Virus record (IMG/VR): IMGVR_UViG_3300032213_002044
Span: 770 to 64,769 of that record
Strand: one strand, 5' to 3'
Source of the DNA: a virus
Lineage: Duplodnaviria > Heunggongvirae > Uroviricota > Caudoviricetes
Length of the DNA stretch: 64,000 bases
Positions 1 to 64,000 of the stretch are shown in pieces. The translations under genes and the position numbers were made by a program. Below the pieces are notes generated by a model. That model did not search any database. It had not been told where the DNA came from and saw only the letters and a list, made by a program, of their open reading frames with translations. Each line of letters opens with the position of its first letter. The stretch's first letter is position 1.

Positions 1-722
1 CAGTAAAAGGTAAAGAGATGTTAGATAAGTTAAATACGCATTTTGGATTGATACCTGGCTACACTTACTTATTTGAAATCATTTTTCCTGAAAACCGAAT
101 CGTTGTAGATTATGGAGGAGCTGAGAAATTAGTTGTATTGGGATGCTACAATAACGAAACCGGTGAGGAAGGTAATATCGATGAAATGGTTAATGAAGGG
201 TTTGAGGTAGTTACTAAGTACAATACATTCGGTGAAGGCTTTGATGAGCTGAAAAGAGAAATATCTAATTCAAAGGAAGGATATGTTATTCGTTTCAGAA
301 ATGGAATGAGAATGAAAATCAAAGGTGATGAGTATGTAAGATTGCACCGTATCCTTACTAACTTTTCAACTACTGATATTTGGGAGTTGTTAAGAAGTGG
401 GGGTGATATGAATGAATTCTTAGAGAGAGTACCTGATGAATTTGATAAGTGGGTTAAGGAAATCATTAGAGATTTGAAGTATGCTCATTTCCAAATATGT
501 GAAAGAGCTGGTAAGTTGCACGATGGATTCAGATATGGAAAGTATGGTGATGTATATCCAGAGCCAACTAAGAAAGAGTTTGCTGAATTTGTTATGAAAC
601 AAACTGAAGCATTAAGACCTATTATGTTCTCAATGTGGGATAAAAAACCATACGATGACATTGTGTGGAAACTTATTAAACCAAAATGGAGTAAACCTTT
701 CAAAAAAGATTTGGATAATTAA
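1..722 (+). CDS. ATP-dependent RNA ligase (T4 Rnl2-like), C-terminal portion. The gene start lies upstream of the window: the listed Met is at 18 but the frame is open to position 3.
   Basis: EGYVIRFRNGMRMKIK matches covalent nucleotidyltransferase motifs IV (EGYV) and V (K-x-K), cf. T4 Rnl2 EGYVLK...AIKCK. No in-frame stop between the window edge and 18. Confidence 0.5.
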   Translation, partial: VKGKEMLDKLNTHFGLIPGYTYLFEIIFPENRIVVDYGGAEKLVVLGCYNNETGEEGNIDEMVNEGFEVVTKYNTFGEGFDELKREISNSKEGYVIRFRNGMRMKIKGDEYVRLHRILTNFSTTDIWELLRSGGDMNEFLERVPDEFDKWVKEIIRDLKYAHFQICERAGKLHDGFRYGKYGDVYPEPTKKEFAEFVMKQTEALRPIMFSMWDKKPYDDIVWKLIKPKWSKPFKKDLDN

Positions 723-741
723 AAAACTTTTCGTATCTTTG
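710..741 (+). promoter_or_regulatory. Bacteroidetes-type sigma-A promoter (TTTG-N20-TATCTTTG) upstream of groES
   Basis: TTTG at 710-713 and TAtcTTTG at 734-741. The same TTTCGTATCTTT motif recurs before many genes in the window. Confidence 0.5.
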
Positions 742-748
742 TATAACT

Positions 749-791
749 ATACTGACAATCTGTCATCATAGATACGATGGTATGGTAATTG
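749..791 (+). promoter_or_regulatory. Conserved leader element ATACTGACAAT-N18-TGGTATGGTAATTG, copy 1 of 2, upstream of groES
   Basis: Identical motifs with identical spacing recur at 61847-61889 upstream of the hsp20 gene. Confidence 0.5.
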
Positions 792-825
792 AATATAATA
801 GATTAAACAAAAACAAATAAAAATT

Positions 826-1101
826 ATGAGCGTAAACGTAACACCTTTGCACGACAGAGTTATCGTGAAACCAGCAGAGAAAGCTGAAAAAACTGCAGGT
901 GGAATTATCATTCCTGATACTGCACAAGACAAACCACAACAAGGAGAAGTAGTAGCCGTTGGTAGCGGAAGAAAAGATGAACCATTGACTGTTAAAGTTG
1001 GTGATGTAGTTCTATTCGGAAAATACGGAGGTACTGAAATCGAATTAGATGGTGATAAATTTCTTTTATTAAAAGAAAGTGATATTTTTGCAATTATTTA
1101 A
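826..1101 (+). CDS. groES: Co-chaperonin GroES (Hsp10)
   Basis: 91 aa; ...[20 protein letters not shown]...[14 protein letters not shown] is the canonical GroES fold; sits immediately upstream of groEL. Confidence 0.95.
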
Positions 1102-1106
1102 ACTAA

Positions 1107-2759
<1,653 letters not shown>

Positions 2760-2768
2760 TAAGTTAAG

Positions 2769-2800
2769 ACCCTCAACCTAAAAATTGAGGGTTTTTTATT
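2769..2800 (+). terminator. Rho-independent terminator after groEL
   Basis: ACCCTCAA...TTGAGGGT hairpin followed by TTTTTT. Confidence 0.7.
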
Positions 2801-2827
2801 TGGAAATGTGGGTATAATTTCGTATAT

Positions 2828-3193
2828 TTGTATATGGAATTTAATTCAGACTTCAGATATGATTTAGAGTTTGGTGTTGTGGAAGGCGAGAGCTGGTTTC
2901 ACAATATAGTTACTAATTCTAAGGTTGAGGTTAAAACAGATAGATTAACCGAACAGACAGGTAATGTCTATATTGAGTATGAGAGTAGAGGTAAGAAATC
3001 AGGCATACGAACATCGGAAGCAGATTATTGGGTGTATAAGGTAAGTGAACACCGTGCAATTATCATAGCGAAAGATGAACTTAAACGGAAGCTAAAAGAA
3101 TTAGTTAGAAGTGGTAAGGCTAGAATGGGAGTTAAAGGTGGAGATAACAATACCTCATTGGGTATATTAGTAAACGTAAAAGAATTAATATGA
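2828..3193 (+). CDS. Hypothetical protein; possible PD-(D/E)xK-like nuclease fold (weak)
   Basis: 121-aa ORF; D...EVK / EYESRGKK pattern; overlaps the next gene by 4 nt (operon-like). Confidence 0.45.
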   Translation: MYMEFNSDFRYDLEFGVVEGESWFHNIVTNSKVEVKTDRLTEQTGNVYIEYESRGKKSGIRTSEADYWVYKVSEHRAIIIAKDELKRKLKELVRSGKARMGVKGGDNNTSLGILVNVKELI

Positions 3194-4083
3194 ATTTAGG
3201 ATATGCATGTATTAATATGAGTATGGGTAAGAAAGTAACTACTAACCGAGCAATGGTTAAACGTACTTTCGAATCAAAGGGGTTAGATTATGTATCAGAA
3301 CTTGCTCTATTAAACGCTAAAGATATCATTAAGATATTAGAGTGGAATAGAATGAATGGTATATCTTTGTTTAGATTATCATCTACTATTGTTCCGTGGG
3401 GAGACCATATTGATTTGACTCAATTGAAAGATTACAAAGAGATTAAGAGTGAGTTAAAGAAAGCAGGTGATTTCGCTAAGTTTTGGAATATGAGGGTTAA
3501 CTCACATCCTGGTCCATTTGTTGTATTAACTTCTCCGAATGAGGAAGTGGTTAAAAACGCAATTGCTGATTTAGAATTGCATGGTAAGATATTCGATATG
3601 ATGGGGTTATCTAAGACACGATTTAACAATATCAATATCCATTGTAATGGTGTGTATGGAGATAAACAATCTGCGATGGATAGATTTATCAAAAACTTTA
3701 AAAGACTATCGCCATCGGTAAGCAAACGATTGACGGTAGAGAATGATGATAAGGCATCTATGTATTCGGTTAAAGACCTTATGTATATCCATCAGAATAC
3801 TGGCATTCCAATTGTATTTGATTATCATCACCACCAATTTTGTACCGGTGATTTATCCGAAGAGCAAGCACTTAAGTTAGCAGCTACAACATGGCCTGAG
3901 GGGATAAAGCAAGAAGTTCATTATTCAGAAAGTAAAGCATTACATGAAAACAACCCAAAAGAAAAACCACAAGCACATTCCTATCTTATTAATGCCCTCC
4001 CCAATACATACGAATTGGATTTGGACATTATGGTTGAAGCAAAAGGAAAGGAGTTAGCAATATTACCATTTATAAACAAATAG
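3190..4083 (+). CDS. uvsE: UV DNA damage endonuclease (UvdE/UvsE family, TIM-barrel)
   Basis: MNLGYACIN N-terminus, LFRLSSTIVPW, TVENDDK, IVFDYHHH, IMVEAKGKE all co-linear with B. subtilis UvsE / S. pombe UVDE motifs. Confidence 0.85.
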   Translation: MNLGYACINMSMGKKVTTNRAMVKRTFESKGLDYVSELALLNAKDIIKILEWNRMNGISLFRLSSTIVPWGDHIDLTQLKDYKEIKSELKKAGDFAKFWNMRVNSHPGPFVVLTSPNEEVVKNAIADLELHGKIFDMMGLSKTRFNNINIHCNGVYGDKQSAMDRFIKNFKRLSPSVSKRLTVENDDKASMYSVKDLMYIHQNTGIPIVFDYHHHQFCTGDLSEEQALKLAATTWPEGIKQEVHYSESKALHENNPKEKPQAHSYLINALPNTYELDLDIMVEAKGKELAILPFINK

Positions 4084-4086
4084 AAT

Positions 4087-4248
4087 ATGAAAAAGGAAAA
4101 AACTAAAAGCCGAATTACATTTAACGAATGGGCTAAAGAATTAAAAGTATCTACTATGTGGGATGATACTAAGATTGAAAATAGAAATTTTATTGAAAGG
4201 TTGACGGTTGCAAGAGAATATTATTTTTCATCACCAACTAAAGGATAG
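4087..4248 (+). CDS. Small hypothetical protein (53 aa)
   Basis: Unlisted short ORF MKKEKTKSRITFNEW... filling the 4084-4251 gap. Confidence 0.25.
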   Translation: MKKEKTKSRITFNEWAKELKVSTMWDDTKIENRNFIERLTVAREYYFSSPTKG

Positions 4249-4251
4249 TAA

Positions 4252-4464
4252 ATGACTAAAATCGATTACGCTAAAATCTATCAGAAACAAATGTTAGAGA
4301 TGGCTTCTGAATCAAAGGAAACATTGACAGTTCGTAAAGAGATTATAATAGATACGAATATAACAGATTCTCAATTGGGTAGTATAATCCGAAAGATGTA
4401 TAGAGCAAAGTGTGAAGCGGCTGATGAGCATATAAAAAATATAAACAGAACAAATGCAGACTGA
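4252..4464 (+). CDS. Hypothetical protein
   Basis: 70-aa ORF, same strand, tightly packed. Confidence 0.4.
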   Translation: MTKIDYAKIYQKQMLEMASESKETLTVRKEIIIDTNITDSQLGSIIRKMYRAKCEAADEHIKNINRTNAD

Positions 4465-4723
4465 TTTAAAAGATAAGGTAGAAAGTAAAGAAAAAGAAAC
4501 TGATATCTCTGTATTAGTATTATACAATGATGATGTTAATTCATTTGAGCATGTGATAGCATGTTTAGTTGGAATATGTGGTCATTCATCTCATCAGGCA
4601 GAACAATGTGCAATGATAGTACATAATAGTGGTAAGTGTAAAGTGAAGAGTGGAGGATTAGAAGAGATGATTAAAATGGCGGAAAGGTTAATAGATAATG
4701 AGTTAACCGTTGAAGTAGTATAA
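4454..4723 (+). CDS. clpS: ATP-dependent Clp protease adaptor ClpS
   Basis: VLVLYNDDVNSFEHVIACL...AEQCAMIVHNSGKCKV aligns to the ClpS core (ILVNDDYTPMEFVIDVL...ATQLMLAVHYQGKAICG). Confidence 0.8.
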   Translation: MQTDLKDKVESKEKETDISVLVLYNDDVNSFEHVIACLVGICGHSSHQAEQCAMIVHNSGKCKVKSGGLEEMIKMAERLIDNELTVEVV

Positions 4724-4739
4724 AATAAAAAACAATAAT

Positions 4740-5177
4740 ATGGCAACAAAAGTAAAAATAGACACCGCAAAAGGTGTAATGATTGCAGAGTTATATGATA
4801 ACGAAACTCCAATCACCGTTAATAACTTTACAAAATTAATTGGAGAGGGATTCTATGATGGATTAAATTTCCATAGAGTTCTACCTAACTTTGTAATTCA
4901 GGGTGGATGTCCAAACAAAAATGGAACAGGGGGTCCTGGTTATACAATTCAATGTGAAGTATCAGCACCTAATCAGTTTCATGATAGAGGTGTGTTGAGT
5001 ATGGCACACGCCGGTCGTAACACCGGTGGTTCACAATTCTTTATTTGCCATAGTAGACAGGGTACATCACACTTAGATGGTAATCACACCTGCTTCGGTA
5101 AAGTTATCGAAGGGTTGGATGTGATTGATGCTATCCGTCCAATGGATACAATCAATTCAATTTCAATTGTAAAATAA
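4740..5177 (+). CDS. Peptidyl-prolyl cis-trans isomerase, cyclophilin type
   Basis: FHRVLPNFVIQGG...GTGGPGY...LSMAHAGRNTGGSQFFI...FGKVIEG cyclophilin signature blocks. Confidence 0.9.
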   Translation: MATKVKIDTAKGVMIAELYDNETPITVNNFTKLIGEGFYDGLNFHRVLPNFVIQGGCPNKNGTGGPGYTIQCEVSAPNQFHDRGVLSMAHAGRNTGGSQFFICHSRQGTSHLDGNHTCFGKVIEGLDVIDAIRPMDTINSISIVK

Positions 5178-5187
5178 AAATAATAAT

Positions 5188-5454
5188 ATGGAAGAGCAAC
5201 AAAAATGGTTTATACCACAAGAATTATCACAAGACGATGCATTAGGAGTAGTTAAACAAATTGAAGCCTATATAGAGGCACATCCTGATGAAGCAGACGA
5301 TTATTGGTTGGTAGATTATAATGATGAGGATATATTTGCTAAATCATTTCCGAAAGAGGAAGTAGATAAGGCAGCCGCACAATATCAAATTCCAGTTTTT
5401 GAGGTAATGATGGATATAATGAGACATCAAAACTCTACACCACCTACAGAATAA
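5188..5454 (+). CDS. Hypothetical protein
   Basis: 88-aa ORF. Confidence 0.45.
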   Translation: MEEQQKWFIPQELSQDDALGVVKQIEAYIEAHPDEADDYWLVDYNDEDIFAKSFPKEEVDKAAAQYQIPVFEVMMDIMRHQNSTPPTE

Positions 5455-5711
5455 TGAATAAATTTAACTATTGTGTTGGTAGAAAATATGGGCAAGGGTT
5501 TTCTTCTTTCTCTGTTAATAATAGAAAATGGGGAAGAGCTAATACGTCCACTATACCATTCACTGCTCAGTTAAATGAAATACAATATGGGACGATAGAG
5601 GATGCTGAAAAGTTTAAACAATATTGTGAAAGGCAGACTGGTAGGAAGTACGAAATTTATAAAATAGAAAAACTAAAAAAACAAAAAATAAAATCAAATG
5701 GAAATCAATAA
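5454..5711 (+). CDS. Hypothetical protein
   Basis: 85-aa ORF; stop/start overlap with the neighbour. Confidence 0.45.
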   Translation: MNKFNYCVGRKYGQGFSSFSVNNRKWGRANTSTIPFTAQLNEIQYGTIEDAEKFKQYCERQTGRKYEIYKIEKLKKQKIKSNGNQ

Positions 5712-5949
5712 AGCAGAATTAATTGAATTGTTAGTAGCCGGACCTGTAAGTGTAACATTCACAAAGGCGGATGGCACAGATAGAGTAATGAAATGTACTA
5801 AGTGGATGGATTTAATTCCTGAAGAGAATCACCCTAAGACAGAATCAGCAGGTGGTAATACATCCGATAACATCACCGTATTCGATTTGGAGAAAGGTGG
5901 ATGGAGAAGCTTTAATATCACAAAGGTAAAAGAGTATTCAGTAGTATAG
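5698..5949 (+). CDS. Hypothetical protein
   Basis: 83-aa ORF. Confidence 0.45.
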   Translation: MEINKAELIELLVAGPVSVTFTKADGTDRVMKCTKWMDLIPEENHPKTESAGGNTSDNITVFDLEKGGWRSFNITKVKEYSVV

Positions 5950-5950
5950 T

Positions 5951-6310
5951 ATGAACTTCAGAACACGCAAACTAATTAAGTACGAAGACCTTAATGCGAG
6001 GGGAACTCTATTCGGCGGACAGGTATTGAAATGGATTGATGAGGAAGCTGCAATCTTTTGTATATGCCAGTTGAGTACCCGAAGTATAGTTACTAAAGCA
6101 ATGAGTGAGGTGAACTTCATATCCTCTGCTAAGTTGGGTGATATTATAGAGATGGGATGTGAGTTAGTACAATTTGGTAATACATCAGTAACGATAGCGT
6201 GTGAAGTAAGAAATAAGGATACAAAGAAAACCATTATCAGAATAGATAAGATAGTATTCGTAGCGGTTGATGAAAATGGAAAACCGACACAACACGGAAT
6301 AATTAAATAA
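5951..6310 (+). CDS. Acyl-CoA thioesterase, hotdog fold (YciA-like)
   Basis: DLNARGTLFGGQVLKWIDEEAAI...VTKAMSEVNF...FVAVDENGKP matches the YciA acyl-CoA thioester hydrolase pattern. Confidence 0.75.
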   Translation: MNFRTRKLIKYEDLNARGTLFGGQVLKWIDEEAAIFCICQLSTRSIVTKAMSEVNFISSAKLGDIIEMGCELVQFGNTSVTIACEVRNKDTKKTIIRIDKIVFVAVDENGKPTQHGIIK

Positions 6311-6316
6311 AACAAT

Positions 6317-6718
6317 ATGACATCAAAAGAATTTGTCCTTTGGTTAAAAGGATTTACAGACGGAGTACATGAATTTAACATTACTCCAAAGCAATGGGAT
6401 ACCCTAAAAGACAAGTTGGCAGAGGTTAAAGATGAAGAACCAATAGGATTTCCATTTGGAGTTCCGAATACTGCACCAAATACACACCCGTTCCCTACTT
6501 GGCAACATCCACATTATGTAGACCCGTATAATCCATATAAAATAACTTGTACACCTGATACAAACGGAACAACGATTACAACAACACCAGGTGTTGGTTC
6601 TATAACAATAGCTAATCCACCATTTGGATTTGGAAGTACATCAACTACATATGGATATCCAAGTGGTAGTGCGTGGAGTTATACAAATGGCGGAAAGGAA
6701 AAAGAAAAGAGTGAATAG
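6317..6718 (+). CDS. Hypothetical protein with Pro/Thr/Gly-rich C-terminal half
   Basis: 133-aa ORF; low-complexity TTITTTPGVGSITIANPPFGFGST. Confidence 0.45.
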   Translation: MTSKEFVLWLKGFTDGVHEFNITPKQWDTLKDKLAEVKDEEPIGFPFGVPNTAPNTHPFPTWQHPHYVDPYNPYKITCTPDTNGTTITTTPGVGSITIANPPFGFGSTSTTYGYPSGSAWSYTNGGKEKEKSE

Positions 6719-6795
6719 AGAGCAAGAATTAATTAAAACATTTCCATTAGAAGATGGAACTACTTATATTCAATCGTTGGATAAACATTTAATGT

Positions 6796-7503
6796 GTGAG
6801 TAAAGTAATATACATACCTGAGTTAAGAAAGAATTTAATATTTTTTGAGAAGTCAGGGAGTTCCCTAATGGCAGGATTCTTTAAGAGTATATTAGATTGG
6901 AAGGGGATACCAGTTGTGGGTAATAGACACGAAGGTGAAACCCTTTTATTCGTAAGAAACCCAATGGAGAGATTGGTTAGTATATTCTACCACTTAGGTA
7001 TAGTAAGGGATATGGAAATACCATTTGCGGACAAGATAGCGGCATTAGATAAATTCTTAGATGGGTATAAGGATAAGTGTGCTAAATCAAATAACTCACA
7101 TCTACAACCGCAGAGTTGGGATTTGGATAGGGTAGGTAATGAAAAGATATATAAGGTAGAGGATATAAGAGCGGGATGGGATAGATTAGTAGATAGGTAC
7201 AGAGCTTCATCTAACATATCCTTCAGTACTACAAATCCTTTTTTCACTGCGGAAGAGTATATAAAGGATTTTGGTATATTAGAAGATATAGGAATATCAA
7301 TGGAGGATAATGATAGAATGTATTCGGTTACACTATATGGATTCATTCTTAATAAGTTAAACGAAGGTCATCACCATAACGAAGCACATCTAATGTTACA
7401 TAATTTATATGAGCAGGGGCATAGGGATATAATCGGAAAACTAAGAGAGATAACAAAGGAAGATATGGATACCTTTGGATATACTAACAAAGAATTGATA
7501 TAG
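6796..7503 (+). CDS. Sulfotransferase-like protein (GTG start; alternative ATG at 6868)
   Basis: FEKSGSS (5'-PSB-like) and VRNPMERLVSIFYH (3'-PB-like RNPxxRxxSxY) motifs. Confidence 0.4.
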   Translation: MSKVIYIPELRKNLIFFEKSGSSLMAGFFKSILDWKGIPVVGNRHEGETLLFVRNPMERLVSIFYHLGIVRDMEIPFADKIAALDKFLDGYKDKCAKSNNSHLQPQSWDLDRVGNEKIYKVEDIRAGWDRLVDRYRASSNISFSTTNPFFTAEEYIKDFGILEDIGISMEDNDRMYSVTLYGFILNKLNEGHHHNEAHLMLHNLYEQGHRDIIGKLREITKEDMDTFGYTNKELI

Positions 7504-7504
7504 T

Positions 7505-8143
7505 ATGATTTGTTTTTGTGGAGATTCATACATAGAAGACCATAAGATACTCAATACATCGATTCCATTAAGAAACCAATGGCATAGGATATTAGCTAGA
7601 AAACTATACGGTGATGAGTATCATTCTAAGTACCATAATTTCGGTGAGGGTGCGACGAGTATAGATAACCTAATAGAGGAACAACTGATAAAAGAAATTC
7701 TACCAATGTATCCTACGAACCCACCTGAGTATCTTATACTGAGTATAACATACAATGAGAGGTTCTCTATATCAGATGGTATAATGTGGTATCCTAATAT
7801 GATAGAGAGTGGGATGACGGATATAATGCGGGAGGTAATTGAATTCCGATTGAAATATGATAAGCAGATAATGGAGAGTAGAAGTGGGGTAATAAAACAT
7901 CTGCTGACACACTTTGAGAAATTCGGTACTAAAATCTATATGTTTAACGTAGATAAGGATAGAGAGGTATATGGGGATAAGAGATGGTATTTTAAGAGAA
8001 AGAATATACAATCCTATATTGATATCCATAATAACAATGAGAAAGGGTTAGAAGGTCATTACTCTAATCACCTAACCGAACGAAACAATAGTATAGTAGC
8101 GGAGAGGTTATATAAAGAGATAGTAGGTAGTGATATAATATAA
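7505..8143 (+). CDS. SGNH/GDSL-like hydrolase (weak)
   Basis: N-terminal FCGDSYIED block-I-like GDS motif. Confidence 0.3.
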   Translation: MICFCGDSYIEDHKILNTSIPLRNQWHRILARKLYGDEYHSKYHNFGEGATSIDNLIEEQLIKEILPMYPTNPPEYLILSITYNERFSISDGIMWYPNMIESGMTDIMREVIEFRLKYDKQIMESRSGVIKHLLTHFEKFGTKIYMFNVDKDREVYGDKRWYFKRKNIQSYIDIHNNNEKGLEGHYSNHLTERNNSIVAERLYKEIVGSDII

Positions 8144-8150
8144 ATTTATA

Positions 8151-8420
8151 ATGATAATAGACATAGTAGGATACATTGGGACAGCATTAATACTTATATC
8201 GTTCACCATAGAGGATATGTTTAAACTAAGGGTAGTAAACTCTATAGGGTGTATAGTATGGATAGTATATGGTATAGGGATAGGAGCTAACCCTACGATA
8301 TTAGTAAATGCGTGTGTACTATGTATTCATACCTATTGGTTCATTAAGCATAGAAGAAAACCCAAACCTAAGAGTATAGATAAGGATGAGTATGGTTGGT
8401 ATCCGGATGAGGGTATATAA
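8151..8420 (+). CDS. Small membrane protein
   Basis: Two hydrophobic helices in 89 aa. Confidence 0.45.
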   Translation: MIIDIVGYIGTALILISFTIEDMFKLRVVNSIGCIVWIVYGIGIGANPTILVNACVLCIHTYWFIKHRRKPKPKSIDKDEYGWYPDEGI

Positions 8421-8434
8421 TAAAATAATAGAAT

Positions 8435-8623
8435 ATGCCATTAGTAACAAAGGAATTAATAGAAGCGGCTAAAACAAATAAGGGAGGTTGGAAAGCATCT
8501 CAATTAAAAGTAATAGGTGTACAATGGCCTCCTCAAAAGGGGTGGAAGAAAAAGGTGATTAAGGAATTGATAGTATTGAATGATAATCAACTAAAAGAGT
8601 TCCTTAATATAGAGGGTATATGA
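8435..8623 (+). CDS. Hypothetical protein
   Basis: 62-aa ORF. Confidence 0.35.
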   Translation: MPLVTKELIEAAKTNKGGWKASQLKVIGVQWPPQKGWKKKVIKELIVLNDNQLKEFLNIEGI

Positions 8624-8767
8624 TAACTAACCCAATAGAGAAATCGAAGGGGCGGGGGTTGGGGGTATATCGTTTCCCTTTGTCCTTTCGGCCGGAAAAA
8701 ATTTTGGAGATAAGATTTATTGATAGCTGCTTTCATTGAGTAGTATAATAATTAAAGATATGAGTAA

Positions 8768-9112
8768 ATGGGAAAGAAGAAACTTAGCACTATGGGTACT
8801 AATAACCCTAGCGGCTCTATTGGTAGCCATAGGAGGTTAACCATAGCTAATTGGGATAAGATAGCGGTGGGGGTAGATAGAGCTAACACTATGGAGGGAG
8901 AGAGTTTCTATGCCATACGGATAGGGAGTTTAGGAGCAGTTATAGTACATAGAGAGATTGATGATGAAGAGTGTGTTATAGTGGAGGTAAGTAACAATGA
9001 GGGGGATAAGAGTGAGAATGGTAAGGTGTGGATAGGGTCTCAAACATTAGAAAACCCCGCAGAGCTGTTGGATAGGTTTATGAACGTACTAACCGAAAGG
9101 GGATGGATATAG
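8768..9112 (+). CDS. Hypothetical protein
   Basis: 114-aa ORF. Confidence 0.45.
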   Translation: MGKKKLSTMGTNNPSGSIGSHRRLTIANWDKIAVGVDRANTMEGESFYAIRIGSLGAVIVHREIDDEECVIVEVSNNEGDKSENGKVWIGSQTLENPAELLDRFMNVLTERGWI

Positions 9113-9235
9113 AAGGGGATAACCCAAAACACCAACATTGCGGACACTAAAAAGAATTCAGTTACAGAGTATAGTATAAAAGCCAATAAGAATAACCATA
9201 ATACAGAAGATAGATTAAATACAGAGTATAAAGAT

Positions 9236-9300
9236 AAAAAGGATAGTATAGGTATAGATAGTACTGATAGTATAGATGATAGGGAGGATAGTATAGGGAG
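9236..9300. repeat. Iteron-like imperfect direct repeats GGATAGTATAG(G), about 4 copies, in a ~1 kb non-coding region
   Basis: ggatagtatagg / gatagtactgatagtatagatgatagg / ggatagtataggg read directly in the sequence. Confidence 0.35.
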
Positions 9301-9402
9301 TGGTGAGGGTCCGACAACCAATCCACCACCGCAACCCACAGCTCCCCAATTCTTTTTTTAACCACAATCGATATATATACGGAGGTTAAACAAACAACGG
9401 AT

Positions 9403-9555
9403 ATGGAGCAAGGATTAAGTTTTATAGTGGTGATATGGTTATGTGCACTCGCTATAGTATTACACAATGGGCCTCTCTTTTTAGGGGTATTTACAATAGG
9501 GTCTCTTTATCTTTTACTAAGGGGTAAGAGAAAGGGATGGAGATGGAATCGATAG
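9403..9555 (+). CDS. Small hydrophobic protein (50 aa), unlisted ORF
   Basis: MEQGLSFIVVIWLCALAIVLHNGPLFLGVFTIGSLYLLLRGKRKGWRWNR; lies inside an otherwise non-coding region; weak. Confidence 0.2.
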   Translation: MEQGLSFIVVIWLCALAIVLHNGPLFLGVFTIGSLYLLLRGKRKGWRWNR

Positions 9556-10032
9556 TATTTACACCATATCTAAAAGTGGAGTGTCAAAGCGAGTAAAGCG
9601 TGTAATATTCTGAATTATACACTTAAGTAGTTATTTCTTATCTCTATAACGAAGGTGAAAAGTGGGAGGAAGTGGGGAAAAGTGGATATAGATGTATATG
9701 TCTAACGACCAAATTTTTTTTACGTGTTAGGAGTGTACAAAGGTACGAATAAAAATCCATATGACAAAGCCTTAGACACAGAATTTTATTCTACATAATG
9801 GGGTATAAGTAGGAAAATATACTGCGACCCGTCGGGCTGAGAGGAATAAAATTCTGTTTACAATTGTATAAGGGTTTACATATGTGATTTAGAGAGACCT
9901 AAACTTTTTAGACAACCCTAAACAATATAAACAGAGTACAAAAAAATAAAAACGAAATCCTATACATCTGTTATATAATGCGCCTTATGTTAAATAGGAC
10001 TGAAGATTCAAAGAAAAGATTGTACTATAGGG

Positions 10033-10070
10033 GGAAATAAAAAACCCAGCCATAGAGATAGCCGGGTTAA
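10033..10070 (-). terminator. Rho-independent terminator for the minus-strand island
   Basis: On the minus strand: AACCCGGC-loop-GCTGGGTT then TTTTTTATTT, immediately downstream of the 10105 stop. Confidence 0.55.
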
Positions 10071-10104
10071 CGTATGAATCAAAAAAAATAAACAACAATA
10101 TCTT

Positions 10105-10443
10105 TTAGTCAAACCACTGTTTACGATTGGTTTTTATATTCTTAATGCCAGGGTCTGAGAGTTTAGGGTCTTCACCAATCTTTTCTGCTGCCTTACGGAT
10201 TCCTTCTGTCCATGCTGAATCCCCTACTGCCCCTATCTCTTTTGCTTTCTTTAATTGTTCTGTGGATAACTCACTACCTACTGTCTGAGACATGAATTGT
10301 TTGGTGTGATATGTACCCAACGGACGAGTGAATTGTTTTAAGTGTTCAGCCTTACGGTCTAAGTACTCCATAAACTCATTCTCTGGCAGTTTAAACAACT
10401 CCTCTTCTGATAACTCTATAAATTCTTTTTTGTTTCCGTCCAT
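10105..10443 (-). CDS. Hypothetical protein
   Basis: 112-aa ORF, minus strand. Confidence 0.5.
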   Translation of the reverse strand: MDGNKKEFIELSEEELFKLPENEFMEYLDRKAEHLKQFTRPLGTYHTKQFMSQTVGSELSTEQLKKAKEIGAVGDSAWTEGIRKAAEKIGEDPKLSDPGIKNIKTNRKQWFD

Positions 10444-10446
10444 ACT

Positions 10447-10752
10447 CTATGCGGTTTTAAATTCAAATGGGACCAAACCCATATCCATTAATTGTGCCTT
10501 AGCCTCTTTAGCCCCACCATTTATTGCTTTGATGGCAATCTGCTCTTCAATCCATAACTCAGCCTTAGCCGGCGTTACAAACTTCTTTACTCCTCCACTC
10601 TTAAGGGTTACTGAGACCATCTCCGGAAAGGAAGGGGATGGAGCTGATTCTACTTTATAGTTTCTGTATTTTTTCATTTTTTGTTTTTTAAAAGAAATAA
10701 GCGTTGTGAATACGATAGATAGGAGCGTGGTATCTCTCACCCACTCTATCAT
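10447..10752 (-). CDS. Hypothetical protein (alternative internal start gives 10447-10677, MKKYRNYKV...)
   Basis: 101-aa ORF on the minus strand, co-directional with its neighbours. Confidence 0.45.
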   Translation of the reverse strand: MIEWVRDTTLLSIVFTTLISFKKQKMKKYRNYKVESAPSPSFPEMVSVTLKSGGVKKFVTPAKAELWIEEQIAIKAINGGAKEAKAQLMDMGLVPFEFKTA

Positions 10753-10933
10753 TGTTTAGTGAACCACCTTGCACCATAGATACATAGGGGGAGGGAACAA
10801 CCTCCATAAGACAAGTTCCGTGATACTCATCTATGTGGACAAGTTTAGCTCTGAGGGTAGGAGAGAAGTTTTCTGATACCTCCGTACCTATCACTTCGTT
10901 TAGTTCTATTAATTTGCTATCGCTTCTATTCAT
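10688..10933 (-). CDS. Hypothetical protein
   Basis: 81-aa ORF, minus strand. Confidence 0.4.
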   Translation of the reverse strand: MNRSDSKLIELNEVIGTEVSENFSPTLRAKLVHIDEYHGTCLMEVVPSPYVSMVQGGSLNNDRVGERYHAPIYRIHNAYFF

Positions 10934-10994
10934 AGTGTATCGTTTATATATTAAAGGTACAGTAAAGGTTTGATATATCCAAGCCTTTTACGGA

Positions 10995-11240
10995 TTATTT
11001 TTTACTTATTTTTCCCAATATAGAGTAGATATACCCATCAATCTTCTCATCTTCCCTCATACGACGGTCTCCATAGAACAAACCTTCATTGAATACCCCA
11101 TCTACTATACTTGCATATGAGAACACATCAATTATCAAATCATCACTCACCTCTTTAAAGTTGTTTAGGATTAAGTGGTTCATAGTATATCGTTTTATTA
11201 TATAGTAAAGATAGGGCATAGGGCTGATACGACCAAGCAT
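10995..11240 (-). CDS. Hypothetical protein
   Basis: 81-aa ORF, minus strand. Confidence 0.4.
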   Translation of the reverse strand: MLGRISPMPYLYYIIKRYTMNHLILNNFKEVSDDLIIDVFSYASIVDGVFNEGLFYGDRRMREDEKIDGYIYSILGKISKK

Positions 11241-11408
11241 TTACCCACTTATTTTTAAACATATTTAGGGGGGTATATGTGGATAACTTTTTAAAAATAA
11301 ATCGGATTTTGCTTGACTTTGTGGACGGAAAGCCGTATCTTTATAGGGTGGTAGGGCGGGAATAGATAGAGAGACAGCCGGTCCCTAACTCGCTGAGAAC
11401 CAATACCT

Positions 11409-11487
11409 TATAACTCGTTGATACTGAGGGAGATTAATTTCAAATAAATTTGTATATCCCAATCATTATACCTATATTGTATAAGTA
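11409..11487 (+). promoter_or_regulatory. Extended promoter/leader repeat, partial copy A (TAACTCGTTGATACTGA ... ATGAGAG)
   Basis: Shares the TAACTC(G/A)TTGATACTCA core and the ATGAG start context with the copies at 11786, 17075, 27130, 29205 and 56208. Confidence 0.4.
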
Positions 11488-11793
11488 ATGAGAGATATAA
11501 ACCCTTTAACCCCTAACCCTATGAGAGTGAGCCCAGCTACTATGAGCCGTATTAAATCCCTAATGAACCTATGTGAAGTTGTCGAAGGTGGACCAGGTAT
11601 GAAACCTACTGAGTTCGAATCGTATTGTGAACTAGCCGGCATCCGAATCGAGCCATTGGTAGTATCCCCTACGAATCTAAACGAAGGTATCTACCACATC
11701 ACCCTACCTGATTATGGGTATAGATGTGCATACTCACTTAATGGTTCACCGATTGAGATAAGTGGTAACCCTCTGAGAGACAATGAGTTATAA
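11488..11793 (+). CDS. Hypothetical protein
   Basis: 101-aa ORF starting with the repeat-encoded ATGAGAG. Confidence 0.5.
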   Translation: MRDINPLTPNPMRVSPATMSRIKSLMNLCEVVEGGPGMKPTEFESYCELAGIRIEPLVVSPTNLNEGIYHITLPDYGYRCAYSLNGSPIEISGNPLRDNEL

Positions 11794-11892
11794 GTCGTTG
11801 ATACTCAAGCAAGTTTTTTAGACGGAAACAGAAAATAATTCGGTTAATGCTTGGATATGTCGTCCCTATTACCTATCTTTACTATATGAGAT
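11786..11892 (+). promoter_or_regulatory. Extended promoter/leader repeat, copy B
   Basis: AGTTATAAGTCGTTGATACTCAAG ... AAAATAATTCGGTTAATGCTTGGATATG ... TATCTTTACTATATGAG. Confidence 0.45.
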
Positions 11893-12021
11893 TGAGAAAG
11901 ATACAATTGATTTCCCTTATTACCTTCCTTATGTACACCGGCAATGAGTGTAGAATGAGGGTAACCCCTATTGAGATTGAGGAAGCCCCTCGTACTGAAT
12001 TCGTAAATAAACCTTCATAAT

Positions 12022-12462
12022 ATGAACAATCCTTTAATTAAAGTTAATACAGACCCTATGGGTGGTAATGTATTCTATGGTACTATCAACATTAATGGTA
12101 ATAGGGTAAGTGTGAGTAATCTAACAGAATTGGGAACAGAGTACCGATTCCGATATACTGCTAAGGCAAGAGCCGGTTTTCCAGTGATTGGTGATGTAGA
12201 GTGTACAATAGAGAACTTACCATACTACCTAAGTAAGAACACCACTGTAGTAGAGATGGAGAGAATGATTGGTGGAAAACCTTATTGGTTTCACATCCTA
12301 ACTACTAAAGGTGGTAAATGGCATAGTATAGAGAAGAACCTATTAGAGAGTTTGACAGTAGGTGATATGCATGGGGCTTTCCCTAAGATGATTGATTGGA
12401 ATATATGGAAGGCTATGAACACTAAGTTCCATAGTTGTAAAGCATTCGTAAACAATAAATAA
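12022..12462 (+). CDS. Hypothetical protein
   Basis: 146-aa ORF. Confidence 0.5.
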   Translation: MNNPLIKVNTDPMGGNVFYGTININGNRVSVSNLTELGTEYRFRYTAKARAGFPVIGDVECTIENLPYYLSKNTTVVEMERMIGGKPYWFHILTTKGGKWHSIEKNLLESLTVGDMHGAFPKMIDWNIWKAMNTKFHSCKAFVNNK

Positions 12463-12472
12463 AATATAAATT

Positions 12473-12679
12473 ATGAGTATAGAAGTAAAGTACCCTAATG
12501 GGTATATGGAGAAAATCAATTTTTGGCAGACTAAGTACTATATAGCTCTCGGTAAGGGAGTGTGTGCTTATAACGATGGAGATAAGGAGTTGGGTAATAA
12601 GTGTAATGAGGAGGCCCACTATTGTATGGGTAAGCTGAGTTACTTCACTAATAAACAAAAAATGGTATATGGGAAGTAA
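12473..12679 (+). CDS. Hypothetical protein
   Basis: 68-aa ORF. Confidence 0.4.
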   Translation: MSIEVKYPNGYMEKINFWQTKYYIALGKGVCAYNDGDKELGNKCNEEAHYCMGKLSYFTNKQKMVYGK

Positions 12680-12872
12680 CTTTTTAATCGCCCTATGGGT
12701 ATGGTGGATTTTACTTTTTTTCCCACTTCGGTCCGCCAATAGGGAATTGAATAAGATGGGGAAGAGGTTATCCTTTGGGGAGACAGTATTCCTTTACCTA
12801 ACCTTAACATTTGCAATACCCCGTTACTACTACCTATGGATAAAGGAAGTACTCGGCGGAAACAAAAAATAA
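12669..12872 (+). CDS. Small membrane protein
   Basis: 67 aa; hydrophobic N-terminus ALWVWWILLFFPL. Confidence 0.4.
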   Translation: MGSNFLIALWVWWILLFFPLRSANRELNKMGKRLSFGETVFLYLTLTFAIPRYYYLWIKEVLGGNKK

Positions 12873-12898
12873 TTCAGTAACAAATAACACTATAGTAT

Positions 12899-13114
12899 AT
12901 GAGTATAGAAACAACAGTAGGTATAAGAGAGATAGTATATGAGACACCACATATGTTACCCAATGGGGCAGTAGTAAGTAAGAGTGTACTACCTATAACC
13001 CAATTGGAGTTTAACCAATGGGCAGCTCAGTTAGGAGTATCTTCATCCTATGTACCCACACTCCCAACAAACAGAGCAATGGAACAGATTCTGCAATGGG
13101 GATTACACAAATAA
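12899..13114 (+). CDS. Hypothetical protein
   Basis: 71-aa ORF. Confidence 0.4.
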   Translation: MSIETTVGIREIVYETPHMLPNGAVVSKSVLPITQLEFNQWAAQLGVSSSYVPTLPTNRAMEQILQWGLHK

Positions 13115-13293
13115 CTTAGGGGGCTAGGTGATAGGAGTTATCCACACTCTATAGGGTTTAGGTTCTATGGAGCTGTGGAAAACTTTTTTGTGTGGAGGGG
13201 GGCAGGGGTACACAAGCATATTTTGGTTAGGTTTTACCCTCGTGAGAAAAAATATATATTAATACCCAAAGGGTAAAATTTCACTAAAAAAAA

Positions 13294-13324
13294 TTTGGTT
13301 ATATGGGGGTTATTTCGTATCTTC
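13294..13324 (+). promoter_or_regulatory. Bacteroidetes-type promoter (TTTG-N19-TATCTTCG)
   Basis: TTTG at 13294-13297 and TTTCGTATCTTCG ending at 13324. Confidence 0.4.
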
Positions 13325-13341
13325 GTTAATCAATCAATAGA

Positions 13342-13659
13342 ATGAAGTACATCAACATAGACGGACACGATAAGATAAAAGGAGATATAGTTAAATCCAA
13401 TGGACAGGTATTGGGACATTGTGTAACATCTATTAATTGGGAAGGGGCGTATGAATTCGAATATGTGATTGGAGGATGGAGTGAGGTTATAAAGGTTCAC
13501 TTAATCAAAGAACCAAATCAGAATGGTTCACTACAGATAAAGGTAGATGGAGTATATGTACAACATAACCTCAGTTATAGTAACTTAAAGAGAGGAGCTG
13601 AAGAGTTCCGATACCAATTATACTCAGTAATTAAAAGATACTTCGAAGATAAACGATAA
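13342..13659 (+). CDS. Hypothetical protein
   Basis: 105-aa ORF. Confidence 0.5.
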   Translation: MKYINIDGHDKIKGDIVKSNGQVLGHCVTSINWEGAYEFEYVIGGWSEVIKVHLIKEPNQNGSLQIKVDGVYVQHNLSYSNLKRGAEEFRYQLYSVIKRYFEDKR

Positions 13660-13664
13660 ACTAT

Positions 13665-14027
13665 ATGAAACGATTAGAGATAAAGGGATTTTATTCAATG
13701 GCTACCAAAGTGGTATCAGATAGAATCAGAATTGATGGTATGGATACCTTAACCAAACTATATGTGATAAAGTTAAATACATCCACTAACCAATACCGAA
13801 TGGATATCATAAGAGAGGCTACCGAACATAGGGATATAGGTTATAGATATCAGATGTGGTTATACGATTGGACTAACAAAAAATCATATCCTATGGGAGT
13901 AACTACGAGAGATTTGATTTCATTGGATAACTTTACCCAATTCTTAGAGAACATATTAGATATTGCGGACAGAGGAGGATTCACTGGAGAGGCAGGAGAT
14001 TGGAGATTTAAAAAATTTAATTTATAA
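13665..14027 (+). CDS. Hypothetical protein
   Basis: 120-aa ORF. Confidence 0.5.
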   Translation: MKRLEIKGFYSMATKVVSDRIRIDGMDTLTKLYVIKLNTSTNQYRMDIIREATEHRDIGYRYQMWLYDWTNKKSYPMGVTTRDLISLDNFTQFLENILDIADRGGFTGEAGDWRFKKFNL

Positions 14028-14028
14028 T

Positions 14029-14238
14029 ATGAAAACGGCACTAACACTAGCCCTCCAACGAATAGAGTTGATGAAGGATTTACAAACCGATTCAATTCAT
14101 TGGGAGATGTTTAAGAGGAACTACTTAGAGATGGAGAAGAATCAGACAATAGATTTTGCATATGGGTGTACACATAATGTAGGTAGGGAAGATATTGAGG
14201 CATACTATAACGAAACTTATACCGATGATAACAATTAA
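14029..14238 (+). CDS. Hypothetical protein (start moved from listed 13963 to the internal MKTALTLALQ Met to avoid overlap)
   Basis: ATG at 14029, two nt after the upstream stop; in frame with ORF 13963-14238. Confidence 0.35.
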   Translation: MKTALTLALQRIELMKDLQTDSIHWEMFKRNYLEMEKNQTIDFAYGCTHNVGREDIEAYYNETYTDDNN

Positions 14239-14524
14239 GGGATACCAAAAGCTAGTAGGTAAGGTACTACATCCTAACTATTCCGTATTACACGTTAGTG
14301 AGGATGATAGGTTCTATGATTTCATCGTATCAAACAATGTAACGGCTAAGACATGTATAATAGGTCTTCGTAGGGATTCACTATCTTCTTATGAGGGAAG
14401 ACGGACCTATGAGATAACATATAATGGTAGGGATATAAGCAATGAGGTTACAAAGGATTGGATTTCGGATAAGGACAATATGTTAATTCAAATGGAAGGA
14501 ATATTAAGTGATTACCCATGCTAA
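14225..14524 (+). CDS. MITIKNY-family small protein, paralog 1 (MITIKGYQKLVG)
   Basis: Internal Met of listed ORF 14195-14524; N-terminus matches the next 5-7 tandem genes. Confidence 0.45.
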   Translation: MITIKGYQKLVGKVLHPNYSVLHVSEDDRFYDFIVSNNVTAKTCIIGLRRDSLSSYEGRRTYEITYNGRDISNEVTKDWISDKDNMLIQMEGILSDYPC

Positions 14525-14713
14525 CAATAAAACAATATGAATAAAGATAAAAAAATATCCGTTAATAGAATGAATACGATACAACCAATACCTTTAAGCA
14601 CCGCTATACGATTGATTAGTAAAATGATTAAGATAAGTAATATAACGGTTACCATACCATATAACGATAGTAAGGATAAATTAGAATTAAAAATTTCTAT
14701 CTAAGGCGAGTGT

Positions 14714-15031
14714 ATGATAACAATTAAGAACTATAAATTAGGTGAGGGTGCTCATTTCTTAGGATGGCAGTTAGATTCCGTTATGGAGATTGGGGATAAT
14801 TATGTTTTCCTTTGGACGGATATAGGTTCGAAGGGAAGACACCAATACCAAATCTTTTTAGGTAGACGGTTTGAGAACGCCAAAGGGGAATTACCTATGA
14901 TGATGTTTACTACTACACCTGGTACACAACCTTTATGGAGTGGAGTGGTAAACCGTCTTACATTAGAATACCATTGGGAGTGGATAGAGAAGTGTGTTAA
15001 GATAATGAATCAATATAAACCATATAAATGA
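14714..15031 (+). CDS. MITIKNY-family small protein, paralog 2
   Basis: MITIKNYKLGEG...; ~105 aa. Confidence 0.55.
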   Translation: MITIKNYKLGEGAHFLGWQLDSVMEIGDNYVFLWTDIGSKGRHQYQIFLGRRFENAKGELPMMMFTTTPGTQPLWSGVVNRLTLEYHWEWIEKCVKIMNQYKPYK

Positions 15032-15360
15032 TAACGATTAAGAACCACGACATTTGGATTGATTTTGTTTTCTCTATTAAGGGGAATCTATATCAATGCA
15101 AACATACGGAGGAGTTAGAAGATTGGTACACATTCCGATTTGAGAGTATAAGCGGGTGGAACTATCCTATGTTCGATGTTGCCATAAGTAGAGATAGGCA
15201 GAGCGAAGAACCGATACTCTACCGAATACAATCGCAACAATTAAAATCTCCTAATGAGGGTGGTGGGTTCTCTCATAGCGTTCTTACTAAGGATGAGATT
15301 GGGGATAAGTGGTTCATAGAAAGAGAGATGTTAAAGGTATTAGAAAATAGTTGCGGGTAA
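15028..15360 (+). CDS. MITIKNY-family small protein, paralog 3
   Basis: MITIKNHDIW...; 4-nt overlap with the previous gene. Confidence 0.55.
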   Translation: MITIKNHDIWIDFVFSIKGNLYQCKHTEELEDWYTFRFESISGWNYPMFDVAISRDRQSEEPILYRIQSQQLKSPNEGGGFSHSVLTKDEIGDKWFIEREMLKVLENSCG

Positions 15361-15372
15361 ATCATCAATAAT

Positions 15373-15741
15373 ATGAGTATAAAGTATATACAGAGTGGTA
15401 AGTTACTACAGATAAAGAATATAAAGGATAAGTTAATGGGGATACACGACTTAGGTGTTCGTGCACATCCATATAGTAATACTATTGAGTTCCTATGGGT
15501 AGATACTTACTTAGAGGATAGTGTATCAGAACCTCAGTATCGTATAGGGTTTAACTATGGGGGAATAGAGTACTCTTCTTATCTACATACTCTACCTATG
15601 TATAACGACCACGACCATTATAGGATGAATCTCTATGGTCCTGCTATGAAAGAGAACTCTTTTTATTTTCACTACAATGATTTCGTTTCTCCTAACGTAT
15701 TCATTTATTCACTTATCCGCCAATTAGATGCTAACAATTAA
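15373..15741 (+). CDS. Small protein, divergent member of the same array
   Basis: ...LLQIKNIKDKLMG...; similar size and position in the array. Confidence 0.45.
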   Translation: MSIKYIQSGKLLQIKNIKDKLMGIHDLGVRAHPYSNTIEFLWVDTYLEDSVSEPQYRIGFNYGGIEYSSYLHTLPMYNDHDHYRMNLYGPAMKENSFYFHYNDFVSPNVFIYSLIRQLDANN

Positions 15742-16048
15742 ACGATACGATAAAGACCTCCTTTCCGGCGTTATATACGGATGGGATTTGGCAAAGGCGT
15801 TCGAAGGAGTGGATTATTATGTATTCGTCTTCGAACAACGTATTGGGGATAAACAACCCGTAACTTGCCGAATAGAGAGAGGGTTATCGGATGGGTTAGT
15901 GGGTAAGGTGTATAAGTGTGAAGTATTTCAAGTGGGTGCGAGTTGGAGGTGTTCTTATATGTTAGAACCAAAGCATATCCAACATCCCGTTCTTCTTTAT
16001 GAATTGGTTGAGAGTACATTGGAGAATCATAAAGATAGTATAGTATAA
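15728..16048 (+). CDS. MITIKNY-family small protein, paralog 5
   Basis: MLTIKRYDKDL... Confidence 0.55.
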   Translation: MLTIKRYDKDLLSGVIYGWDLAKAFEGVDYYVFVFEQRIGDKQPVTCRIERGLSDGLVGKVYKCEVFQVGASWRCSYMLEPKHIQHPVLLYELVESTLENHKDSIV

Positions 16049-16377
16049 TGTTAGCCATACAAAACTATAAAAAACTTGTTGGGTTTGGGCTACAAAGTGG
16101 TGGATACTATATCCTTATCAACGATGTAACGGATTGTGTAACCTACTACCACTTTATGATGGAGTTGAAGGAGAGTGGTGAGACAAAGGATTTTCTTGCT
16201 CTTATATTGCGGAGGGAAACTCATAGGGATAGTATAGATGGTAATTGGTATAGGTTAGAGCCCGTTCATGCTAATGGAAAGCATCAACCTTTGCAGATTT
16301 TGCGTTCCGAAATGGATGAGATGAGAATATTTGGTGAGTTAGTGTGTATCTATGGGAGACAGGTATGGGATATCTAA
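16048..16377 (+). CDS. MITIKNY-family small protein, paralog 6
   Basis: MLAIQNYKKLVG... Confidence 0.55.
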   Translation: MLAIQNYKKLVGFGLQSGGYYILINDVTDCVTYYHFMMELKESGETKDFLALILRRETHRDSIDGNWYRLEPVHANGKHQPLQILRSEMDEMRIFGELVCIYGRQVWDI

Positions 16378-16452
16378 ACTATCAATATTCCCTCTCTAAA
16401 AATTTTCGGACGGGTTGGGGACTGATGGAGAGTATTAAAAAAGAAACTGAAT

Positions 16453-16746
16453 ATGGATAACACACATGGATTATTAAAAATAGAGAATATGGATAAACTT
16501 TCCGGTCGTACAATCGGGTTGGATTTCATCGTCTCCAAAATGGTTTACAACCGTGCCACTTATCTTATTTTCTTAAATGATATGTTGGGGTCTCATAAAA
16601 GAGATTTAAAATTGAATCGTTATCCTAAGAGTGTCAAAATGGGAAACTACAAATTGGAATACGGCTCCTCTTATGTTTATCTATCTAAATCAGAAATTTC
16701 CGACATCGATACGTTCTGCTCCGCCATTGAAAATCTAATATACTAA
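16453..16746 (+). CDS. Small protein, divergent member of the same array
   Basis: ...LLKIENMDKLSG... Confidence 0.45.
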   Translation: MDNTHGLLKIENMDKLSGRTIGLDFIVSKMVYNRATYLIFLNDMLGSHKRDLKLNRYPKSVKMGNYKLEYGSSYVYLSKSEISDIDTFCSAIENLIY

Positions 16747-17063
16747 TGTTAACGATACAAAACATATCCAAACTTTATAAGATGGAAGCCGGTGAATGGA
16801 GGATTGGTAAAGTAGAAACATTGGATACCGCTTACCTAATTAAATTGTATAGGTATAATAGAAGAGAAACTATGCAGGTTAATATAGAAAGGAATCCTAT
16901 AGGTGAAAGGGATACTGCCCTTTATGAGTTATGGTTTTGGAATGGTACTTCTACGAATGTTAATTATATGTCTCCCGTTAGAAGGTTAATGAGTGTAGGG
17001 GAGTTGAAAAAAGGCCCATCTCACATAGCACAAACGATTGGGGATATGTTAACTCTTAAGTAG
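16746..17063 (+). CDS. MITIKNY-family small protein, paralog 8
   Basis: MLTIQNISKLYK... Confidence 0.55.
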   Translation: MLTIQNISKLYKMEAGEWRIGKVETLDTAYLIKLYRYNRRETMQVNIERNPIGERDTALYELWFWNGTSTNVNYMSPVRRLMSVGELKKGPSHIAQTIGDMLTLK

Positions 17064-17074
17064 TTAGTTATCAA

Positions 17075-17180
17075 CGACTTATAACTCATTGATTCTCAAT
17101 AAACTTTTTTTAAAATAATTGGTTAAATGCTTGCCAGTTCCACACTTTTTCGTATCTTTACTATGTAACAAAAGATAAAC
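17075..17180 (+). promoter_or_regulatory. Extended promoter/leader repeat, copy C
   Basis: ATCAACGACTTATAACTCATTGATTCTCAAT ... AAAATAATTGGTTAAATGCTTGCC ... TTTCGTATCTTTACTATGTAACAAAAGATA. Confidence 0.45.
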
Positions 17181-17289
17181 AAAATGAGTAGATGTATTAA
17201 AGCCTATGTTGATGTAGTAATGATGGAACAACCTTCGTTATTCGAAATGGTATCTAATTTTTTCACAAACCTTTTTAAATCTAAGTAAT

Positions 17290-17490
17290 ATGAAAACTTC
17301 AGAAATTCTTAAGAAAGCTAATAGTATCGGAATGGATGCTGTTACATTTGATAAGTGGTTGGAAGAGAATAACATCAACTTTGAATGGTTGGATGTTACC
17401 CTAACCGATTTCAATGATGGGTATTATAACATCTTATTAGAGGATGATACCAATATATGTTTTGTTGATGGTAAATTTATAAACGAATAA
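17290..17490 (+). CDS. Hypothetical protein
   Basis: 66-aa ORF. Confidence 0.45.
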   Translation: MKTSEILKKANSIGMDAVTFDKWLEENNINFEWLDVTLTDFNDGYYNILLEDDTNICFVDGKFINE

Positions 17491-17501
17491 AATATAAAAT
17501 T

Positions 17502-17735
17502 ATGAGTAAGGTAAAAGAGTTATTAGAATTTTTAGAGTATGAAGCTCATTCTTTAACCGCAAGTGAGTTTTGTGGTATGTTAGATGGTAAAGAAATCCCT
17601 TGGGTTTGGGATGAGTGTGAAAACATTTTAGATTCCGATGAAGGTAGATGTGTAATCGAAGTCATTGAGTTAAGTAGAATGTATCGATTTGAAGATGGTT
17701 CATTCGTTGAAGAAATTGAAATTAATAATAAATAA
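17502..17735 (+). CDS. Hypothetical acidic protein
   Basis: 77-aa ORF. Confidence 0.45.
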   Translation: MSKVKELLEFLEYEAHSLTASEFCGMLDGKEIPWVWDECENILDSDEGRCVIEVIELSRMYRFEDGSFVEEIEINNK

Positions 17736-17745
17736 AATATAAAAT

Positions 17746-17922
17746 ATGAAATTAGATTTAACTCCCGAATACGTTAAGACGGTTGAAATCGCATTAAACG
17801 AATTGTTTAATAGTGATAGATGGATAAATGGTCGTGAAGAGAGTGAAATAGATAGAATAGCTGATAGGGCTCAGTATCTATTGAACTTAATTGAATCATA
17901 TAATAAAACAAATAAAATATAA
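17746..17922 (+). CDS. Small hypothetical protein (58 aa, unlisted)
   Basis: MKLDLTPEYVKTVEIALNELFNSDRW...; same AAAATATAAAATATG start context as its neighbours. Confidence 0.35.
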   Translation: MKLDLTPEYVKTVEIALNELFNSDRWINGREESEIDRIADRAQYLLNLIESYNKTNKI

Positions 17923-17925
17923 ATT

Positions 17926-18444
17926 ATGGAATTACATCAAACACTTATGGGTAAGAGATTAATTGAAAGTACTTTGCCTGATATTGCTCACCAATTAAAA
18001 AGAATTGCTGATTCATTAGAGAAGTTAACTGAATCTAAATCAGTTTCCGCTAACATCGGTGAATCCCTTCATATGATGACAAGTTTTCCTATGGTAGACC
18101 CGTTCAGTTCCGAATCAGAAATCGATAGTGAATATTTGAGAAGAGTATTAAGAGAAGAGAATGAATATGCTTCATCATTAGGATTGGATAAACCTAAAGT
18201 TATAGGAGAGGGAACTGCACAATCAGTTTTAGATTATGTAGAGAGAAATGGTTCAGTAAGATATAAAGAGTTACACGAATATTATAAATCTCTAAATGGT
18301 TCTAATACTTTCTCTTGGTGTTTGAGAAACTTAAGAGTTCCGTATAAGAATCGTTTAACCAAACGTTACTTAATTAAAAATGATATTGGTAAGTACGAAG
18401 TTAGATTGGCTAATCCATCTAATTGGGTAGTTAAAGATTATTAA
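17926..18444 (+). CDS. Hypothetical protein
   Basis: 172-aa ORF. Confidence 0.55.
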   Translation: MELHQTLMGKRLIESTLPDIAHQLKRIADSLEKLTESKSVSANIGESLHMMTSFPMVDPFSSESEIDSEYLRRVLREENEYASSLGLDKPKVIGEGTAQSVLDYVERNGSVRYKELHEYYKSLNGSNTFSWCLRNLRVPYKNRLTKRYLIKNDIGKYEVRLANPSNWVVKDY

Positions 18445-18455
18445 TATTTATTGTT

Positions 18456-18677
18456 ATGGATAAAGAACAACTACAAGAAGAATTAGATGAGGTTGTAAAG
18501 ATGTGTATGAGTAAAGGGTTAGACCAATATGATGCCTTTAAAGTTGCACTATTCTATTCTATGCAACGACATGATATGGGTGAGTTCGATGATGTTGAAC
18601 CACTATGGGAACAGACAACTACGATGGTAACAAAGATTGGATTTGAATCTAAGTTCGGAGAAATCTGCTTGAATTAG
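18456..18677 (+). CDS. Hypothetical protein
   Basis: 73-aa ORF. Confidence 0.45.
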   Translation: MDKEQLQEELDEVVKMCMSKGLDQYDAFKVALFYSMQRHDMGEFDDVEPLWEQTTTMVTKIGFESKFGEICLN

Positions 18678-18678
18678 A

Positions 18679-18710
18679 TTTGTTAATATCAATTTTTTTT
18701 CGTATCTTTA
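18679..18710 (+). promoter_or_regulatory. Bacteroidetes-type promoter (TTTG-N20-TATCTTTA)
   Basis: TTTTTTTTCGTATCTTTAC at 18691-18711; ATG at 18717. Confidence 0.5.
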
Positions 18711-18716
18711 CAAACT

Positions 18717-19055
18717 ATGGATTTATTAAAAGGGTTTTTCTTCGGAGTGTTAGGTCAGATATTTTCTTTCCTACAATTGCAGGGCAGTGTAAAATTTGGT
18801 TGGTATGAGAAATATCCAATTATAATTCTGTTAAGTTCTATTCCTGCCGGATGGTTTTATATTAAATCGGTTGAAGGGTTTGTTAATCACTTCGATGGAC
18901 AACTATGGCCTTCACGATTGATTGGGTTTGGGATTGGTATAGTTGTATTTGTAACATTGAGTATGTTAATGTTTAAAGAACCACTAACTACTAAAACATT
19001 AATCTGTTTATTATTAGCAGCAACAATATTAGGAATTCAAATTTTATGGAAATAA
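18717..19055 (+). CDS. Membrane protein
   Basis: 112 aa with 3-4 hydrophobic segments. Confidence 0.5.
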   Translation: MDLLKGFFFGVLGQIFSFLQLQGSVKFGWYEKYPIIILLSSIPAGWFYIKSVEGFVNHFDGQLWPSRLIGFGIGIVVFVTLSMLMFKEPLTTKTLICLLLAATILGIQILWK

Positions 19056-19187
19056 TAAAAAAGATATGGGGATGGATACGTTCCCGTTTTGTTAAAGACG
19101 AAATAATTACAATCATCGTAACCAATAAAGAAGGTGATGATGAATTGTGGGTTTATAAAAACGGAAAAAGAATAAAATAAAAAACAT

Positions 19188-19397
19188 ATGAGTTTATTTA
19201 AATTAGGAGATGCTTCTCCTTCGGCAAGAATGACATTCCTTTCAATAGGAGTGGTAGTATTTATCGCTAATTGTTTAGCGGGATTTGAAAACATTAGTTG
19301 GGTACATTGGTTGCCACCTGTATTATTACCGTTGGCTGCTTTAACCGGCATCTGTCCATTTAAAATTGTTTGGGAGAAGTTAGGATTTAAAAAATAA
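19188..19397 (+). CDS. Small membrane protein
   Basis: 69 aa; two TM helices. Confidence 0.45.
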   Translation: MSLFKLGDASPSARMTFLSIGVVVFIANCLAGFENISWVHWLPPVLLPLAALTGICPFKIVWEKLGFKK

Positions 19398-19401
19398 AAT
19401 A

Positions 19402-19668
19402 ATGAAACAACAAACAAAGGGTAAGTTAATCAAATCGGATAAAGTATTAGAATTAATGGAAGGTGTAGGTGTGGTAATGAGAATTGCTGCATTTGGTATG
19501 TTATCCGTAATGGGAAAGGATACACCGTTTCTTTATATGTGGATATGGAATACAATTGATGCGGTGATACTTACTTATTGTGCGTGGGAAAGAGATAACA
19601 AACCTTATATCCTAATGAATACTTTTTGGTTAATAGTAGGAGCAATAGGAATATATAATTCTATCTAA
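19402..19668 (+). CDS. Small membrane protein
   Basis: 88 aa; hydrophobic. Confidence 0.45.
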   Translation: MKQQTKGKLIKSDKVLELMEGVGVVMRIAAFGMLSVMGKDTPFLYMWIWNTIDAVILTYCAWERDNKPYILMNTFWLIVGAIGIYNSI

Positions 19669-19801
19669 TGAAACGAATCGGTGATATACTAACATCTATA
19701 TTGCTTCTCCCAATTTTGTTACTCGCGACGTTAGGTGTGGGAATTTATTTTGGAATACAATTTCCATTTTGGTATTATAATCATAAAGTGAAGAAACGAA
19801 A

Positions 19802-20356
19802 ATGAATATCAAAATCAAAGGTTGGGAAAAGATAAGTGGATACACATATAAAGGTCATTGTATAGTTAATCCAATACATAATGCGGGGGAAACAAAGTAT
19901 ATGGCGGATGTATTAGATTTAAACTTACCACATAGACCTAAATGGGAGTTGAATGTGTTAGCACCGGGTCATAAATTTAAATCAGTTACCGATGATATGT
20001 TTCATATACTACTATGGGATGAGGATAAGTACAGCACTCGTAAAGAAGTAGATAAGAATATGATTTCATCTGTATCTTCTTTCCGAAACGTATTTGAAAA
20101 TTTAGTAGATGAGTTGTTACAATTAAGAAAAAAGAATTCTTTTACACAACCGGCATCAGTTACTTCATCCACCGTAACGAAGAGAGTAAACGGAGGAAGT
20201 AGTGGTATAATAAACACCGTAACGAATAGTGGAACTACACACACTACAATTGATTATGGTAAGATGATGGAAGAGTTAATCAAAGCAATAAAAGAGCAAG
20301 ATAGTATTTCTAAAGATTTTAAAAAGGCATTAACAGATGCAATAAACGATTTATAA
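19802..20356 (+). CDS. Hypothetical protein
   Basis: 184-aa ORF. Confidence 0.5.
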   Translation: MNIKIKGWEKISGYTYKGHCIVNPIHNAGETKYMADVLDLNLPHRPKWELNVLAPGHKFKSVTDDMFHILLWDEDKYSTRKEVDKNMISSVSSFRNVFENLVDELLQLRKKNSFTQPASVTSSTVTKRVNGGSSGIINTVTNSGTTHTTIDYGKMMEELIKAIKEQDSISKDFKKALTDAINDL

Positions 20357-20357
20357 A

Positions 20358-20543
20358 ATGATACTAAATAAACAATTAGTTGAATTTAATGGAGAACTTT
20401 ATTGGGTATATCGTAAAATAAAAGTGGAGCAAGTTAAAGATGCTACTGCATTGAAAGATTTTTGGATGTGTGATATTGCATTAAAACAACAAGAGTGGAT
20501 ATGGTTTTGTAGACACATTCCTGAAGCTGTAATAGAATCGTAA
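20358..20543 (+). CDS. Hypothetical protein
   Basis: 61-aa ORF. Confidence 0.35.
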   Translation: MILNKQLVEFNGELYWVYRKIKVEQVKDATALKDFWMCDIALKQQEWIWFCRHIPEAVIES

Positions 20544-20544
20544 T

Positions 20545-20784
20545 ATGATAATTAATATTTCACCGGAAGAATTGGAACCCGAATTTAGGGAAAGTTGGAA
20601 GATGGGATTTATAACACAGCCATCCATCGATTATGCCGATAATGCAATATGGGCAATCTTAGAAGGTAAGCAAGTTGTTATATTTAGATTCAAAAATTAT
20701 GGATTCATTAATGATAACCGATATAATAAATATTTCATATCAGCAGGTAATGCTGGTATAACAATTAGGATTGAATCAAATTAA
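20545..20784 (+). CDS. Hypothetical protein
   Basis: 79-aa ORF. Confidence 0.4.
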   Translation: MIINISPEELEPEFRESWKMGFITQPSIDYADNAIWAILEGKQVVIFRFKNYGFINDNRYNKYFISAGNAGITIRIESN

Positions 20785-21115
20785 AGTTATGAGAAGACAG
20801 AAGGCTCAGTTACAAAAAATAATTAAAGAGTGGAAAGATGCTTCACCTAAAGAAGTTTGGGAAGGTGTGAGAGATAACTTTATATTTGGATTTTTAGGAG
20901 CTACATTAGTAGTATTCATTGCTACCAGAACAGATATAGCAGTATTAATAGGTTATATTACATATTATACATTTATGGGTAAGATAGTAAACCGACCTAA
21001 ATACATAACTGATTTCGGAAAACTTATAGTGTTTCCTTACCCATCTGCGTTAGGTGCATTTGCAGGATATAAATTATCATATATTCTTTTGGAATTAATA
21101 AATTCAATTAAATAA
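20771..21115 (+). CDS. Membrane protein
   Basis: 114 aa; 2-3 TM segments. Confidence 0.45.
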   Translation: MNQIKVMRRQKAQLQKIIKEWKDASPKEVWEGVRDNFIFGFLGATLVVFIATRTDIAVLIGYITYYTFMGKIVNRPKYITDFGKLIVFPYPSALGAFAGYKLSYILLELINSIK

Positions 21116-21120
21116 AAGTT

Positions 21121-21375
21121 ATGAATAAAATAAAAAATTGGATATCAAACAGAATAGAATTAATAGGATTGATATTATTTGTAGTAGGATATAGTATGTT
21201 TATATTCTTTATGGGCACGATATATGAGTGGGATAAGTATCGTAGAACAAGAGATATAGGAGTTGAAATACAAACTAGAATAATTGAATATAGATTAGGT
21301 ACTACTACATTAGGTAGAGATACTTTCAATGTAATTAAAGAAGTACCTAAAATGAAAGCAGATAAATTCGATTAA
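21121..21375 (+). CDS. Small membrane protein
   Basis: 84 aa; N-terminal TM. Confidence 0.4.
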   Translation: MNKIKNWISNRIELIGLILFVVGYSMFIFFMGTIYEWDKYRRTRDIGVEIQTRIIEYRLGTTTLGRDTFNVIKEVPKMKADKFD

Positions 21376-21484
21376 ATGGAACATCCTTTTTATTGGGTAT
21401 TGGGGATTGCATTACTAGTCAATTGTTTTAATTGGTACTATATGATTTTCATGCAGAGAAAACATATCCAACATAGAAGAGATA

Positions 21485-22735
21485 TTGCAAACAGAAAGAA
21501 AGCTAAAGCAAAATAATATGAGCGATAATATTCGTAAATTTAAAAATCAATTGAGAGATAAAGTATTGAAGGTTCAGGATATGAGTGATGCTGATATTGC
21601 TATGATTAAAGAGATGATGGCGGATTCTTCTAATAGAAGTGAAACCCTTCCTTCTATGATACCATATAGACCGGTGGATGCAGATGATTTCCCAATTGGT
21701 TCGTATGGATTAGAAGTAACAGGTAAACACTATACTCACTTCTTTAATGTTTCCGACCAATATAGGTTTACTAATTCGGATATAATTAAGTTTATAGATG
21801 AGTGTGGGTTAGAACAAATTCATTCTAGAGAATATTACGTTAACTCTTCACATAGCGCATCACGTTGGTATGAGATGAAAGATGATGTAGGTGTGTTACT
21901 ATTGAACGTTACTTATATGCCTCTTAATGGCAAACTAATTCGTAATGCTAGAGATATAGCAACTATTAGAATCTATTCAAATGTTATAGAATCGGTTTAC
22001 AATACAATCGTTGAAAAGGTAAAAGGTATAGCAAAGAAGCAGAGGGAGGAATCTAATAATGTTTCATTGGTTATTGCCAGTAGAAATGGGTATGATACTC
22101 AATCGTTTGAATTACCTAAACAACAAATGAATATTGAATTGAATTATGGTAAGGATTTTACTAAAGTGCATGAAAAGATTTTAAGTACACTTAACAAAAA
22201 GAAAGGTAAGGGATTAGTTCTATTACACGGAACTCCTGGTACAGGAAAGACTCACTACTTAAAGTATTTGGCTTCTAAGATTAAAGGTAAGAGAGTGTTA
22301 TTCATTCCACCTCACTTAGCTGATTTCATTACTTCACCAGAGATGACACCTTTCTTAATTCAAAATGCTAACTCTATTCTTTTCATCGAAGATGCGGAGA
22401 GAGTAATTACAGACAGAAACACCGGAGGTTCAGTAGGTGTATCTAATATCCTTAATTTAACAGATGGAATTCTTTCTGATATCCTAAACATTCAGATTGT
22501 CGCAACATTCAATATGGATAAGAGAAAGATTGATGAGGCTCTATTGAGAAAGGGTAGATTGATTGCTGAGCATGAGTTCGGTAAGTTATCAATTGAAGAT
22601 TCTAATTCAGTATTGAATCATTTAAAGATTCCATATGAAGCAACTAAGCCGATGACACTAACAGAGATTTATAATGTGAATGAAGCGGAGTATAAGAGTG
22701 AGGAGAAAGGTAAATCAACAATTGGATTTAGATAA
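21485..22735 (+). CDS. AAA+ ATPase
   Basis: Walker A LLHGTPGTGKTHYL, Walker B ILFIEDAERV, and an arginine-finger region. Confidence 0.7.
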   Translation: MQTERKLKQNNMSDNIRKFKNQLRDKVLKVQDMSDADIAMIKEMMADSSNRSETLPSMIPYRPVDADDFPIGSYGLEVTGKHYTHFFNVSDQYRFTNSDIIKFIDECGLEQIHSREYYVNSSHSASRWYEMKDDVGVLLLNVTYMPLNGKLIRNARDIATIRIYSNVIESVYNTIVEKVKGIAKKQREESNNVSLVIASRNGYDTQSFELPKQQMNIELNYGKDFTKVHEKILSTLNKKKGKGLVLLHGTPGTGKTHYLKYLASKIKGKRVLFIPPHLADFITSPEMTPFLIQNANSILFIEDAERVITDRNTGGSVGVSNILNLTDGILSDILNIQIVATFNMDKRKIDEALLRKGRLIAEHEFGKLSIEDSNSVLNHLKIPYEATKPMTLTEIYNVNEAEYKSEEKGKSTIGFR

Positions 22736-23163
22736 TGAGAGAGTGTGGTGATTGTGGAAGATGTTGTGATGGTAGATTCAAAGCAGAAATCTTTGGAGTA
22801 CCTATGGGTAATGGCATTAAGTGTACCTACTATGATACTAAATGTGGATGTACTATATATGAGAATAGACCAGAGCATCCTTGTCGTTCCTACAATTGTG
22901 AATGGTTAACGAATGAAGAGATACCGGATTGGATGAAACCAACTCTATCAAATGTTGTCATTTCACATAAAAAGCATCCAACCGATGATACACTTTCCTA
23001 TTATGATGTAATGGAACATAGTAAAAAAATGGATTCGGTTGTATTGAATTGGGTATTGAGGTGGGCGTTGGGTAATGGGAAAAACATAATATATGAGGTT
23101 GATGGTAAGCTATATACTATAGGTAATCCACAATTTTTAGAAACATTAGATAAGATTGTATAA
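22735..23163 (+). CDS. YkgJ/UPF0153-like Cys-cluster protein (CxxCxxCC)
   Basis: MRECGDCGRCCDG N-terminal motif. Confidence 0.4.
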   Translation: MRECGDCGRCCDGRFKAEIFGVPMGNGIKCTYYDTKCGCTIYENRPEHPCRSYNCEWLTNEEIPDWMKPTLSNVVISHKKHPTDDTLSYYDVMEHSKKMDSVVLNWVLRWALGNGKNIIYEVDGKLYTIGNPQFLETLDKIV

Positions 23164-23190
23164 GGGGAGTTTGATACTCCCTTTTTTATT
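23164..23190 (+). terminator. Rho-independent terminator
   Basis: GGGAGT-TTGAT-ACTCCC hairpin then TTTTTT. Confidence 0.65.
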
Positions 23191-23225
23191 TAAAACCTAA
23201 TATTTATGTATATAAGAAAAATATT

Positions 23226-23558
23226 ATGAGATTAAAGGATATTGTATCTAATGTGGTTTCTATACCAGTGATTAATAATCAACCATCTAAAATTGCTCCA
23301 ATTGATGAAGCTAAGAAATTAGAGTTCTTCAAAGCTAACTTTATAGTAACTTCAGCTAAAGCAGGCACAATACTATTATTACCGGCTACTATAGGTGATT
23401 TGGCTAAGGTGGAAAAGTATAGTGTGAATGAGGTATATAATGAGATTATTAAATATGCAAAGAAGAAGACGGGATTGGATTTCTATGCGAGACATACACA
23501 GGGTTCATATCAGTTTACAATTGAATTGGATTACGATTCTTTAATAGCTAAATTATAA
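23226..23558 (+). CDS. MIKLKDIL-family protein 1
   Basis: N-terminus MRLKDIVSN. Confidence 0.5.
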   Translation: MRLKDIVSNVVSIPVINNQPSKIAPIDEAKKLEFFKANFIVTSAKAGTILLLPATIGDLAKVEKYSVNEVYNEIIKYAKKKTGLDFYARHTQGSYQFTIELDYDSLIAKL

Positions 23559-24145
23559 TGATTAAATTAACATCCATATTGTCGGAAGACCTTCGTAAGT
23601 GGTTCGGTAGTGGAAAGACCGGTGGGTGGGATAGATATAATACTAAGGGTGAGAAAGTTGGTAAGTGTGGGGATAGTGAGGAAGGTTCAGCTTATGTAGC
23701 ATGTTTATCAAATGAGAAGGCGGCTAAGTTGGGTAAAGATGGTAGAGCATCATTTGTAAAAAGAAAGAGAGCGGCACAATCCGATGCAGGGGATGCTAAA
23801 AAAGGTGGTGAACAAAAGAAGGGACAGAAACCTACATTTGTAAAGACAGGAGCAAGTGAGGGAGTATCAGAAGATTGGTCTCAAAAATATAAAAACTCAA
23901 TTGATTGTAATAACCCTAAAGGTTTCTCACAGAAAGCACATTGTGCTGGTAAAAATGAAAGTATGAATTTAGAAGAAAAGTTAAATCTATTTTTAGAAAA
24001 GAATGTTCCAACTGACCCACAGAAATGGGCGGCATCTATAGCTGCGGCTAAAAGAAAGTTTGATGTTTATCCATCTGCTTATGCAAACGGATGGGCTGCA
24101 AAGAACTATAAAGAGAAAGGTGGTGGTTGGAAAACTGCTAAATAG
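23558..24145 (+). CDS. MIKLKDIL-family protein 2
   Basis: N-terminus MIKLTSILSEDL; Lys/Gly-rich middle. Confidence 0.55.
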   Translation: MIKLTSILSEDLRKWFGSGKTGGWDRYNTKGEKVGKCGDSEEGSAYVACLSNEKAAKLGKDGRASFVKRKRAAQSDAGDAKKGGEQKKGQKPTFVKTGASEGVSEDWSQKYKNSIDCNNPKGFSQKAHCAGKNESMNLEEKLNLFLEKNVPTDPQKWAASIAAAKRKFDVYPSAYANGWAAKNYKEKGGGWKTAK

Positions 24146-24151
24146 GATAAT

Positions 24152-24721
24152 ATGATAAAGTTAAAAGAAATATTAAACGAAGCTTGTTGGACAGGATATA
24201 AGCAGGTTGGTATGAAAAAGAAAGGGGATAGACAAGTTCCTAACTGCGTACCTGTTAATGAAAGTGAAACTCAATCAGTAGAATGTGCGGAGTGTGGATG
24301 GGAATGGGATTTATCCGATGGTGGTAAAGACCCATATCTTTGTCATAAATGTGGACACGATAATGGGGATGATTATGATGAATTAGATGTGGAGGATTAT
24401 GAGGAAGAGGATTTCTTAAACTTTTTAAAAGGATATACTACGGAGATAAACGAAGCAGAATATCAGGGTAGAGAAGTGAAGTTGGGTAAACCAATGCAAG
24501 GTGATGTTAAGAAGTTTAAGGTATATGTAAAGAATCCTGCTGGTAATGTTATTAAGGTAAACTTTGGGCATGGTGGTACTTCAGCGGCTGCGGCAGGTGA
24601 GGAAACAATGAGAATACGAAAATCAAATCCCGATAGAAGAAAAGCATTTAGAGCAAGACACAATTGTGATACACCAGGACCTAGAACAAAAGCAAGATAT
24701 TGGAGTTGTAAAAAATGGTAA
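24152..24721 (+). CDS. MIKLKDIL-family protein 3 (Cys/His-rich; acidic DYDELDVEDYEEED tract)
   Basis: N-terminus MIKLKEILNEA. Confidence 0.55.
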   Translation: MIKLKEILNEACWTGYKQVGMKKKGDRQVPNCVPVNESETQSVECAECGWEWDLSDGGKDPYLCHKCGHDNGDDYDELDVEDYEEEDFLNFLKGYTTEINEAEYQGREVKLGKPMQGDVKKFKVYVKNPAGNVIKVNFGHGGTSAAAAGEETMRIRKSNPDRRKAFRARHNCDTPGPRTKARYWSCKKW

Positions 24722-24722
24722 T

Positions 24723-25292
24723 ATGATTAAGTTAAAAGATATATTAACCGAAGGTGTTCGTAATCCTGCTAGTATAAAAGCGTATTATGAAGCATTGTGC
24801 AAGGATTTAAAAATAACACCTCTGCCTGTAAAATTTAATAATATTGGTAAGGGTGGTGCTGCAATAACGTTCAATCCTAAAACAATGAAAGCTCTTTACA
24901 TTTCATTTAATGTAAACAGAATGGAAGACCCGGAATATGCCGTTATACATGAGATAACACATCAGATAAAATTAGAAACTGAAAAGGATGCTTATATAGG
25001 TAAAAGAGACCAATCTGCTAAGTTTAAAAAATTAGAAAACAAATTGGTTGAAAAATATATGTATTCAAAATTTTCTAATTTATTATGGAAAGAAAATAAA
25101 GAAATGAATGAAAAGTTTTCAGTACAAGGTATGCGTGCGAGAGAAATAATATCTACTATATTAACAAAGACGGATTTTGCAGCAGGAGATATTGATTCTC
25201 AAAAGAAACACAAAAGAATGATAGATGATTTGGTAAACATTCTTAATAACTTTTATGAAAAATACAATATAGATAAAAAAATTACATTGTGA
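24723..25292 (+). CDS. MIKLKDIL-family protein 4 (contains HEITH zinc-peptidase-like motif); start moved to the internal Met
   Basis: Listed ORF 24666-25292 has in-frame MIKLKDILTEG at 24723, directly after the upstream stop. Confidence 0.5.
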   Translation: MIKLKDILTEGVRNPASIKAYYEALCKDLKITPLPVKFNNIGKGGAAITFNPKTMKALYISFNVNRMEDPEYAVIHEITHQIKLETEKDAYIGKRDQSAKFKKLENKLVEKYMYSKFSNLLWKENKEMNEKFSVQGMRAREIISTILTKTDFAAGDIDSQKKHKRMIDDLVNILNNFYEKYNIDKKITL

Positions 25293-25837
25293 TACGATTA
25301 AAAGATTTACTTTCGGAGACAGATAAACGATTTGAGATACCAAAAAATAAGTGGGCTCCAATCATGCGTTCCGAACTACCTCGTTTTAAGGCAATAATAT
25401 ATGATTTGATTGCAACTGCTTATGCACCAATAGGTGGTCATTCTAATGTAAAAGATAAAGAAGACCTTCCTGATGAGGGTGATTTCTTTGATGTGATAGA
25501 TGTAGATGGTGATGATGAAATAGATGCGGTTACGATAGCTAAATACAAAACAGCTGGTAAGAAGTTTGTTGCATTAGGGCATGATGGTTCTTCAGCAGGT
25601 AAATCGGCAGCTGTGAATCATCAAGTGGATAAACTAAAGAAGGGTGGATATTATGTAGAGGTTTCCGGTAAGATGAGAGATATATTTATGGGGAAAGGTT
25701 TAGTACCCGTTACCGATGAGGATGCCGTTCGTAGAGCATTAAAAGGTAAAGAACTTAAATGGAATGGTGATGGTTCATATGATAGAAAAATAGCTGGAAG
25801 TATGCACACCAAAATGATGTTTGGAAAACCGAAATGA
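25289..25837 (+). CDS. MIKLKDIL-family protein 5
   Basis: N-terminus MIRLKDLLSETD; 182 aa; clear paralog of the next gene. Confidence 0.55.
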   Translation: MIRLKDLLSETDKRFEIPKNKWAPIMRSELPRFKAIIYDLIATAYAPIGGHSNVKDKEDLPDEGDFFDVIDVDGDDEIDAVTIAKYKTAGKKFVALGHDGSSAGKSAAVNHQVDKLKKGGYYVEVSGKMRDIFMGKGLVPVTDEDAVRRALKGKELKWNGDGSYDRKIAGSMHTKMMFGKPK

Positions 25838-26382
25838 TAAGATTAACTGAAATATTAAATGAGTTAGAAATACCTCCTAATAAGTGGGTAACCTTAGATT
25901 TAAAATCCATAGATAATGAGGGTATAGAGGAGATATGGGATATGTATAAAACTACCTACTTAAATGCAGGTATGGATTTATCAGCTAATTCTGCTTCCGA
26001 ACTCCAATCTAAATACAAAGCAACTGCATTGAAAGATGTAGATTCGGATAAGAAGCCAGATGCTTTCATCATATACAAACCAACTAGATTTGGTAATAAG
26101 ATTGCCCTATTGGGAACTAACAATAAGAAGAGTGCAAAATCAGATGTAGTTAAAAAGGTTATCCAATTGTGTAATACAAATGGATGGTTTATTGAAGCTA
26201 GTTTGAAGATGGAGGATATTATGAAATCATCTGGAGCACCAGTGGTTAGAGATGAGCAAAAGATAATGGATATATTGGGTAGTGATAAGAACCCTGAATT
26301 TATAGGAGATGGATATTACACTCGTAAGTTATCCAAAGTTAACAAACGAATTGTAAAAAGGATATACGGAAAACCGAGATAA
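25834..26382 (+). CDS. MIKLKDIL-family protein 6
   Basis: N-terminus MIRLTEILNELE; 182 aa. Confidence 0.55.
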   Translation: MIRLTEILNELEIPPNKWVTLDLKSIDNEGIEEIWDMYKTTYLNAGMDLSANSASELQSKYKATALKDVDSDKKPDAFIIYKPTRFGNKIALLGTNNKKSAKSDVVKKVIQLCNTNGWFIEASLKMEDIMKSSGAPVVRDEQKIMDILGSDKNPEFIGDGYYTRKLSKVNKRIVKRIYGKPR

Positions 26383-26398
26383 ATTAATATTTATACCT

Positions 26399-27070
26399 AT
26401 GAGATTAAAAGATATACTAAAAGAATCAACTGAAGCATCCGACATCATAAAAGATTTGGATAAGGTAAGAACTGATTTAATAAAGAAAGTGGATGTTCTT
26501 ATTGCTAAAAAGAAGAAACTTTATTCGGATGTAGATATTACTACACCTATGTCGGCGGATGAAAAGAAATTAGATAAGGATATACAAGATATATTTTCTC
26601 AAATCCAACAGATAATCCAACAAAAAAGAAAGATTAAGAACGAATCCCTAAACGAAGGTAAATACTATGTAGGGTATAACAAAGGAAGAGGACAAGGAAC
26701 AGGAGTATTTAAAGATGTGTTTTCAACATATAAGGATGCTAAAAAAGAAGTAGAGAAAATTGAAAAGCAAAGAGGTGGTTCGTATAATCAAATTGCTTAT
26801 TATGTAGCAGATGAGAAAGGTAATTTTGTTCGTGAGGTGATGTTAGGAGAAGGTAGAGGAATTAAATCTATTCAATCAGATTTAGATAAAACAGTTATTG
26901 CGATAGAATCCGAAATTGCTTCTTATAAAGCAACCAAAGGAACACCACAAGAAAAGAAGCACATCGATAACCTTAAGAAACTACATCCTATTAAAAAGAA
27001 ATTACAATCGGAATTAGATATGGTGGTTAGTGGATTGTACAGAGATGCTGAGTTAAAGATAGAGGATTAA
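26399..27070 (+). CDS. MIKLKDIL-family protein 7
   Basis: N-terminus MRLKDILKEST. Confidence 0.55.
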   Translation: MRLKDILKESTEASDIIKDLDKVRTDLIKKVDVLIAKKKKLYSDVDITTPMSADEKKLDKDIQDIFSQIQQIIQQKRKIKNESLNEGKYYVGYNKGRGQGTGVFKDVFSTYKDAKKEVEKIEKQRGGSYNQIAYYVADEKGNFVREVMLGEGRGIKSIQSDLDKTVIAIESEIASYKATKGTPQEKKHIDNLKKLHPIKKKLQSELDMVVSGLYRDAELKIED

Positions 27071-27094
27071 CACATATAAAATATTATAATACAT

Positions 27095-27122
27095 AACCCA
27101 TTGATTTTCAATGGGTTTTTTG
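27095..27122 (+). terminator. Rho-independent terminator
   Basis: AACCCATTGA-TTTT-CAATGGGTT then TTTTT. Confidence 0.7.
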
Positions 27123-27129
27123 TTTGACG

Positions 27130-27215
27130 TAACTCGTTGATACTCAATCAAGAATTTTTAAAAATAATTGGATAAAAGCTTGTAAGTTCCAGCCTTTTTC
27201 GTATCTTTACTATGT
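27130..27215 (+). promoter_or_regulatory. Extended promoter/leader repeat, copy D
   Basis: TAACTCGTTGATACTCAATCAAG ... AAAATAATTGGATAAAAGCTTG ... TTTCGTATCTTTACTATGTAACAAAAGATA. Confidence 0.5.
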
Positions 27216-27230
27216 AACAAAAGATAAGAT

Positions 27231-27338
27231 ATGTACAACGAATCGATTTCAATTTTAGAGGCCATCATCATTGGTGGAGTTTCAATTATTGGGTATGTGT
27301 TAGGTAAGACGGTCTATGAACATTATTTTAAAAAATAA
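27231..27338 (+). CDS. Micro-ORF: 35-aa hydrophobic peptide
   Basis: MYNESISILEAIIIGGVSIIGYVLGKTVYEHYFKK immediately after repeat copy D; a similar 35-aa ORF at 17184-17291 follows copy C. Confidence 0.3.
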   Translation: MYNESISILEAIIIGGVSIIGYVLGKTVYEHYFKK

Positions 27339-27395
27339 TTGGTAAAATGCTTGGATATATGAGCGGAATTACCTATCTTTACTATGTAATAAAAA
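27327..27395 (+). promoter_or_regulatory. Extended promoter/leader repeat, partial copy E (lacks the upstream TAACTCGTTGATACTCAA box)
   Basis: AAAATAATTGGTAAAATGCTTGGATATATG ... TATCTTTACTATGTAATAAAAAATGAGAG. Confidence 0.45.
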
Positions 27396-27992
27396 ATGAG
27401 AGATATGAAAGCTAACAAAAACAAAATGAAATTTAATTATGCGGGGATGACTTTTGAAGTTCCTGCTGAGTGTTTAAGAACTACTGATTATTGGGGTAAA
27501 CCTTTGGAAACTCCTTATATCAACATCGGTAGAAAGGAAGTTGCCTCTATGAGTAAGGCCTTCGTTAAAAAGAACTATCCTAACCTTATGGTATGGGGTT
27601 CATCTGAGACTTTCGCAAATGGTAACTCCGTTTCGGTTTACGTTTGTAACTCAAATGGTTCAGATTTGGATATTGAATCTAAAGAGTGGAAAGAGATTGC
27701 CGGATTCGTTCATTCCCTTTCCGGTGGTAAGTACAATGGTTGGGAAGAGATTTATGAGTATGGTGATGGGTTCGTAACCGAAAATGGTACAAAAATTGAG
27801 AGTTGGGCTAAGTATGTTCATTGTAACAACGCCGCTCCACATGGTTCGTGGCCTTCAGCGGTTAAATGTTTGAAAGGTTTGATTGCCGGTGAGTATGTGT
27901 TCGGACCTCTTTCAATTGAGAAAGCAATTGAGAAAGCTAAGAGTTATGGTTATTCAGAATCGAATATCAGTAAGGCTTTGGGGTTAATTTAA
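27396..27992 (+). CDS. Hypothetical protein
   Basis: 198-aa ORF beginning ATGAGAGA like the other repeat-associated genes. Confidence 0.55.
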   Translation: MRDMKANKNKMKFNYAGMTFEVPAECLRTTDYWGKPLETPYINIGRKEVASMSKAFVKKNYPNLMVWGSSETFANGNSVSVYVCNSNGSDLDIESKEWKEIAGFVHSLSGGKYNGWEEIYEYGDGFVTENGTKIESWAKYVHCNNAAPHGSWPSAVKCLKGLIAGEYVFGPLSIEKAIEKAKSYGYSESNISKALGLI

Positions 27993-28033
27993 AAAAATAT
28001 TCAAAAAGACTTGGTAGATTGAAATAATTTTCG

Positions 28034-28041
28034 TATCTTTA
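28034..28041 (+). promoter_or_regulatory. -7 box TATCTTTA of a Bacteroidetes-type promoter
   Basis: TTTTCGTATCTTTAC at 28028-28042. Confidence 0.4.
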
Positions 28042-28142
28042 CGAAGTAAAAGAAAGGGATTAAATCAGAGAGACCCCTATTATAAAGTTCTCTTAAAACA
28101 AAAACCTCCATCAGTAGGAATAATCAAACTGAAACAATTATT

Positions 28143-28322
28143 ATGGCTAAGAAGTCAAAAGCAACAATGTACGAGACAGTATCTTCTAACATCCAAAAGA
28201 TTACAACTCCATCTGGAACTGTAAACTACAGAGTAAGAGTTGGATTCAATGGTGAGGTATTATCTCAATACGCTAGTTCTTTGAAGAAGGCTAAAGCGGT
28301 AAGAGCTGAATTAATGGCGTAA
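28143..28322 (+). CDS. Small basic protein with AP2/integrase-Arm-like DNA-binding motif (59 aa, unlisted)
   Basis: ...PSGTVNYRVRVGFNGEVLSQYASSLKKAKAVRAEL resembles YRxRxxxxGKxxxLGxFxTxEEAxxA; terminator follows. Confidence 0.35.
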   Translation: MAKKSKATMYETVSSNIQKITTPSGTVNYRVRVGFNGEVLSQYASSLKKAKAVRAELMA

Positions 28323-28351
28323 TTCCATTTAAGTTCTTATACTTATTACTA

Positions 28352-28384
28352 AGAAGGGGTTACCTTTGGTTTCCCCTTCTTTTA
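28352..28384 (+). terminator. Rho-independent terminator
   Basis: AGAAGGGG-loop-CCCCTTCT then TTTT. Confidence 0.55.
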
Positions 28385-28443
28385 CTACAAAATTTACAAT
28401 CAGTTATATAAATTTAATTAAAACAAAACAAAAAACAAAACAA

Positions 28444-28608
28444 ATGAAAAAAGTAATCGCAATTTTCGCAATCGCAGCTTTGACTGCATGTGGTGGCAAA
28501 GGTACATCAACAGAAGCAACTACAGATTCAACGGCAGTAGCTGTAGATTCAACTGCAACTACAACTGATTCTACATCAGTAGCAGCTGATACTACTGCAA
28601 CTAAGTAA
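28444..28608 (+). CDS. Small lipoprotein with Thr/Ser/Ala-rich repeats (start moved to the internal MKKVIAIF Met, downstream of the terminator)
   Basis: Signal peptide MKKVIAIFAIAALTAC with lipobox LTAC; repetitive TDSTAVAVDSTATTTDSTSVAADTTATK. Confidence 0.5.
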   Translation: MKKVIAIFAIAALTACGGKGTSTEATTDSTAVAVDSTATTTDSTSVAADTTATK

Positions 28609-28697
28609 TCGTTTATATAATAAAGGTTACGAGTAGGGTTACATCCTCAATCTCTCTTTTACTCTTTTATTACAACTAAAAGTACCCTACATAGTAA

Positions 28698-28730
28698 GGA
28701 TGGCAACGAGGAGGCCATCCTTTTTTATTT
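28698..28730 (+). terminator. Rho-independent terminator
   Basis: GGATGGC-aacgaggag-GCCATCC then TTTTTT. Confidence 0.75.
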
Positions 28731-28746
28731 TCTAAAGAAATCGTTT

Positions 28747-29199
28747 ATGGAAGCAGTTACACAGACTATTTATACAAAACCACCTAAGATGAAAATCTAT
28801 CTTAAGACACTAATAAAGGATATTGGTAGAAGGGAAACGGGTAGAATTGCCGCTATGGTATTCACATGGTGTAAACAAAATATGGGTGTTAACAATAGAA
28901 AAGGATATAAACCTATGTTCTATTTGTCCGCAATGATAGATGATGGACAAATTTGTGGGGATTACGATGAGATAGATAATGAAATTTGTATATATTATAA
29001 AAACCTAATAGATGTTAGGGAATTGGTAGATACAATGATACACGAATGGACTCATCAATTGCAACCATGTCGTACTAAATACAATAAGTTTAAGGGTTCA
29101 TATAAGAAGCATCCATTTGAAGTGGAGGCTTATGCATCAGAAAAAATTTACAATTCGAAATGCTGGAACGATATTAAGGGTAAGATAAATCGTTCATAA
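28747..29199 (+). CDS. Hypothetical protein with HExxH (possible zinc metallopeptidase)
   Basis: MIHEWTHQL motif. Confidence 0.35.
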   Translation: MEAVTQTIYTKPPKMKIYLKTLIKDIGRRETGRIAAMVFTWCKQNMGVNNRKGYKPMFYLSAMIDDGQICGDYDEIDNEICIYYKNLIDVRELVDTMIHEWTHQLQPCRTKYNKFKGSYKKHPFEVEAYASEKIYNSKCWNDIKGKINRS

Positions 29200-29204
29200 T
29201 CAAT

Positions 29205-29324
29205 TAGTTATAACTCGTTGATACTCAATCAAAAATTTTTCAATATTTCCAAAAATAATTGGTAAATTGCTTGGATATGTCATACTCATTTGGTATCTTT
29301 ACTATGTACTAAAAGAGATACACT
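29205..29324 (+). promoter_or_regulatory. Extended promoter/leader repeat, copy F
   Basis: AGTTATAACTCGTTGATACTCAATC ... AAAATAATTGGTAAATTGCTTGGATATG ... TATCTTTACTATGTACTAAAAGAGATACACTATGAG. Confidence 0.5.
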
Positions 29325-29684
29325 ATGAGTTTACCATTTAATCTATCTAAGATTCACGAACATTCTTCCCTAATCGAAGGGTATGAAGTTGTTCGAAATG
29401 CTTTCCCCGTTGTGGGTAAGTTTACCGGAAGGGTTATCACCTATTCCGATGCAGTATTTAACTCCTTAGAGGATTTGGCATCCGATTATTCGGATTGGCC
29501 GGAAGACCAGGGGTTTGGTTCTTCTGATATGACGTTTGTCAGACAAAACTTCATCGATTCGATGATTAACTATGGTAACCTTAGAGGGTACTACGAAACT
29601 GCTTTCAAACCTTATTTGAAGGTGGTTGAGTATTCGGAGTTTGAAAAGGAAGAATATGATTTACGAAGAGAGCAAGGTATTTAA
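29325..29684 (+). CDS. Hypothetical protein
   Basis: 119-aa ORF. Confidence 0.5.
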   Translation: MSLPFNLSKIHEHSSLIEGYEVVRNAFPVVGKFTGRVITYSDAVFNSLEDLASDYSDWPEDQGFGSSDMTFVRQNFIDSMINYGNLRGYYETAFKPYLKVVEYSEFEKEEYDLRREQGI

Positions 29685-29710
29685 TATTAATAAAATTTAA
29701 GATATAAAAT

Positions 29711-29923
29711 ATGAAAGTTACAAAAACTAGTCAATTAACAGGAAAGGAACATACGATGGAAATCGATGTTGACCAATATCAACTGATACGGATTCAAAAT
29801 CGTTCACAATCAAATGAATTAATTCAGAACATCGTTCCTCATTTATCTATGAGTGATAGAGAGTTCCTTATGACAGGTATTACAAATGAGGAGTGGATTC
29901 GAGCATTTGGAGAAATTGATTAA
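29711..29923 (+). CDS. Hypothetical protein
   Basis: 70-aa ORF. Confidence 0.4.
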   Translation: MKVTKTSQLTGKEHTMEIDVDQYQLIRIQNRSQSNELIQNIVPHLSMSDREFLMTGITNEEWIRAFGEID

Positions 29924-29945
29924 TTAAAATTTAAAATATAAAGTT

Positions 29946-30338
29946 ATGAAAAAGTTTGAGTTTGAGTTCTATGGGTTTATCCCTTCCTATGGTGATTTCG
30001 ACCAGGAGTGGGTTACTATTTCAGCTGAATCAGAAGATGAAGCTTGGAAAGAGTTTAATAAGATGTATCGTTATGTGAAAGCTGCAAAGGCTACAGAGGT
30101 GTTTGATTTTACCTTTAAGACCGTTGAGGATTATGAAAAGGCAGAACGAACCGGTTATATCGATGAGTTTAAGATAGTTCGAATTAAAGTTGCCAATAAA
30201 GATGGCGGGTGGCACGATTACCCTATTAAATCGGAAGAGGAGTACTATATCCAACTTAAACAACTTAAGGATAGAAAGGCTCAGATTGTGGAAGTTTATC
30301 CAACGATTCACTACTACGATATACAAGAATATGATTAA
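29946..30338 (+). CDS. Hypothetical protein
   Basis: 130-aa ORF. Confidence 0.5.
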   Translation: MKKFEFEFYGFIPSYGDFDQEWVTISAESEDEAWKEFNKMYRYVKAAKATEVFDFTFKTVEDYEKAERTGYIDEFKIVRIKVANKDGGWHDYPIKSEEEYYIQLKQLKDRKAQIVEVYPTIHYYDIQEYD

Positions 30339-30429
30339 AAATAAACGAAATAATATTTGGTGGTCTCGCCATTATTTCGTATATTTACTATGTAATAAAA
30401 ATTAAATATAAAACTTAAAATTTAAAATT

Positions 30430-30804
30430 ATGGGATGTTTCAGTTTCATTTGTAAAGAGAGTGGTTTGCCAGTTGCTTCATCTTCGTTTAATGGAGATGC
30501 GTGTAGAATGTACCTATTGAAAGATGGTAAAGTAATTGAAGAGATGCGTGGGCATTATGATTCTTATGGTAGAGTGTTTAAAGATTCTACTTATGAGGAT
30601 TCGTTTGAATGGAGTTTAGAATGGGGTAAGGTAGTAGATTTGATGTTTACTAAGAATGAAGGTGATGGAATTGCCGTTATCTTAGAGCAGTATTTCACCG
30701 GTACTATTCCAACGACTCGAAGTGAGAGTGACCCGAATCAAGGATGGGGTAAAAAGAATGGTGGTCGTAAAAAGATTAAAGAACCAATTCACATTATTTA
30801 TTAA
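30430..30804 (+). CDS. Hypothetical protein
   Basis: 124-aa ORF. Confidence 0.5.
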   Translation: MGCFSFICKESGLPVASSSFNGDACRMYLLKDGKVIEEMRGHYDSYGRVFKDSTYEDSFEWSLEWGKVVDLMFTKNEGDGIAVILEQYFTGTIPTTRSESDPNQGWGKKNGGRKKIKEPIHIIY

Positions 30805-30822
30805 ACTTTAAAATATAAAACT

Positions 30823-31278
30823 ATGGGATTAGACATGTATCTAAACAAACACACTTATGTTCAGCAATGGGAACACCAAAAGCCTGAAGAAAAGTATAAT
30901 GTAGAAGTAACCAAAGGTGGTGAACCTACAAATATTAACCCTAAAAAGATTAAGTACATCGTTGAGGAAGCGGGATATTGGCGTAAGCAAAATCAGATTC
31001 ACCAATGGTTTGTAGATAATGTACAGAAGGGTGTGGATGATTGTGGTAATTACTACGTTGGTACTGATGATTTGGAAAAATTATTAGACGCGTGTGAAAA
31101 GGTGAAAGCTGATAATTCGTTAGCAGAAACACTATTACCTTCCGCATCTGGATTCTTCTTCGGCGGAACAGAATACGATGAGTGGTACTTTAATGGCATC
31201 GATAATACAATTGAAATATTAAAAGAAGCACTAACAGATGAGAGTGATTCTTCTTATTACTATTCTTCATCTTGGTAA
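30823..31278 (+). CDS. Hypothetical protein
   Basis: 151-aa ORF. Confidence 0.5.
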   Translation: MGLDMYLNKHTYVQQWEHQKPEEKYNVEVTKGGEPTNINPKKIKYIVEEAGYWRKQNQIHQWFVDNVQKGVDDCGNYYVGTDDLEKLLDACEKVKADNSLAETLLPSASGFFFGGTEYDEWYFNGIDNTIEILKEALTDESDSSYYYSSSW

Positions 31279-31299
31279 ATAAAACAAAATAAAAATAAA

Positions 31300-31560
31300 A
31301 TGGATAAATTAAAAAAGTACAAAACTCAAATCTTCAATGCAATTACAATTTTTTTAATTGTAACATTCGTAATCTACCCAGGTCTAACAACCGCTAATAC
31401 GTTGTTAAACATCTTAGCTGGTATCGGATTATTGTTACTAATTGTTTGGGGTGGATTAGCATTATATGAATATGCTAGAAGTTCGGATGAATCGGTAGAA
31501 GAAGTTAAACCAATTGAACCTACCAATGTAAAACCAAAACGTAAACCTAAAACAAAGTAA
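31300..31560 (+). CDS. Small membrane protein, putative partner of the SPFH protein
   Basis: Two TM helices then a Lys/Pro-rich tail; its stop overlaps the SPFH gene start. Confidence 0.45.
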   Translation: MDKLKKYKTQIFNAITIFLIVTFVIYPGLTTANTLLNILAGIGLLLLIVWGGLALYEYARSSDESVEEVKPIEPTNVKPKRKPKTK

Positions 31561-31561
31561 T

Positions 31562-32473
31562 ATGGCATTGTATGATACAGATTATCAGGCTCTAAGACAA
31601 AAGGAGCGTGATGAACAAAAATTAAAACAACAATTAAAAATTAAAAAAATGATTAAAACAATCGGAGCAAGTATCATAGGATTTATCCTATTAGTAGTAT
31701 TATTCAATTCATGTGAAAGAGTAGATGCAGGGCATGTTGGTGTTAAAGTAAATCTTTATGGTGATAATAAAGGAGTGGATGATGTAGTAGCAGTTACCGG
31801 TATGGTATTCTACAATCCTATTACAACTCGCATTTATGAGTTCCCTACATACATTCAACATAAAGAATACAAAGGTGAGAATTCATTCATTGTAAATAGC
31901 AAGGATGGTTCAGAATTTAATGTATCACCTATTATGAACTATTCAGTACAGAGAGATAAAGTTCCGGCAATATTTTCTAAGTATCGTAGACCTTTGGAAG
32001 ATATCGAAGAAGGATTCTTAAAGACAGCAGTATATGATGCGTTCAGATTGGCAACTAACAAATATACGGCTGATGAATTAATTAGTAATAGAGCAATATT
32101 CGAAATCGAAGTTCGTAGATTATTAGATGGACAATTGTTAAAAGAGGGATTTACAATTAATCAGTTTACATCTAATTTGATTTACCCCGAAACATTCAAA
32201 CGTTCAATAGAGGCTAAGAACAATGCAGTTCAGGCGGCATTAAGAGCAGAAAATGAAGTTAAAACTGCAGAGGCACAGGCAAAGATTAAAGTTGCAACTG
32301 CGGAGGGTAATGCACAGGCAATGTTAACCTCTGCAAAAGCTGAAGCTGAATCAAATAGAATGAAGCAAGTAACATTGACACCATTGTTATTACAATTGGA
32401 GTACATTAACAAATGGGATGGTAAGTTGCCAGTTTATGGTACAGTACCTCAGATGTTTAAGAATATTCAATAG
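31562..32473 (+). CDS. SPFH/band-7 (prohibitin/HflK-like) membrane protein
   Basis: N-terminal TM anchor, band-7 core, Ala/Glu-rich coiled coil AENEVKTAEAQAKIKVATAEGNAQAMLTSAKAEAE. Confidence 0.6.
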   Translation: MALYDTDYQALRQKERDEQKLKQQLKIKKMIKTIGASIIGFILLVVLFNSCERVDAGHVGVKVNLYGDNKGVDDVVAVTGMVFYNPITTRIYEFPTYIQHKEYKGENSFIVNSKDGSEFNVSPIMNYSVQRDKVPAIFSKYRRPLEDIEEGFLKTAVYDAFRLATNKYTADELISNRAIFEIEVRRLLDGQLLKEGFTINQFTSNLIYPETFKRSIEAKNNAVQAALRAENEVKTAEAQAKIKVATAEGNAQAMLTSAKAEAESNRMKQVTLTPLLLQLEYINKWDGKLPVYGTVPQMFKNIQ

Positions 32474-32475
32474 GA

Positions 32476-32551
32476 TTTGTAAAAGTAAAATATTATTTGT
32501 ATATTTGTAGTGGTGGTAGAAATGTCACCACTATTTTTATTTGTATATTTA
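32476..32551 (+). promoter_or_regulatory. Tandem Bacteroidetes-type promoters (TATATTTG at 32500-32507 and TATATTTA at 32544-32551)
   Basis: GGATTTG ... TATTATTTGTATATTTG and TATTTGTATATTTATAGG. Confidence 0.4.
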
Positions 32552-32556
32552 TAGGT

Positions 32557-32697
32557 ATGGAAAAAGATATAGAAATATTAGAACAAGAATTAAAAGAGGT
32601 AGAAGAGATGGTAGAAGGTTACTATCGTTCACCTGAATTCGAATCGTATGTTATCCAATTAGAGAAATCTATGGAGAACCTAAACATCAATTTATGA
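32557..32697 (+). CDS. Small acidic protein (internal Met of listed ORF 32497)
   Basis: MEKDIEILEQELKEVEEM... begins just after the promoter boxes. Confidence 0.35.
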   Translation: MEKDIEILEQELKEVEEMVEGYYRSPEFESYVIQLEKSMENLNINL

Positions 32698-33098
32698 ATA
32701 TACTAACAGAGATTATAGAAAAATCCGATGAGATAGTTGATATACTAAAACAAACTAATTTCTTCGGTGATTACCCATTTGTAGATGAGGATGTTTTCAA
32801 ATACAGATTACAGGTGGCAATGCAAAGGAGATGGGAACAGACAGATGATATGAATCTAAGTTCAGAAGAATTTATTATACTTGTCAGAAAGATATCATCT
32901 GAAGGTATATCCACTACCATTAATGAGATGTGTGAGAAAAATTTATTAAGAATGGCAGTTAATCCTAAAGGTGAGTTAGTATATACTCTATCCGATGGAA
33001 TTACAAAAGGATTAAACCATAAAGAGATGGAATTGATTAGTTTATTCACTAATATAGGTGGGGAGAGTAAACAAAAAAGTAGAAGAACAAAAAAATAA
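32694..33098 (+). CDS. Hypothetical protein
   Basis: 134-aa ORF. Confidence 0.5.
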   Translation: MNILTEIIEKSDEIVDILKQTNFFGDYPFVDEDVFKYRLQVAMQRRWEQTDDMNLSSEEFIILVRKISSEGISTTINEMCEKNLLRMAVNPKGELVYTLSDGITKGLNHKEMELISLFTNIGGESKQKSRRTKK

Positions 33099-33100
33099 TA

Positions 33101-33961
33101 ATGTTAAGAGATATAAAGTTAGCATACTTCAATGGATGCTCGCATACGCAAGGTGGTGGATTAGAAACTGAAAATGATGTAGATTGGAATGAAAGAGATT
33201 CTAACGGAGTTGAGCCTCCTCTTACAGATGGTAGACGAGATGTTCTTAAAAAATATAAAGAGAAGCATGGAATTCCTTATTGGAAGACAAGATTAGATAT
33301 GGCTTACCCTGCGGTCTTCTCCGAAATGACAGGGATTAAAACGGTAAACGATTCAAAGAGTGGTGGTGGTATAGAGAGATTAATTCGTAAAACATTTAGA
33401 TTCGTTTCGGATAATTGGGAAACCCGAAAGGATATGATAGTATTCTTAGAGGTACCCGATTACTCTCGTTTGGAATTCTACTCAAAGAAATATAAGGATT
33501 ACCTTTTATTTAACTACACTATAGGTAATGATAACGATATAGAGGATTGGTTCGTATGTAGGGATTATGCGTTCCGTACACACAATGATGATAACAACTA
33601 CCTCCGTAATTCGTTTCTAGGTATCAAAGATTCGATTTTAGAACCTAAGAGTATAATCCAATCACTTAACCTTAAACTCCTTAATTTCCTCTCCTTTTTG
33701 AAGCTAAATGGGGTTAGATTCTATATCACACGAGATTTGGATTACAATTTGATTCAATTCCCTCAGCCGATGTTTACAGAACACTTAGTTCCCTTTGGAG
33801 CACCATATGAATATGCTCAAAAAGTTAATGGGTGTATTAAGGATGAAATTGATATCGAAGATGTACATCCTGGAGTATTCGGTCATCAAAAATATGCAAA
33901 AGAGATTGTTCAGTTCTTAGAAGTGGATTTAAGCTACTCACATATCGTACAACCCATATAA
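33101..33961 (+). CDS. SGNH/GDSL-family hydrolase
   Basis: Block I-like FNGCSHTQGGG near the N-terminus and block V DVHPGVFGH (DxxH) near the C-terminus. Confidence 0.45.
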   Translation: MLRDIKLAYFNGCSHTQGGGLETENDVDWNERDSNGVEPPLTDGRRDVLKKYKEKHGIPYWKTRLDMAYPAVFSEMTGIKTVNDSKSGGGIERLIRKTFRFVSDNWETRKDMIVFLEVPDYSRLEFYSKKYKDYLLFNYTIGNDNDIEDWFVCRDYAFRTHNDDNNYLRNSFLGIKDSILEPKSIIQSLNLKLLNFLSFLKLNGVRFYITRDLDYNLIQFPQPMFTEHLVPFGAPYEYAQKVNGCIKDEIDIEDVHPGVFGHQKYAKEIVQFLEVDLSYSHIVQPI

Positions 33962-34003
33962 TCTTATTTTCGATATTTATTATCGTAATATAGTTTATTC
34001 AGT

Positions 34004-35947
34004 ATGGGATTTTTTAAAAGTATAGGTAACGCATTTAAGAAGATTGGTAAAGCAATAAGTACAACGGTAGGTAAAGTAGTTGGTACGATAGCTGCAGTTG
34101 TAGCTGCTCCTTTTACCGGTGGACTTAGTTTATTATCATTACCTCTTATATTGGGTAAAAGTAAAGGTCCAGGACAATCTCAAACGGAAGAAATTGTAAA
34201 AAAGGAGCCTCCAAAGCCTGACTCAGCTGTTAAAACATTTCCGGTAAAATCCCCACCTCCTATTGTACCTTCAGTTGCTTCATTGGAAATAGTTGAACCT
34301 TTTATTGGATTGGGTGCAACCACAGGTAAAAAAGAGGCGGTAACATTAACGGGTTATTATTATGATGTAAACAGAATAACTATACCAATTGATACTGATT
34401 TAACAAATGTAGTAGTTGTACCTGAAACATTTTTTCCATATATTGCCGTAGTTGATAACCATCTTCCTTCCGATAAGAAAAGATATATTTCAGAGTTTAC
34501 ATTTACTACTCTTTCTATTGCACATAGAAATAATTTAGATAAAGTAATACATGATTTGGATAGAGATAATGGAAACTTTGTTTATATAAATTTTGATTGG
34601 CAAGATTTTGTAAATAAATATCTTTCTCAAAGTAAGGGATTAACTACAGATGGTGGTATATTATATTGGTCGATGGACCCGATTTTTATGTTACAATGGT
34701 TAGATGGAGGGTTATCTTCAACATTTCCTTTAGAATATTCATATAAGATTCCTGCAGGTGTTAAAACTGTATTTGATTTAAAAGGAGATAGTAAAGAAGC
34801 AACTATTGCACCTAGAACTGAAGCGACCGTACCTATAGACCCAAAGAGACGAGATAGAATAGCAAATATACTTAGTAGTATAGGAGCGGGAGTTGCTTAC
34901 GCAAATTTAGCCATAGCAGCAGTTGGTGGAGTAAAAAGTAGATTAGATAATGCAAAAGGAGCTATAAAGAATTTATCTAAAACTGCTAAAGATTTAAGTG
35001 ATAAATTTAAAAACTTTAAACCAGCTGAATTAAGTAAAGATATGATTAATGGTAAGATACAGGGGCTTAAAGATTTGGTTAATACAAAACTTCCTAAAAT
35101 ACCTTCTATTAAATCATTCTTTAAACGAAAAAACCCTATATTAAAACCAGAAGTTACACCTGAAAATGAAAATCTTTTAAGAACTCCGAAAGATAAAAAG
35201 ATTAGAGCTAAGTTTGGATTAAAATCAGTAACAGGAGCATTAGATAAAGTTGGTAATAAATTAGATAAGGTAACATCTAAAGTGGATAAGGTTGTAAGTA
35301 AAATACCAAAGATACCACCTGCTGCATTAAGCCTTGCACAAAAATTAGCCGGTGGAGGTAAACTTGATATTGGTTCGTTGGTATCAGTTGGATTACCTAA
35401 TTTAAGTAATGTAAATCTTAAAAGTTTTATACCTAATTTTAATAATATAAATTGGTCAGACCCATTAGCTGCAATCGATGGTATTACTGCTGGTATAAAT
35501 GGAGTTAGTAGTTTAGGAGAAAGGGTTGTGAGTTTAGATTTAAAAACAAATTCTCAAAAACAAGCAGAACTAAGTGCAATTAATCAAGCAAAAACAGATA
35601 AAATACTATCACAATTACAAACAACTGCAAAATTAGATTTACAAAATTATTTAAAAACTATACCATTATCAGTTCCATTACCTGCGAGACCAACCGTTGT
35701 CCCAACAATCTCTAGAAATGCAACCCCTGCACCTACTAATGCGGGTGGGTTAGTTACTGTTATAAGTGATAGAGCATATTTTCATTCCACACCAAATACT
35801 GTTTCTAAAAGAAATGCATATATTGTTAAGGGACAAGGAGGAACATTTACTAAAGTTGAAAATAATTTCGGATACTTACGATTTACCAATGCAAAAGGAA
35901 CGGTGACAGAGGGTTGGTTGCCAGTTTCGGATACAAAAATGGGTTAA
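34004..35947 (+). CDS. Large Lys-rich protein with N-terminal hydrophobic segment and C-terminal SH3-like domain (possible virion or injection protein)
   Basis: 647 aa; hydrophobic GTIAAVVAAPFTGGLSLLSLPLIL; K-rich repeats; C-terminal ...GYLRFTNAKGTVTEGWLPVSD. Confidence 0.5.
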   Translation: MGFFKSIGNAFKKIGKAISTTVGKVVGTIAAVVAAPFTGGLSLLSLPLILGKSKGPGQSQTEEIVKKEPPKPDSAVKTFPVKSPPPIVPSVASLEIVEPFIGLGATTGKKEAVTLTGYYYDVNRITIPIDTDLTNVVVVPETFFPYIAVVDNHLPSDKKRYISEFTFTTLSIAHRNNLDKVIHDLDRDNGNFVYINFDWQDFVNKYLSQSKGLTTDGGILYWSMDPIFMLQWLDGGLSSTFPLEYSYKIPAGVKTVFDLKGDSKEATIAPRTEATVPIDPKRRDRIANILSSIGAGVAYANLAIAAVGGVKSRLDNAKGAIKNLSKTAKDLSDKFKNFKPAELSKDMINGKIQGLKDLVNTKLPKIPSIKSFFKRKNPILKPEVTPENENLLRTPKDKKIRAKFGLKSVTGALDKVGNKLDKVTSKVDKVVSKIPKIPPAALSLAQKLAGGGKLDIGSLVSVGLPNLSNVNLKSFIPNFNNINWSDPLAAIDGITAGINGVSSLGERVVSLDLKTNSQKQAELSAINQAKTDKILSQLQTTAKLDLQNYLKTIPLSVPLPARPTVVPTISRNATPAPTNAGGLVTVISDRAYFHSTPNTVSKRNAYIVKGQGGTFTKVENNFGYLRFTNAKGTVTEGWLPVSDTKMG

Positions 35948-36011
35948 GATATAATCTAAAAAAGGTTGGTAAAAAAACTTTTTAATACTTATTGTTATAA
36001 ACCCAATCGAT

Positions 36012-36383
36012 ATGAAGAGAATATATTATCGTTTAAATTGGAAAAACTATTTAAGTGATGTTGAGGGTGAAGGTGGTTTCTCAGGCCATCTAAAAAATAA
36101 GGGCGATATTATCTATCAAACTTTTTTCAAACAAATTAAGACTGCTTCCGCAAGGAATTTAAAAGAACTATGTATCACTATAGATGATTACTCTCGTACT
36201 ATGATTGTAATTTCTAGAGATGAATATGCAGAAGTTCTATCTATGTGTATGATGTATTTTCAAAATAAAGAAGAGTATGAACAATGCGTTGAAATTAGAA
36301 ATCTGATACAGAAGATAAACACTAAAAAACTATCTTCTAAGGTTAGTAAGAAAGAGAAATTGATTCTTATGAAGATTGGTTAA
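36012..36383 (+). CDS. Hypothetical protein
   Basis: 123-aa ORF. Confidence 0.5.
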   Translation: MKRIYYRLNWKNYLSDVEGEGGFSGHLKNKGDIIYQTFFKQIKTASARNLKELCITIDDYSRTMIVISRDEYAEVLSMCMMYFQNKEEYEQCVEIRNLIQKINTKKLSSKVSKKEKLILMKIG

Positions 36384-36416
36384 GTTATGAGAGAGGAATA
36401 ACCTAACATTAAATTT

Positions 36417-37268
36417 ATGGGTAAAGTATCTAAAAGGATTACAAAGAGTGCTACAGAGCAAACAGTTACAAACACAATTGGAGAAATTGTAGAAAACAAA
36501 GTAGGAGGGATACCAAAATTAATATCACCAATAGAATTTAAAACAAGAAACCAAAAGAGATTGTATAAGGCAATCGAATCACACAAAAATAATATAGTTA
36601 TGGCTCATGCATTGGCAGGGGCAGGTAAAACATTCATAGGAATACAAAAAGGTATAGAGTTATTATACCAAAGGAATAGTGGAATATATAAAATGGTTAT
36701 TATAAACCCAACCGTCGATGTTGGTAACGAAGATAAGTTAGGTCACCTTCCTGGTGATTTGATGGAGAAGATAGCTTATCATAACGAATCGTCAATAGGA
36801 ATACTTCATAAAATTATAGGAGAAAAAGAAACCACTCGTTTGATTGAGTTGGGTAAGTTGGAATTTAAGGTTTTAAACTTCCTTAGAGGGATGAACTTTA
36901 ATAATACATACATCTTTATGGATGAGTCACAGAACGCTTCTCCTGCTCAGCTAAAAACACTCGTAACGCGTATATCAGATGATAGTAAGATGGTAATATG
37001 TGGAGACCTTTCCCAATGTGATAAATTTAGAGCAAATGGAGTACCTGCATATCAAAAGAGTGGGTTCTATGATATATGGAATAGATTTATGGGGGTAGAG
37101 GGTGTATATCAAGTGGAGTTCTCAAAAGAGGATTGTGTAAGGAGTGGTATCGTAAAGAGATTATTGGAAAGATATGATTTGGAAGAAGAAATAAGATTAG
37201 GTGAAAGTAAAACACAACCAGATTTGGAAAATTCAAAAAGTTTTTATACCTTTGTAGAAACCGAATAA
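36417..37268 (+). CDS. phoH: PhoH-like ATPase
   Basis: AHALAGAGKTF Walker A; IFMDESQNASPAQLKTLVTRISDDSKMVICGDLSQCD matches the PhoH DEAQN...TGDxxQxD block. Confidence 0.7.
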   Translation: MGKVSKRITKSATEQTVTNTIGEIVENKVGGIPKLISPIEFKTRNQKRLYKAIESHKNNIVMAHALAGAGKTFIGIQKGIELLYQRNSGIYKMVIINPTVDVGNEDKLGHLPGDLMEKIAYHNESSIGILHKIIGEKETTRLIELGKLEFKVLNFLRGMNFNNTYIFMDESQNASPAQLKTLVTRISDDSKMVICGDLSQCDKFRANGVPAYQKSGFYDIWNRFMGVEGVYQVEFSKEDCVRSGIVKRLLERYDLEEEIRLGESKTQPDLENSKSFYTFVETE

Positions 37269-37272
37269 AAAA

Positions 37273-37710
37273 ATGGAAGAAATTAAGATTACAATTGAAA
37301 AAAGTGGTGAACTCTCTGTATTACATTTAAAAACAGATAAATCTTTATTTGATATTATAGATGCTATTGGAAAGATTACCAAAGAAGAAGATGTTGCTTC
37401 TTTTATAGAAAAACAATTATTATTAGATGGTAATGAAACTTTTATATATGAATCACCTGATAATGGTGGTACTATATATAGAAGGAAGATTGGTGAAAAG
37501 AAAAGAGAAGTAATCACTAAGAAACAATTCAAAACTGAAACCTTACATGATATGGGTGGAAGTTATGAAGCCGAAGTTAAAGAAACTGATGGTTGGAAAT
37601 GTTCTTATTGTGGTGAGAATACTTTTGAAGTTGAATCCGATTATTTAGTAGGAGTTGACCATTTATCCTGTCTTTTAAAGTATGACATTGAAAAAAAAGA
37701 AAAAGGATAA
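37273..37710 (+). CDS. Hypothetical protein
   Basis: 145 aa; contains CxxC (WKCSYCGEN). Confidence 0.45.
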   Translation: MEEIKITIEKSGELSVLHLKTDKSLFDIIDAIGKITKEEDVASFIEKQLLLDGNETFIYESPDNGGTIYRRKIGEKKREVITKKQFKTETLHDMGGSYEAEVKETDGWKCSYCGENTFEVESDYLVGVDHLSCLLKYDIEKKEKG

Positions 37711-38110
37711 ACCGGATTTAGTAGTATGGGATGAAGAACGTGGTTACTATCAGAGAGAATTAACTTATGGTAGTAATCACGGAGCTCCCGCTATTAAATT
37801 AGAGGATGTTTCTGGATGGAAATCGAGAGGGGTAGTTAGAGTTAACCATCACTTTAAATCTCGCTACGAAGAAATAAAAGCAGAAGCACAAAACCTAATT
37901 GATGAATACAATTGGAATGAGTTAGTTTATACCGCTCAATTCAATTTTCAACCTGTAATGGGGGAAACATATCATCTTTATATGAGAGAAGATGAATCTG
38001 TTTTTCTTTCTCTTATACCTCCGAATGCTTGGAAACAAAAATATATAGCTTCTTTTGAATTGGATAGTAGAGAGAAGTGGGTTAAGATAAATTTTGAACA
38101 TGAATTATGA
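37682..38110 (+). CDS. Hypothetical protein
   Basis: 142-aa ORF. Confidence 0.45.
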   Translation: MTLKKKKKDKPDLVVWDEERGYYQRELTYGSNHGAPAIKLEDVSGWKSRGVVRVNHHFKSRYEEIKAEAQNLIDEYNWNELVYTAQFNFQPVMGETYHLYMREDESVFLSLIPPNAWKQKYIASFELDSREKWVKINFEHEL

Positions 38111-38972
38111 TTTAGTAATTATTAACGGAGATTCATTTTCCGAAGGTAATGGGTTATATAGGCAATTTGATACATACAAAGAAGAATGTAAGTATTACGA
38201 TTATTGGTTGGAATTAAAAAAACATTCTAATAATGAGGTATTCTTAGACAGGTCTTTTAGTTGGGGATTAAAGATAGCAGAATTATTAGGTGTTCCACTT
38301 TTAAATATATCTAAGAGTGGTTCATCTAATAAATCTATTCTGCGTAGATGGTATTACATATCAGGCATTGAACCCAAAGTTAATCCTTATTTCATATACG
38401 ATTATAAAGTTGGAGAAGATAATTGGGTATTTTTAGAACCCAATAAAAGAATTTTTAAGAAGTATGATAAATCACTTTTAAAAAATTATAAGAATCCTCT
38501 ATGTATAACACAATGGAGTGGTTCATATAGAGCGGATATGACTTATAAGGCTTTAGTACATTCTCTTAATCCAGGTATGAATCAGGTTAATATAGTAGAG
38601 GATTGGCTTAAGCACAATGATATACCAGTTGATTCGGAAAAATTTCATACATTCTTTTCATACTTCACCAATTTTGTAATGACTGATTATTTAGTTCAAT
38701 ATGAAAACTTAAATAATCTAATGGCATATAATCAATTAATGCAAATGAATAGGTTTGATTCTTACTCTATCGCACATCGAATGGCAAATAGTATGGAGTT
38801 TGGATATGATAAGATACTTAATAATGTATTGCCTATGAATGATACCAAACGTATAGAAGAGAACACTTATACATTAAAAGATGTAGGTATTGAAAACTTA
38901 CACTATAGTTTAGAAGGACATGAATATTTTGGAGAATCTATTTTAAATATGATAGAAAAAGGAATAATATAA
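38094..38972 (+). CDS. SGNH/GDSL-like hydrolase (weak)
   Basis: N-terminal VIINGDSFSEGNG block-I motif. Confidence 0.4.
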   Translation: MNMNYDLVIINGDSFSEGNGLYRQFDTYKEECKYYDYWLELKKHSNNEVFLDRSFSWGLKIAELLGVPLLNISKSGSSNKSILRRWYYISGIEPKVNPYFIYDYKVGEDNWVFLEPNKRIFKKYDKSLLKNYKNPLCITQWSGSYRADMTYKALVHSLNPGMNQVNIVEDWLKHNDIPVDSEKFHTFFSYFTNFVMTDYLVQYENLNNLMAYNQLMQMNRFDSYSIAHRMANSMEFGYDKILNNVLPMNDTKRIEENTYTLKDVGIENLHYSLEGHEYFGESILNMIEKGII

Positions 38973-40099
38973 TGGTTAAAGCTTTATACATACACAATAA
39001 TGCTGATACTGAAATAAGAGATGGTGGGTTAGTATTCTATCTACCAATCGGATTTACTTCAACAACTGCATTTAACAAAAATGTAAAGTTAATAGAGGTT
39101 GGTAAATCTATGGACACATTCAATTATAACAATCCAACATATGTAAATAAATTAGTTTCTAAAATAGAATCACTATATGATTTTGATTCCGATTTAAGGT
39201 TTATAATAAATTTTGGCATAGAAGAAAGTATAGTTACAGATGATATTATAAATTTTTACAAAAAAATTCTACATAATAAACCTATACTTTATTTAACAAA
39301 TAATATAAATTATTTAGTAGAACCGAATTTTATTTTATATAATAACAACGAATGGGTTAATCAAAATTGTGATGTTCACTTTATAGATGCGTTAGATAGA
39401 ATTAAAAATGCTGATTTAGGTACAATAAAGAAAAAATTTATGTTTCTTAATAATCACTTCTCTCCTATTAGATTTGATATACTTAAATTAATTCATAAAA
39501 ATAATAAACAATCGGAAGGTAATATATCTTTTAATTTAATAGATTTTAATGAAGCACAATTCGGTATAGAATCGGAGGAATGGTTTTTAAAAGAATGTGA
39601 AGAGTATGGTATTAAATATCCTATGTACTATGATACCTATCCTGGATTATCTAAGATTAGTGAAGTAGAACAACAGAAAAAGAAAATATTAGATATAAAT
39701 CATATAGGCACTGTTCCAATGAATTATAGAATATATTTTGAATCCTTTTTTGAAATAATAACAGAAACTCACCATTTATTAAACGTGCCTTCAGGTGGTA
39801 CATATATTTCCGAAAAAATATATAAGGCTCTTAAATCAGGAAATCCATTTGTATATTATGGAAAAAAAGAAGTTAAGCAACAATTAGAAAAAAAAGGATT
39901 TACATTTAATTCCCCTATATATTTTTTTGGAGTTGGAGAAGAATTTATGAATCATTTAGAAACTATATTAAATAATGATATGGAGTGGTATAATGATGTG
40001 CAGAGAAGATATTTGAAAGAGTATATAAATAATGTTCATGAATATAGTAATCTACAACGGCTTCAAAGTAATATAATAGTAAAATACATATACTCATGA
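38972..40099 (+). CDS. Glycosyltransferase, GT10 alpha-1,3-fucosyltransferase-like
   Basis: C-terminal ETHHLLNVPSGGTYISEKIYKALKSGNPFVYYG resembles the FucT motif FENSxxxxYxTEK(I)xxA...P(I)YWG. Confidence 0.35.
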   Translation: MVKALYIHNNADTEIRDGGLVFYLPIGFTSTTAFNKNVKLIEVGKSMDTFNYNNPTYVNKLVSKIESLYDFDSDLRFIINFGIEESIVTDDIINFYKKILHNKPILYLTNNINYLVEPNFILYNNNEWVNQNCDVHFIDALDRIKNADLGTIKKKFMFLNNHFSPIRFDILKLIHKNNKQSEGNISFNLIDFNEAQFGIESEEWFLKECEEYGIKYPMYYDTYPGLSKISEVEQQKKKILDINHIGTVPMNYRIYFESFFEIITETHHLLNVPSGGTYISEKIYKALKSGNPFVYYGKKEVKQQLEKKGFTFNSPIYFFGVGEEFMNHLETILNNDMEWYNDVQRRYLKEYINNVHEYSNLQRLQSNIIVKYIYS

Positions 40100-40539
40100 T
40101 TTATTGGTTAACAGGTCAGCCAGGTGCAGGTAAAACAACCTTAGTAAAAATGTTATATACACATCTTCATTCTCTCCGCCCTACTATTGTAGATGGTGAT
40201 GATATAAGAGAGATATTTAACAATAAGGATTATTCGGAAGCAGGCCGTAGAAAGAATGTAGAATTGGCACAACATCTTTCTCACTTCATACATAATAAAG
40301 GAGGTCTTGCATTAGTATCATTAGTTTCCCCATATAAAGACCAAAGAGATTCTTTTAAACAATTAATAGGAGAAGATAACATCAAAGAAATATACGTTCA
40401 CACAACGGAGGAAAGAGGTAGAGAGGATTTCTTTGTAGAAGGATACCAACCACCGATTGAAAACTTTATAGATTGTGATACGACAGTTGATAACGAATTT
40501 CAATCCTATAGAAAATTATTACAAAAATTAGATTTATGA
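40096..40539 (+). CDS. cysC: Adenylylsulfate (APS) kinase
   Basis: P-loop WLTGQPGAGKTT, VDGDDIRE (cf. LDGDNVRH), and GRRKNVELAQHL...LVSLVSPYKDQR (cf. DRKENIRRVGEVA...AFISP..R). Confidence 0.75.
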   Translation: MIYWLTGQPGAGKTTLVKMLYTHLHSLRPTIVDGDDIREIFNNKDYSEAGRRKNVELAQHLSHFIHNKGGLALVSLVSPYKDQRDSFKQLIGEDNIKEIYVHTTEERGREDFFVEGYQPPIENFIDCDTTVDNEFQSYRKLLQKLDL

Positions 40540-40913
40540 AAAAATATGCAATGTACATTGGAAGATGGCAAAACTGGCACAAAGGGCATGAATGGTTAAT
40601 AAACCAACAATTAAACAAAGGAAAAAATGTTTGGGTAGCAATTAGAGATGTTCCACAGGATGAGAACAATCCAAAAACTGCTCATCAAGTTTTTTTAGAA
40701 TTAATTGAAGAACCGTTCTTTATTGAAAATAGTAATAAAATTTTAATCAGTATTATTCCTGATATTGAATCGGTTAATTATGGTAGAGGTGTAGGGTACG
40801 ATGTAATCTATCACGAGCCACCATCCGATGTAGCAGTAATTAGTGGAACTGCAATTAGAACAGGTCATATGACACCCGATGGAACTATAACATACGATAA
40901 AACCAAAGGATAG
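40536..40913 (+). CDS. Cytidylyl/adenylyl-transferase-like nucleotidyltransferase (HxGH motif)
   Basis: AMYIGRWQNWHKGHEWL matches the (T/H)xGH nucleotidyltransferase signature (cf. TagD GTFDLLHWGHIKLL). Confidence 0.45.
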   Translation: MKKYAMYIGRWQNWHKGHEWLINQQLNKGKNVWVAIRDVPQDENNPKTAHQVFLELIEEPFFIENSNKILISIIPDIESVNYGRGVGYDVIYHEPPSDVAVISGTAIRTGHMTPDGTITYDKTKG

Positions 40914-41533
40914 TGAACGGAAAAGAGAAACTAATATTATCATCGGATGCAATAATGATTGATGAATTGAAAGAGAAATATAAAAACAATTTTGTTATGC
41001 ACAAAGGTGAGAAATCTCTAATGGTTAAGTTAGCTGAAATTGCTACTAAAAACGGAGGAGATATTTTAGAACTGGGATTTGGAATGCATTTATCAGCGGA
41101 TGCCGTTCAATCTAATCCTAATGTTACATCTCATACAATCATAGAAGTTCATCCTGAGATTTATAAATATGCTTTAATATGGGCTAAAAATAAACCAAAT
41201 ACCGAAATAATATTAGGTGATTGGATTGATATACTACCTACATTAGATAAAAAATTTGATGGTGTTCTGCATGATACTCATCGTGATGAAAATATTCCTA
41301 AATTTTTAGATTATATAAAACCTAATTGTAAGAATGGGACAATAGTTTCATTCTTTTATTTTCCTATATTAGATAATCGGTTTAACTCATATAGACATGA
41401 ATTAGCTGAAAGTGAAACTGAATACTTACCATATAGTAAAAATAAATCGTTTAGATATAATTACGAATTGAAATATACTACATTTGACGGTGAATCATTT
41501 GTTAAGGATAAAAATATAAAAAATATTATATGA
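40913..41533 (+). CDS. Hypothetical protein; possibly a class I SAM-dependent methyltransferase
   Basis: GGDILELGFGM motif-I-like segment; weak. Confidence 0.3.
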   Translation: MNGKEKLILSSDAIMIDELKEKYKNNFVMHKGEKSLMVKLAEIATKNGGDILELGFGMHLSADAVQSNPNVTSHTIIEVHPEIYKYALIWAKNKPNTEIILGDWIDILPTLDKKFDGVLHDTHRDENIPKFLDYIKPNCKNGTIVSFFYFPILDNRFNSYRHELAESETEYLPYSKNKSFRYNYELKYTTFDGESFVKDKNIKNII

Positions 41534-41742
41534 TAGTAGAAAGAAAGAGACATATTGCTAAAACCATATCATATCGTATTGTAAGTACTTTAGTTGGATT
41601 CTTATTGATGTGGCTGATAAGTGGTTCAATTAAGATAGGAGCAGCGTTTGGAGTAGCAGAATTGATTTATAAACCCATTCAATATTATATCCACGAAAGA
41701 GTATGGTACAAATGGATAAAATACGGATTAAAAAATAAATAA
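41530..41742 (+). CDS. Small membrane protein
   Basis: 70 aa; two TM helices. Confidence 0.45.
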   Translation: MIVERKRHIAKTISYRIVSTLVGFLLMWLISGSIKIGAAFGVAELIYKPIQYYIHERVWYKWIKYGLKNK

Positions 41743-42311
41743 TGTTTTATAAATTTATTGAAAACTTTTTAAGTAAAGAAGAATGTGATTTTATCATTTC
41801 GTATGGAGAGGATAATGGATTGCAACAAATGAAATCATCTAAAATCCTAAACGGAAAAGTGATTGAAGCGGATATTGAATATAATGGTAATAAACGAATG
41901 GGTGGATATTTTGTAGATGATTTATTATTAGATTCTCGTATAAAAATTATATCGGATAAGATTTTATCAATTTCAAATGAGTTAAACCCGTTCAATGGAG
42001 TAACATATACATCTATCCCAAAGTACTCATTTAATCGTTATTCCGATGGGGATTTTTTAGAATGGCATGAGGATAAGCATGAAATAATAAATGGAGCAAC
42101 TATAACACTTATTATTCAATTAAATGATAATTATGAAGGAGGATTAGTTAAATACAATATAAATAAAGTAGAGTATTCAATACCAAAACAAATGGGAAGT
42201 GTGTTTATTTTTGATTCTAACATAACACATTCGGTTGATATAATAGAATCGGGTCTAAGATATTCATTGAATGTTTGGCCATCATCAATTAAAAAAGTTA
42301 GTTTAATATAA
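41742..42311 (+). CDS. 2OG-Fe(II) oxygenase, prolyl 4-hydroxylase-like (paralog A)
   Basis: YSDGDFLEWHEDK (HxD), downstream H (ITHSV) and RYSLNVW (RxS). Confidence 0.6.
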   Translation: MFYKFIENFLSKEECDFIISYGEDNGLQQMKSSKILNGKVIEADIEYNGNKRMGGYFVDDLLLDSRIKIISDKILSISNELNPFNGVTYTSIPKYSFNRYSDGDFLEWHEDKHEIINGATITLIIQLNDNYEGGLVKYNINKVEYSIPKQMGSVFIFDSNITHSVDIIESGLRYSLNVWPSSIKKVSLI

Positions 42312-42322
42312 ACAATAGTATC

Positions 42323-42889
42323 GTGTCTAATAATATAATCAAAACATTTGAAAACTTTATATCAACGGAAGAATGTGATTTTATTTTAAATAAATGTAAG
42401 GAAGAATTAACTTTAAAAGCTGCGGAAGTTTATGTTGCTAATTCTAATGATAGATATGATACAAAAATTAGAAAATCATCGATTGGTTGGATATCCGATT
42501 TGGGATTTTTAAATGAAAGATTGACAAGCAAATTAAGAGAAACTTTCAATATAAATGGAATGGAAGTTACAGGATTAGGAGATTTTCAATTTACTGAATA
42601 TAAAGAAGGTGATGAGTATAATTGGCACACCGATGGTGATAATACAATCTTTAGAGATAGATTTACATCAATCGTAATTCAGTTAAATGATGGTTATAAT
42701 GGAGGGGTTTTAGAAATTAAAAATATTAAAGGTGAATTAGTACCAATAGAAAATAAAATTGGTACACTATATATTTTTGATTCAAGACTACTTCATAGAG
42801 TAACACCGGTTGAAACGAATGTACGATATTCATTAGTAAATTGGATATCATTAGTTAAGACCGATTTAAAAAAACAAAATATAATATGA
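42323..42889 (+). CDS. 2OG-Fe(II) oxygenase, prolyl 4-hydroxylase-like (paralog B)
   Basis: EYNWHTDGD (HxD), LLHRV, RYSLVNW; same N-terminal (T/S)xEECDFI(I/L) as paralogs A and C. Confidence 0.6.
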   Translation: MSNNIIKTFENFISTEECDFILNKCKEELTLKAAEVYVANSNDRYDTKIRKSSIGWISDLGFLNERLTSKLRETFNINGMEVTGLGDFQFTEYKEGDEYNWHTDGDNTIFRDRFTSIVIQLNDGYNGGVLEIKNIKGELVPIENKIGTLYIFDSRLLHRVTPVETNVRYSLVNWISLVKTDLKKQNII

Positions 42890-44133
42890 AAAATGTAATT
42901 GTTATTGGAGGAGGAACTGCGGGTTGGTTGACTGCTTTATCCGTTAATAAATTTTGGAAAGATGCTTCCGTTACCTTAATTGAAAGTTCTAAGATAGGAA
43001 TTTTAGGTGCGGGTGAAGGTGGTACACCAAATTTCGGAGCATTCTTATCTCTATTAGGAATAAATCAAAATGATTTTTATAAGAGAACAGGGTGTACGAG
43101 TAAAATTGGATTAACTCTAACGAATTGGACAGGTGATGGCAAGAGTTCATCACATCTTTTTACAGGCCCTAAACCTAATGAGTTTAAGCAAAATTTTGCA
43201 TATCACTTTGATGCTAGAATGGTGGCGGAATATTTGAAAGAGATATCTTTATCTAGAGGTGTTAAATGGATTGATGGTGAAGTTGATAATGTAGGTAAGG
43301 AAGGAGATGATATCCATTCTGTTTCACTTAAGGATGGAACTGATATTAAAGATATAGATTTTATATTTGATTGCAGTGGATTTGCTAGAATTATCATAGG
43401 TAAAGTTCATAATGAAGAGTGGATTGATTATTCCAAATATCTTTTATTGAATAGAGCTATGGCATATTTTCTACCACAAGAAAATCAATATTCAATAGGA
43501 GATGTTACCCACACTAACATGATTTCAATGAATTCAGGATGGATGTGGCAGATACCATTACAACATAGATGGGGATGTGGATATACATTTAACTCAGAAT
43601 TTATTACCGTTGATGAAGCTAAAAAAGAGGTAGAAGATTATATTGGTAAAGAAATTACTATACAAAAAGTATTTGATTTTAAGCCTGGTACACATAAGAG
43701 GAGTTGGATAGGTAATAGTGTTGCAATTGGATTATCATATGGATTCATAGAACCATTGGAAGCTACTTCGTTGATGTCAACTATAATGCAATTAAGGAGA
43801 ATAATAAGTGCTAAATTCGATGTTTCTCTTAGAGATAGATTTAATGATACTTGCTCTAGTATCAATGAGCAAAATATGATGTTCGTTAGATATCATTATT
43901 TAGCCGAAAGGTTTGATACTCCTTTTTGGAAAGCATCATATGAAATGCCTATTCCTGAGAAGTTACAACTTATATTAGATGCGGATAATAATATAATCCC
44001 AAAAACAAATGCTGAATTACTGAAAATTTTTGATTTAAAAGAAGTGGATGAAATGGAATTAACTTTCTTTACTTATAATTATCAAATGATTTTTAAGAAA
44101 AATAAAAAAGTTTCAATAAAAGAATTAATATAA
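42886..44133 (+). CDS. Flavin-dependent halogenase family protein (tryptophan-halogenase-like)
   Basis: VIVIGGGTAGWLTA FAD motif (GxGxxG followed by W) and GWMWQIPL (WxWxIP), plus FIEPLEATS. Confidence 0.7.
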   Translation: MKNVIVIGGGTAGWLTALSVNKFWKDASVTLIESSKIGILGAGEGGTPNFGAFLSLLGINQNDFYKRTGCTSKIGLTLTNWTGDGKSSSHLFTGPKPNEFKQNFAYHFDARMVAEYLKEISLSRGVKWIDGEVDNVGKEGDDIHSVSLKDGTDIKDIDFIFDCSGFARIIIGKVHNEEWIDYSKYLLLNRAMAYFLPQENQYSIGDVTHTNMISMNSGWMWQIPLQHRWGCGYTFNSEFITVDEAKKEVEDYIGKEITIQKVFDFKPGTHKRSWIGNSVAIGLSYGFIEPLEATSLMSTIMQLRRIISAKFDVSLRDRFNDTCSSINEQNMMFVRYHYLAERFDTPFWKASYEMPIPEKLQLILDADNNIIPKTNAELLKIFDLKEVDEMELTFFTYNYQMIFKKNKKVSIKELI

Positions 44134-44134
44134 T

Positions 44135-44782
44135 ATGGAAAAAATTTATTTCGATGATGCCACTTTTATATGGAAAGGCAAATTAGATTTATCCATGTAT
44201 AAGGATATAATTTTAAGGGAAGCAAATGAAGTAATAGATTCTTTAAAAGAAGTAGTTCATACCGATGGATTTGGTTATAAAATAGAATGGACTAATGATA
44301 TAAATTTCAATGGGAACTTTTCTATACAAAATAAATTAGATGAGGTTTGTCAATATGGAATTGATGTATGTAAAGATATATACTTAGAGCAGTTTGGTAA
44401 AGAATTTAATAAAGTTAACACCGATGCATGGGTAAATGTTGTTCGTTCAAAAGAGCCGGTGCAAGAAAACTTCTATGATAAAAAACAAAAATACCATATT
44501 CATACAGAAATTAATAAGAAAACAAAATCATTTGTTCCCGATTATACATATGTTTATTATATACAGATGCCAGATACGATGGAAGGTGAGGATGGTGTTT
44601 TATATTTTAAAGGAAAGGATGATACAGAATATTGGATAAGACCTGAAGAAGATGATATAATAGTAATGGAAGGTTGGATGCCACACGCTCCAAACAATGC
44701 ACCTACCTCTACAATAGATAGAGTTGTATTAGCGGGAAATGTTGGATTTGATTTTATTAAAAAAGAAAAAAGTTTACTTTAA
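44135..44782 (+). CDS. Hypothetical protein
   Basis: 215-aa ORF inside the modification cluster. Confidence 0.5.
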   Translation: MEKIYFDDATFIWKGKLDLSMYKDIILREANEVIDSLKEVVHTDGFGYKIEWTNDINFNGNFSIQNKLDEVCQYGIDVCKDIYLEQFGKEFNKVNTDAWVNVVRSKEPVQENFYDKKQKYHIHTEINKKTKSFVPDYTYVYYIQMPDTMEGEDGVLYFKGKDDTEYWIRPEEDDIIVMEGWMPHAPNNAPTSTIDRVVLAGNVGFDFIKKEKSLL

Positions 44783-45507
44783 TGTTAATTGATAATAAAT
44801 TTGTTTATTTATCCTTACCTAGATGTGCATCAACTTCTTTTCATATCTCGTGTATTAGACATAATTTTGATGTAAAGCATGCCAATCCTAAGTTTGATAA
44901 ATCTTATAAAAATGATGAATTAATTAAATTAAGTAATATGGAATTGGTATATGATATAAATCATTTTCATGAGACAATTAATGAGTTAACAGAAACATTT
45001 GGTAGAGAATATGATATAATATCAGTTAAACGAAATAGATACGATAGATATATATCTTATTTTAATCATTGTATTGGAGAACTACAACGACATGACATTT
45101 TTATGATAGCGGATACATTATTAGAATTAAATGTAGATGATATTTTGTTTTATAAAAGTGAAGACCTAATAAGTAAAGAATCCAGACTTGATTTACTTAA
45201 CACATTTCTTAAAAGAATAGGTTATTTAAATTTTCATAAAAGATTAGAATCTTTATTATTACCATTGTTTTCACCCATGTCTGTTTACCACAATAATAAT
45301 TCTAACATAATTTGGTTTGATTTTACTAATTTAAAACATTTAGAAGAGTGGGTATCATTTAAAACAAGTAAACCTTTTAAGCTAGAAATGTTTGGTTCTA
45401 GTATTGATTATAAATCTAATATAATAAATGATGAATATTTTGTAAAAAAATATAATTCAATATATGATTACTATGATTTTTTTAAAAAACAAGATACCTT
45501 AATTTAA
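44782..45507 (+). CDS. Sulfotransferase-like protein (paralog 1)
   Basis: LSLPRCASTSFH PAPS 5'-phosphosulfate-binding-loop-like motif; paralog of the next gene. Confidence 0.35.
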   Translation: MLIDNKFVYLSLPRCASTSFHISCIRHNFDVKHANPKFDKSYKNDELIKLSNMELVYDINHFHETINELTETFGREYDIISVKRNRYDRYISYFNHCIGELQRHDIFMIADTLLELNVDDILFYKSEDLISKESRLDLLNTFLKRIGYLNFHKRLESLLLPLFSPMSVYHNNNSNIIWFDFTNLKHLEEWVSFKTSKPFKLEMFGSSIDYKSNIINDEYFVKKYNSIYDYYDFFKKQDTLI

Positions 45508-45508
45508 T

Positions 45509-46255
45509 ATGTTAATTGACAATAAATTTTTATATATTTCTCTACCTAGATGTGGCTCTACATCATTTCATTATTCATGTATCATAAATGGATTAGATGT
45601 AAAGAATTTAGATACTCGTGCTGACTATGAAAATTCTAAGATAGATTTTGGTTCTATAGATGAATCCAACATAATGAATTTTATAGAGCACGGTCATACA
45701 CCCTTAAGTGAACTACAGAATAAATTTGGATATGATTTACCTATAATAGCAACTAAAAGAGATAGGTATGAGAGATTCTATTCTTTATACAGGCATATTA
45801 TATATGATTTAGATAGAGTTGGTCTAACTAAATTATCTTCCGAAATTTGTAATCTAGATTTAAATGAATTATTCTTTTTCAATACAATGGATATTATATC
45901 AAAAAGAAAAAGATATGATTCTATTTATTCTTTTTTAATTAAATTAATACCTGAAATAAAGTATAATGAAAGTGATAGTTTTTATCAATATGTAATTAAC
46001 GTAATTGATATTTTATTAACACCTATTTCACACTGGCATAATCATGACAAAAATATTATTTGGTTTGATATAAATGAAACGAATAAGATGGAAGAATGGG
46101 TATCAAATATCACAAATATCGAATTTAAATTAAAACATGTAAATTCTAGTATGTTTATCCAACCTAAGTTGAAGTTGGATAGTGAATTTATAGAAAGATA
46201 TGATTCTGTATATGAATACTATGATTTTCCAAAGAGCAATAAATCACTATTATAA
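45509..46255 (+). CDS. Sulfotransferase-like protein (paralog 2)
   Basis: ISLPRCGSTSFH; RDRYERFYSLY region resembles the 3'-PB. Confidence 0.35.
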   Translation: MLIDNKFLYISLPRCGSTSFHYSCIINGLDVKNLDTRADYENSKIDFGSIDESNIMNFIEHGHTPLSELQNKFGYDLPIIATKRDRYERFYSLYRHIIYDLDRVGLTKLSSEICNLDLNELFFFNTMDIISKRKRYDSIYSFLIKLIPEIKYNESDSFYQYVINVIDILLTPISHWHNHDKNIIWFDINETNKMEEWVSNITNIEFKLKHVNSSMFIQPKLKLDSEFIERYDSVYEYYDFPKSNKSLL

Positions 46256-46548
46256 TGAATATACCAAACTATAGAGAAATATTTGAAGCATGGATAATTT
46301 CTAAAAATCCAACGGAAACGCAGAAATTGATGGCAAATGATAGGTTAGATATATGTAAGACTTGTGAGTATAGAAAGGAGATTTTTAAAGGTAATAAATG
46401 GTCTACTATATGCAAAAAATGTGGATGTCCATTGAGTAAAAAAGTATTTTCCCCGTTGTTTAATCCATGTCCAATGGAAAAATGGGAGGAAATTGATTCT
46501 AACTATATGCAGAAAGTACCCAAAAAATCAAAGAGTACTATAATATAA
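46255..46548 (+). CDS. Small Cys-rich protein (zinc-ribbon-like)
   Basis: CKTCEY...CKKCGCPL...NPCPME. Confidence 0.45.
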   Translation: MNIPNYREIFEAWIISKNPTETQKLMANDRLDICKTCEYRKEIFKGNKWSTICKKCGCPLSKKVFSPLFNPCPMEKWEEIDSNYMQKVPKKSKSTII

Positions 46549-46584
46549 AAAATAGATATTTATACTAAATTAACAGAATAATAT

Positions 46585-48075
46585 ATGAAAGGAGTGATAA
46601 TTGGCAGTGATTTGTTGGAACACAACGGAGATGTCAAGTTTATAGAAATTAACACTAATACAACTATCTATAATAATGGAGCCGAACTGCTTGATTATGA
46701 TAGTTTATTTGATATGCTTACTTCCAATGGGATAACCGAATTCCATTTTATTTGGACAGAATACGATGCGTTTACACCTCTATACGAACCATATAAGTTT
46801 AGGGAAATCGTAGAACAAAGGTGTTCTGATAATAACATTTCATTCCATGCTTATGTTGTACCAATGGGTTCTATTACAATTCCTTATATAGAAGATTCCG
46901 CAACTAAGTTTATCTTACGACAATCATATGATACAACTGCTCTAATAGATGAAACATATTGTGCGGATAAGTTTGGATTTTTCGATTTAATGCATAGTTC
47001 AGAATATATTCCAAAAACATTTTTTGATACGGCTGAAATAAATTTTGATACATTAGATTCTGTAGATTACAGTAGTAGTTTACATCCTAATATTTTAATA
47101 AAAGCTAGATATCCACAATATGATAAAGTTTCGTATCCAGAAATTCAGATTATTAGTAATAATTCTGAATTAGATAATATAAAGAGTAATCTTCCTACTA
47201 ACTATTTGGCACAGGAATTTATATATTCTGAGGATAATTTAGTTGAAGATAGATATTCTGTAATTAGAAGTATAGATATATTGTATGGTCCCAATTTAGA
47301 TGTAATAAATATGGGAGGGTATAGACAATCTACTATTTTACCAATTTCAACATTTGAGAATGAATTTAAAAGTGGTTCTACAATATTAGACCAAAAAAGT
47401 AGATACAAATATATCACAAAAATGATAGATGATGTAAAACATGAATATCATACAGATGAAGATTCTTTAATTGTAGATTATACTGGTTCACTACAAAGAG
47501 CCGATGCTATACAATTAGGTACTTATATTCGTTCAATTGATTTTGTTGATTTCAATGGTAATCATGCAGCTAACTTCGAAGAAGGAAAATTAGATGTATT
47601 AGGATGGGAAAGTACATTACAACAATCCAAAGATACGTTAGCTCAAACTACCTCTAGTTTAAATAATATTGTATCTGCATCGGTTGATACTATGTTTATT
47701 AGAGTTACATTGACAGATGGTAGAAGCTGGATAGATTCACCTGCGTGTACATACTATATAGAGGAATCTGGTTCATTAGCAACTAGATTTGAAATATTAA
47801 ATAAAATGTATGTAGGAGACAAAATAGTAATCACAAATGCGGAAACTTCTGAATTAACTACATTAGAAATCGCAGGATTAGAAATGGAACACACAAAAAT
47901 GACGGTATATGCTTTGGATTTTGAACCATCCGACCTTTTCTTAGTTGATTTAGGAGCGGGTAATTTTGGAGTAATGCACAACCCCTGTTGGTGTCCATGG
48001 AGTTATTGTGGAAATTGGTGCTTTAGTAGCTATTGCAGCCAATGTGGTGGTGGTCGTCCACCTGCGAAAGTTTAA
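46585..48075 (+). CDS. Large protein of unknown function with Cys/Trp-rich C-terminal tail
   Basis: C-terminal HNPCWCPWSYCGNWCFSSYCSQCGGGRPPAKV: 7 Cys, 3 Trp, 2 Tyr, 4 Pro in the last 32 aa. Confidence 0.55.
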   Translation: MKGVIIGSDLLEHNGDVKFIEINTNTTIYNNGAELLDYDSLFDMLTSNGITEFHFIWTEYDAFTPLYEPYKFREIVEQRCSDNNISFHAYVVPMGSITIPYIEDSATKFILRQSYDTTALIDETYCADKFGFFDLMHSSEYIPKTFFDTAEINFDTLDSVDYSSSLHPNILIKARYPQYDKVSYPEIQIISNNSELDNIKSNLPTNYLAQEFIYSEDNLVEDRYSVIRSIDILYGPNLDVINMGGYRQSTILPISTFENEFKSGSTILDQKSRYKYITKMIDDVKHEYHTDEDSLIVDYTGSLQRADAIQLGTYIRSIDFVDFNGNHAANFEEGKLDVLGWESTLQQSKDTLAQTTSSLNNIVSASVDTMFIRVTLTDGRSWIDSPACTYYIEESGSLATRFEILNKMYVGDKIVITNAETSELTTLEIAGLEMEHTKMTVYALDFEPSDLFLVDLGAGNFGVMHNPCWCPWSYCGNWCFSSYCSQCGGGRPPAKV

Positions 48076-48248
48076 ACTAAAAATTAAATACAAAAATAAA
48101 TAAAATGTTTAAAGTAAATAAAATAGAAAGACCTCAAACGGTCATTAAAGTTTTAGTTAAACCAATTTCGGTTGAACTTAAAACTAAAATATCATCTGCC
48201 GTTCAATCATTTGTAAATAGAGTTAAGGATAAACATTTGAGTTAATAT

Positions 48249-48767
48249 ATGTTAACACAATCAATCCTATTCACTAAAGAAGAATGTGATTATATCATTG
48301 GATTAAAAAATAAATATCCACAACAAGGTGATAATGGTAGATGGGAAGAATTTGATAACTTCATATACAAATTTCATACTCTGGAACATTTATCTGATGT
48401 AGATTGGGTAATCAAACGATTATGTGATTTTTTTGAATCCCAAATGGATTTGCATATTTTCGTAAGACCAACTAAACTTAATTTACACCATTATACGGAA
48501 GGAGATGAATTTGGTAAACATATAGATACTGGTACTCCTATAAAAGAATGGAATGTTGGTATTCTGTTAAACGAAGATTTTGATGGTGGTGATTATTTAG
48601 TGTTCAATAAAAATGATGAACCTATTGTAATTGATAAAAAGATAGGTAATGTGTGTATATATCAATCACAAACTCCACATCAAGTTACTCCGATAACAAA
48701 AGGAGAAAGATGGGCGGTGGCTATGTTCATACATAAATTTAGAATGAATCCTAATACACTTTTATGA
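48249..48767 (+). CDS. 2OG-Fe(II) oxygenase, prolyl 4-hydroxylase-like (paralog C)
   Basis: EFGKHIDTG (HxD), TPHQV, RWAVAMF; N-terminal TKEECDYII. Confidence 0.6.
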   Translation: MLTQSILFTKEECDYIIGLKNKYPQQGDNGRWEEFDNFIYKFHTLEHLSDVDWVIKRLCDFFESQMDLHIFVRPTKLNLHHYTEGDEFGKHIDTGTPIKEWNVGILLNEDFDGGDYLVFNKNDEPIVIDKKIGNVCIYQSQTPHQVTPITKGERWAVAMFIHKFRMNPNTLL

Positions 48768-49405
48768 AAATATTAATATTAGGTACACCTAGAAGTGGTT
48801 CAACTTCATTGGTTAGATTAGTAGATTCTCAAATGAATCTTTTTAATTATAGAATGTTTATCGAACCATTCAATCAACTTCTAGATGAAGAGATTACTTC
48901 AATAACACCTTTATTAGAATACGATAACATTTTAGTTAAGAATTTATTTTTAATAGGCAATGATGAATATCCAAAAGATTCATTTATGGATTTTTTTGAA
49001 TATTTAAATTGGTGTTATTCTTATTTTGATAAAATAATTATATTAGATAGAAAGGATAAACTTGCTCAATCGGAAAGTTTTGCTGTAAATGAAACATCTA
49101 TGCGAGAAAAAGGTATCGGATGGCATACACCTAAGATTTATGATGTTGATAAAATAGAACCATCTTATATCAAAACAATGATTGATAGATATACCAAATC
49201 AAGTGAAATCCTACATAATATATCATACAAACAAAAGTTTCCTATATTCTACTATGAAGATATATTCTTAGAAAAAAGTAGAAAACATATTGAAGAATTA
49301 TTTAGTTATTTAGATATGGAGGTGGATGAATCTAATTATATGGAATGGATATTATCGCCTGATAGAAGAGTTAGAATTAATAAAAACAAACAAAGTTTAA
49401 TATAA
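48764..49405 (+). CDS. Sulfotransferase (Stf0-like)
   Basis: ILILGTPRSGSTSL matches the PRSGST 5'-PSB motif. Confidence 0.5.
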   Translation: MKILILGTPRSGSTSLVRLVDSQMNLFNYRMFIEPFNQLLDEEITSITPLLEYDNILVKNLFLIGNDEYPKDSFMDFFEYLNWCYSYFDKIIILDRKDKLAQSESFAVNETSMREKGIGWHTPKIYDVDKIEPSYIKTMIDRYTKSSEILHNISYKQKFPIFYYEDIFLEKSRKHIEELFSYLDMEVDESNYMEWILSPDRRVRINKNKQSLI

Positions 49406-49974
49406 TGGAAAAGTTATTTTACAAAAATCAAAATTGGGATGAATTTCATGTCAATAGTGGTAAGATTTTAACGGATGTAAAAATTATATCCAATTCGGTT
49501 TATCACGAATTCAGAGGTTCTATATGGACTACATTTCATTCGGATTATTTCCCAAAGGTATTACCATCTGATTTACAATTTAAACACGATAGATTCTCAC
49601 AATCATATAAGGGTGTGTTGAGGGGATTACATTATGATGATAAGACTTGGAAACTATTAAGTTGTCCAATTGGTTCTCTCTATACCGTATTAGTTGATAT
49701 GAGACCTGAATCTGAAACGTATTTAAAATCGGAAACGTTTATTATGTCTCCTCAAACTAATATACAAATACTTTGTCCTCCAATGTTTGCAAACGGTCAT
49801 TATGTATTAACATATGATTCTTTATTCTGCTATAAAATGGCATACGAAGGTGAATACAATGATGATACTAAACAAAAGACAGTTAGGTGGGATGACCCTA
49901 AGTTGGGAATAGATTGGCCTACTAAAACTCCTACTTTATCTAAAAGAGATGCTAACGCAGCATTTATCGATTAA
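49405..49974 (+). CDS. dTDP-4-dehydrorhamnose 3,5-epimerase-like cupin (RmlC family)
   Basis: GVLRGLHYD (cf. RGLHFQ), PMFANGHYVL, VRWDDPKLGIDWP (cf. YDDPTLAIEWP). Confidence 0.7.
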   Translation: MEKLFYKNQNWDEFHVNSGKILTDVKIISNSVYHEFRGSIWTTFHSDYFPKVLPSDLQFKHDRFSQSYKGVLRGLHYDDKTWKLLSCPIGSLYTVLVDMRPESETYLKSETFIMSPQTNIQILCPPMFANGHYVLTYDSLFCYKMAYEGEYNDDTKQKTVRWDDPKLGIDWPTKTPTLSKRDANAAFID

Positions 49975-51004
49975 TATGAGTATCAAACCTTACATACGAA
50001 ATGAATGGGGGAAACTAAAAGAGATAATAGTTGGTAGACCAGAGTTTGCTCAGATTCCTACTATAAGGGATAAATCTCTACATACAATTGATTATGCTAA
50101 TTATACAGATGACCAATTTCGTAAGATACCATATGGAACTTATCCTAATTGGATGATTGAGGAAACGAAAGAGGATTTAGATAACCTATCGATTACATTA
50201 GAAGGGTTGGGTGTTAAAGTACATAGACCTTCTCTGATAGATTGGAGTGAGAAGTATTCAACTGAAAATTGGGAAGTAGATGGATACTATGGTTACTGCC
50301 CTAGAGATTCTATGTTAGTTATAGAAGATAAAGTTATTGCTACTCCTATGGCTCTCCGCCAAAGACAAAATGAAACGAGAGCATTTAAACATCTATTCGA
50401 TGAAACACATTGGGTAGATTTTCCCAAACCGAAATTATTAGATTCAATATACGATAGGGGTTTATTACCAGGCCCTACATTAAGAAATGATGAGCCTGTA
50501 TTTGATGCGGCTAATATCCTTAAGTGTAATAACGATATTCTATTCCTAATATCGAATACCGGTAATAGAGCAGGAGCTGAATATCTTCAAAAATGGTTAG
50601 ATGAAAATATGAAGGAAAAGTATAATGTACATCCTATTGAAGATGTGTATGCATTCATCCATATAGATACCACTTTTGTCCTCATTAGAGAGGGACTGGT
50701 CTTAGTTAATCCTAAAAGGGTAAATAGTACCAACCTACCTAAAATCTTTCAATCGTGGGAGGTTATATACTCTCCTGAGATGGTGGAGACGAATTGTTTA
50801 GAACATTGGGCAGAAGCATCACCCTGGTTGGGAATGAACACCTTATCCTATGATGAGAATACGATGATAGTAGAGGAACGCCAAATACCTCTTATGAAGG
50901 AGTTAAAGAAATATGGGGTAGATTCTATACCCGTTAAAATGAGACACGCTCGTACATTTAGTGGAGGCCCTCATTGTGTAACATTGGATACAATTAGAGA
51001 ATAA
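49949..51004 (+). CDS. Amidinotransferase-family protein
   Basis: C-terminal FSGGPHCVTLD matches the catalytic-Cys block of glycine/inosamine amidinotransferases; 351 aa is family-typical. Confidence 0.55.
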   Translation: MLTQHLSINMSIKPYIRNEWGKLKEIIVGRPEFAQIPTIRDKSLHTIDYANYTDDQFRKIPYGTYPNWMIEETKEDLDNLSITLEGLGVKVHRPSLIDWSEKYSTENWEVDGYYGYCPRDSMLVIEDKVIATPMALRQRQNETRAFKHLFDETHWVDFPKPKLLDSIYDRGLLPGPTLRNDEPVFDAANILKCNNDILFLISNTGNRAGAEYLQKWLDENMKEKYNVHPIEDVYAFIHIDTTFVLIREGLVLVNPKRVNSTNLPKIFQSWEVIYSPEMVETNCLEHWAEASPWLGMNTLSYDENTMIVEERQIPLMKELKKYGVDSIPVKMRHARTFSGGPHCVTLDTIRE

Positions 51005-51008
51005 TTTA

Positions 51009-51040
51009 TTTGGATATATCGATTATTTTTCGTATCTTTG
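51009..51040 (+). promoter_or_regulatory. Bacteroidetes-type promoter (TTTG-N20-TATCTTTG)
   Basis: ATTTATTTGG ... TTTTTCGTATCTTTG. Confidence 0.45.
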
Positions 51041-52618
51041 AAGACTAATAAAATTATAATGTCAGATAAGAAATATTTTTACGAAAAGTGTGATTATTTT
51101 AACGAACCTCATATTAACTTAAAATATGAAGATGTACTTAAAATGACACTTACCGAATTCGAAGAGTGGGTTACTATGTTCCGTAAGACCGTAGTTGATG
51201 AGTGGAACAAAACAGGAGCACCTCCACGCATTGGTTCTTCGGAGGCTGAGATTATAGACCAATTCTCTAAACTACAAACCTATAAGGTTGATAAATTTGA
51301 AGAGAAAGATGATGATGGAAATGATGTTATTTTTAACTTCAATAAATTTGCTACTCCGGTAAATCAATTCTTTCCCGCGATGTATAAGACGGGGATTGGT
51401 GGTTCTTCTTATGATAAACCAAAACCATCTATCTACGATATATTTTGTAATGATGAATTTCTTCCTGAATTTGCAAAACAAATGAGGAGATTGACACGAC
51501 AAGATGCTATGTATCGTTTCTCTAAAACATTAGCTAAAGATAATAAAGAACATCATAATTCACATCTTACTACAGGTAAAGAATGGATTGAAAAATGGAT
51601 GAATGGAAATGTGTGGGAAGGGCATGATTTTTGCTTAGCACAAACTGATAGTAGAATTGAATCTTTACCAATTACTGCTGAAGAGGTAAAAGAATTGTAC
51701 AAAGCAGGTGTGATTCAGTATAAACATATATCATCACTTAAAACTGCTAATTGGGGAGAAGATATTGATTCATTAACTGAATTGGAAAAACAACCTATTC
51801 AATTAAAGTGGTATCCTTTGGGTCAAACTATTTTTCCTGAAGCAACTGCGGCATTTAGAATTGGAATGGGTACACAAGCAGCTGTAAACTTTCCTCCACT
51901 AACTGCAAAGTATTTGTATCAGAAATATACAAACCATATTAAAGACCAAAAACAAATTAATATCTATGACCCATCTTCTGGCTGGGGAGGTAGAATATTA
52001 GGTGCGTTATCGGTTGATGATAGAAACATTCACTACATAGGTAATGACCCAAATACAGAGAATTATATTCCTGAAATTGGTAAGAGTAGATATGAATATT
52101 TAGCAGAGTTCTTTAATAGTAAAATACCTGGAGCATGTAATCCATTTTGGGGACACAAAAACACATATGAGATTTACAGAACGGGCTCAGAGATTATTAG
52201 TGAGCAAGAAGGATTCCAAAAGTATAAAGGTAATTTAGATTTTATATTTACTTCACCTCCTTACTTTGATAGAGAAAGATATTCCGATGATGAAACACAA
52301 TCATTTAAGAAATTTGGTAACTACGAAAGTTGGAGAGATGGATTTTTACGACCTACTTTGGTAACCGCATTTGAGTATTTACGAAATGATAGATATATAT
52401 TATGGAACATTGCTGATATTAAGATAGGAAAAAGTTTCTATCCATTAGAACAGGATTCAATTGATATACTAACCGAATTAGGAATGGAGTATCAAGGTAA
52501 AATCCGAATGACGATGTCTCCAATGACGGGAGTTGATTTAAGTGGTGTTAAAAATAGTATGAAGATAGGTGGTCAGTTCTACAAATATGAACCGATATTT
52601 ATATTCTACAAAAAATAA
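51038..52618 (+). CDS. Putative SAM-dependent amino-methyltransferase (N6-A/N4-C type, SPPY motif) with a large N-terminal extension
   Basis: Motif I-like IYDPSSGWGGR followed by motif IV FIFTSPPYF; paralog of 59802-61016. Confidence 0.45.
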   Translation: MKTNKIIMSDKKYFYEKCDYFNEPHINLKYEDVLKMTLTEFEEWVTMFRKTVVDEWNKTGAPPRIGSSEAEIIDQFSKLQTYKVDKFEEKDDDGNDVIFNFNKFATPVNQFFPAMYKTGIGGSSYDKPKPSIYDIFCNDEFLPEFAKQMRRLTRQDAMYRFSKTLAKDNKEHHNSHLTTGKEWIEKWMNGNVWEGHDFCLAQTDSRIESLPITAEEVKELYKAGVIQYKHISSLKTANWGEDIDSLTELEKQPIQLKWYPLGQTIFPEATAAFRIGMGTQAAVNFPPLTAKYLYQKYTNHIKDQKQINIYDPSSGWGGRILGALSVDDRNIHYIGNDPNTENYIPEIGKSRYEYLAEFFNSKIPGACNPFWGHKNTYEIYRTGSEIISEQEGFQKYKGNLDFIFTSPPYFDRERYSDDETQSFKKFGNYESWRDGFLRPTLVTAFEYLRNDRYILWNIADIKIGKSFYPLEQDSIDILTELGMEYQGKIRMTMSPMTGVDLSGVKNSMKIGGQFYKYEPIFIFYKK

Positions 52619-52620
52619 TT

Positions 52621-52999
52621 GGGGGTGCCTGGTTTTGACAGGTACGATGAGTTAGTACGTTGATGCAAGCAGGGTTAGATGGAAATCCTTAAATACCTAT
52701 CGAACAATAAACGACGTAGAATTATCTACAATGACCTTCGAAGATGCAATGGCATTCGTTGGTGCTGATTACGCTGTAGCAGCCTAATCTCTCCCGCACA
52801 CATCGTGGGATATAAAATAGAATGTGTACCAAGGTGGAAAAGTGATTGAACCCGAAATCGAATCACCTATTGTTTATCGGTTGCCGATGGTGAAGAACCA
52901 ACCGAATATTTTGTTTGTTAAGAAAAACAAACTAAGCTTGTGAATGAGGTTTATTAAATCCGTATTTGGACGAGGGTTCGACTCCCTCCACCTCCACCA
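52621..52999 (+). ncRNA. ssrA: tmRNA (SsrA), phage-encoded
   Basis: 5' GGGGGUG pairs with 3' CACCUCC-A-CCA including a G3:U wobble; T-arm GGTTCGACTCCC; tag reading frame ...GADYAVAA followed by TAA. Confidence 0.85.
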
Positions 53000-53008
53000 A
53001 TTTAATTT

Positions 53009-53698
53009 ATGATAAATAGCATTATATCCTTTGGTTGTTCTTTCTCTTGTTGGAGACAGGATTTTACCAAAGGATTTGTTGATTTAGTTGCTAATGATTA
53101 TGGAGTTCAGTATCAGAATCATTCTATTCCAGGTAACTCAAACGAATCTATTATACATGAATTCAATAAAAGATACCACCAATATGAATTAAAGGATTCA
53201 CTAATTTTATTTCAACCTACATTCTTAACCAGATATTCTTATTATGATTCTAAATTTAGAAACTTAATATCTTTACAGAATATGGTAAATCCTAATAATG
53301 GAGACGAGGTTGTTTCTAATTTTCAGGCAATGTTTGGAGATGGTAATGGAGAAACGATTGAATTTTATGAAAAGAAATTAGAACTATTCAGAGATTATCA
53401 AACATACTTATATAACGATGATTATGAATATAATAAACTATTGTATTCACTTTACAATATTCAAAGTAGTGTAGAAAAGATAGGTTCTAAAATAATATTC
53501 ATATACTTTGATACCTGGTATAAATCAACACCTATGTTCAATAAGATTAATTTCCTTAGATTTGGAAATGAATTATCTTGTCTTAATTGGGCTAAGAAAA
53601 ACGATTTAACTTACTCAAAGGAAGACCTACATCTATCGGAGGAAGGTAATAAAGTTTTAGCAGAGAAGATACTTAGTATGGGTCATAGTATGGAGTAA
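53009..53698 (+). CDS. SGNH-like hydrolase (weak)
   Basis: N-terminal IISFGCSFSCW block-I-like motif. Confidence 0.35.
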   Translation: MINSIISFGCSFSCWRQDFTKGFVDLVANDYGVQYQNHSIPGNSNESIIHEFNKRYHQYELKDSLILFQPTFLTRYSYYDSKFRNLISLQNMVNPNNGDEVVSNFQAMFGDGNGETIEFYEKKLELFRDYQTYLYNDDYEYNKLLYSLYNIQSSVEKIGSKIIFIYFDTWYKSTPMFNKINFLRFGNELSCLNWAKKNDLTYSKEDLHLSEEGNKVLAEKILSMGHSME

Positions 53699-54635
53699 AT
53701 GCTCGACCCGTATTTTCTATTTTCATTCTTATAATTTGTGGATGATTTCTAATCCCATCAATTATATTTTCTTTATCCAATGTACTAAACTTATCCTGTC
53801 CCTTTATATCAAATACGGGGCAATATCCTAATCTCAGACTTTTATCTTCAGGTGTTTTTTCAAATTTAGCGAGTTTATCTCTCATACCAAACGATTCAAT
53901 CATACCTTCGTGAGTTCTATCAAATAAAGAGAATTGTAAATCAAACTCTCCACTAAGTAATCGGTGTTCAGAAATATTACCTGGTTCTATTTGGTCATCA
54001 TCATCGATACACACTTCTTGCCACGTCTTACCTAATTGTGCATAGTGTAAATAACCTCTACCAAATGCACCATCCAATGTAAACCATTCATCTGCTTCTT
54101 TTGGCAGTTCTACTTTTTGTATTGGAGAAACTCCATTCATAAAGGTAGTGTAAATTGTAGCATCTCCCCTCATATTCCATTCTTCAATTTCATGTGAAAG
54201 GTCGTTTAATCCTCTAACTGCATTTATAAGAGCCCAATCTTGTCTTTCGCATATTCTATTCCAATATTCCGATGGTCTCCACACTTGTCCAATTAGGGTT
54301 TCAAAATGATGGTGGATTATATTGTGAACTTCCATTGGATAATCTTCTGTAATCATATCAGATTCGATAATATGATATTCAAACCAATCAGAGTTATTAA
54401 TTGTTTCTACACATCTTTTTAGTTTATCTACTAATATTTTAGGATGACGAGTTGGTAGTTTAAATGCTCCCCAACGGGTTTCTAGTTTCCATGTTTCATC
54501 TTTCAATAACCCACTTAACATATCATACCACAATTCGGCAATGGGATTTTCTTGTACTTCGAAATCTAAGGAATATTCGGAAACTAATCTATTCTCATCG
54601 AATTTGCCGAAATCTATAGTGAAGGTTTTTTTCAT
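53673..54635 (-). CDS. Hypothetical protein (only large minus-strand gene in this region)
   Basis: 320-aa ORF; convergent with its neighbour, 26-nt overlap. Confidence 0.5.
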   Translation of the reverse strand: MKKTFTIDFGKFDENRLVSEYSLDFEVQENPIAELWYDMLSGLLKDETWKLETRWGAFKLPTRHPKILVDKLKRCVETINNSDWFEYHIIESDMITEDYPMEVHNIIHHHFETLIGQVWRPSEYWNRICERQDWALINAVRGLNDLSHEIEEWNMRGDATIYTTFMNGVSPIQKVELPKEADEWFTLDGAFGRGYLHYAQLGKTWQEVCIDDDDQIEPGNISEHRLLSGEFDLQFSLFDRTHEGMIESFGMRDKLAKFEKTPEDKSLRLGYCPVFDIKGQDKFSTLDKENIIDGIRNHPQIIRMKIENTGRAFTPYYDPY

Positions 54636-54691
54636 ATCAAAACATTTTAATAAAACGATTATATCTATAATTATAACGTAAATACAAAATT

Positions 54692-55348
54692 ATGGAAGGT
54701 TCATACTATAAAGAGAACTTATATGATATAAATCATTTAAAGGAAGAATTAGATGAAATATATCACTTATCAACTCAATTAGAAAAATATACTAAAACAA
54801 TACACAGAGGTGCTGGTCATTTTGGTGGAATGGAAACACATGAATCGCATCAAACTGCTAAATCATATATGAATATGATTACGGAATGGTATGCAGAAGA
54901 TTCTAATCGTAAAATTGGACAACTATGCTTAAATGGAGGTGAATTAGATTGGGGTGATTATCCCAACACATATAAGTGGATAATTGATAAATCATTTGAA
55001 TTATTTAAAGAGCAGTGTAAGAAAAGACATACATTATTTGCAGGAAAACCATTATTAACACTTTATACGAAAGGTTGTAAATTAGGTGGTCATCAAGATG
55101 GAAAGCCAGATGGGTATGAAGAGTTTCCACAACAAAAACCCTCTAATGTGCTTATCTATCTCAATAAAGATTATAAGGAAGAATATGGTGGATTATTCGT
55201 TGTTGAAAATGATAAATTAATACCATCATTTGCGGATATAGTATTTCTTAATTTCAGCGGAGAATCCGACCCGTTTCATATGGTTAGTGAGGTGGTAGAA
55301 GATGTTAACCGATTTGCACTTCTTTTCAATGTTCAGTATAATAAATAA
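54692..55348 (+). CDS. Hypothetical protein; possibly a 2OG-Fe(II) oxygenase-like cupin
   Basis: LGGHQDG HxD-like motif; weak. Confidence 0.4.
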   Translation: MEGSYYKENLYDINHLKEELDEIYHLSTQLEKYTKTIHRGAGHFGGMETHESHQTAKSYMNMITEWYAEDSNRKIGQLCLNGGELDWGDYPNTYKWIIDKSFELFKEQCKKRHTLFAGKPLLTLYTKGCKLGGHQDGKPDGYEEFPQQKPSNVLIYLNKDYKEEYGGLFVVENDKLIPSFADIVFLNFSGESDPFHMVSEVVEDVNRFALLFNVQYNK

Positions 55349-55380
55349 TTTGTTTATCTCAACTTTTTTTCGTATATTTG
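55349..55380 (+). promoter_or_regulatory. Bacteroidetes-type promoter (TTTG-N20-TATATTTG)
   Basis: TTTTTTCGTATATTTG at 55365-55380. Confidence 0.45.
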
Positions 55381-56163
55381 GATATGAAATATAATATTAC
55401 TGGTATATCAGATACTCACAACAAACACAATCAACTTAATGGTAAGTTACCAGGTGGGCATATTTTAATCCATAGTGGAGATATTACATCTTTGGGTAGA
55501 AAGCATGAGGTAGCGGATTTTATCAAATGGTTTGATAAGCAAGATTACACTCATAAAATCTTTATCGCGGGCAATCACGATATGACCTTTGATAGAGAGA
55601 TTCTATTGAGGAATAAATTGGCACACTTCGAAGGTAGAAATGTAAATGATTATGATACATCTTGTTCAGAGGGTAAACCTCAATGGTTAGAGGAAATGTT
55701 AGAGAATCTTCCAAATGGAGTTTATTATTTAGAGAATACCTCAGTTAAGATAGAAGGATTGAATATATGGGGTTCACCCTATTCACCATCATTTGGATAT
55801 GGTTGGGGGTTTAATGCTGATAGAGGGTATGATATAACACAGATTTGGAATCAAATACCATTAGATACCGATATAGTAATTACTCACTCTCCGATTTATG
55901 GATACAATGATAGAGCACTTAACACTAATCAAAATGTAGGATGTTCTGATTTGTATCATAGATTGCATGAAGTAAAACCTCATTTACACTTTGCCGGTCA
56001 CATACACGAAGGATATGGTTACGGAACTATACCTTACAAAGATGAATGGGGAGATATATACACATTTAATCCATCAACGTGTAACTTAAGGTATGAGGCT
56101 ATTAATGACCCTATCAAATTCAACTATGATTTTGTAAGTAGGGAAATTGAGTTCCTTATGTAA
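55378..56163 (+). CDS. Calcineurin-like metallophosphoesterase
   Basis: GISDTH, HSGDITSLG, FIAGNHD, ITHSP, GHIHEG motifs in canonical order. Confidence 0.7.
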   Translation: MDMKYNITGISDTHNKHNQLNGKLPGGHILIHSGDITSLGRKHEVADFIKWFDKQDYTHKIFIAGNHDMTFDREILLRNKLAHFEGRNVNDYDTSCSEGKPQWLEEMLENLPNGVYYLENTSVKIEGLNIWGSPYSPSFGYGWGFNADRGYDITQIWNQIPLDTDIVITHSPIYGYNDRALNTNQNVGCSDLYHRLHEVKPHLHFAGHIHEGYGYGTIPYKDEWGDIYTFNPSTCNLRYEAINDPIKFNYDFVSREIEFLM

Positions 56164-56171
56164 ATGATTGA

Positions 56172-56205
56172 CCCCTAATGTTTTACATATTAGGGGTTTT
56201 TTTAT
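56172..56205 (+). terminator. Rho-independent terminator
   Basis: CCCCTAAT-loop-ATTAGGGG then TTTTTTT. Confidence 0.75.
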
Positions 56206-56207
56206 TC

Positions 56208-56325
56208 ATAACTCATTGATACTCAATAAAAAACTTTTCTTAATAGGCTAGAAAAAGTTGGTAAAATGCTTGGATATATGGTCGAGATTGTGTACCTTTA
56301 CTATGTACTAAAAGAGATACACACT
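56208..56325 (+). promoter_or_regulatory. Extended promoter/leader repeat, copy G
   Basis: ATAACTCATTGATACTCAATAAAA ... GGTAAAATGCTTGGATATATG ... TACCTTTACTATGTACTAAAAGAGATACACACTATGAG. Confidence 0.5.
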
Positions 56326-56673
56326 ATGAGAACAATGAACGAAAAAGCCTTAAGTTATTTAAAAGGTAATCCGAAAGTAGCTGAATTCATAACAAAGGTA
56401 AACGAAGAACGAAAAGAACACTACAAAAATATGAGTAGTATGTGGGGTAAAACTGACTTAGTTATGGAAGTTGGTAACAAATTCCTCCGTTTATGGGATG
56501 GAACATCGTGTTGGGGATTCATCAGTAGAGTTGATGGTGATTTAAAAGGTTCACCGATTAAGAAAGGTGATTTGTTAAAGCCAGCGAGTTGGAAAGCACC
56601 GGCAAAGCATGCGAGAGGAAACATTATCGATGGAACTGCTCGTTATTCGACATACGGACCGGAGTATTTATAA
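56326..56673 (+). CDS. Hypothetical protein (start at the repeat-encoded ATGAG; listed ORF begins at 56266 inside the repeat)
   Basis: MRTMNEKAL... mirrors how gene 29325 follows copy F. Confidence 0.5.
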   Translation: MRTMNEKALSYLKGNPKVAEFITKVNEERKEHYKNMSSMWGKTDLVMEVGNKFLRLWDGTSCWGFISRVDGDLKGSPIKKGDLLKPASWKAPAKHARGNIIDGTARYSTYGPEYL

Positions 56674-56703
56674 TAAAACAAACAACAAATAAACAAAAAT
56701 AAG

Positions 56704-57087
56704 ATGAGTGTAAGAGAAAAAGGATTTAAGACAATTTTTAGTGATATTGATGGTACTTTAATTGAGCAAGTAGATTTTAATGTTTTAAACCCCAATATAG
56801 TAAATGTTCTACCGGGTGTTAAAGAAAAGATGACCGAATGGATGAACGCCGGACACTACATTGTTTTAACTACTGCGAGACCAGAAGAATTAAGAGAGAT
56901 TACTAAACAACAAATGTTAACTGCGGGGATTCTTTATCACCAATTGGTAATGGGAATCGGAAGAGATGAGAGAATCTTAATCAACAACAACTCCAAAGGA
57001 ACTCCGGAAGTACCGAGAGCATTAGCGGTTGATGTTGTGAGAGATGCGGGATTCGATTCAGAACGATTTGCTAAAGTAGGTTTGTAA
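56704..57087 (+). CDS. HAD-superfamily phosphatase-like protein
   Basis: FSDIDGTL (DxDGT motif I) and a downstream T (motif II); short, like the T4 Pnkp phosphatase domain. Confidence 0.5.
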   Translation: MSVREKGFKTIFSDIDGTLIEQVDFNVLNPNIVNVLPGVKEKMTEWMNAGHYIVLTTARPEELREITKQQMLTAGILYHQLVMGIGRDERILINNNSKGTPEVPRALAVDVVRDAGFDSERFAKVGL

Positions 57088-57626
57088 TGAAACGTTTAAT
57101 ACCGATACTATTTTTATTCGGGTGTACGAAGGATGTAGATATACCAATTCCTAACAAAACTTACACACTACAGATTAATGGTGTAATGAATCAGAATGGA
57201 ATAGGTTCACTTCCTAAAGATGCTAATGGGTATTACCATCTTAAATTAGACAAATCTAAAAACCAAACCGTACATAGAGTTAATGGAACAATATTGATAA
57301 ATGGTAAAGAACCTTATCCATCTGAAAAGGTTGAATGGGAAAGTAATTTGTATTGGTTATTGAGAAGAAATGATACCGTTGCTACAATTACAAAGACGTA
57401 TATCAATTACTTCACAGGTCAGTACCAAATCGTTCAATTACCGGCTTTAATTGCCTCCAAAGATGAATTAGTACCAACAATCAATTCATCCTCTTATAGT
57501 GGAAGCAAAGGGGAAATAAACACTATGATTGCACCTATTTATAGTATGAAAGGAGATACTATGATTATAAAAGCGAGTAATTATAACTCTAAGTTATTTA
57601 TAATAAAGAAAATTGTGTTAGAATAA
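57087..57626 (+). CDS. Lipoprotein
   Basis: Signal peptide MKRLIPILFLFGC with lipobox LFGC. Confidence 0.5.
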   Translation: MKRLIPILFLFGCTKDVDIPIPNKTYTLQINGVMNQNGIGSLPKDANGYYHLKLDKSKNQTVHRVNGTILINGKEPYPSEKVEWESNLYWLLRRNDTVATITKTYINYFTGQYQIVQLPALIASKDELVPTINSSSYSGSKGEINTMIAPIYSMKGDTMIIKASNYNSKLFIIKKIVLE

Positions 57627-57953
57627 ATGAAGCAACCTAAAATAGAATTAGACTTAACTCCTATTACGGAGCAAAAATTAGAAGAATTAGGATTTGAAAA
57701 AGTATTAGAAGATGATAGTAGTGGGTTTTATAATTACCTACTTAGATTACCAAAGAATTCCGTAGACCCAAATTGTATGTGTCTCATTTCCTCATATAGT
57801 AATGAATGGAAAGAGATTGGATTAGATGAGGGAGAATATATAGTAGAATTATTCGATAGTGGAGGGTTAGGATTTTGCACATCAGTAGAAGAGGTTGATA
57901 TGCTTTATTATGTACTCACTAAACTTACTATATATCCATCGGAAAATAATTAA
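57627..57953 (+). CDS. Hypothetical protein
   Basis: 108-aa ORF. Confidence 0.45.
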   Translation: MKQPKIELDLTPITEQKLEELGFEKVLEDDSSGFYNYLLRLPKNSVDPNCMCLISSYSNEWKEIGLDEGEYIVELFDSGGLGFCTSVEEVDMLYYVLTKLTIYPSENN

Positions 57954-57960
57954 AAATATT

Positions 57961-57992
57961 TTTGGTCGTTCCAAAAACATTTCGTATATTTG
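57961..57992 (+). promoter_or_regulatory. Bacteroidetes-type promoter (TTTG-N20-TATATTTG)
   Basis: TTTGGTCG ... CATTTCGTATATTTG. Confidence 0.45.
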
Positions 57993-58054
57993 TATTATTA
58001 AATAACAGTCGAACCATAAACTGATTGGTGTAGACACAAAAACAAAACACAATT

Positions 58055-59764
58055 ATGGCAACAAGAATTGCACAGACTAAATCTGTTTTAGATTTAGTGG
58101 ATTTTCAGAAAGATGGATATCTATTCCATCAACTTTCAAAAGGTAGTAAGTTTACAATCTCAAATGTACCGATTGGCGTGTACAATCAACTTTTTACCAA
58201 TTCAGTAATTAATCCTACACCCAGGTATCAAAGACCTTACATCTATACCGATATATTTGGGGGTGATGGTGATGAGTGGCAACAAAATTTAGTTGCGGCG
58301 GTATCTAAGGGTGAATTTATTCAACCTATCCATATTAGATTTAGAACCAAATCTATTAATTTAACCGAACAGACAAAATCAGTTGATTATTACACATTAG
58401 AAGTTTTAGATGGAGGTCATCGAACTCGTACAATATGTAATTTTATTGCGGGTAAAATCAAAACACCTTCTGATTTTATACTTTCAATTGATGGTCTAAA
58501 ATATGAATGTTCTAATTTACACTTCTCTGAATTGGAAGAAGTTGTAAAAAATTATTTCCTTTCTATTGAATTAACACTTTGTGTTCATTACAATTTAAGT
58601 AACGATGAAGCGGGTGAGAGATTCAGAACCCTTAACAATCTACATGATATGAGTAGACAAGAGAAGAGAAGTTCTTTCTACAAACATATCGCTCGTATAA
58701 TCAGAAATATGGGAGCAGTAGATTTATCACAATACAGAATGTTCTCTGAATTAGAACCAAATAATAATAATTCCCTTAAACATATTGGAATTAGTCTAGA
58801 AAAAGATAGTAGAGCAACCGATGAATTGGTTGCTACTTTATTTCATCTTTTCTCAAATATGACTAAGGGTAATTTAGATTCATATGTAAAATCAAATCAT
58901 AGCGTAATAGATGCTATGTACAAAAATGATTCATCTGAAGATAATGATGAATCTACATCCAAATTTAATTCATCAACTGAGGTTTACCAAAGAGTTACAA
59001 AAGTTTTGGAGTTCATTAACAAACTTACAGTTGATAACAATGATATCAATGCATTAAATTTCTCTAAGAAGAAACTTACCAAATCATCTATTATTAAATT
59101 GGCAATCTTTTTTGATTGGGTGTTTGTTACCTCAAAGAGTTCAAAATTGAAAATAGAAAATTTCGATGCTGAAACATTTTGGAAAAAACTTTATGATAAA
59201 GTTACTTCCATAAAGATTCCTCACATTGAATATCAAACTTACAAACTTAAAAACGGAAAAGTAGTTATCGATGAAGCTGGAAAACCTGATAAAAAGGTGA
59301 TACCATCCGCGTGGTCAGTTTGGGGTACAGGTGATAGGTTAGATGATATGCAATATATTCTTTTACACTTAATGTTAGATTTTGATATCGTAGAATGGGG
59401 ATTTACTAAAACAAAGAAACACAATCTAAGAGAATTCACCGATGCTCAAAAGGAACAATTATACAAAGAGCAAAACGGAATATGTAGAAGAACCGGCAAA
59501 CCTTTAGTTGATATGAAGAGAGCTGCTGACCACATTATTCCTTATTCATACGGAGCACCTACAATTGTTGAAAATGGTCAATTGATTTGTGCAGAAGTTA
59601 ACGGAAATAAATCATCCGGAGTAAGTATTGATGATGTAAAGTTGGTATGTAAACGTATGGGATATACAAAGGTTGAATCTTTAATTGATATGTTTGAAAC
59701 AAACACATCAGAGCTTCTACCGGAAGATATTGAATTGGTAGTAAAGAAGGTATTTAAATCTTAA
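58055..59764 (+). CDS. DUF262 (ParB-like) + C-terminal HNH (His-Me finger) protein, GmrSD-like architecture
   Basis: N-terminal PRYQRPYIYTD and LDGGHRTRTI (cf. DUF262 QRxYxW / DGQQR); C-terminal ADHIIPYSYGAPTIVENGQLICAEVNGNKSSG HNH block. Confidence 0.5.
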   Translation: MATRIAQTKSVLDLVDFQKDGYLFHQLSKGSKFTISNVPIGVYNQLFTNSVINPTPRYQRPYIYTDIFGGDGDEWQQNLVAAVSKGEFIQPIHIRFRTKSINLTEQTKSVDYYTLEVLDGGHRTRTICNFIAGKIKTPSDFILSIDGLKYECSNLHFSELEEVVKNYFLSIELTLCVHYNLSNDEAGERFRTLNNLHDMSRQEKRSSFYKHIARIIRNMGAVDLSQYRMFSELEPNNNNSLKHIGISLEKDSRATDELVATLFHLFSNMTKGNLDSYVKSNHSVIDAMYKNDSSEDNDESTSKFNSSTEVYQRVTKVLEFINKLTVDNNDINALNFSKKKLTKSSIIKLAIFFDWVFVTSKSSKLKIENFDAETFWKKLYDKVTSIKIPHIEYQTYKLKNGKVVIDEAGKPDKKVIPSAWSVWGTGDRLDDMQYILLHLMLDFDIVEWGFTKTKKHNLREFTDAQKEQLYKEQNGICRRTGKPLVDMKRAADHIIPYSYGAPTIVENGQLICAEVNGNKSSGVSIDDVKLVCKRMGYTKVESLIDMFETNTSELLPEDIELVVKKVFKS

Positions 59765-59801
59765 AACAAAGGGGAGGAGAAATCCTCCCTTTATTATTGT
59801 T

Positions 59802-61016
59802 ATGATAAAAGAATATTTTAAAAAGTTTTATGGAATGACTCCCTATCTTCGAATAGAGAAAGATGAGTGGAAGCATATCATAAACACATATACAAAAGAG
59901 GAGATTGTAGATGAACTTTCCGAAGTGCTACATTCCTATCCACCACCGATACCTAGAATTACCGAAGAGGATACAATTGATGCTTATAAGAAATTAAAAG
60001 GTACCTGGTGGCCTGATATCTTAGTTGAGGGTAAATGGTTTCCTCGTAACGAAAGGCAATCTACATATCCCCTAACATACGATGGTAGTAATTACTATTT
60101 TAAACGTACTAATGTAGGTAATAATGCTTCGAATCCTTTCCATATCGAAAATCGTTGGAAGGTTGATTGGGTTAGAACTCCTTCGGGATGGAAAACATGG
60201 CAAACGGTAGATGGTATTAAAACGATTGTAAGAGCATATTTTACTTTGGATAAGATGTTATTAGATGTAACGGAAGAAACCCTTAGAACTGCCACTACAT
60301 TACGAAAATATGTAGCATCTCAATTTAAACCCGTCATAGCAAAGGCATTTTACGATAGATTTAAGAGTGAGAATGTATTAGATTTTTCTGCGGGGTGGGG
60401 TGATAGAATGTGTGGATTCTTTGCAGGTGAAACTACTAAATTTTATTTAGGTATTGACCCAAATAGTAATAACCATCCTAACTACCAAAAACAGATTGAG
60501 TTCTATAAGAAACACCAAACGTTTTTTGAGAGTGATAAAGAGGTTGAGATGTTAGATATGGCAGCCGAAGATGTGGATTATTCCAAATACACAGATTTCT
60601 TTGATACTATCTTCACTTCCCCTCCATATTTCAACACAGAGAGGTATAGCTTCGATGAAACCCAAAGTTGGATACGTTATAAGAAGTTTGATGATTGGAA
60701 CAAAGGATTCCTCCAAAATACCCTAGAAAAGGTTATTCCTACTCTTAAAAAAGGTGGAATTATGGCAATCAATATAGCGGATGTATTTTCGGCTCCTGAT
60801 AAGGGGTATGTAGATATAACCAATTCTATGAACGATTTCCTCCATTCTAAGGGGTTAACTTATAAAGGGTGTATTGGTATGGAAATGACAAAAAGACACA
60901 ACAGCGGAGGTGCTGGGAGGGCCATATCGGATTATTTCTCAGAGGAACTAAGGGATAAGGTAGAAGAGGCTAAAAATCAAGCATTTGGAGAACCAATTTG
61001 GATATGGGAAAAATAA
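59802..61016 (+). CDS. Putative SAM-dependent amino-methyltransferase (SPPY motif), paralog of 51038
   Basis: VLDFSAGWGDR (motif I-like) then IFTSPPYFNTERYSFDETQSW, nearly identical to the 51038 block. Confidence 0.45.
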   Translation: MIKEYFKKFYGMTPYLRIEKDEWKHIINTYTKEEIVDELSEVLHSYPPPIPRITEEDTIDAYKKLKGTWWPDILVEGKWFPRNERQSTYPLTYDGSNYYFKRTNVGNNASNPFHIENRWKVDWVRTPSGWKTWQTVDGIKTIVRAYFTLDKMLLDVTEETLRTATTLRKYVASQFKPVIAKAFYDRFKSENVLDFSAGWGDRMCGFFAGETTKFYLGIDPNSNNHPNYQKQIEFYKKHQTFFESDKEVEMLDMAAEDVDYSKYTDFFDTIFTSPPYFNTERYSFDETQSWIRYKKFDDWNKGFLQNTLEKVIPTLKKGGIMAINIADVFSAPDKGYVDITNSMNDFLHSKGLTYKGCIGMEMTKRHNSGGAGRAISDYFSEELRDKVEEAKNQAFGEPIWIWEK

Positions 61017-61063
61017 TTTTAAAAATAAATTGGGTAAATGTTGTAAAATTGGAAAATTTTTTG

Positions 61064-61071
61064 TATATTTG
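61064..61071 (+). promoter_or_regulatory. -7 box TATATTTG
   Basis: TTTTTTGTATATTTGTGG. Confidence 0.35.
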
Positions 61072-61163
61072 TGGTATCTTTTTATAGTATCACTAGACCA
61101 GACAAGATAAAAGAAAAGCTTAAAAAAATAAAACTTAAAACAAAGAAAAAAAAAAGAAAAGAA

Positions 61164-61823
61164 ATGAAAAATTACACTAACGAACAATTAGAGAACAATT
61201 ACAAGAAGTTTATTTCAATTATCCAAAAATACACATCAGGTGAAAGACAAGAGAAGTTGCTGAAAATGTATTCTATGGATGAATTAGGTCCTAACCTTAT
61301 GTTATCACCTGCAAGTGGTAATAAAAACTTTCACAATGCATATGAAGGGGGTTATATTGACCATATTTTTAATGTGTGTAAAAATGCATTAAAAATGAAA
61401 AATCTTTTTGTTGATGCAGGATGTAAGATAGATTTTACTGATGATGAATTATTGTTTGCAGCATTGCATCATGATTTGGGTAAGTTAGGCACTAAAGGAA
61501 TAATGCATTATGTTCCTAATGATTCAGAATGGCACGTTAAAAACAGAGGTGAATACTTTAAAAGAAATGAAGAGAACACTTATATGACTTTAACTGATAG
61601 AACTTTCTTTTTATTAAATCTTTATGGTATTCAGCATAATGAAAAAGAATATTTTGGTATTAAACTTACAGATGGTATGTATGATGAAGATAATCAAAAG
61701 TATTTAAAGACTTATGTATCTGGTGCTTCTATTAAGACACCTATGTATCATATTCTGCATTTCGCAGATTCTATGAGTTCATTTATTGAAAGACAAGAAG
61801 CATTAGGTTCAGATATATTTTAA
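61164..61823 (+). CDS. HD-domain phosphohydrolase (start at the internal Met MKNYTNEQ; listed ORF 61071 begins in a poly-A/Lys tract)
   Basis: H...AALHHDLGK HD motif; HNAYEGGYIDH upstream His. Confidence 0.5.
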   Translation: MKNYTNEQLENNYKKFISIIQKYTSGERQEKLLKMYSMDELGPNLMLSPASGNKNFHNAYEGGYIDHIFNVCKNALKMKNLFVDAGCKIDFTDDELLFAALHHDLGKLGTKGIMHYVPNDSEWHVKNRGEYFKRNEENTYMTLTDRTFFLLNLYGIQHNEKEYFGIKLTDGMYDEDNQKYLKTYVSGASIKTPMYHILHFADSMSSFIERQEALGSDIF

Positions 61824-61846
61824 TTAACTGACACTTTTTCACACTT

Positions 61847-61889
61847 ATACTGACAATTTTACCATATCACTACGGTGGTATGGTAATTG
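61847..61889 (+). promoter_or_regulatory. Conserved leader element ATACTGACAAT-N18-TGGTATGGTAATTG, copy 2 of 2, upstream of hsp20
   Basis: Same two boxes and the same 18-nt spacing as 749-791 upstream of groES. Confidence 0.5.
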
Positions 61890-61919
61890 TTTTTATAGTA
61901 TAAACTAAACAAAAATATT

Positions 61920-62327
61920 ATGTACAACACAAACAAAAAAAATTACACAACACTTGATGAAGTATTTCAATCATTTTTCAATGATGCAATTTTCACTCCA
62001 TCTACACCAGCTGTAAAATATCAAAACTCAAGATTATCAATTGATGTAACAGACGAGGAAGCAGTTATTGCTTTATCAGTTTTAGGTCATAGTAAAGATG
62101 ATATTACTATCGAATTGGAAGAAGATGCAATTTTTGTAAAATCAGTAGAAAGAGAATTATCAAAAGTTGAAAAGGAACTTATCTCTACTATTAATGATAG
62201 AATTGCGGTAGGAGATAAATTTGATGGAGAAAAAACTTCAGCTAAAATCCTAAATGGTATTCTTTATTTAACTATTCCTAAGAAGGAAGAAGCAAAACCA
62301 AAAAAGGTTACGATTAAAGTTGGTTAA
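61920..62327 (+). CDS. Small heat-shock protein (Hsp20/alpha-crystallin family)
   Basis: 135 aa; alpha-crystallin-domain pattern ...LSIDVTDEEAVIALSVLGHSKDDITIELEEDAIFVK...ILNGILYLTIPKKEE. Confidence 0.7.
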   Translation: MYNTNKKNYTTLDEVFQSFFNDAIFTPSTPAVKYQNSRLSIDVTDEEAVIALSVLGHSKDDITIELEEDAIFVKSVERELSKVEKELISTINDRIAVGDKFDGEKTSAKILNGILYLTIPKKEEAKPKKVTIKVG

Positions 62328-62351
62328 TTGAAAAATTATTCCTATCTTTGT

Positions 62352-62385
62352 AAGGAAGGCTAATACTAGTCTTCCTTTTTTATTT
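62352..62385 (+). terminator. Rho-independent terminator
   Basis: AAGGAAG-gctaatactagt-CTTCCTT then TTTTT. Confidence 0.65.
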
Positions 62386-62421
62386 AATATATATTTATAA
62401 TATACAACAAACAAAAGTTTT

Positions 62422-62598
62422 ATGGCAAAATTTGAACAAAGAATTACAGACAACAACGAAGCAGTTAAACAAAGACTTCGTATCGTATTAGACATGATGA
62501 GAGGTGCTAGACCTGCTGATAATGTAGAAGCAATTAGATTATTAGAAGAAATTAAGTTTATGATTGATACAAACAATGACTTAATTACTTTAGGATAA
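62422..62598 (+). CDS. Small hypothetical protein (58 aa, unlisted)
   Basis: MAKFEQRITDNNEAVKQRLRIVLDMMRGARP...; stop 2 nt before the next ATG. Confidence 0.35.
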   Translation: MAKFEQRITDNNEAVKQRLRIVLDMMRGARPADNVEAIRLLEEIKFMIDTNNDLITLG

Positions 62599-62600
62599 AA

Positions 62601-63569
62601 ATGAATTGGTTAAAGGTATTAGTCGGATTATCAGCAGTTATAGTTGCCGGATGTGCAGCCTATTTCTCCGTAACTGGGTTGGGTGTACTCTTTGCGGGTG
62701 CATCTATTTCTGTTATGGTTATGGCGGGTTCATTGGAATTCGCTAAATTGGTTGCGGCTACCTACCTTAAACAGACTTGGGGTGAGATTAAGGGGTTTAA
62801 TAAGTGGTATTTAACACTTTCTGTGGGTATTCTGATGATAATTACCTCTGCGGGTATATTCGGTTACCTTTCTAATGCCTTCCAACAACAATCCTTACAA
62901 TTACAACAAGTGGATAGGGAAGTTGCGGTGTGGCAAACGAAAATAGACCAAAATAACACCCAAATTACCCAATTATCCACTCAAATTACCGAATCTAACA
63001 CCAATCAAGGTAAAATATTGGATGGTGGTAAGGTAAATAGTAGATTACTTCGCTCTGTAGATAATAGAGATAAGGAAATCAGTAAATTAAACGATAAAAT
63101 CGGTAAATTACAAACCGAAAATGCTACAAATACCGAAGAAATCAACAAAATTAAGATTGCTAACATCGATTTAGAGAAAGAAGTAGGTGGGTTTAGGTTT
63201 GTCGCTGAGGCATTTGGTATAGAATTGAAAAATGTAGTGAAATTCTTTATATTTTTGATTGTAATAGTGTTTGACCCTCTCGCAATTGCTCTTATTATCG
63301 CATTTAACGGGTTAGTAATGAAAAGAGAGGAAGAAAAAGTACCTTCTATGTATGAAGTTTACGGAGAAACTCCAATACTGAAATCAGAGAAAGATGCTGA
63401 AATATTTTTTAACGAAATAGAGAATCCATCAGAACCAAACGAACAATTAGTTAATGCGGCTACTCAATATAATGAGGACATAAAAAAAAACGAAATTAAT
63501 TCCACTACAACAAATGTGGAAGAAGATGGGGCAATCTTAACCGATGAAGAATTAAAAAAAAAGTCGTAG
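62601..63569 (+). CDS. Membrane protein with lipobox-like N-terminus, several TM segments and a central coiled coil
   Basis: MNWLKVLVGLSAVIVAGCAAY...; Q/N-rich coiled coil; second TM cluster FFIFLIVIVFDPLAIALIIAF; ends at the A AAA AAG heptamer plus 2 codons. Confidence 0.55.
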   Translation: MNWLKVLVGLSAVIVAGCAAYFSVTGLGVLFAGASISVMVMAGSLEFAKLVAATYLKQTWGEIKGFNKWYLTLSVGILMIITSAGIFGYLSNAFQQQSLQLQQVDREVAVWQTKIDQNNTQITQLSTQITESNTNQGKILDGGKVNSRLLRSVDNRDKEISKLNDKIGKLQTENATNTEEINKIKIANIDLEKEVGGFRFVAEAFGIELKNVVKFFIFLIVIVFDPLAIALIIAFNGLVMKREEEKVPSMYEVYGETPILKSEKDAEIFFNEIENPSEPNEQLVNAATQYNEDIKKNEINSTTTNVEEDGAILTDEELKKKS

Positions 63570-63823
63570 AAGATGAAGAACTTAACTTATTAACTAGAGA
63601 TTTATCCAAAAGGGGAATCGATTTAGATGGAGATGGTTCAATAGATGGATATGATTTAGATGGGGATGGATTAATTGATAGATGGAATTATTCGGGTGTT
63701 ATAATGCAAAAAGAAGGTAGGCTTCCCTACTACGCACAACCAGATTTTGATTGGAATGATAAATCTAAATGGATTAATGACCAAAACGCAGTTAATTATT
63801 GGATTGCTCATAGAAAAATTTAA
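63563..63823 (+). CDS. -1 frame extension (87 codons), translated only by a -1 frameshift or an indel in the A9 run; encodes DxDGDG Ca-binding-like repeats
   Basis: The -1 frame opens at a TGA at 63545-63547, just before the slippery site, and has no Met start of its own; DLDGDGSIDGYDLDGDGLID. Confidence 0.35.
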   Translation, partial: VVEDEELNLLTRDLSKRGIDLDGDGSIDGYDLDGDGLIDRWNYSGVIMQKEGRLPYYAQPDFDWNDKSKWINDQNAVNYWIAHRKI

Positions 63824-63842
63824 ATATTATACGAAATATTTG

Positions 63843-63870
63843 TAAATTTGAAAAAATTGTATTATATTTG
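63843..63870 (+). promoter_or_regulatory. Bacteroidetes-type promoter (TTTG-N19-TATATTTG)
   Basis: TAAATTTG ... TTGTATTATATTTG. Confidence 0.45.
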
Positions 63871-63891
63871 TATAATATTAAATAAAAAATA

Positions 63892-64000
63892 TGAAATTAA
63901 CTAAGATTGAAGCAGTTCCATTCACCAAATCAGATGAAGAACTAATTGAAAAAACACTAAAGAGATTTGCTAAACAAAATAATTTATCAGCAGTTTGTAC
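63892..64000 (+). CDS. Hypothetical protein, 5' part (runs off the window end)
   Basis: ATG 22 nt after the promoter box; MKLTKIEAVPFTKSDEELIEKTLKRFAKQNNLSAVC... with no stop before 64000. Confidence 0.35.

Follow-up and report, generated by a model that had tools for sequence, protein, structure and literature searches.

The window, by which we mean the whole 64-kb stretch of DNA analyzed here, has a GC content of 32% and is filled with short, tightly packed open reading frames (ORFs), almost all of them on the + strand. ARAGORN made a single call in it, a one-piece tmRNA gene of 379 nt at positions 52621 to 52999 on the + strand, with the predicted tag DVELSTMTFEDAMAFVGADYAVAA followed by a stop codon. 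The Rfam one-piece tmRNA model RF00023 matched the same interval from end to end (model positions 1 to 374) with a score of 101.2 bits and an E value of 2.2e-38, compared with a gathering score of 47 for the model, and no plausible protein ORFs overlapped the gene. A sequence-only reading of this DNA had proposed that these 379 nt carry all the hallmarks of a tmRNA and had recommended a covariance-model or ARAGORN scan to define the resume codon; the scans and the sequence itself placed every feature that had been listed at its expected position, and the resume codon was defined as GAC. The interval from 52621 to 52999 is a complete tmRNA gene. Its stems are kept by selection, and purifying selection acts on the peptide encoded by its tag frame.

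The tRNA-like domain was read directly from the sequence. The acceptor stem is formed by the 5' strand GGGGGUG (52621 to 52627, +) and the 3' strand CACCUCC, which is followed by the discriminator A and an encoded CCA (52989 to 52999, +), giving the seven pairs G1-C375, G2-C374, G3:U373, G4-C372, G5-C371, U6-A370, and G7-C369. The third of these is the G3:U70 determinant of alanine identity. The T-arm, GAGGG/UUCGACU/CCCUC, occupies 52972 to 52988 (+). The 7-bp acceptor stem with its wobble at G3, the T-arm, and the 3' CCA claimed in the sequence-only reading are therefore all found in the sequence. The minimum free energy (MFE) fold of the RNA recovered the acceptor stem, the T-arm, and helix 5 with a z score of −2.0.

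Within the RNA, an internal frame extends from 52713 to 52787 (+; positions 93 to 167 of the gene), starting at the GAC resume codon and ending at a UAA stop codon inside helix 5. It encodes the tag DVELSTMTFEDAMAFVGADYAVAA, in agreement with the earlier description of an in-frame tag ending in ADYAVAA and then TAA. The length had been estimated at about 25 codons; the frame has 24 codons plus UAA, and 25 residues are appended when the tmRNA-borne alanine is counted. Directly upstream lies the resume-codon selector AAUAAAC (52706 to 52712, +), with U at −5 and A at −4. The N-terminal part of the tag contains a module, E-L-S-T-M-T-F-E-D-A-M-A-F (52719 to 52757, +), which was found to be conserved across 84 unique sequences, as described below.

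The tmRNA gene is wedged between two ORFs in the same orientation. The stop codon of the upstream ORF (51038 to 52618, +), which encodes 526 amino acids with a methyltransferase-like C-terminal part, ends 2 nt before the tmRNA, and the downstream ORF (53009 to 53698, +), of 229 amino acids and with no family match, starts 9 nt past the CCA. The upstream product was 92 to 97% identical in the related loci L007, L027, L059, L040, L038, L062, and L037, and the downstream product was 89 to 95% identical in L040, L038, L059, L007, and L027. Promoter-like sites were not enriched at the tmRNA and no + strand terminator followed the gene. With no promoter or terminator of its own and spacers of only 2 and 9 nt, the tmRNA is presumably cut from a polycistronic transcript, like phage tRNAs.

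The recognizable products of the window are accessory genes of the sort that large phages carry. They include GroEL (1122 to 2759), PhoH (36417 to 37268), an AAA ATPase with generic CDC48/AFG2-like similarity (21485 to 22735), Hsp20, cyclophilin, several 2OG-Fe(II) oxygenases, tryptophan halogenase, UvdE, endonuclease V, a T4-type RNA ligase, sugar and sulfate enzymes, an amidinotransferase-like protein, and methyltransferase-like proteins. The AAA ATPase was considered as a possible tag-specific unfoldase and was set aside, its similarity being only of the generic CDC48/AFG2-like kind. No SmpB homolog was found by tblastn with an E. coli SmpB query against the window and 2.3 Mb of viral tmRNA loci, or in Pfam scans of 60 ORFs of the window. 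No capsid, tail, or terminase gene was recognized among the scanned ORFs of the window or its relatives, and the viral assignment rests on IMG/VR membership, the style of the genes, and the accessory genes. The tmRNA gene lies within a phage genome, one in which the structural genes were unrecognized among the scanned ORFs, and not in a cellular chromosome or at a prophage border.

Relatives of the gene were numerous in IMG/VR. The exact 3' 26-mer of the tmRNA was present in 64 contigs, a degenerate pattern covering the final 11 codons of the tag in 103, and a tag-independent pattern built on helix 2 and the T-loop in at least 120. ARAGORN analysis of the scanned IMG/VR loci resolved a single tag family of 104 loci and 84 distinct tmRNA sequences, with tags of 23 to 26 residues. 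All 26 of the distinct relatives tested scored above the RF00023 threshold (56 to 117 bits). The contigs of the relatives reached 270,865 bp, several being 150 to 240 kb in length, and tRNA genes were located within 3 kb of the tmRNA in 46 of the 104 loci, with up to about 20 tRNAs nearby. On the relatives' contigs of 150 to 270 kb there were tRNA arrays close to the tmRNA as well as GOLLD RNAs; tRNAs do not adjoin the tmRNA in the sub-lineage to which the window belongs.

Among deposited phages, no counterpart was detected. The tmRNA (blastn in distant mode) and the 24 kb around it (megablast) had no match in 50,697 deposited phage records (INPHARED), and the 24-residue tag had no tblastn match to deposited phages at E values up to 10. 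The best cultured match to the amidinotransferase was in the Synechococcus myovirus S-SCSM2R (244 kb), at 39% identity; the homologous accessory region of that phage has a similar flavor, and no tmRNA was found in the 30 kb of it examined. As indicators of the host, the GroEL and PhoH matches were too distant or too generic. When 10 large ORFs of the relatives were compared with PHROG, 9 had no match and the tenth matched one family of unknown function. An assignment to the classic T4-like phages was dropped on the grounds that the large ORFs of the relatives were nearly all without a PHROG match. This paucity of matches, together with the unrecognized structural genes, indicates a lineage distant from the cultured phages.

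We also searched cellular genomes for the ending of the tag. The pattern GADYAxAA-stop, which represents the C-terminal eight residues of the tag, gave two chance-level matches in 185,579 bacterial and archaeal species genomes (one genome per species), neither of them in a tmRNA. Judged from these searches, the GADYAxAA ending appears to be confined to viral contigs. This bears on whether the locus could be a bacterial ssrA gene, either on a chromosome or at the edge of a prophage that had integrated at ssrA. Such an origin would fit the facts that tmRNA genes are common integration sites, that some prophage borders are present in IMG/VR, and that no structural phage gene was recognized in the window. 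However, the gene is full length, lies 2 and 9 nt from co-directional ORFs, and is surrounded by 64 kb of small phage-style genes; its relatives are on contigs of 150 to 270 kb with up to about 20 tRNAs close by and GOLLD RNAs; and its tag ending was seen in no tmRNA of the 185,579 species-representative genomes. We regard a bacterial origin as extremely improbable. The claim that the tmRNA is phage encoded, made previously, is borne out by the phage-like genome and by the lack of this ending in the tmRNAs of the cellular genomes scanned.

The family provided a means of assessing selection on the RNA structure. For the acceptor stem, T-stem, and helix 5, pairs were counted in 64 unique family members with the sequences anchored at their ends, the whole-molecule MAFFT and RNAalifold analysis being register-shifted at the 5' end. 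All seven acceptor pairs were 100% canonical, with G3:U invariant and with compensatory GC, CG, AU, and UA alternatives at pairs 4 to 7. The five T-stem pairs were likewise 100% canonical, with three or four pair types at pairs 1 to 3. In the window, helix 5 is the hairpin GAUUA-C-GCU/loop GUAGC/AGC-C-UAAUC (52767 to 52789, +), which contains the stop codon and has eight pairs; in the 64 sequences (GAYUA plus GCN pairing with NGC plus UAAUN), all eight were 100% canonical. Pair 8 of this helix was U-A in 47 sequences and A-U in 17, and the bases concerned are the third positions of two Ala codons.

The remainder of the fold was assessed on an alignment of 50 sequences (A1) with the structure written from the window sequence. 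In total, 79.8% of the cells were paired, compared with 34 to 43% when the partners were slid by 1 to 3 columns on the same alignment. The covariation score was 0.340, compared with at most 0.104 for the slid controls, and was reached by none of 500 shuffles. Helix 2a, the 5' strand of which lies at 52639 to 52646 (+) with its partner at 52961 to 52968, had changes on both sides at 8 of 8 pairs and 84.8% of cells paired on A1. Helix 2d (5' strand GCAAGC at 52665 to 52670, +; partner at 52936 to 52941) had 100% of cells paired, including two compensatory pairs, and was also recovered by RNAalifold. A hairpin immediately before helix 2 closes, GUUUGUU/AACAAAC (52913 to 52932, +), was present in the MFE fold, with 76% of cells paired and changes on both sides at all six pairs of its main run.

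The pseudoknots, which the earlier proposal had hoped to see defined, were resolved in part: pseudoknot 1 (PK1), PK2, and a candidate PK4 could be drawn, but PK3 was ambiguous. PK1 (52671 to 52701, +), read from the sequence, has stems of 4 and 5 bp at gene positions 51 to 54/66 to 69 and 58 to 62/77 to 81. These were paired in 62 to 76% of cells in the MAFFT alignment, with some compensatory changes, and two noncanonical pairs appeared in the Rfam alignment of the window's PK1. PK2 (52793 to 52827, +) is formed by CCCGC/GUGGG and ACACAU/AUGUGU, again read from the sequence; its first stem was present in the MFE fold, and its stems were paired in 51 to 79% of cells of the MAFFT alignment, with several compensatory changes. 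The candidate PK4 (52876 to 52902, +), AUCG/CGAU and GUUG/CAAC, is weak: the pairs were read from the sequence and 51 to 62% of cells were paired, with a compensatory change from G-C to U-A in L092 and L146. Support for the PK2 to PK4 region was moderate (51 to 79% of cells paired), in part owing to poor alignment of its divergent portions by MAFFT; posterior probabilities in the Rfam alignment are low here as well.

The tag frame was then examined across the family. The motif AAUAA[AC]Y lies directly 5' of a resume codon starting with G in nearly all of the 64 members (AACAACU in L133), and the resume codons were GAC, GCA, GCU, GGC, and GAU. In E. coli tmRNA, where the nucleotides concerned are U85 and A86, resumption needs U at −5 and A at −4, and the selector observed here fits this rule. 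In the 12 codons left unconstrained by the search, dN/dS was 0.25 in the tag frame and 0.90 and 2.36 in the shifted frames. These are pooled Nei-Gojobori values from nonindependent pairs of 64 sequences that were picked solely by the pattern covering the final 11 codons; those 11 codons, which the search had held fixed and which helix 5 constrains as well, were kept outside the set. Variation in the tag was found mostly at third positions, with synonymous codons for Leu (CUU, UUA, and UUG), Ser (UCU, UCA, and UCC), and Ala (all four), and all 13 third positions of the module varied. Together, the compensatory changes in the stems and the frame-specific dN/dS suggest, at the level of sequence evolution, that the gene is functional and that its tag is translated.

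The module itself has the consensus E-x-S-x-[M/W/F]-T-F-[E/D]-D-x-M-x-F. Among the 84 unique sequences, E1, S3, and T6 were invariant and F7, D9, M11, and F13 were at least 93% conserved. Members recovered by the tag-independent search retained the module, including those with a different C-terminal half (for example, ANVELSTWTFEDAMAFAEGELEMAA, ADVELSTMTFGDAMAWMESFDYAVAA, DEMSTMTFDSMMEFIGASEYAYAA, and AEEKSSFTFADALAFVGASEEVVLA). Nucleotide identity was also highest over the core of the tag (78%), compared with 67% for the 5' part and 63% for the 3' part of the RNA. The dN/dS values, the retention of the module, and the 78% core identity all point to the front half of the tag being maintained as a peptide. 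In the literature searched, FVGADYA gave no match and ADYAVAA/DYAVAA gave one, which was unrelated, and the module E-x-S-x-Φ-T-F-[ED]-D-x-M-x-F appears not to have been described before.

With regard to the C terminus, the tag ending in VAA instead of LAA had been taken in the sequence-only reading as noncanonical, such that tagged proteins might alter or escape degradation by ClpXP and ClpAP while ribosomes were still rescued. The window tag does end in VAA, and this is the commonest ending in the family: the 84 unique sequences comprised 64 with VAA, 12 with LAA, 4 with IAA, 2 with YAA, 1 with MAA, and 1 with VLA, so that the terminal Ala-Ala was kept in 83 of the 84. However, among the phages whose flanking proteins are 89 to 99% identical to those of the window, the ending was YALAA in L007, L027, and L059, YAIAA in L038, and YAVAA in L040. 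The switch between V, L, and I takes a single first-position base (GUA, CUA, or AUA), which lies within the loop of helix 5. Since these swaps occur among phages with near-identical flanking proteins, V, L, and I behave as interchangeable. A functionally distinct ending fixed in the lineage, as would be expected of an escape tag, was not observed.

The VAA ending is also found in bacteria, for example in the tag of Caulobacter (…EEFAVAA) and in many cyanobacterial tags. SsrA tags usually finish in a di-alanine such as VAA, and chlamydial ClpXP degraded GFP-VAA in vitro and did not degrade GFP-VDD (PMC9601184). For E. coli ClpX, the terminal Ala-Ala is the critical element (PMC10862746). Given the L and I endings of the relatives, the retention of Ala-Ala, and the status of VAA as a ClpXP substrate, the VAA ending is best described as an ordinary aliphatic-Ala-Ala degron. 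The description of VAA as noncanonical did not survive this comparison, VAA being a natural SsrA ending, and the suggested escape from degradation found no support; we consider escape improbable. Proteins tagged with ...D-Y-A-[V/L/I]-A-A are probably degraded through an ordinary ClpXP-type degron.

In its general organization, the window RNA shares with the bacterial one-piece tmRNA (E. coli SsrA, with the tag ANDENYALAA) the G3:U tRNA-like domain, helix 2, a putative PK1, a U/A-containing selector, a stop codon in helix 5, further candidate pseudoknots, and a hydrophobic-Ala-Ala ending. It differs in being viral, in having a conserved front module, in lacking its own promoter and terminator, and in its resume codon, which is GAC (Asp) as opposed to the GCA of the E. 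coli type. The tag, at 24 codons, is also much longer than the modal tmRNA tag length of 10 (PMC11915505).

Phage tmRNAs have been listed for mycobacteriophages and for Bacillus phage G (PMC4131195; PMC1475703), that of Bxz1 in PMC4131195. We confirmed the Bxz1 tmRNA at positions 100059 to 100493 of NC_004687, within a tRNA array, with the 25-residue tag ATDTDATVTDAEIEAFFAEEAAALV; there is thus a precedent for phage tmRNAs with long tags. Bxz1 and the other cluster C1 myoviruses resemble the window in having a one-piece tmRNA, the Bxz1 tag being long as well, and they are, like Bacillus phage G, large phages with many tRNA genes. The pattern of the Bxz1 tag, T-x-T-...-A-F-[FV]-...-[DE], is loosely similar to that of the window tag. 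On the other hand, no sequence similarity between the two was detectable by blastn or by tblastn with the tag, the Bxz1 tag ends in ALV whereas the window tag ends in AA, and the host of Bxz1 is a high-GC actinobacterium while the window phage has a GC content of 32%. The huge phages assembled from metagenomes also carry tmRNAs, sometimes together with SmpB, and their tags were not analyzed (Al-Shayeb et al. 2020, PMC7162821). They are comparable to the relatives of the window in being large and uncultivated, with the tmRNA as part of a translation toolkit, but no SmpB was found beside the tmRNAs studied here.

The best functional analogy for the module is provided by tags in which upstream residues carry recognition information. 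SspB binds the E. coli tag at its front, and the Caulobacter tag as well, and the long tag of Mycoplasma is recognized by Lon. By this analogy, the conservation of the module suggests that it most plausibly provides a second, sequence-specific signal, to be read by an adaptor, a different protease, or a chaperone, with the C-terminal degron still in use. A stronger version would have the long tag retarget its substrates to another machine altogether, such as Lon or FtsH, an SspB-like adaptor, or a phage unfoldase or chaperone, with the module as the main signal and Ala-Ala as a secondary one. The purifying selection on the module, its richness in aromatic and Met residues, and its persistence where the C-terminal half changes, as in ANVELSTWTFEDAMAFAEGELEMAA and AEEKSSFTFADALAFVGASEEVVLA, are all consistent with this, as is the presence in the window of GroEL, Hsp20, cyclophilin, and the AAA ATPase. 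However, the domain of the AAA ATPase is generic, the Mycoplasma and SspB parallel is an analogy in which no sequence resemblance to the window module has been established, and the strong conservation of the C-terminal [V/L/I]AA argues that a ClpX-type signal is still in use. We therefore view full retargeting as a tenable but minority possibility. A more specific proposal, that the module is a virus-specific address label for a dedicated adaptor, unfoldase, or chaperone, whether phage encoded or a hijacked host factor, is put forward more tentatively still, as a speculative idea that we think rather unlikely.

We also considered whether the main role of the RNA might be that of a decoy, titrating host SmpB and so blocking host trans-translation. 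There is a phage precedent in mycobacteriophage DS6A, where an RNA consisting only of the tRNA-like domain has been described as a decoy (PMC4131195; PMC11915505), and the finding of no phage SmpB nearby would fit such a role. A tRNA-like domain would suffice for this purpose, yet members of the present family have also kept the resume signal, the frame with its stop codon, and helix 5, and purifying selection acts on the tag peptide. A primary decoy function is very unlikely on these grounds.

Taken together, we consider it quite probable that the gene in the window is a functional tmRNA of a large uncultivated phage, with an ordinary degron and a second recognition determinant in its tag. 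What follows is our inferred account of the biochemistry, of how the phage gains, and of what the N-terminal module does. The tmRNA would be transcribed within a long co-directional phage transcript and excised by host RNase P followed by 3' trimming, as for phage tRNAs, after which host AlaRS, by way of the invariant G3:U pair, would charge it with alanine. Together, SmpB and EF-Tu of the host would bring it to ribosomes that have stalled on broken mRNAs or on mRNAs without a stop codon, where the upstream AAUAAAC would set GAC (52713) as the point at which translation resumes. Ala plus 24 residues would then be appended before termination at the UAA in helix 5, and the tagged fragments would be degraded via the C-terminal ...D-Y-A-[V/L/I]-A-A, with the module probably acting as the second signal, read by an adaptor, a different protease, or a chaperone. 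The likely gain is that ribosome rescue and recycling, with recovery of amino acids, can go on during infection while host mRNAs are destroyed and host ssrA is perhaps no longer made.

To our knowledge, phage tmRNAs have been catalogued while their tags have hardly been analyzed. The notable feature of the present gene is its 24-residue tag, the front half of which is conserved across more than 100 related viral contigs; the VAA ending is ordinary. Over at least 104 viral loci (84 distinct sequences), purifying selection holds the peptide even as the RNA scaffold around it diverges, which implies that supplying a terminal Ala-Ala is not the only task of the tag. The tag family offers a testable way into the question of why large phages carry a ribosome-rescue RNA of their own. 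Should the module have no specific partner, this would be one more phage tmRNA. If the module does serve as a virus-specific address label, this widespread large-phage clade would control the fate of polypeptides from stalled ribosomes apart from the host SsrA pathway. A specific partner for the module would amount to a new means by which a virus steers protein quality control in its host, and the module may then also be useful as an orthogonal degron.

GOLLD RNAs (Rfam RF02032) were found beside the tmRNAs of the family that shares the long tag type of the window. With a score threshold of 150 bits, full-length copies scoring 264 to 317 bits were present in 7 of the 26 family loci scanned (L-numbers denote loci from IMG/VR contigs with tmRNA matches): L022 at 85-494, L029 at 2589-2998, L067 at 2810-3221, L069 at 9321-9735, L091 at 962-1384, L129 at 4933-5347, and L135 at 314-728. 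In these seven loci the GOLLD RNA was 1 to 3 kb from the tmRNA and lay within or adjoining a tRNA array. The tmRNA, GOLLD, and tRNA array look like a recurrent module of this phage clade.

L022 and L029 carry tmRNAs that are 92 to 95% identical to that of the window and have tRNA-Met, GOLLD, and a tRNA array as neighbors. The Rfam scan found no above-threshold GOLLD in the 64-kb window, no tRNA genes were present across its 64 kb, and no homology was detectable between the flanks of the L022 and L029 tmRNAs and the ORFs flanking the window tmRNA. The tmRNA gene seems to have been transferred between genomic contexts or between phages.

Beside its tmRNA, the window carries a protein-folding and quality-control set: GroEL (1122-2759) and an AAA ATPase (21485-22735), together with Hsp20 and a prolyl isomerase of the cyclophilin type. 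The stretch from 38000 to 50000 has a GC content of 0.25 to 0.30, low compared with about 0.33 elsewhere, and its ORFs, including those at 38094-38972, 44782-45507, 45509-46255, and 46585-48075, gave no PHROG or Pfam matches. A short run of minus-strand ORFs occupies positions 10105-11240, where GC and AT skew are locally reversed; the rest of the window is plus strand.

Large ORFs next to the family tmRNAs were also searched against PHROG (E value of ≤1e-10). Those of 480 to 905 residues adjoining the tmRNAs in L072, L086, L100, L111, L116, and L133 had no match, and the tenth ORF searched (L127, 6150-10382, 1,410 amino acids) had one, to a family of unknown function. These results suggest a phage lineage remote from anything in culture.

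Within the family, some tmRNAs are enlarged to 404 to 444 nt by extra sequence in the pseudoknot region 3' of the tag, as in L065 (1090-1533), L114 (4549-4970), and L119 (2141-2544), and the tag is unaltered in them. Many IMG/VR contigs having the same 3' 26-mer as the window were found to encode permuted (two-piece) tmRNAs, including L001, L002, L005, L006, L009 to L014, and L053, the last adjoining seven tRNAs; these may be viral genes or host ssrA copies at the borders of prophages, and examples of their tags are ANDNVAFALAA, ADAELVAA, ANAFKPEVTVPMSVFADQELVAA, and VASNDNDIVNYALAA. When the window tag (52713-52787) was compared with that of phage Bxz1 (L266, 10059-10493), a loose common pattern, T-x-T ... 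A-F-[F/V]-[A/G]-x-[E/D], was observed in an alignment that was anchored on the A-F pair and covered two families only, and this likeness could be due to chance. Among the viral one-piece tmRNAs recovered with the tag-independent pattern (L157 to L262), the other tags varied widely, and many were long, at 20 to 29 residues (e.g., GNTNFWSLVNAGVSTPVTEELLAA, AKTQSERVAEGEAILASIFADEAVAA, GDIQDAKRGVQEVLHGIFSEQPALLAA, and GESFVNADGKVFYMDTTAVSYDEPVLMAA). A long tag may be a common trait of phage tmRNAs in general.
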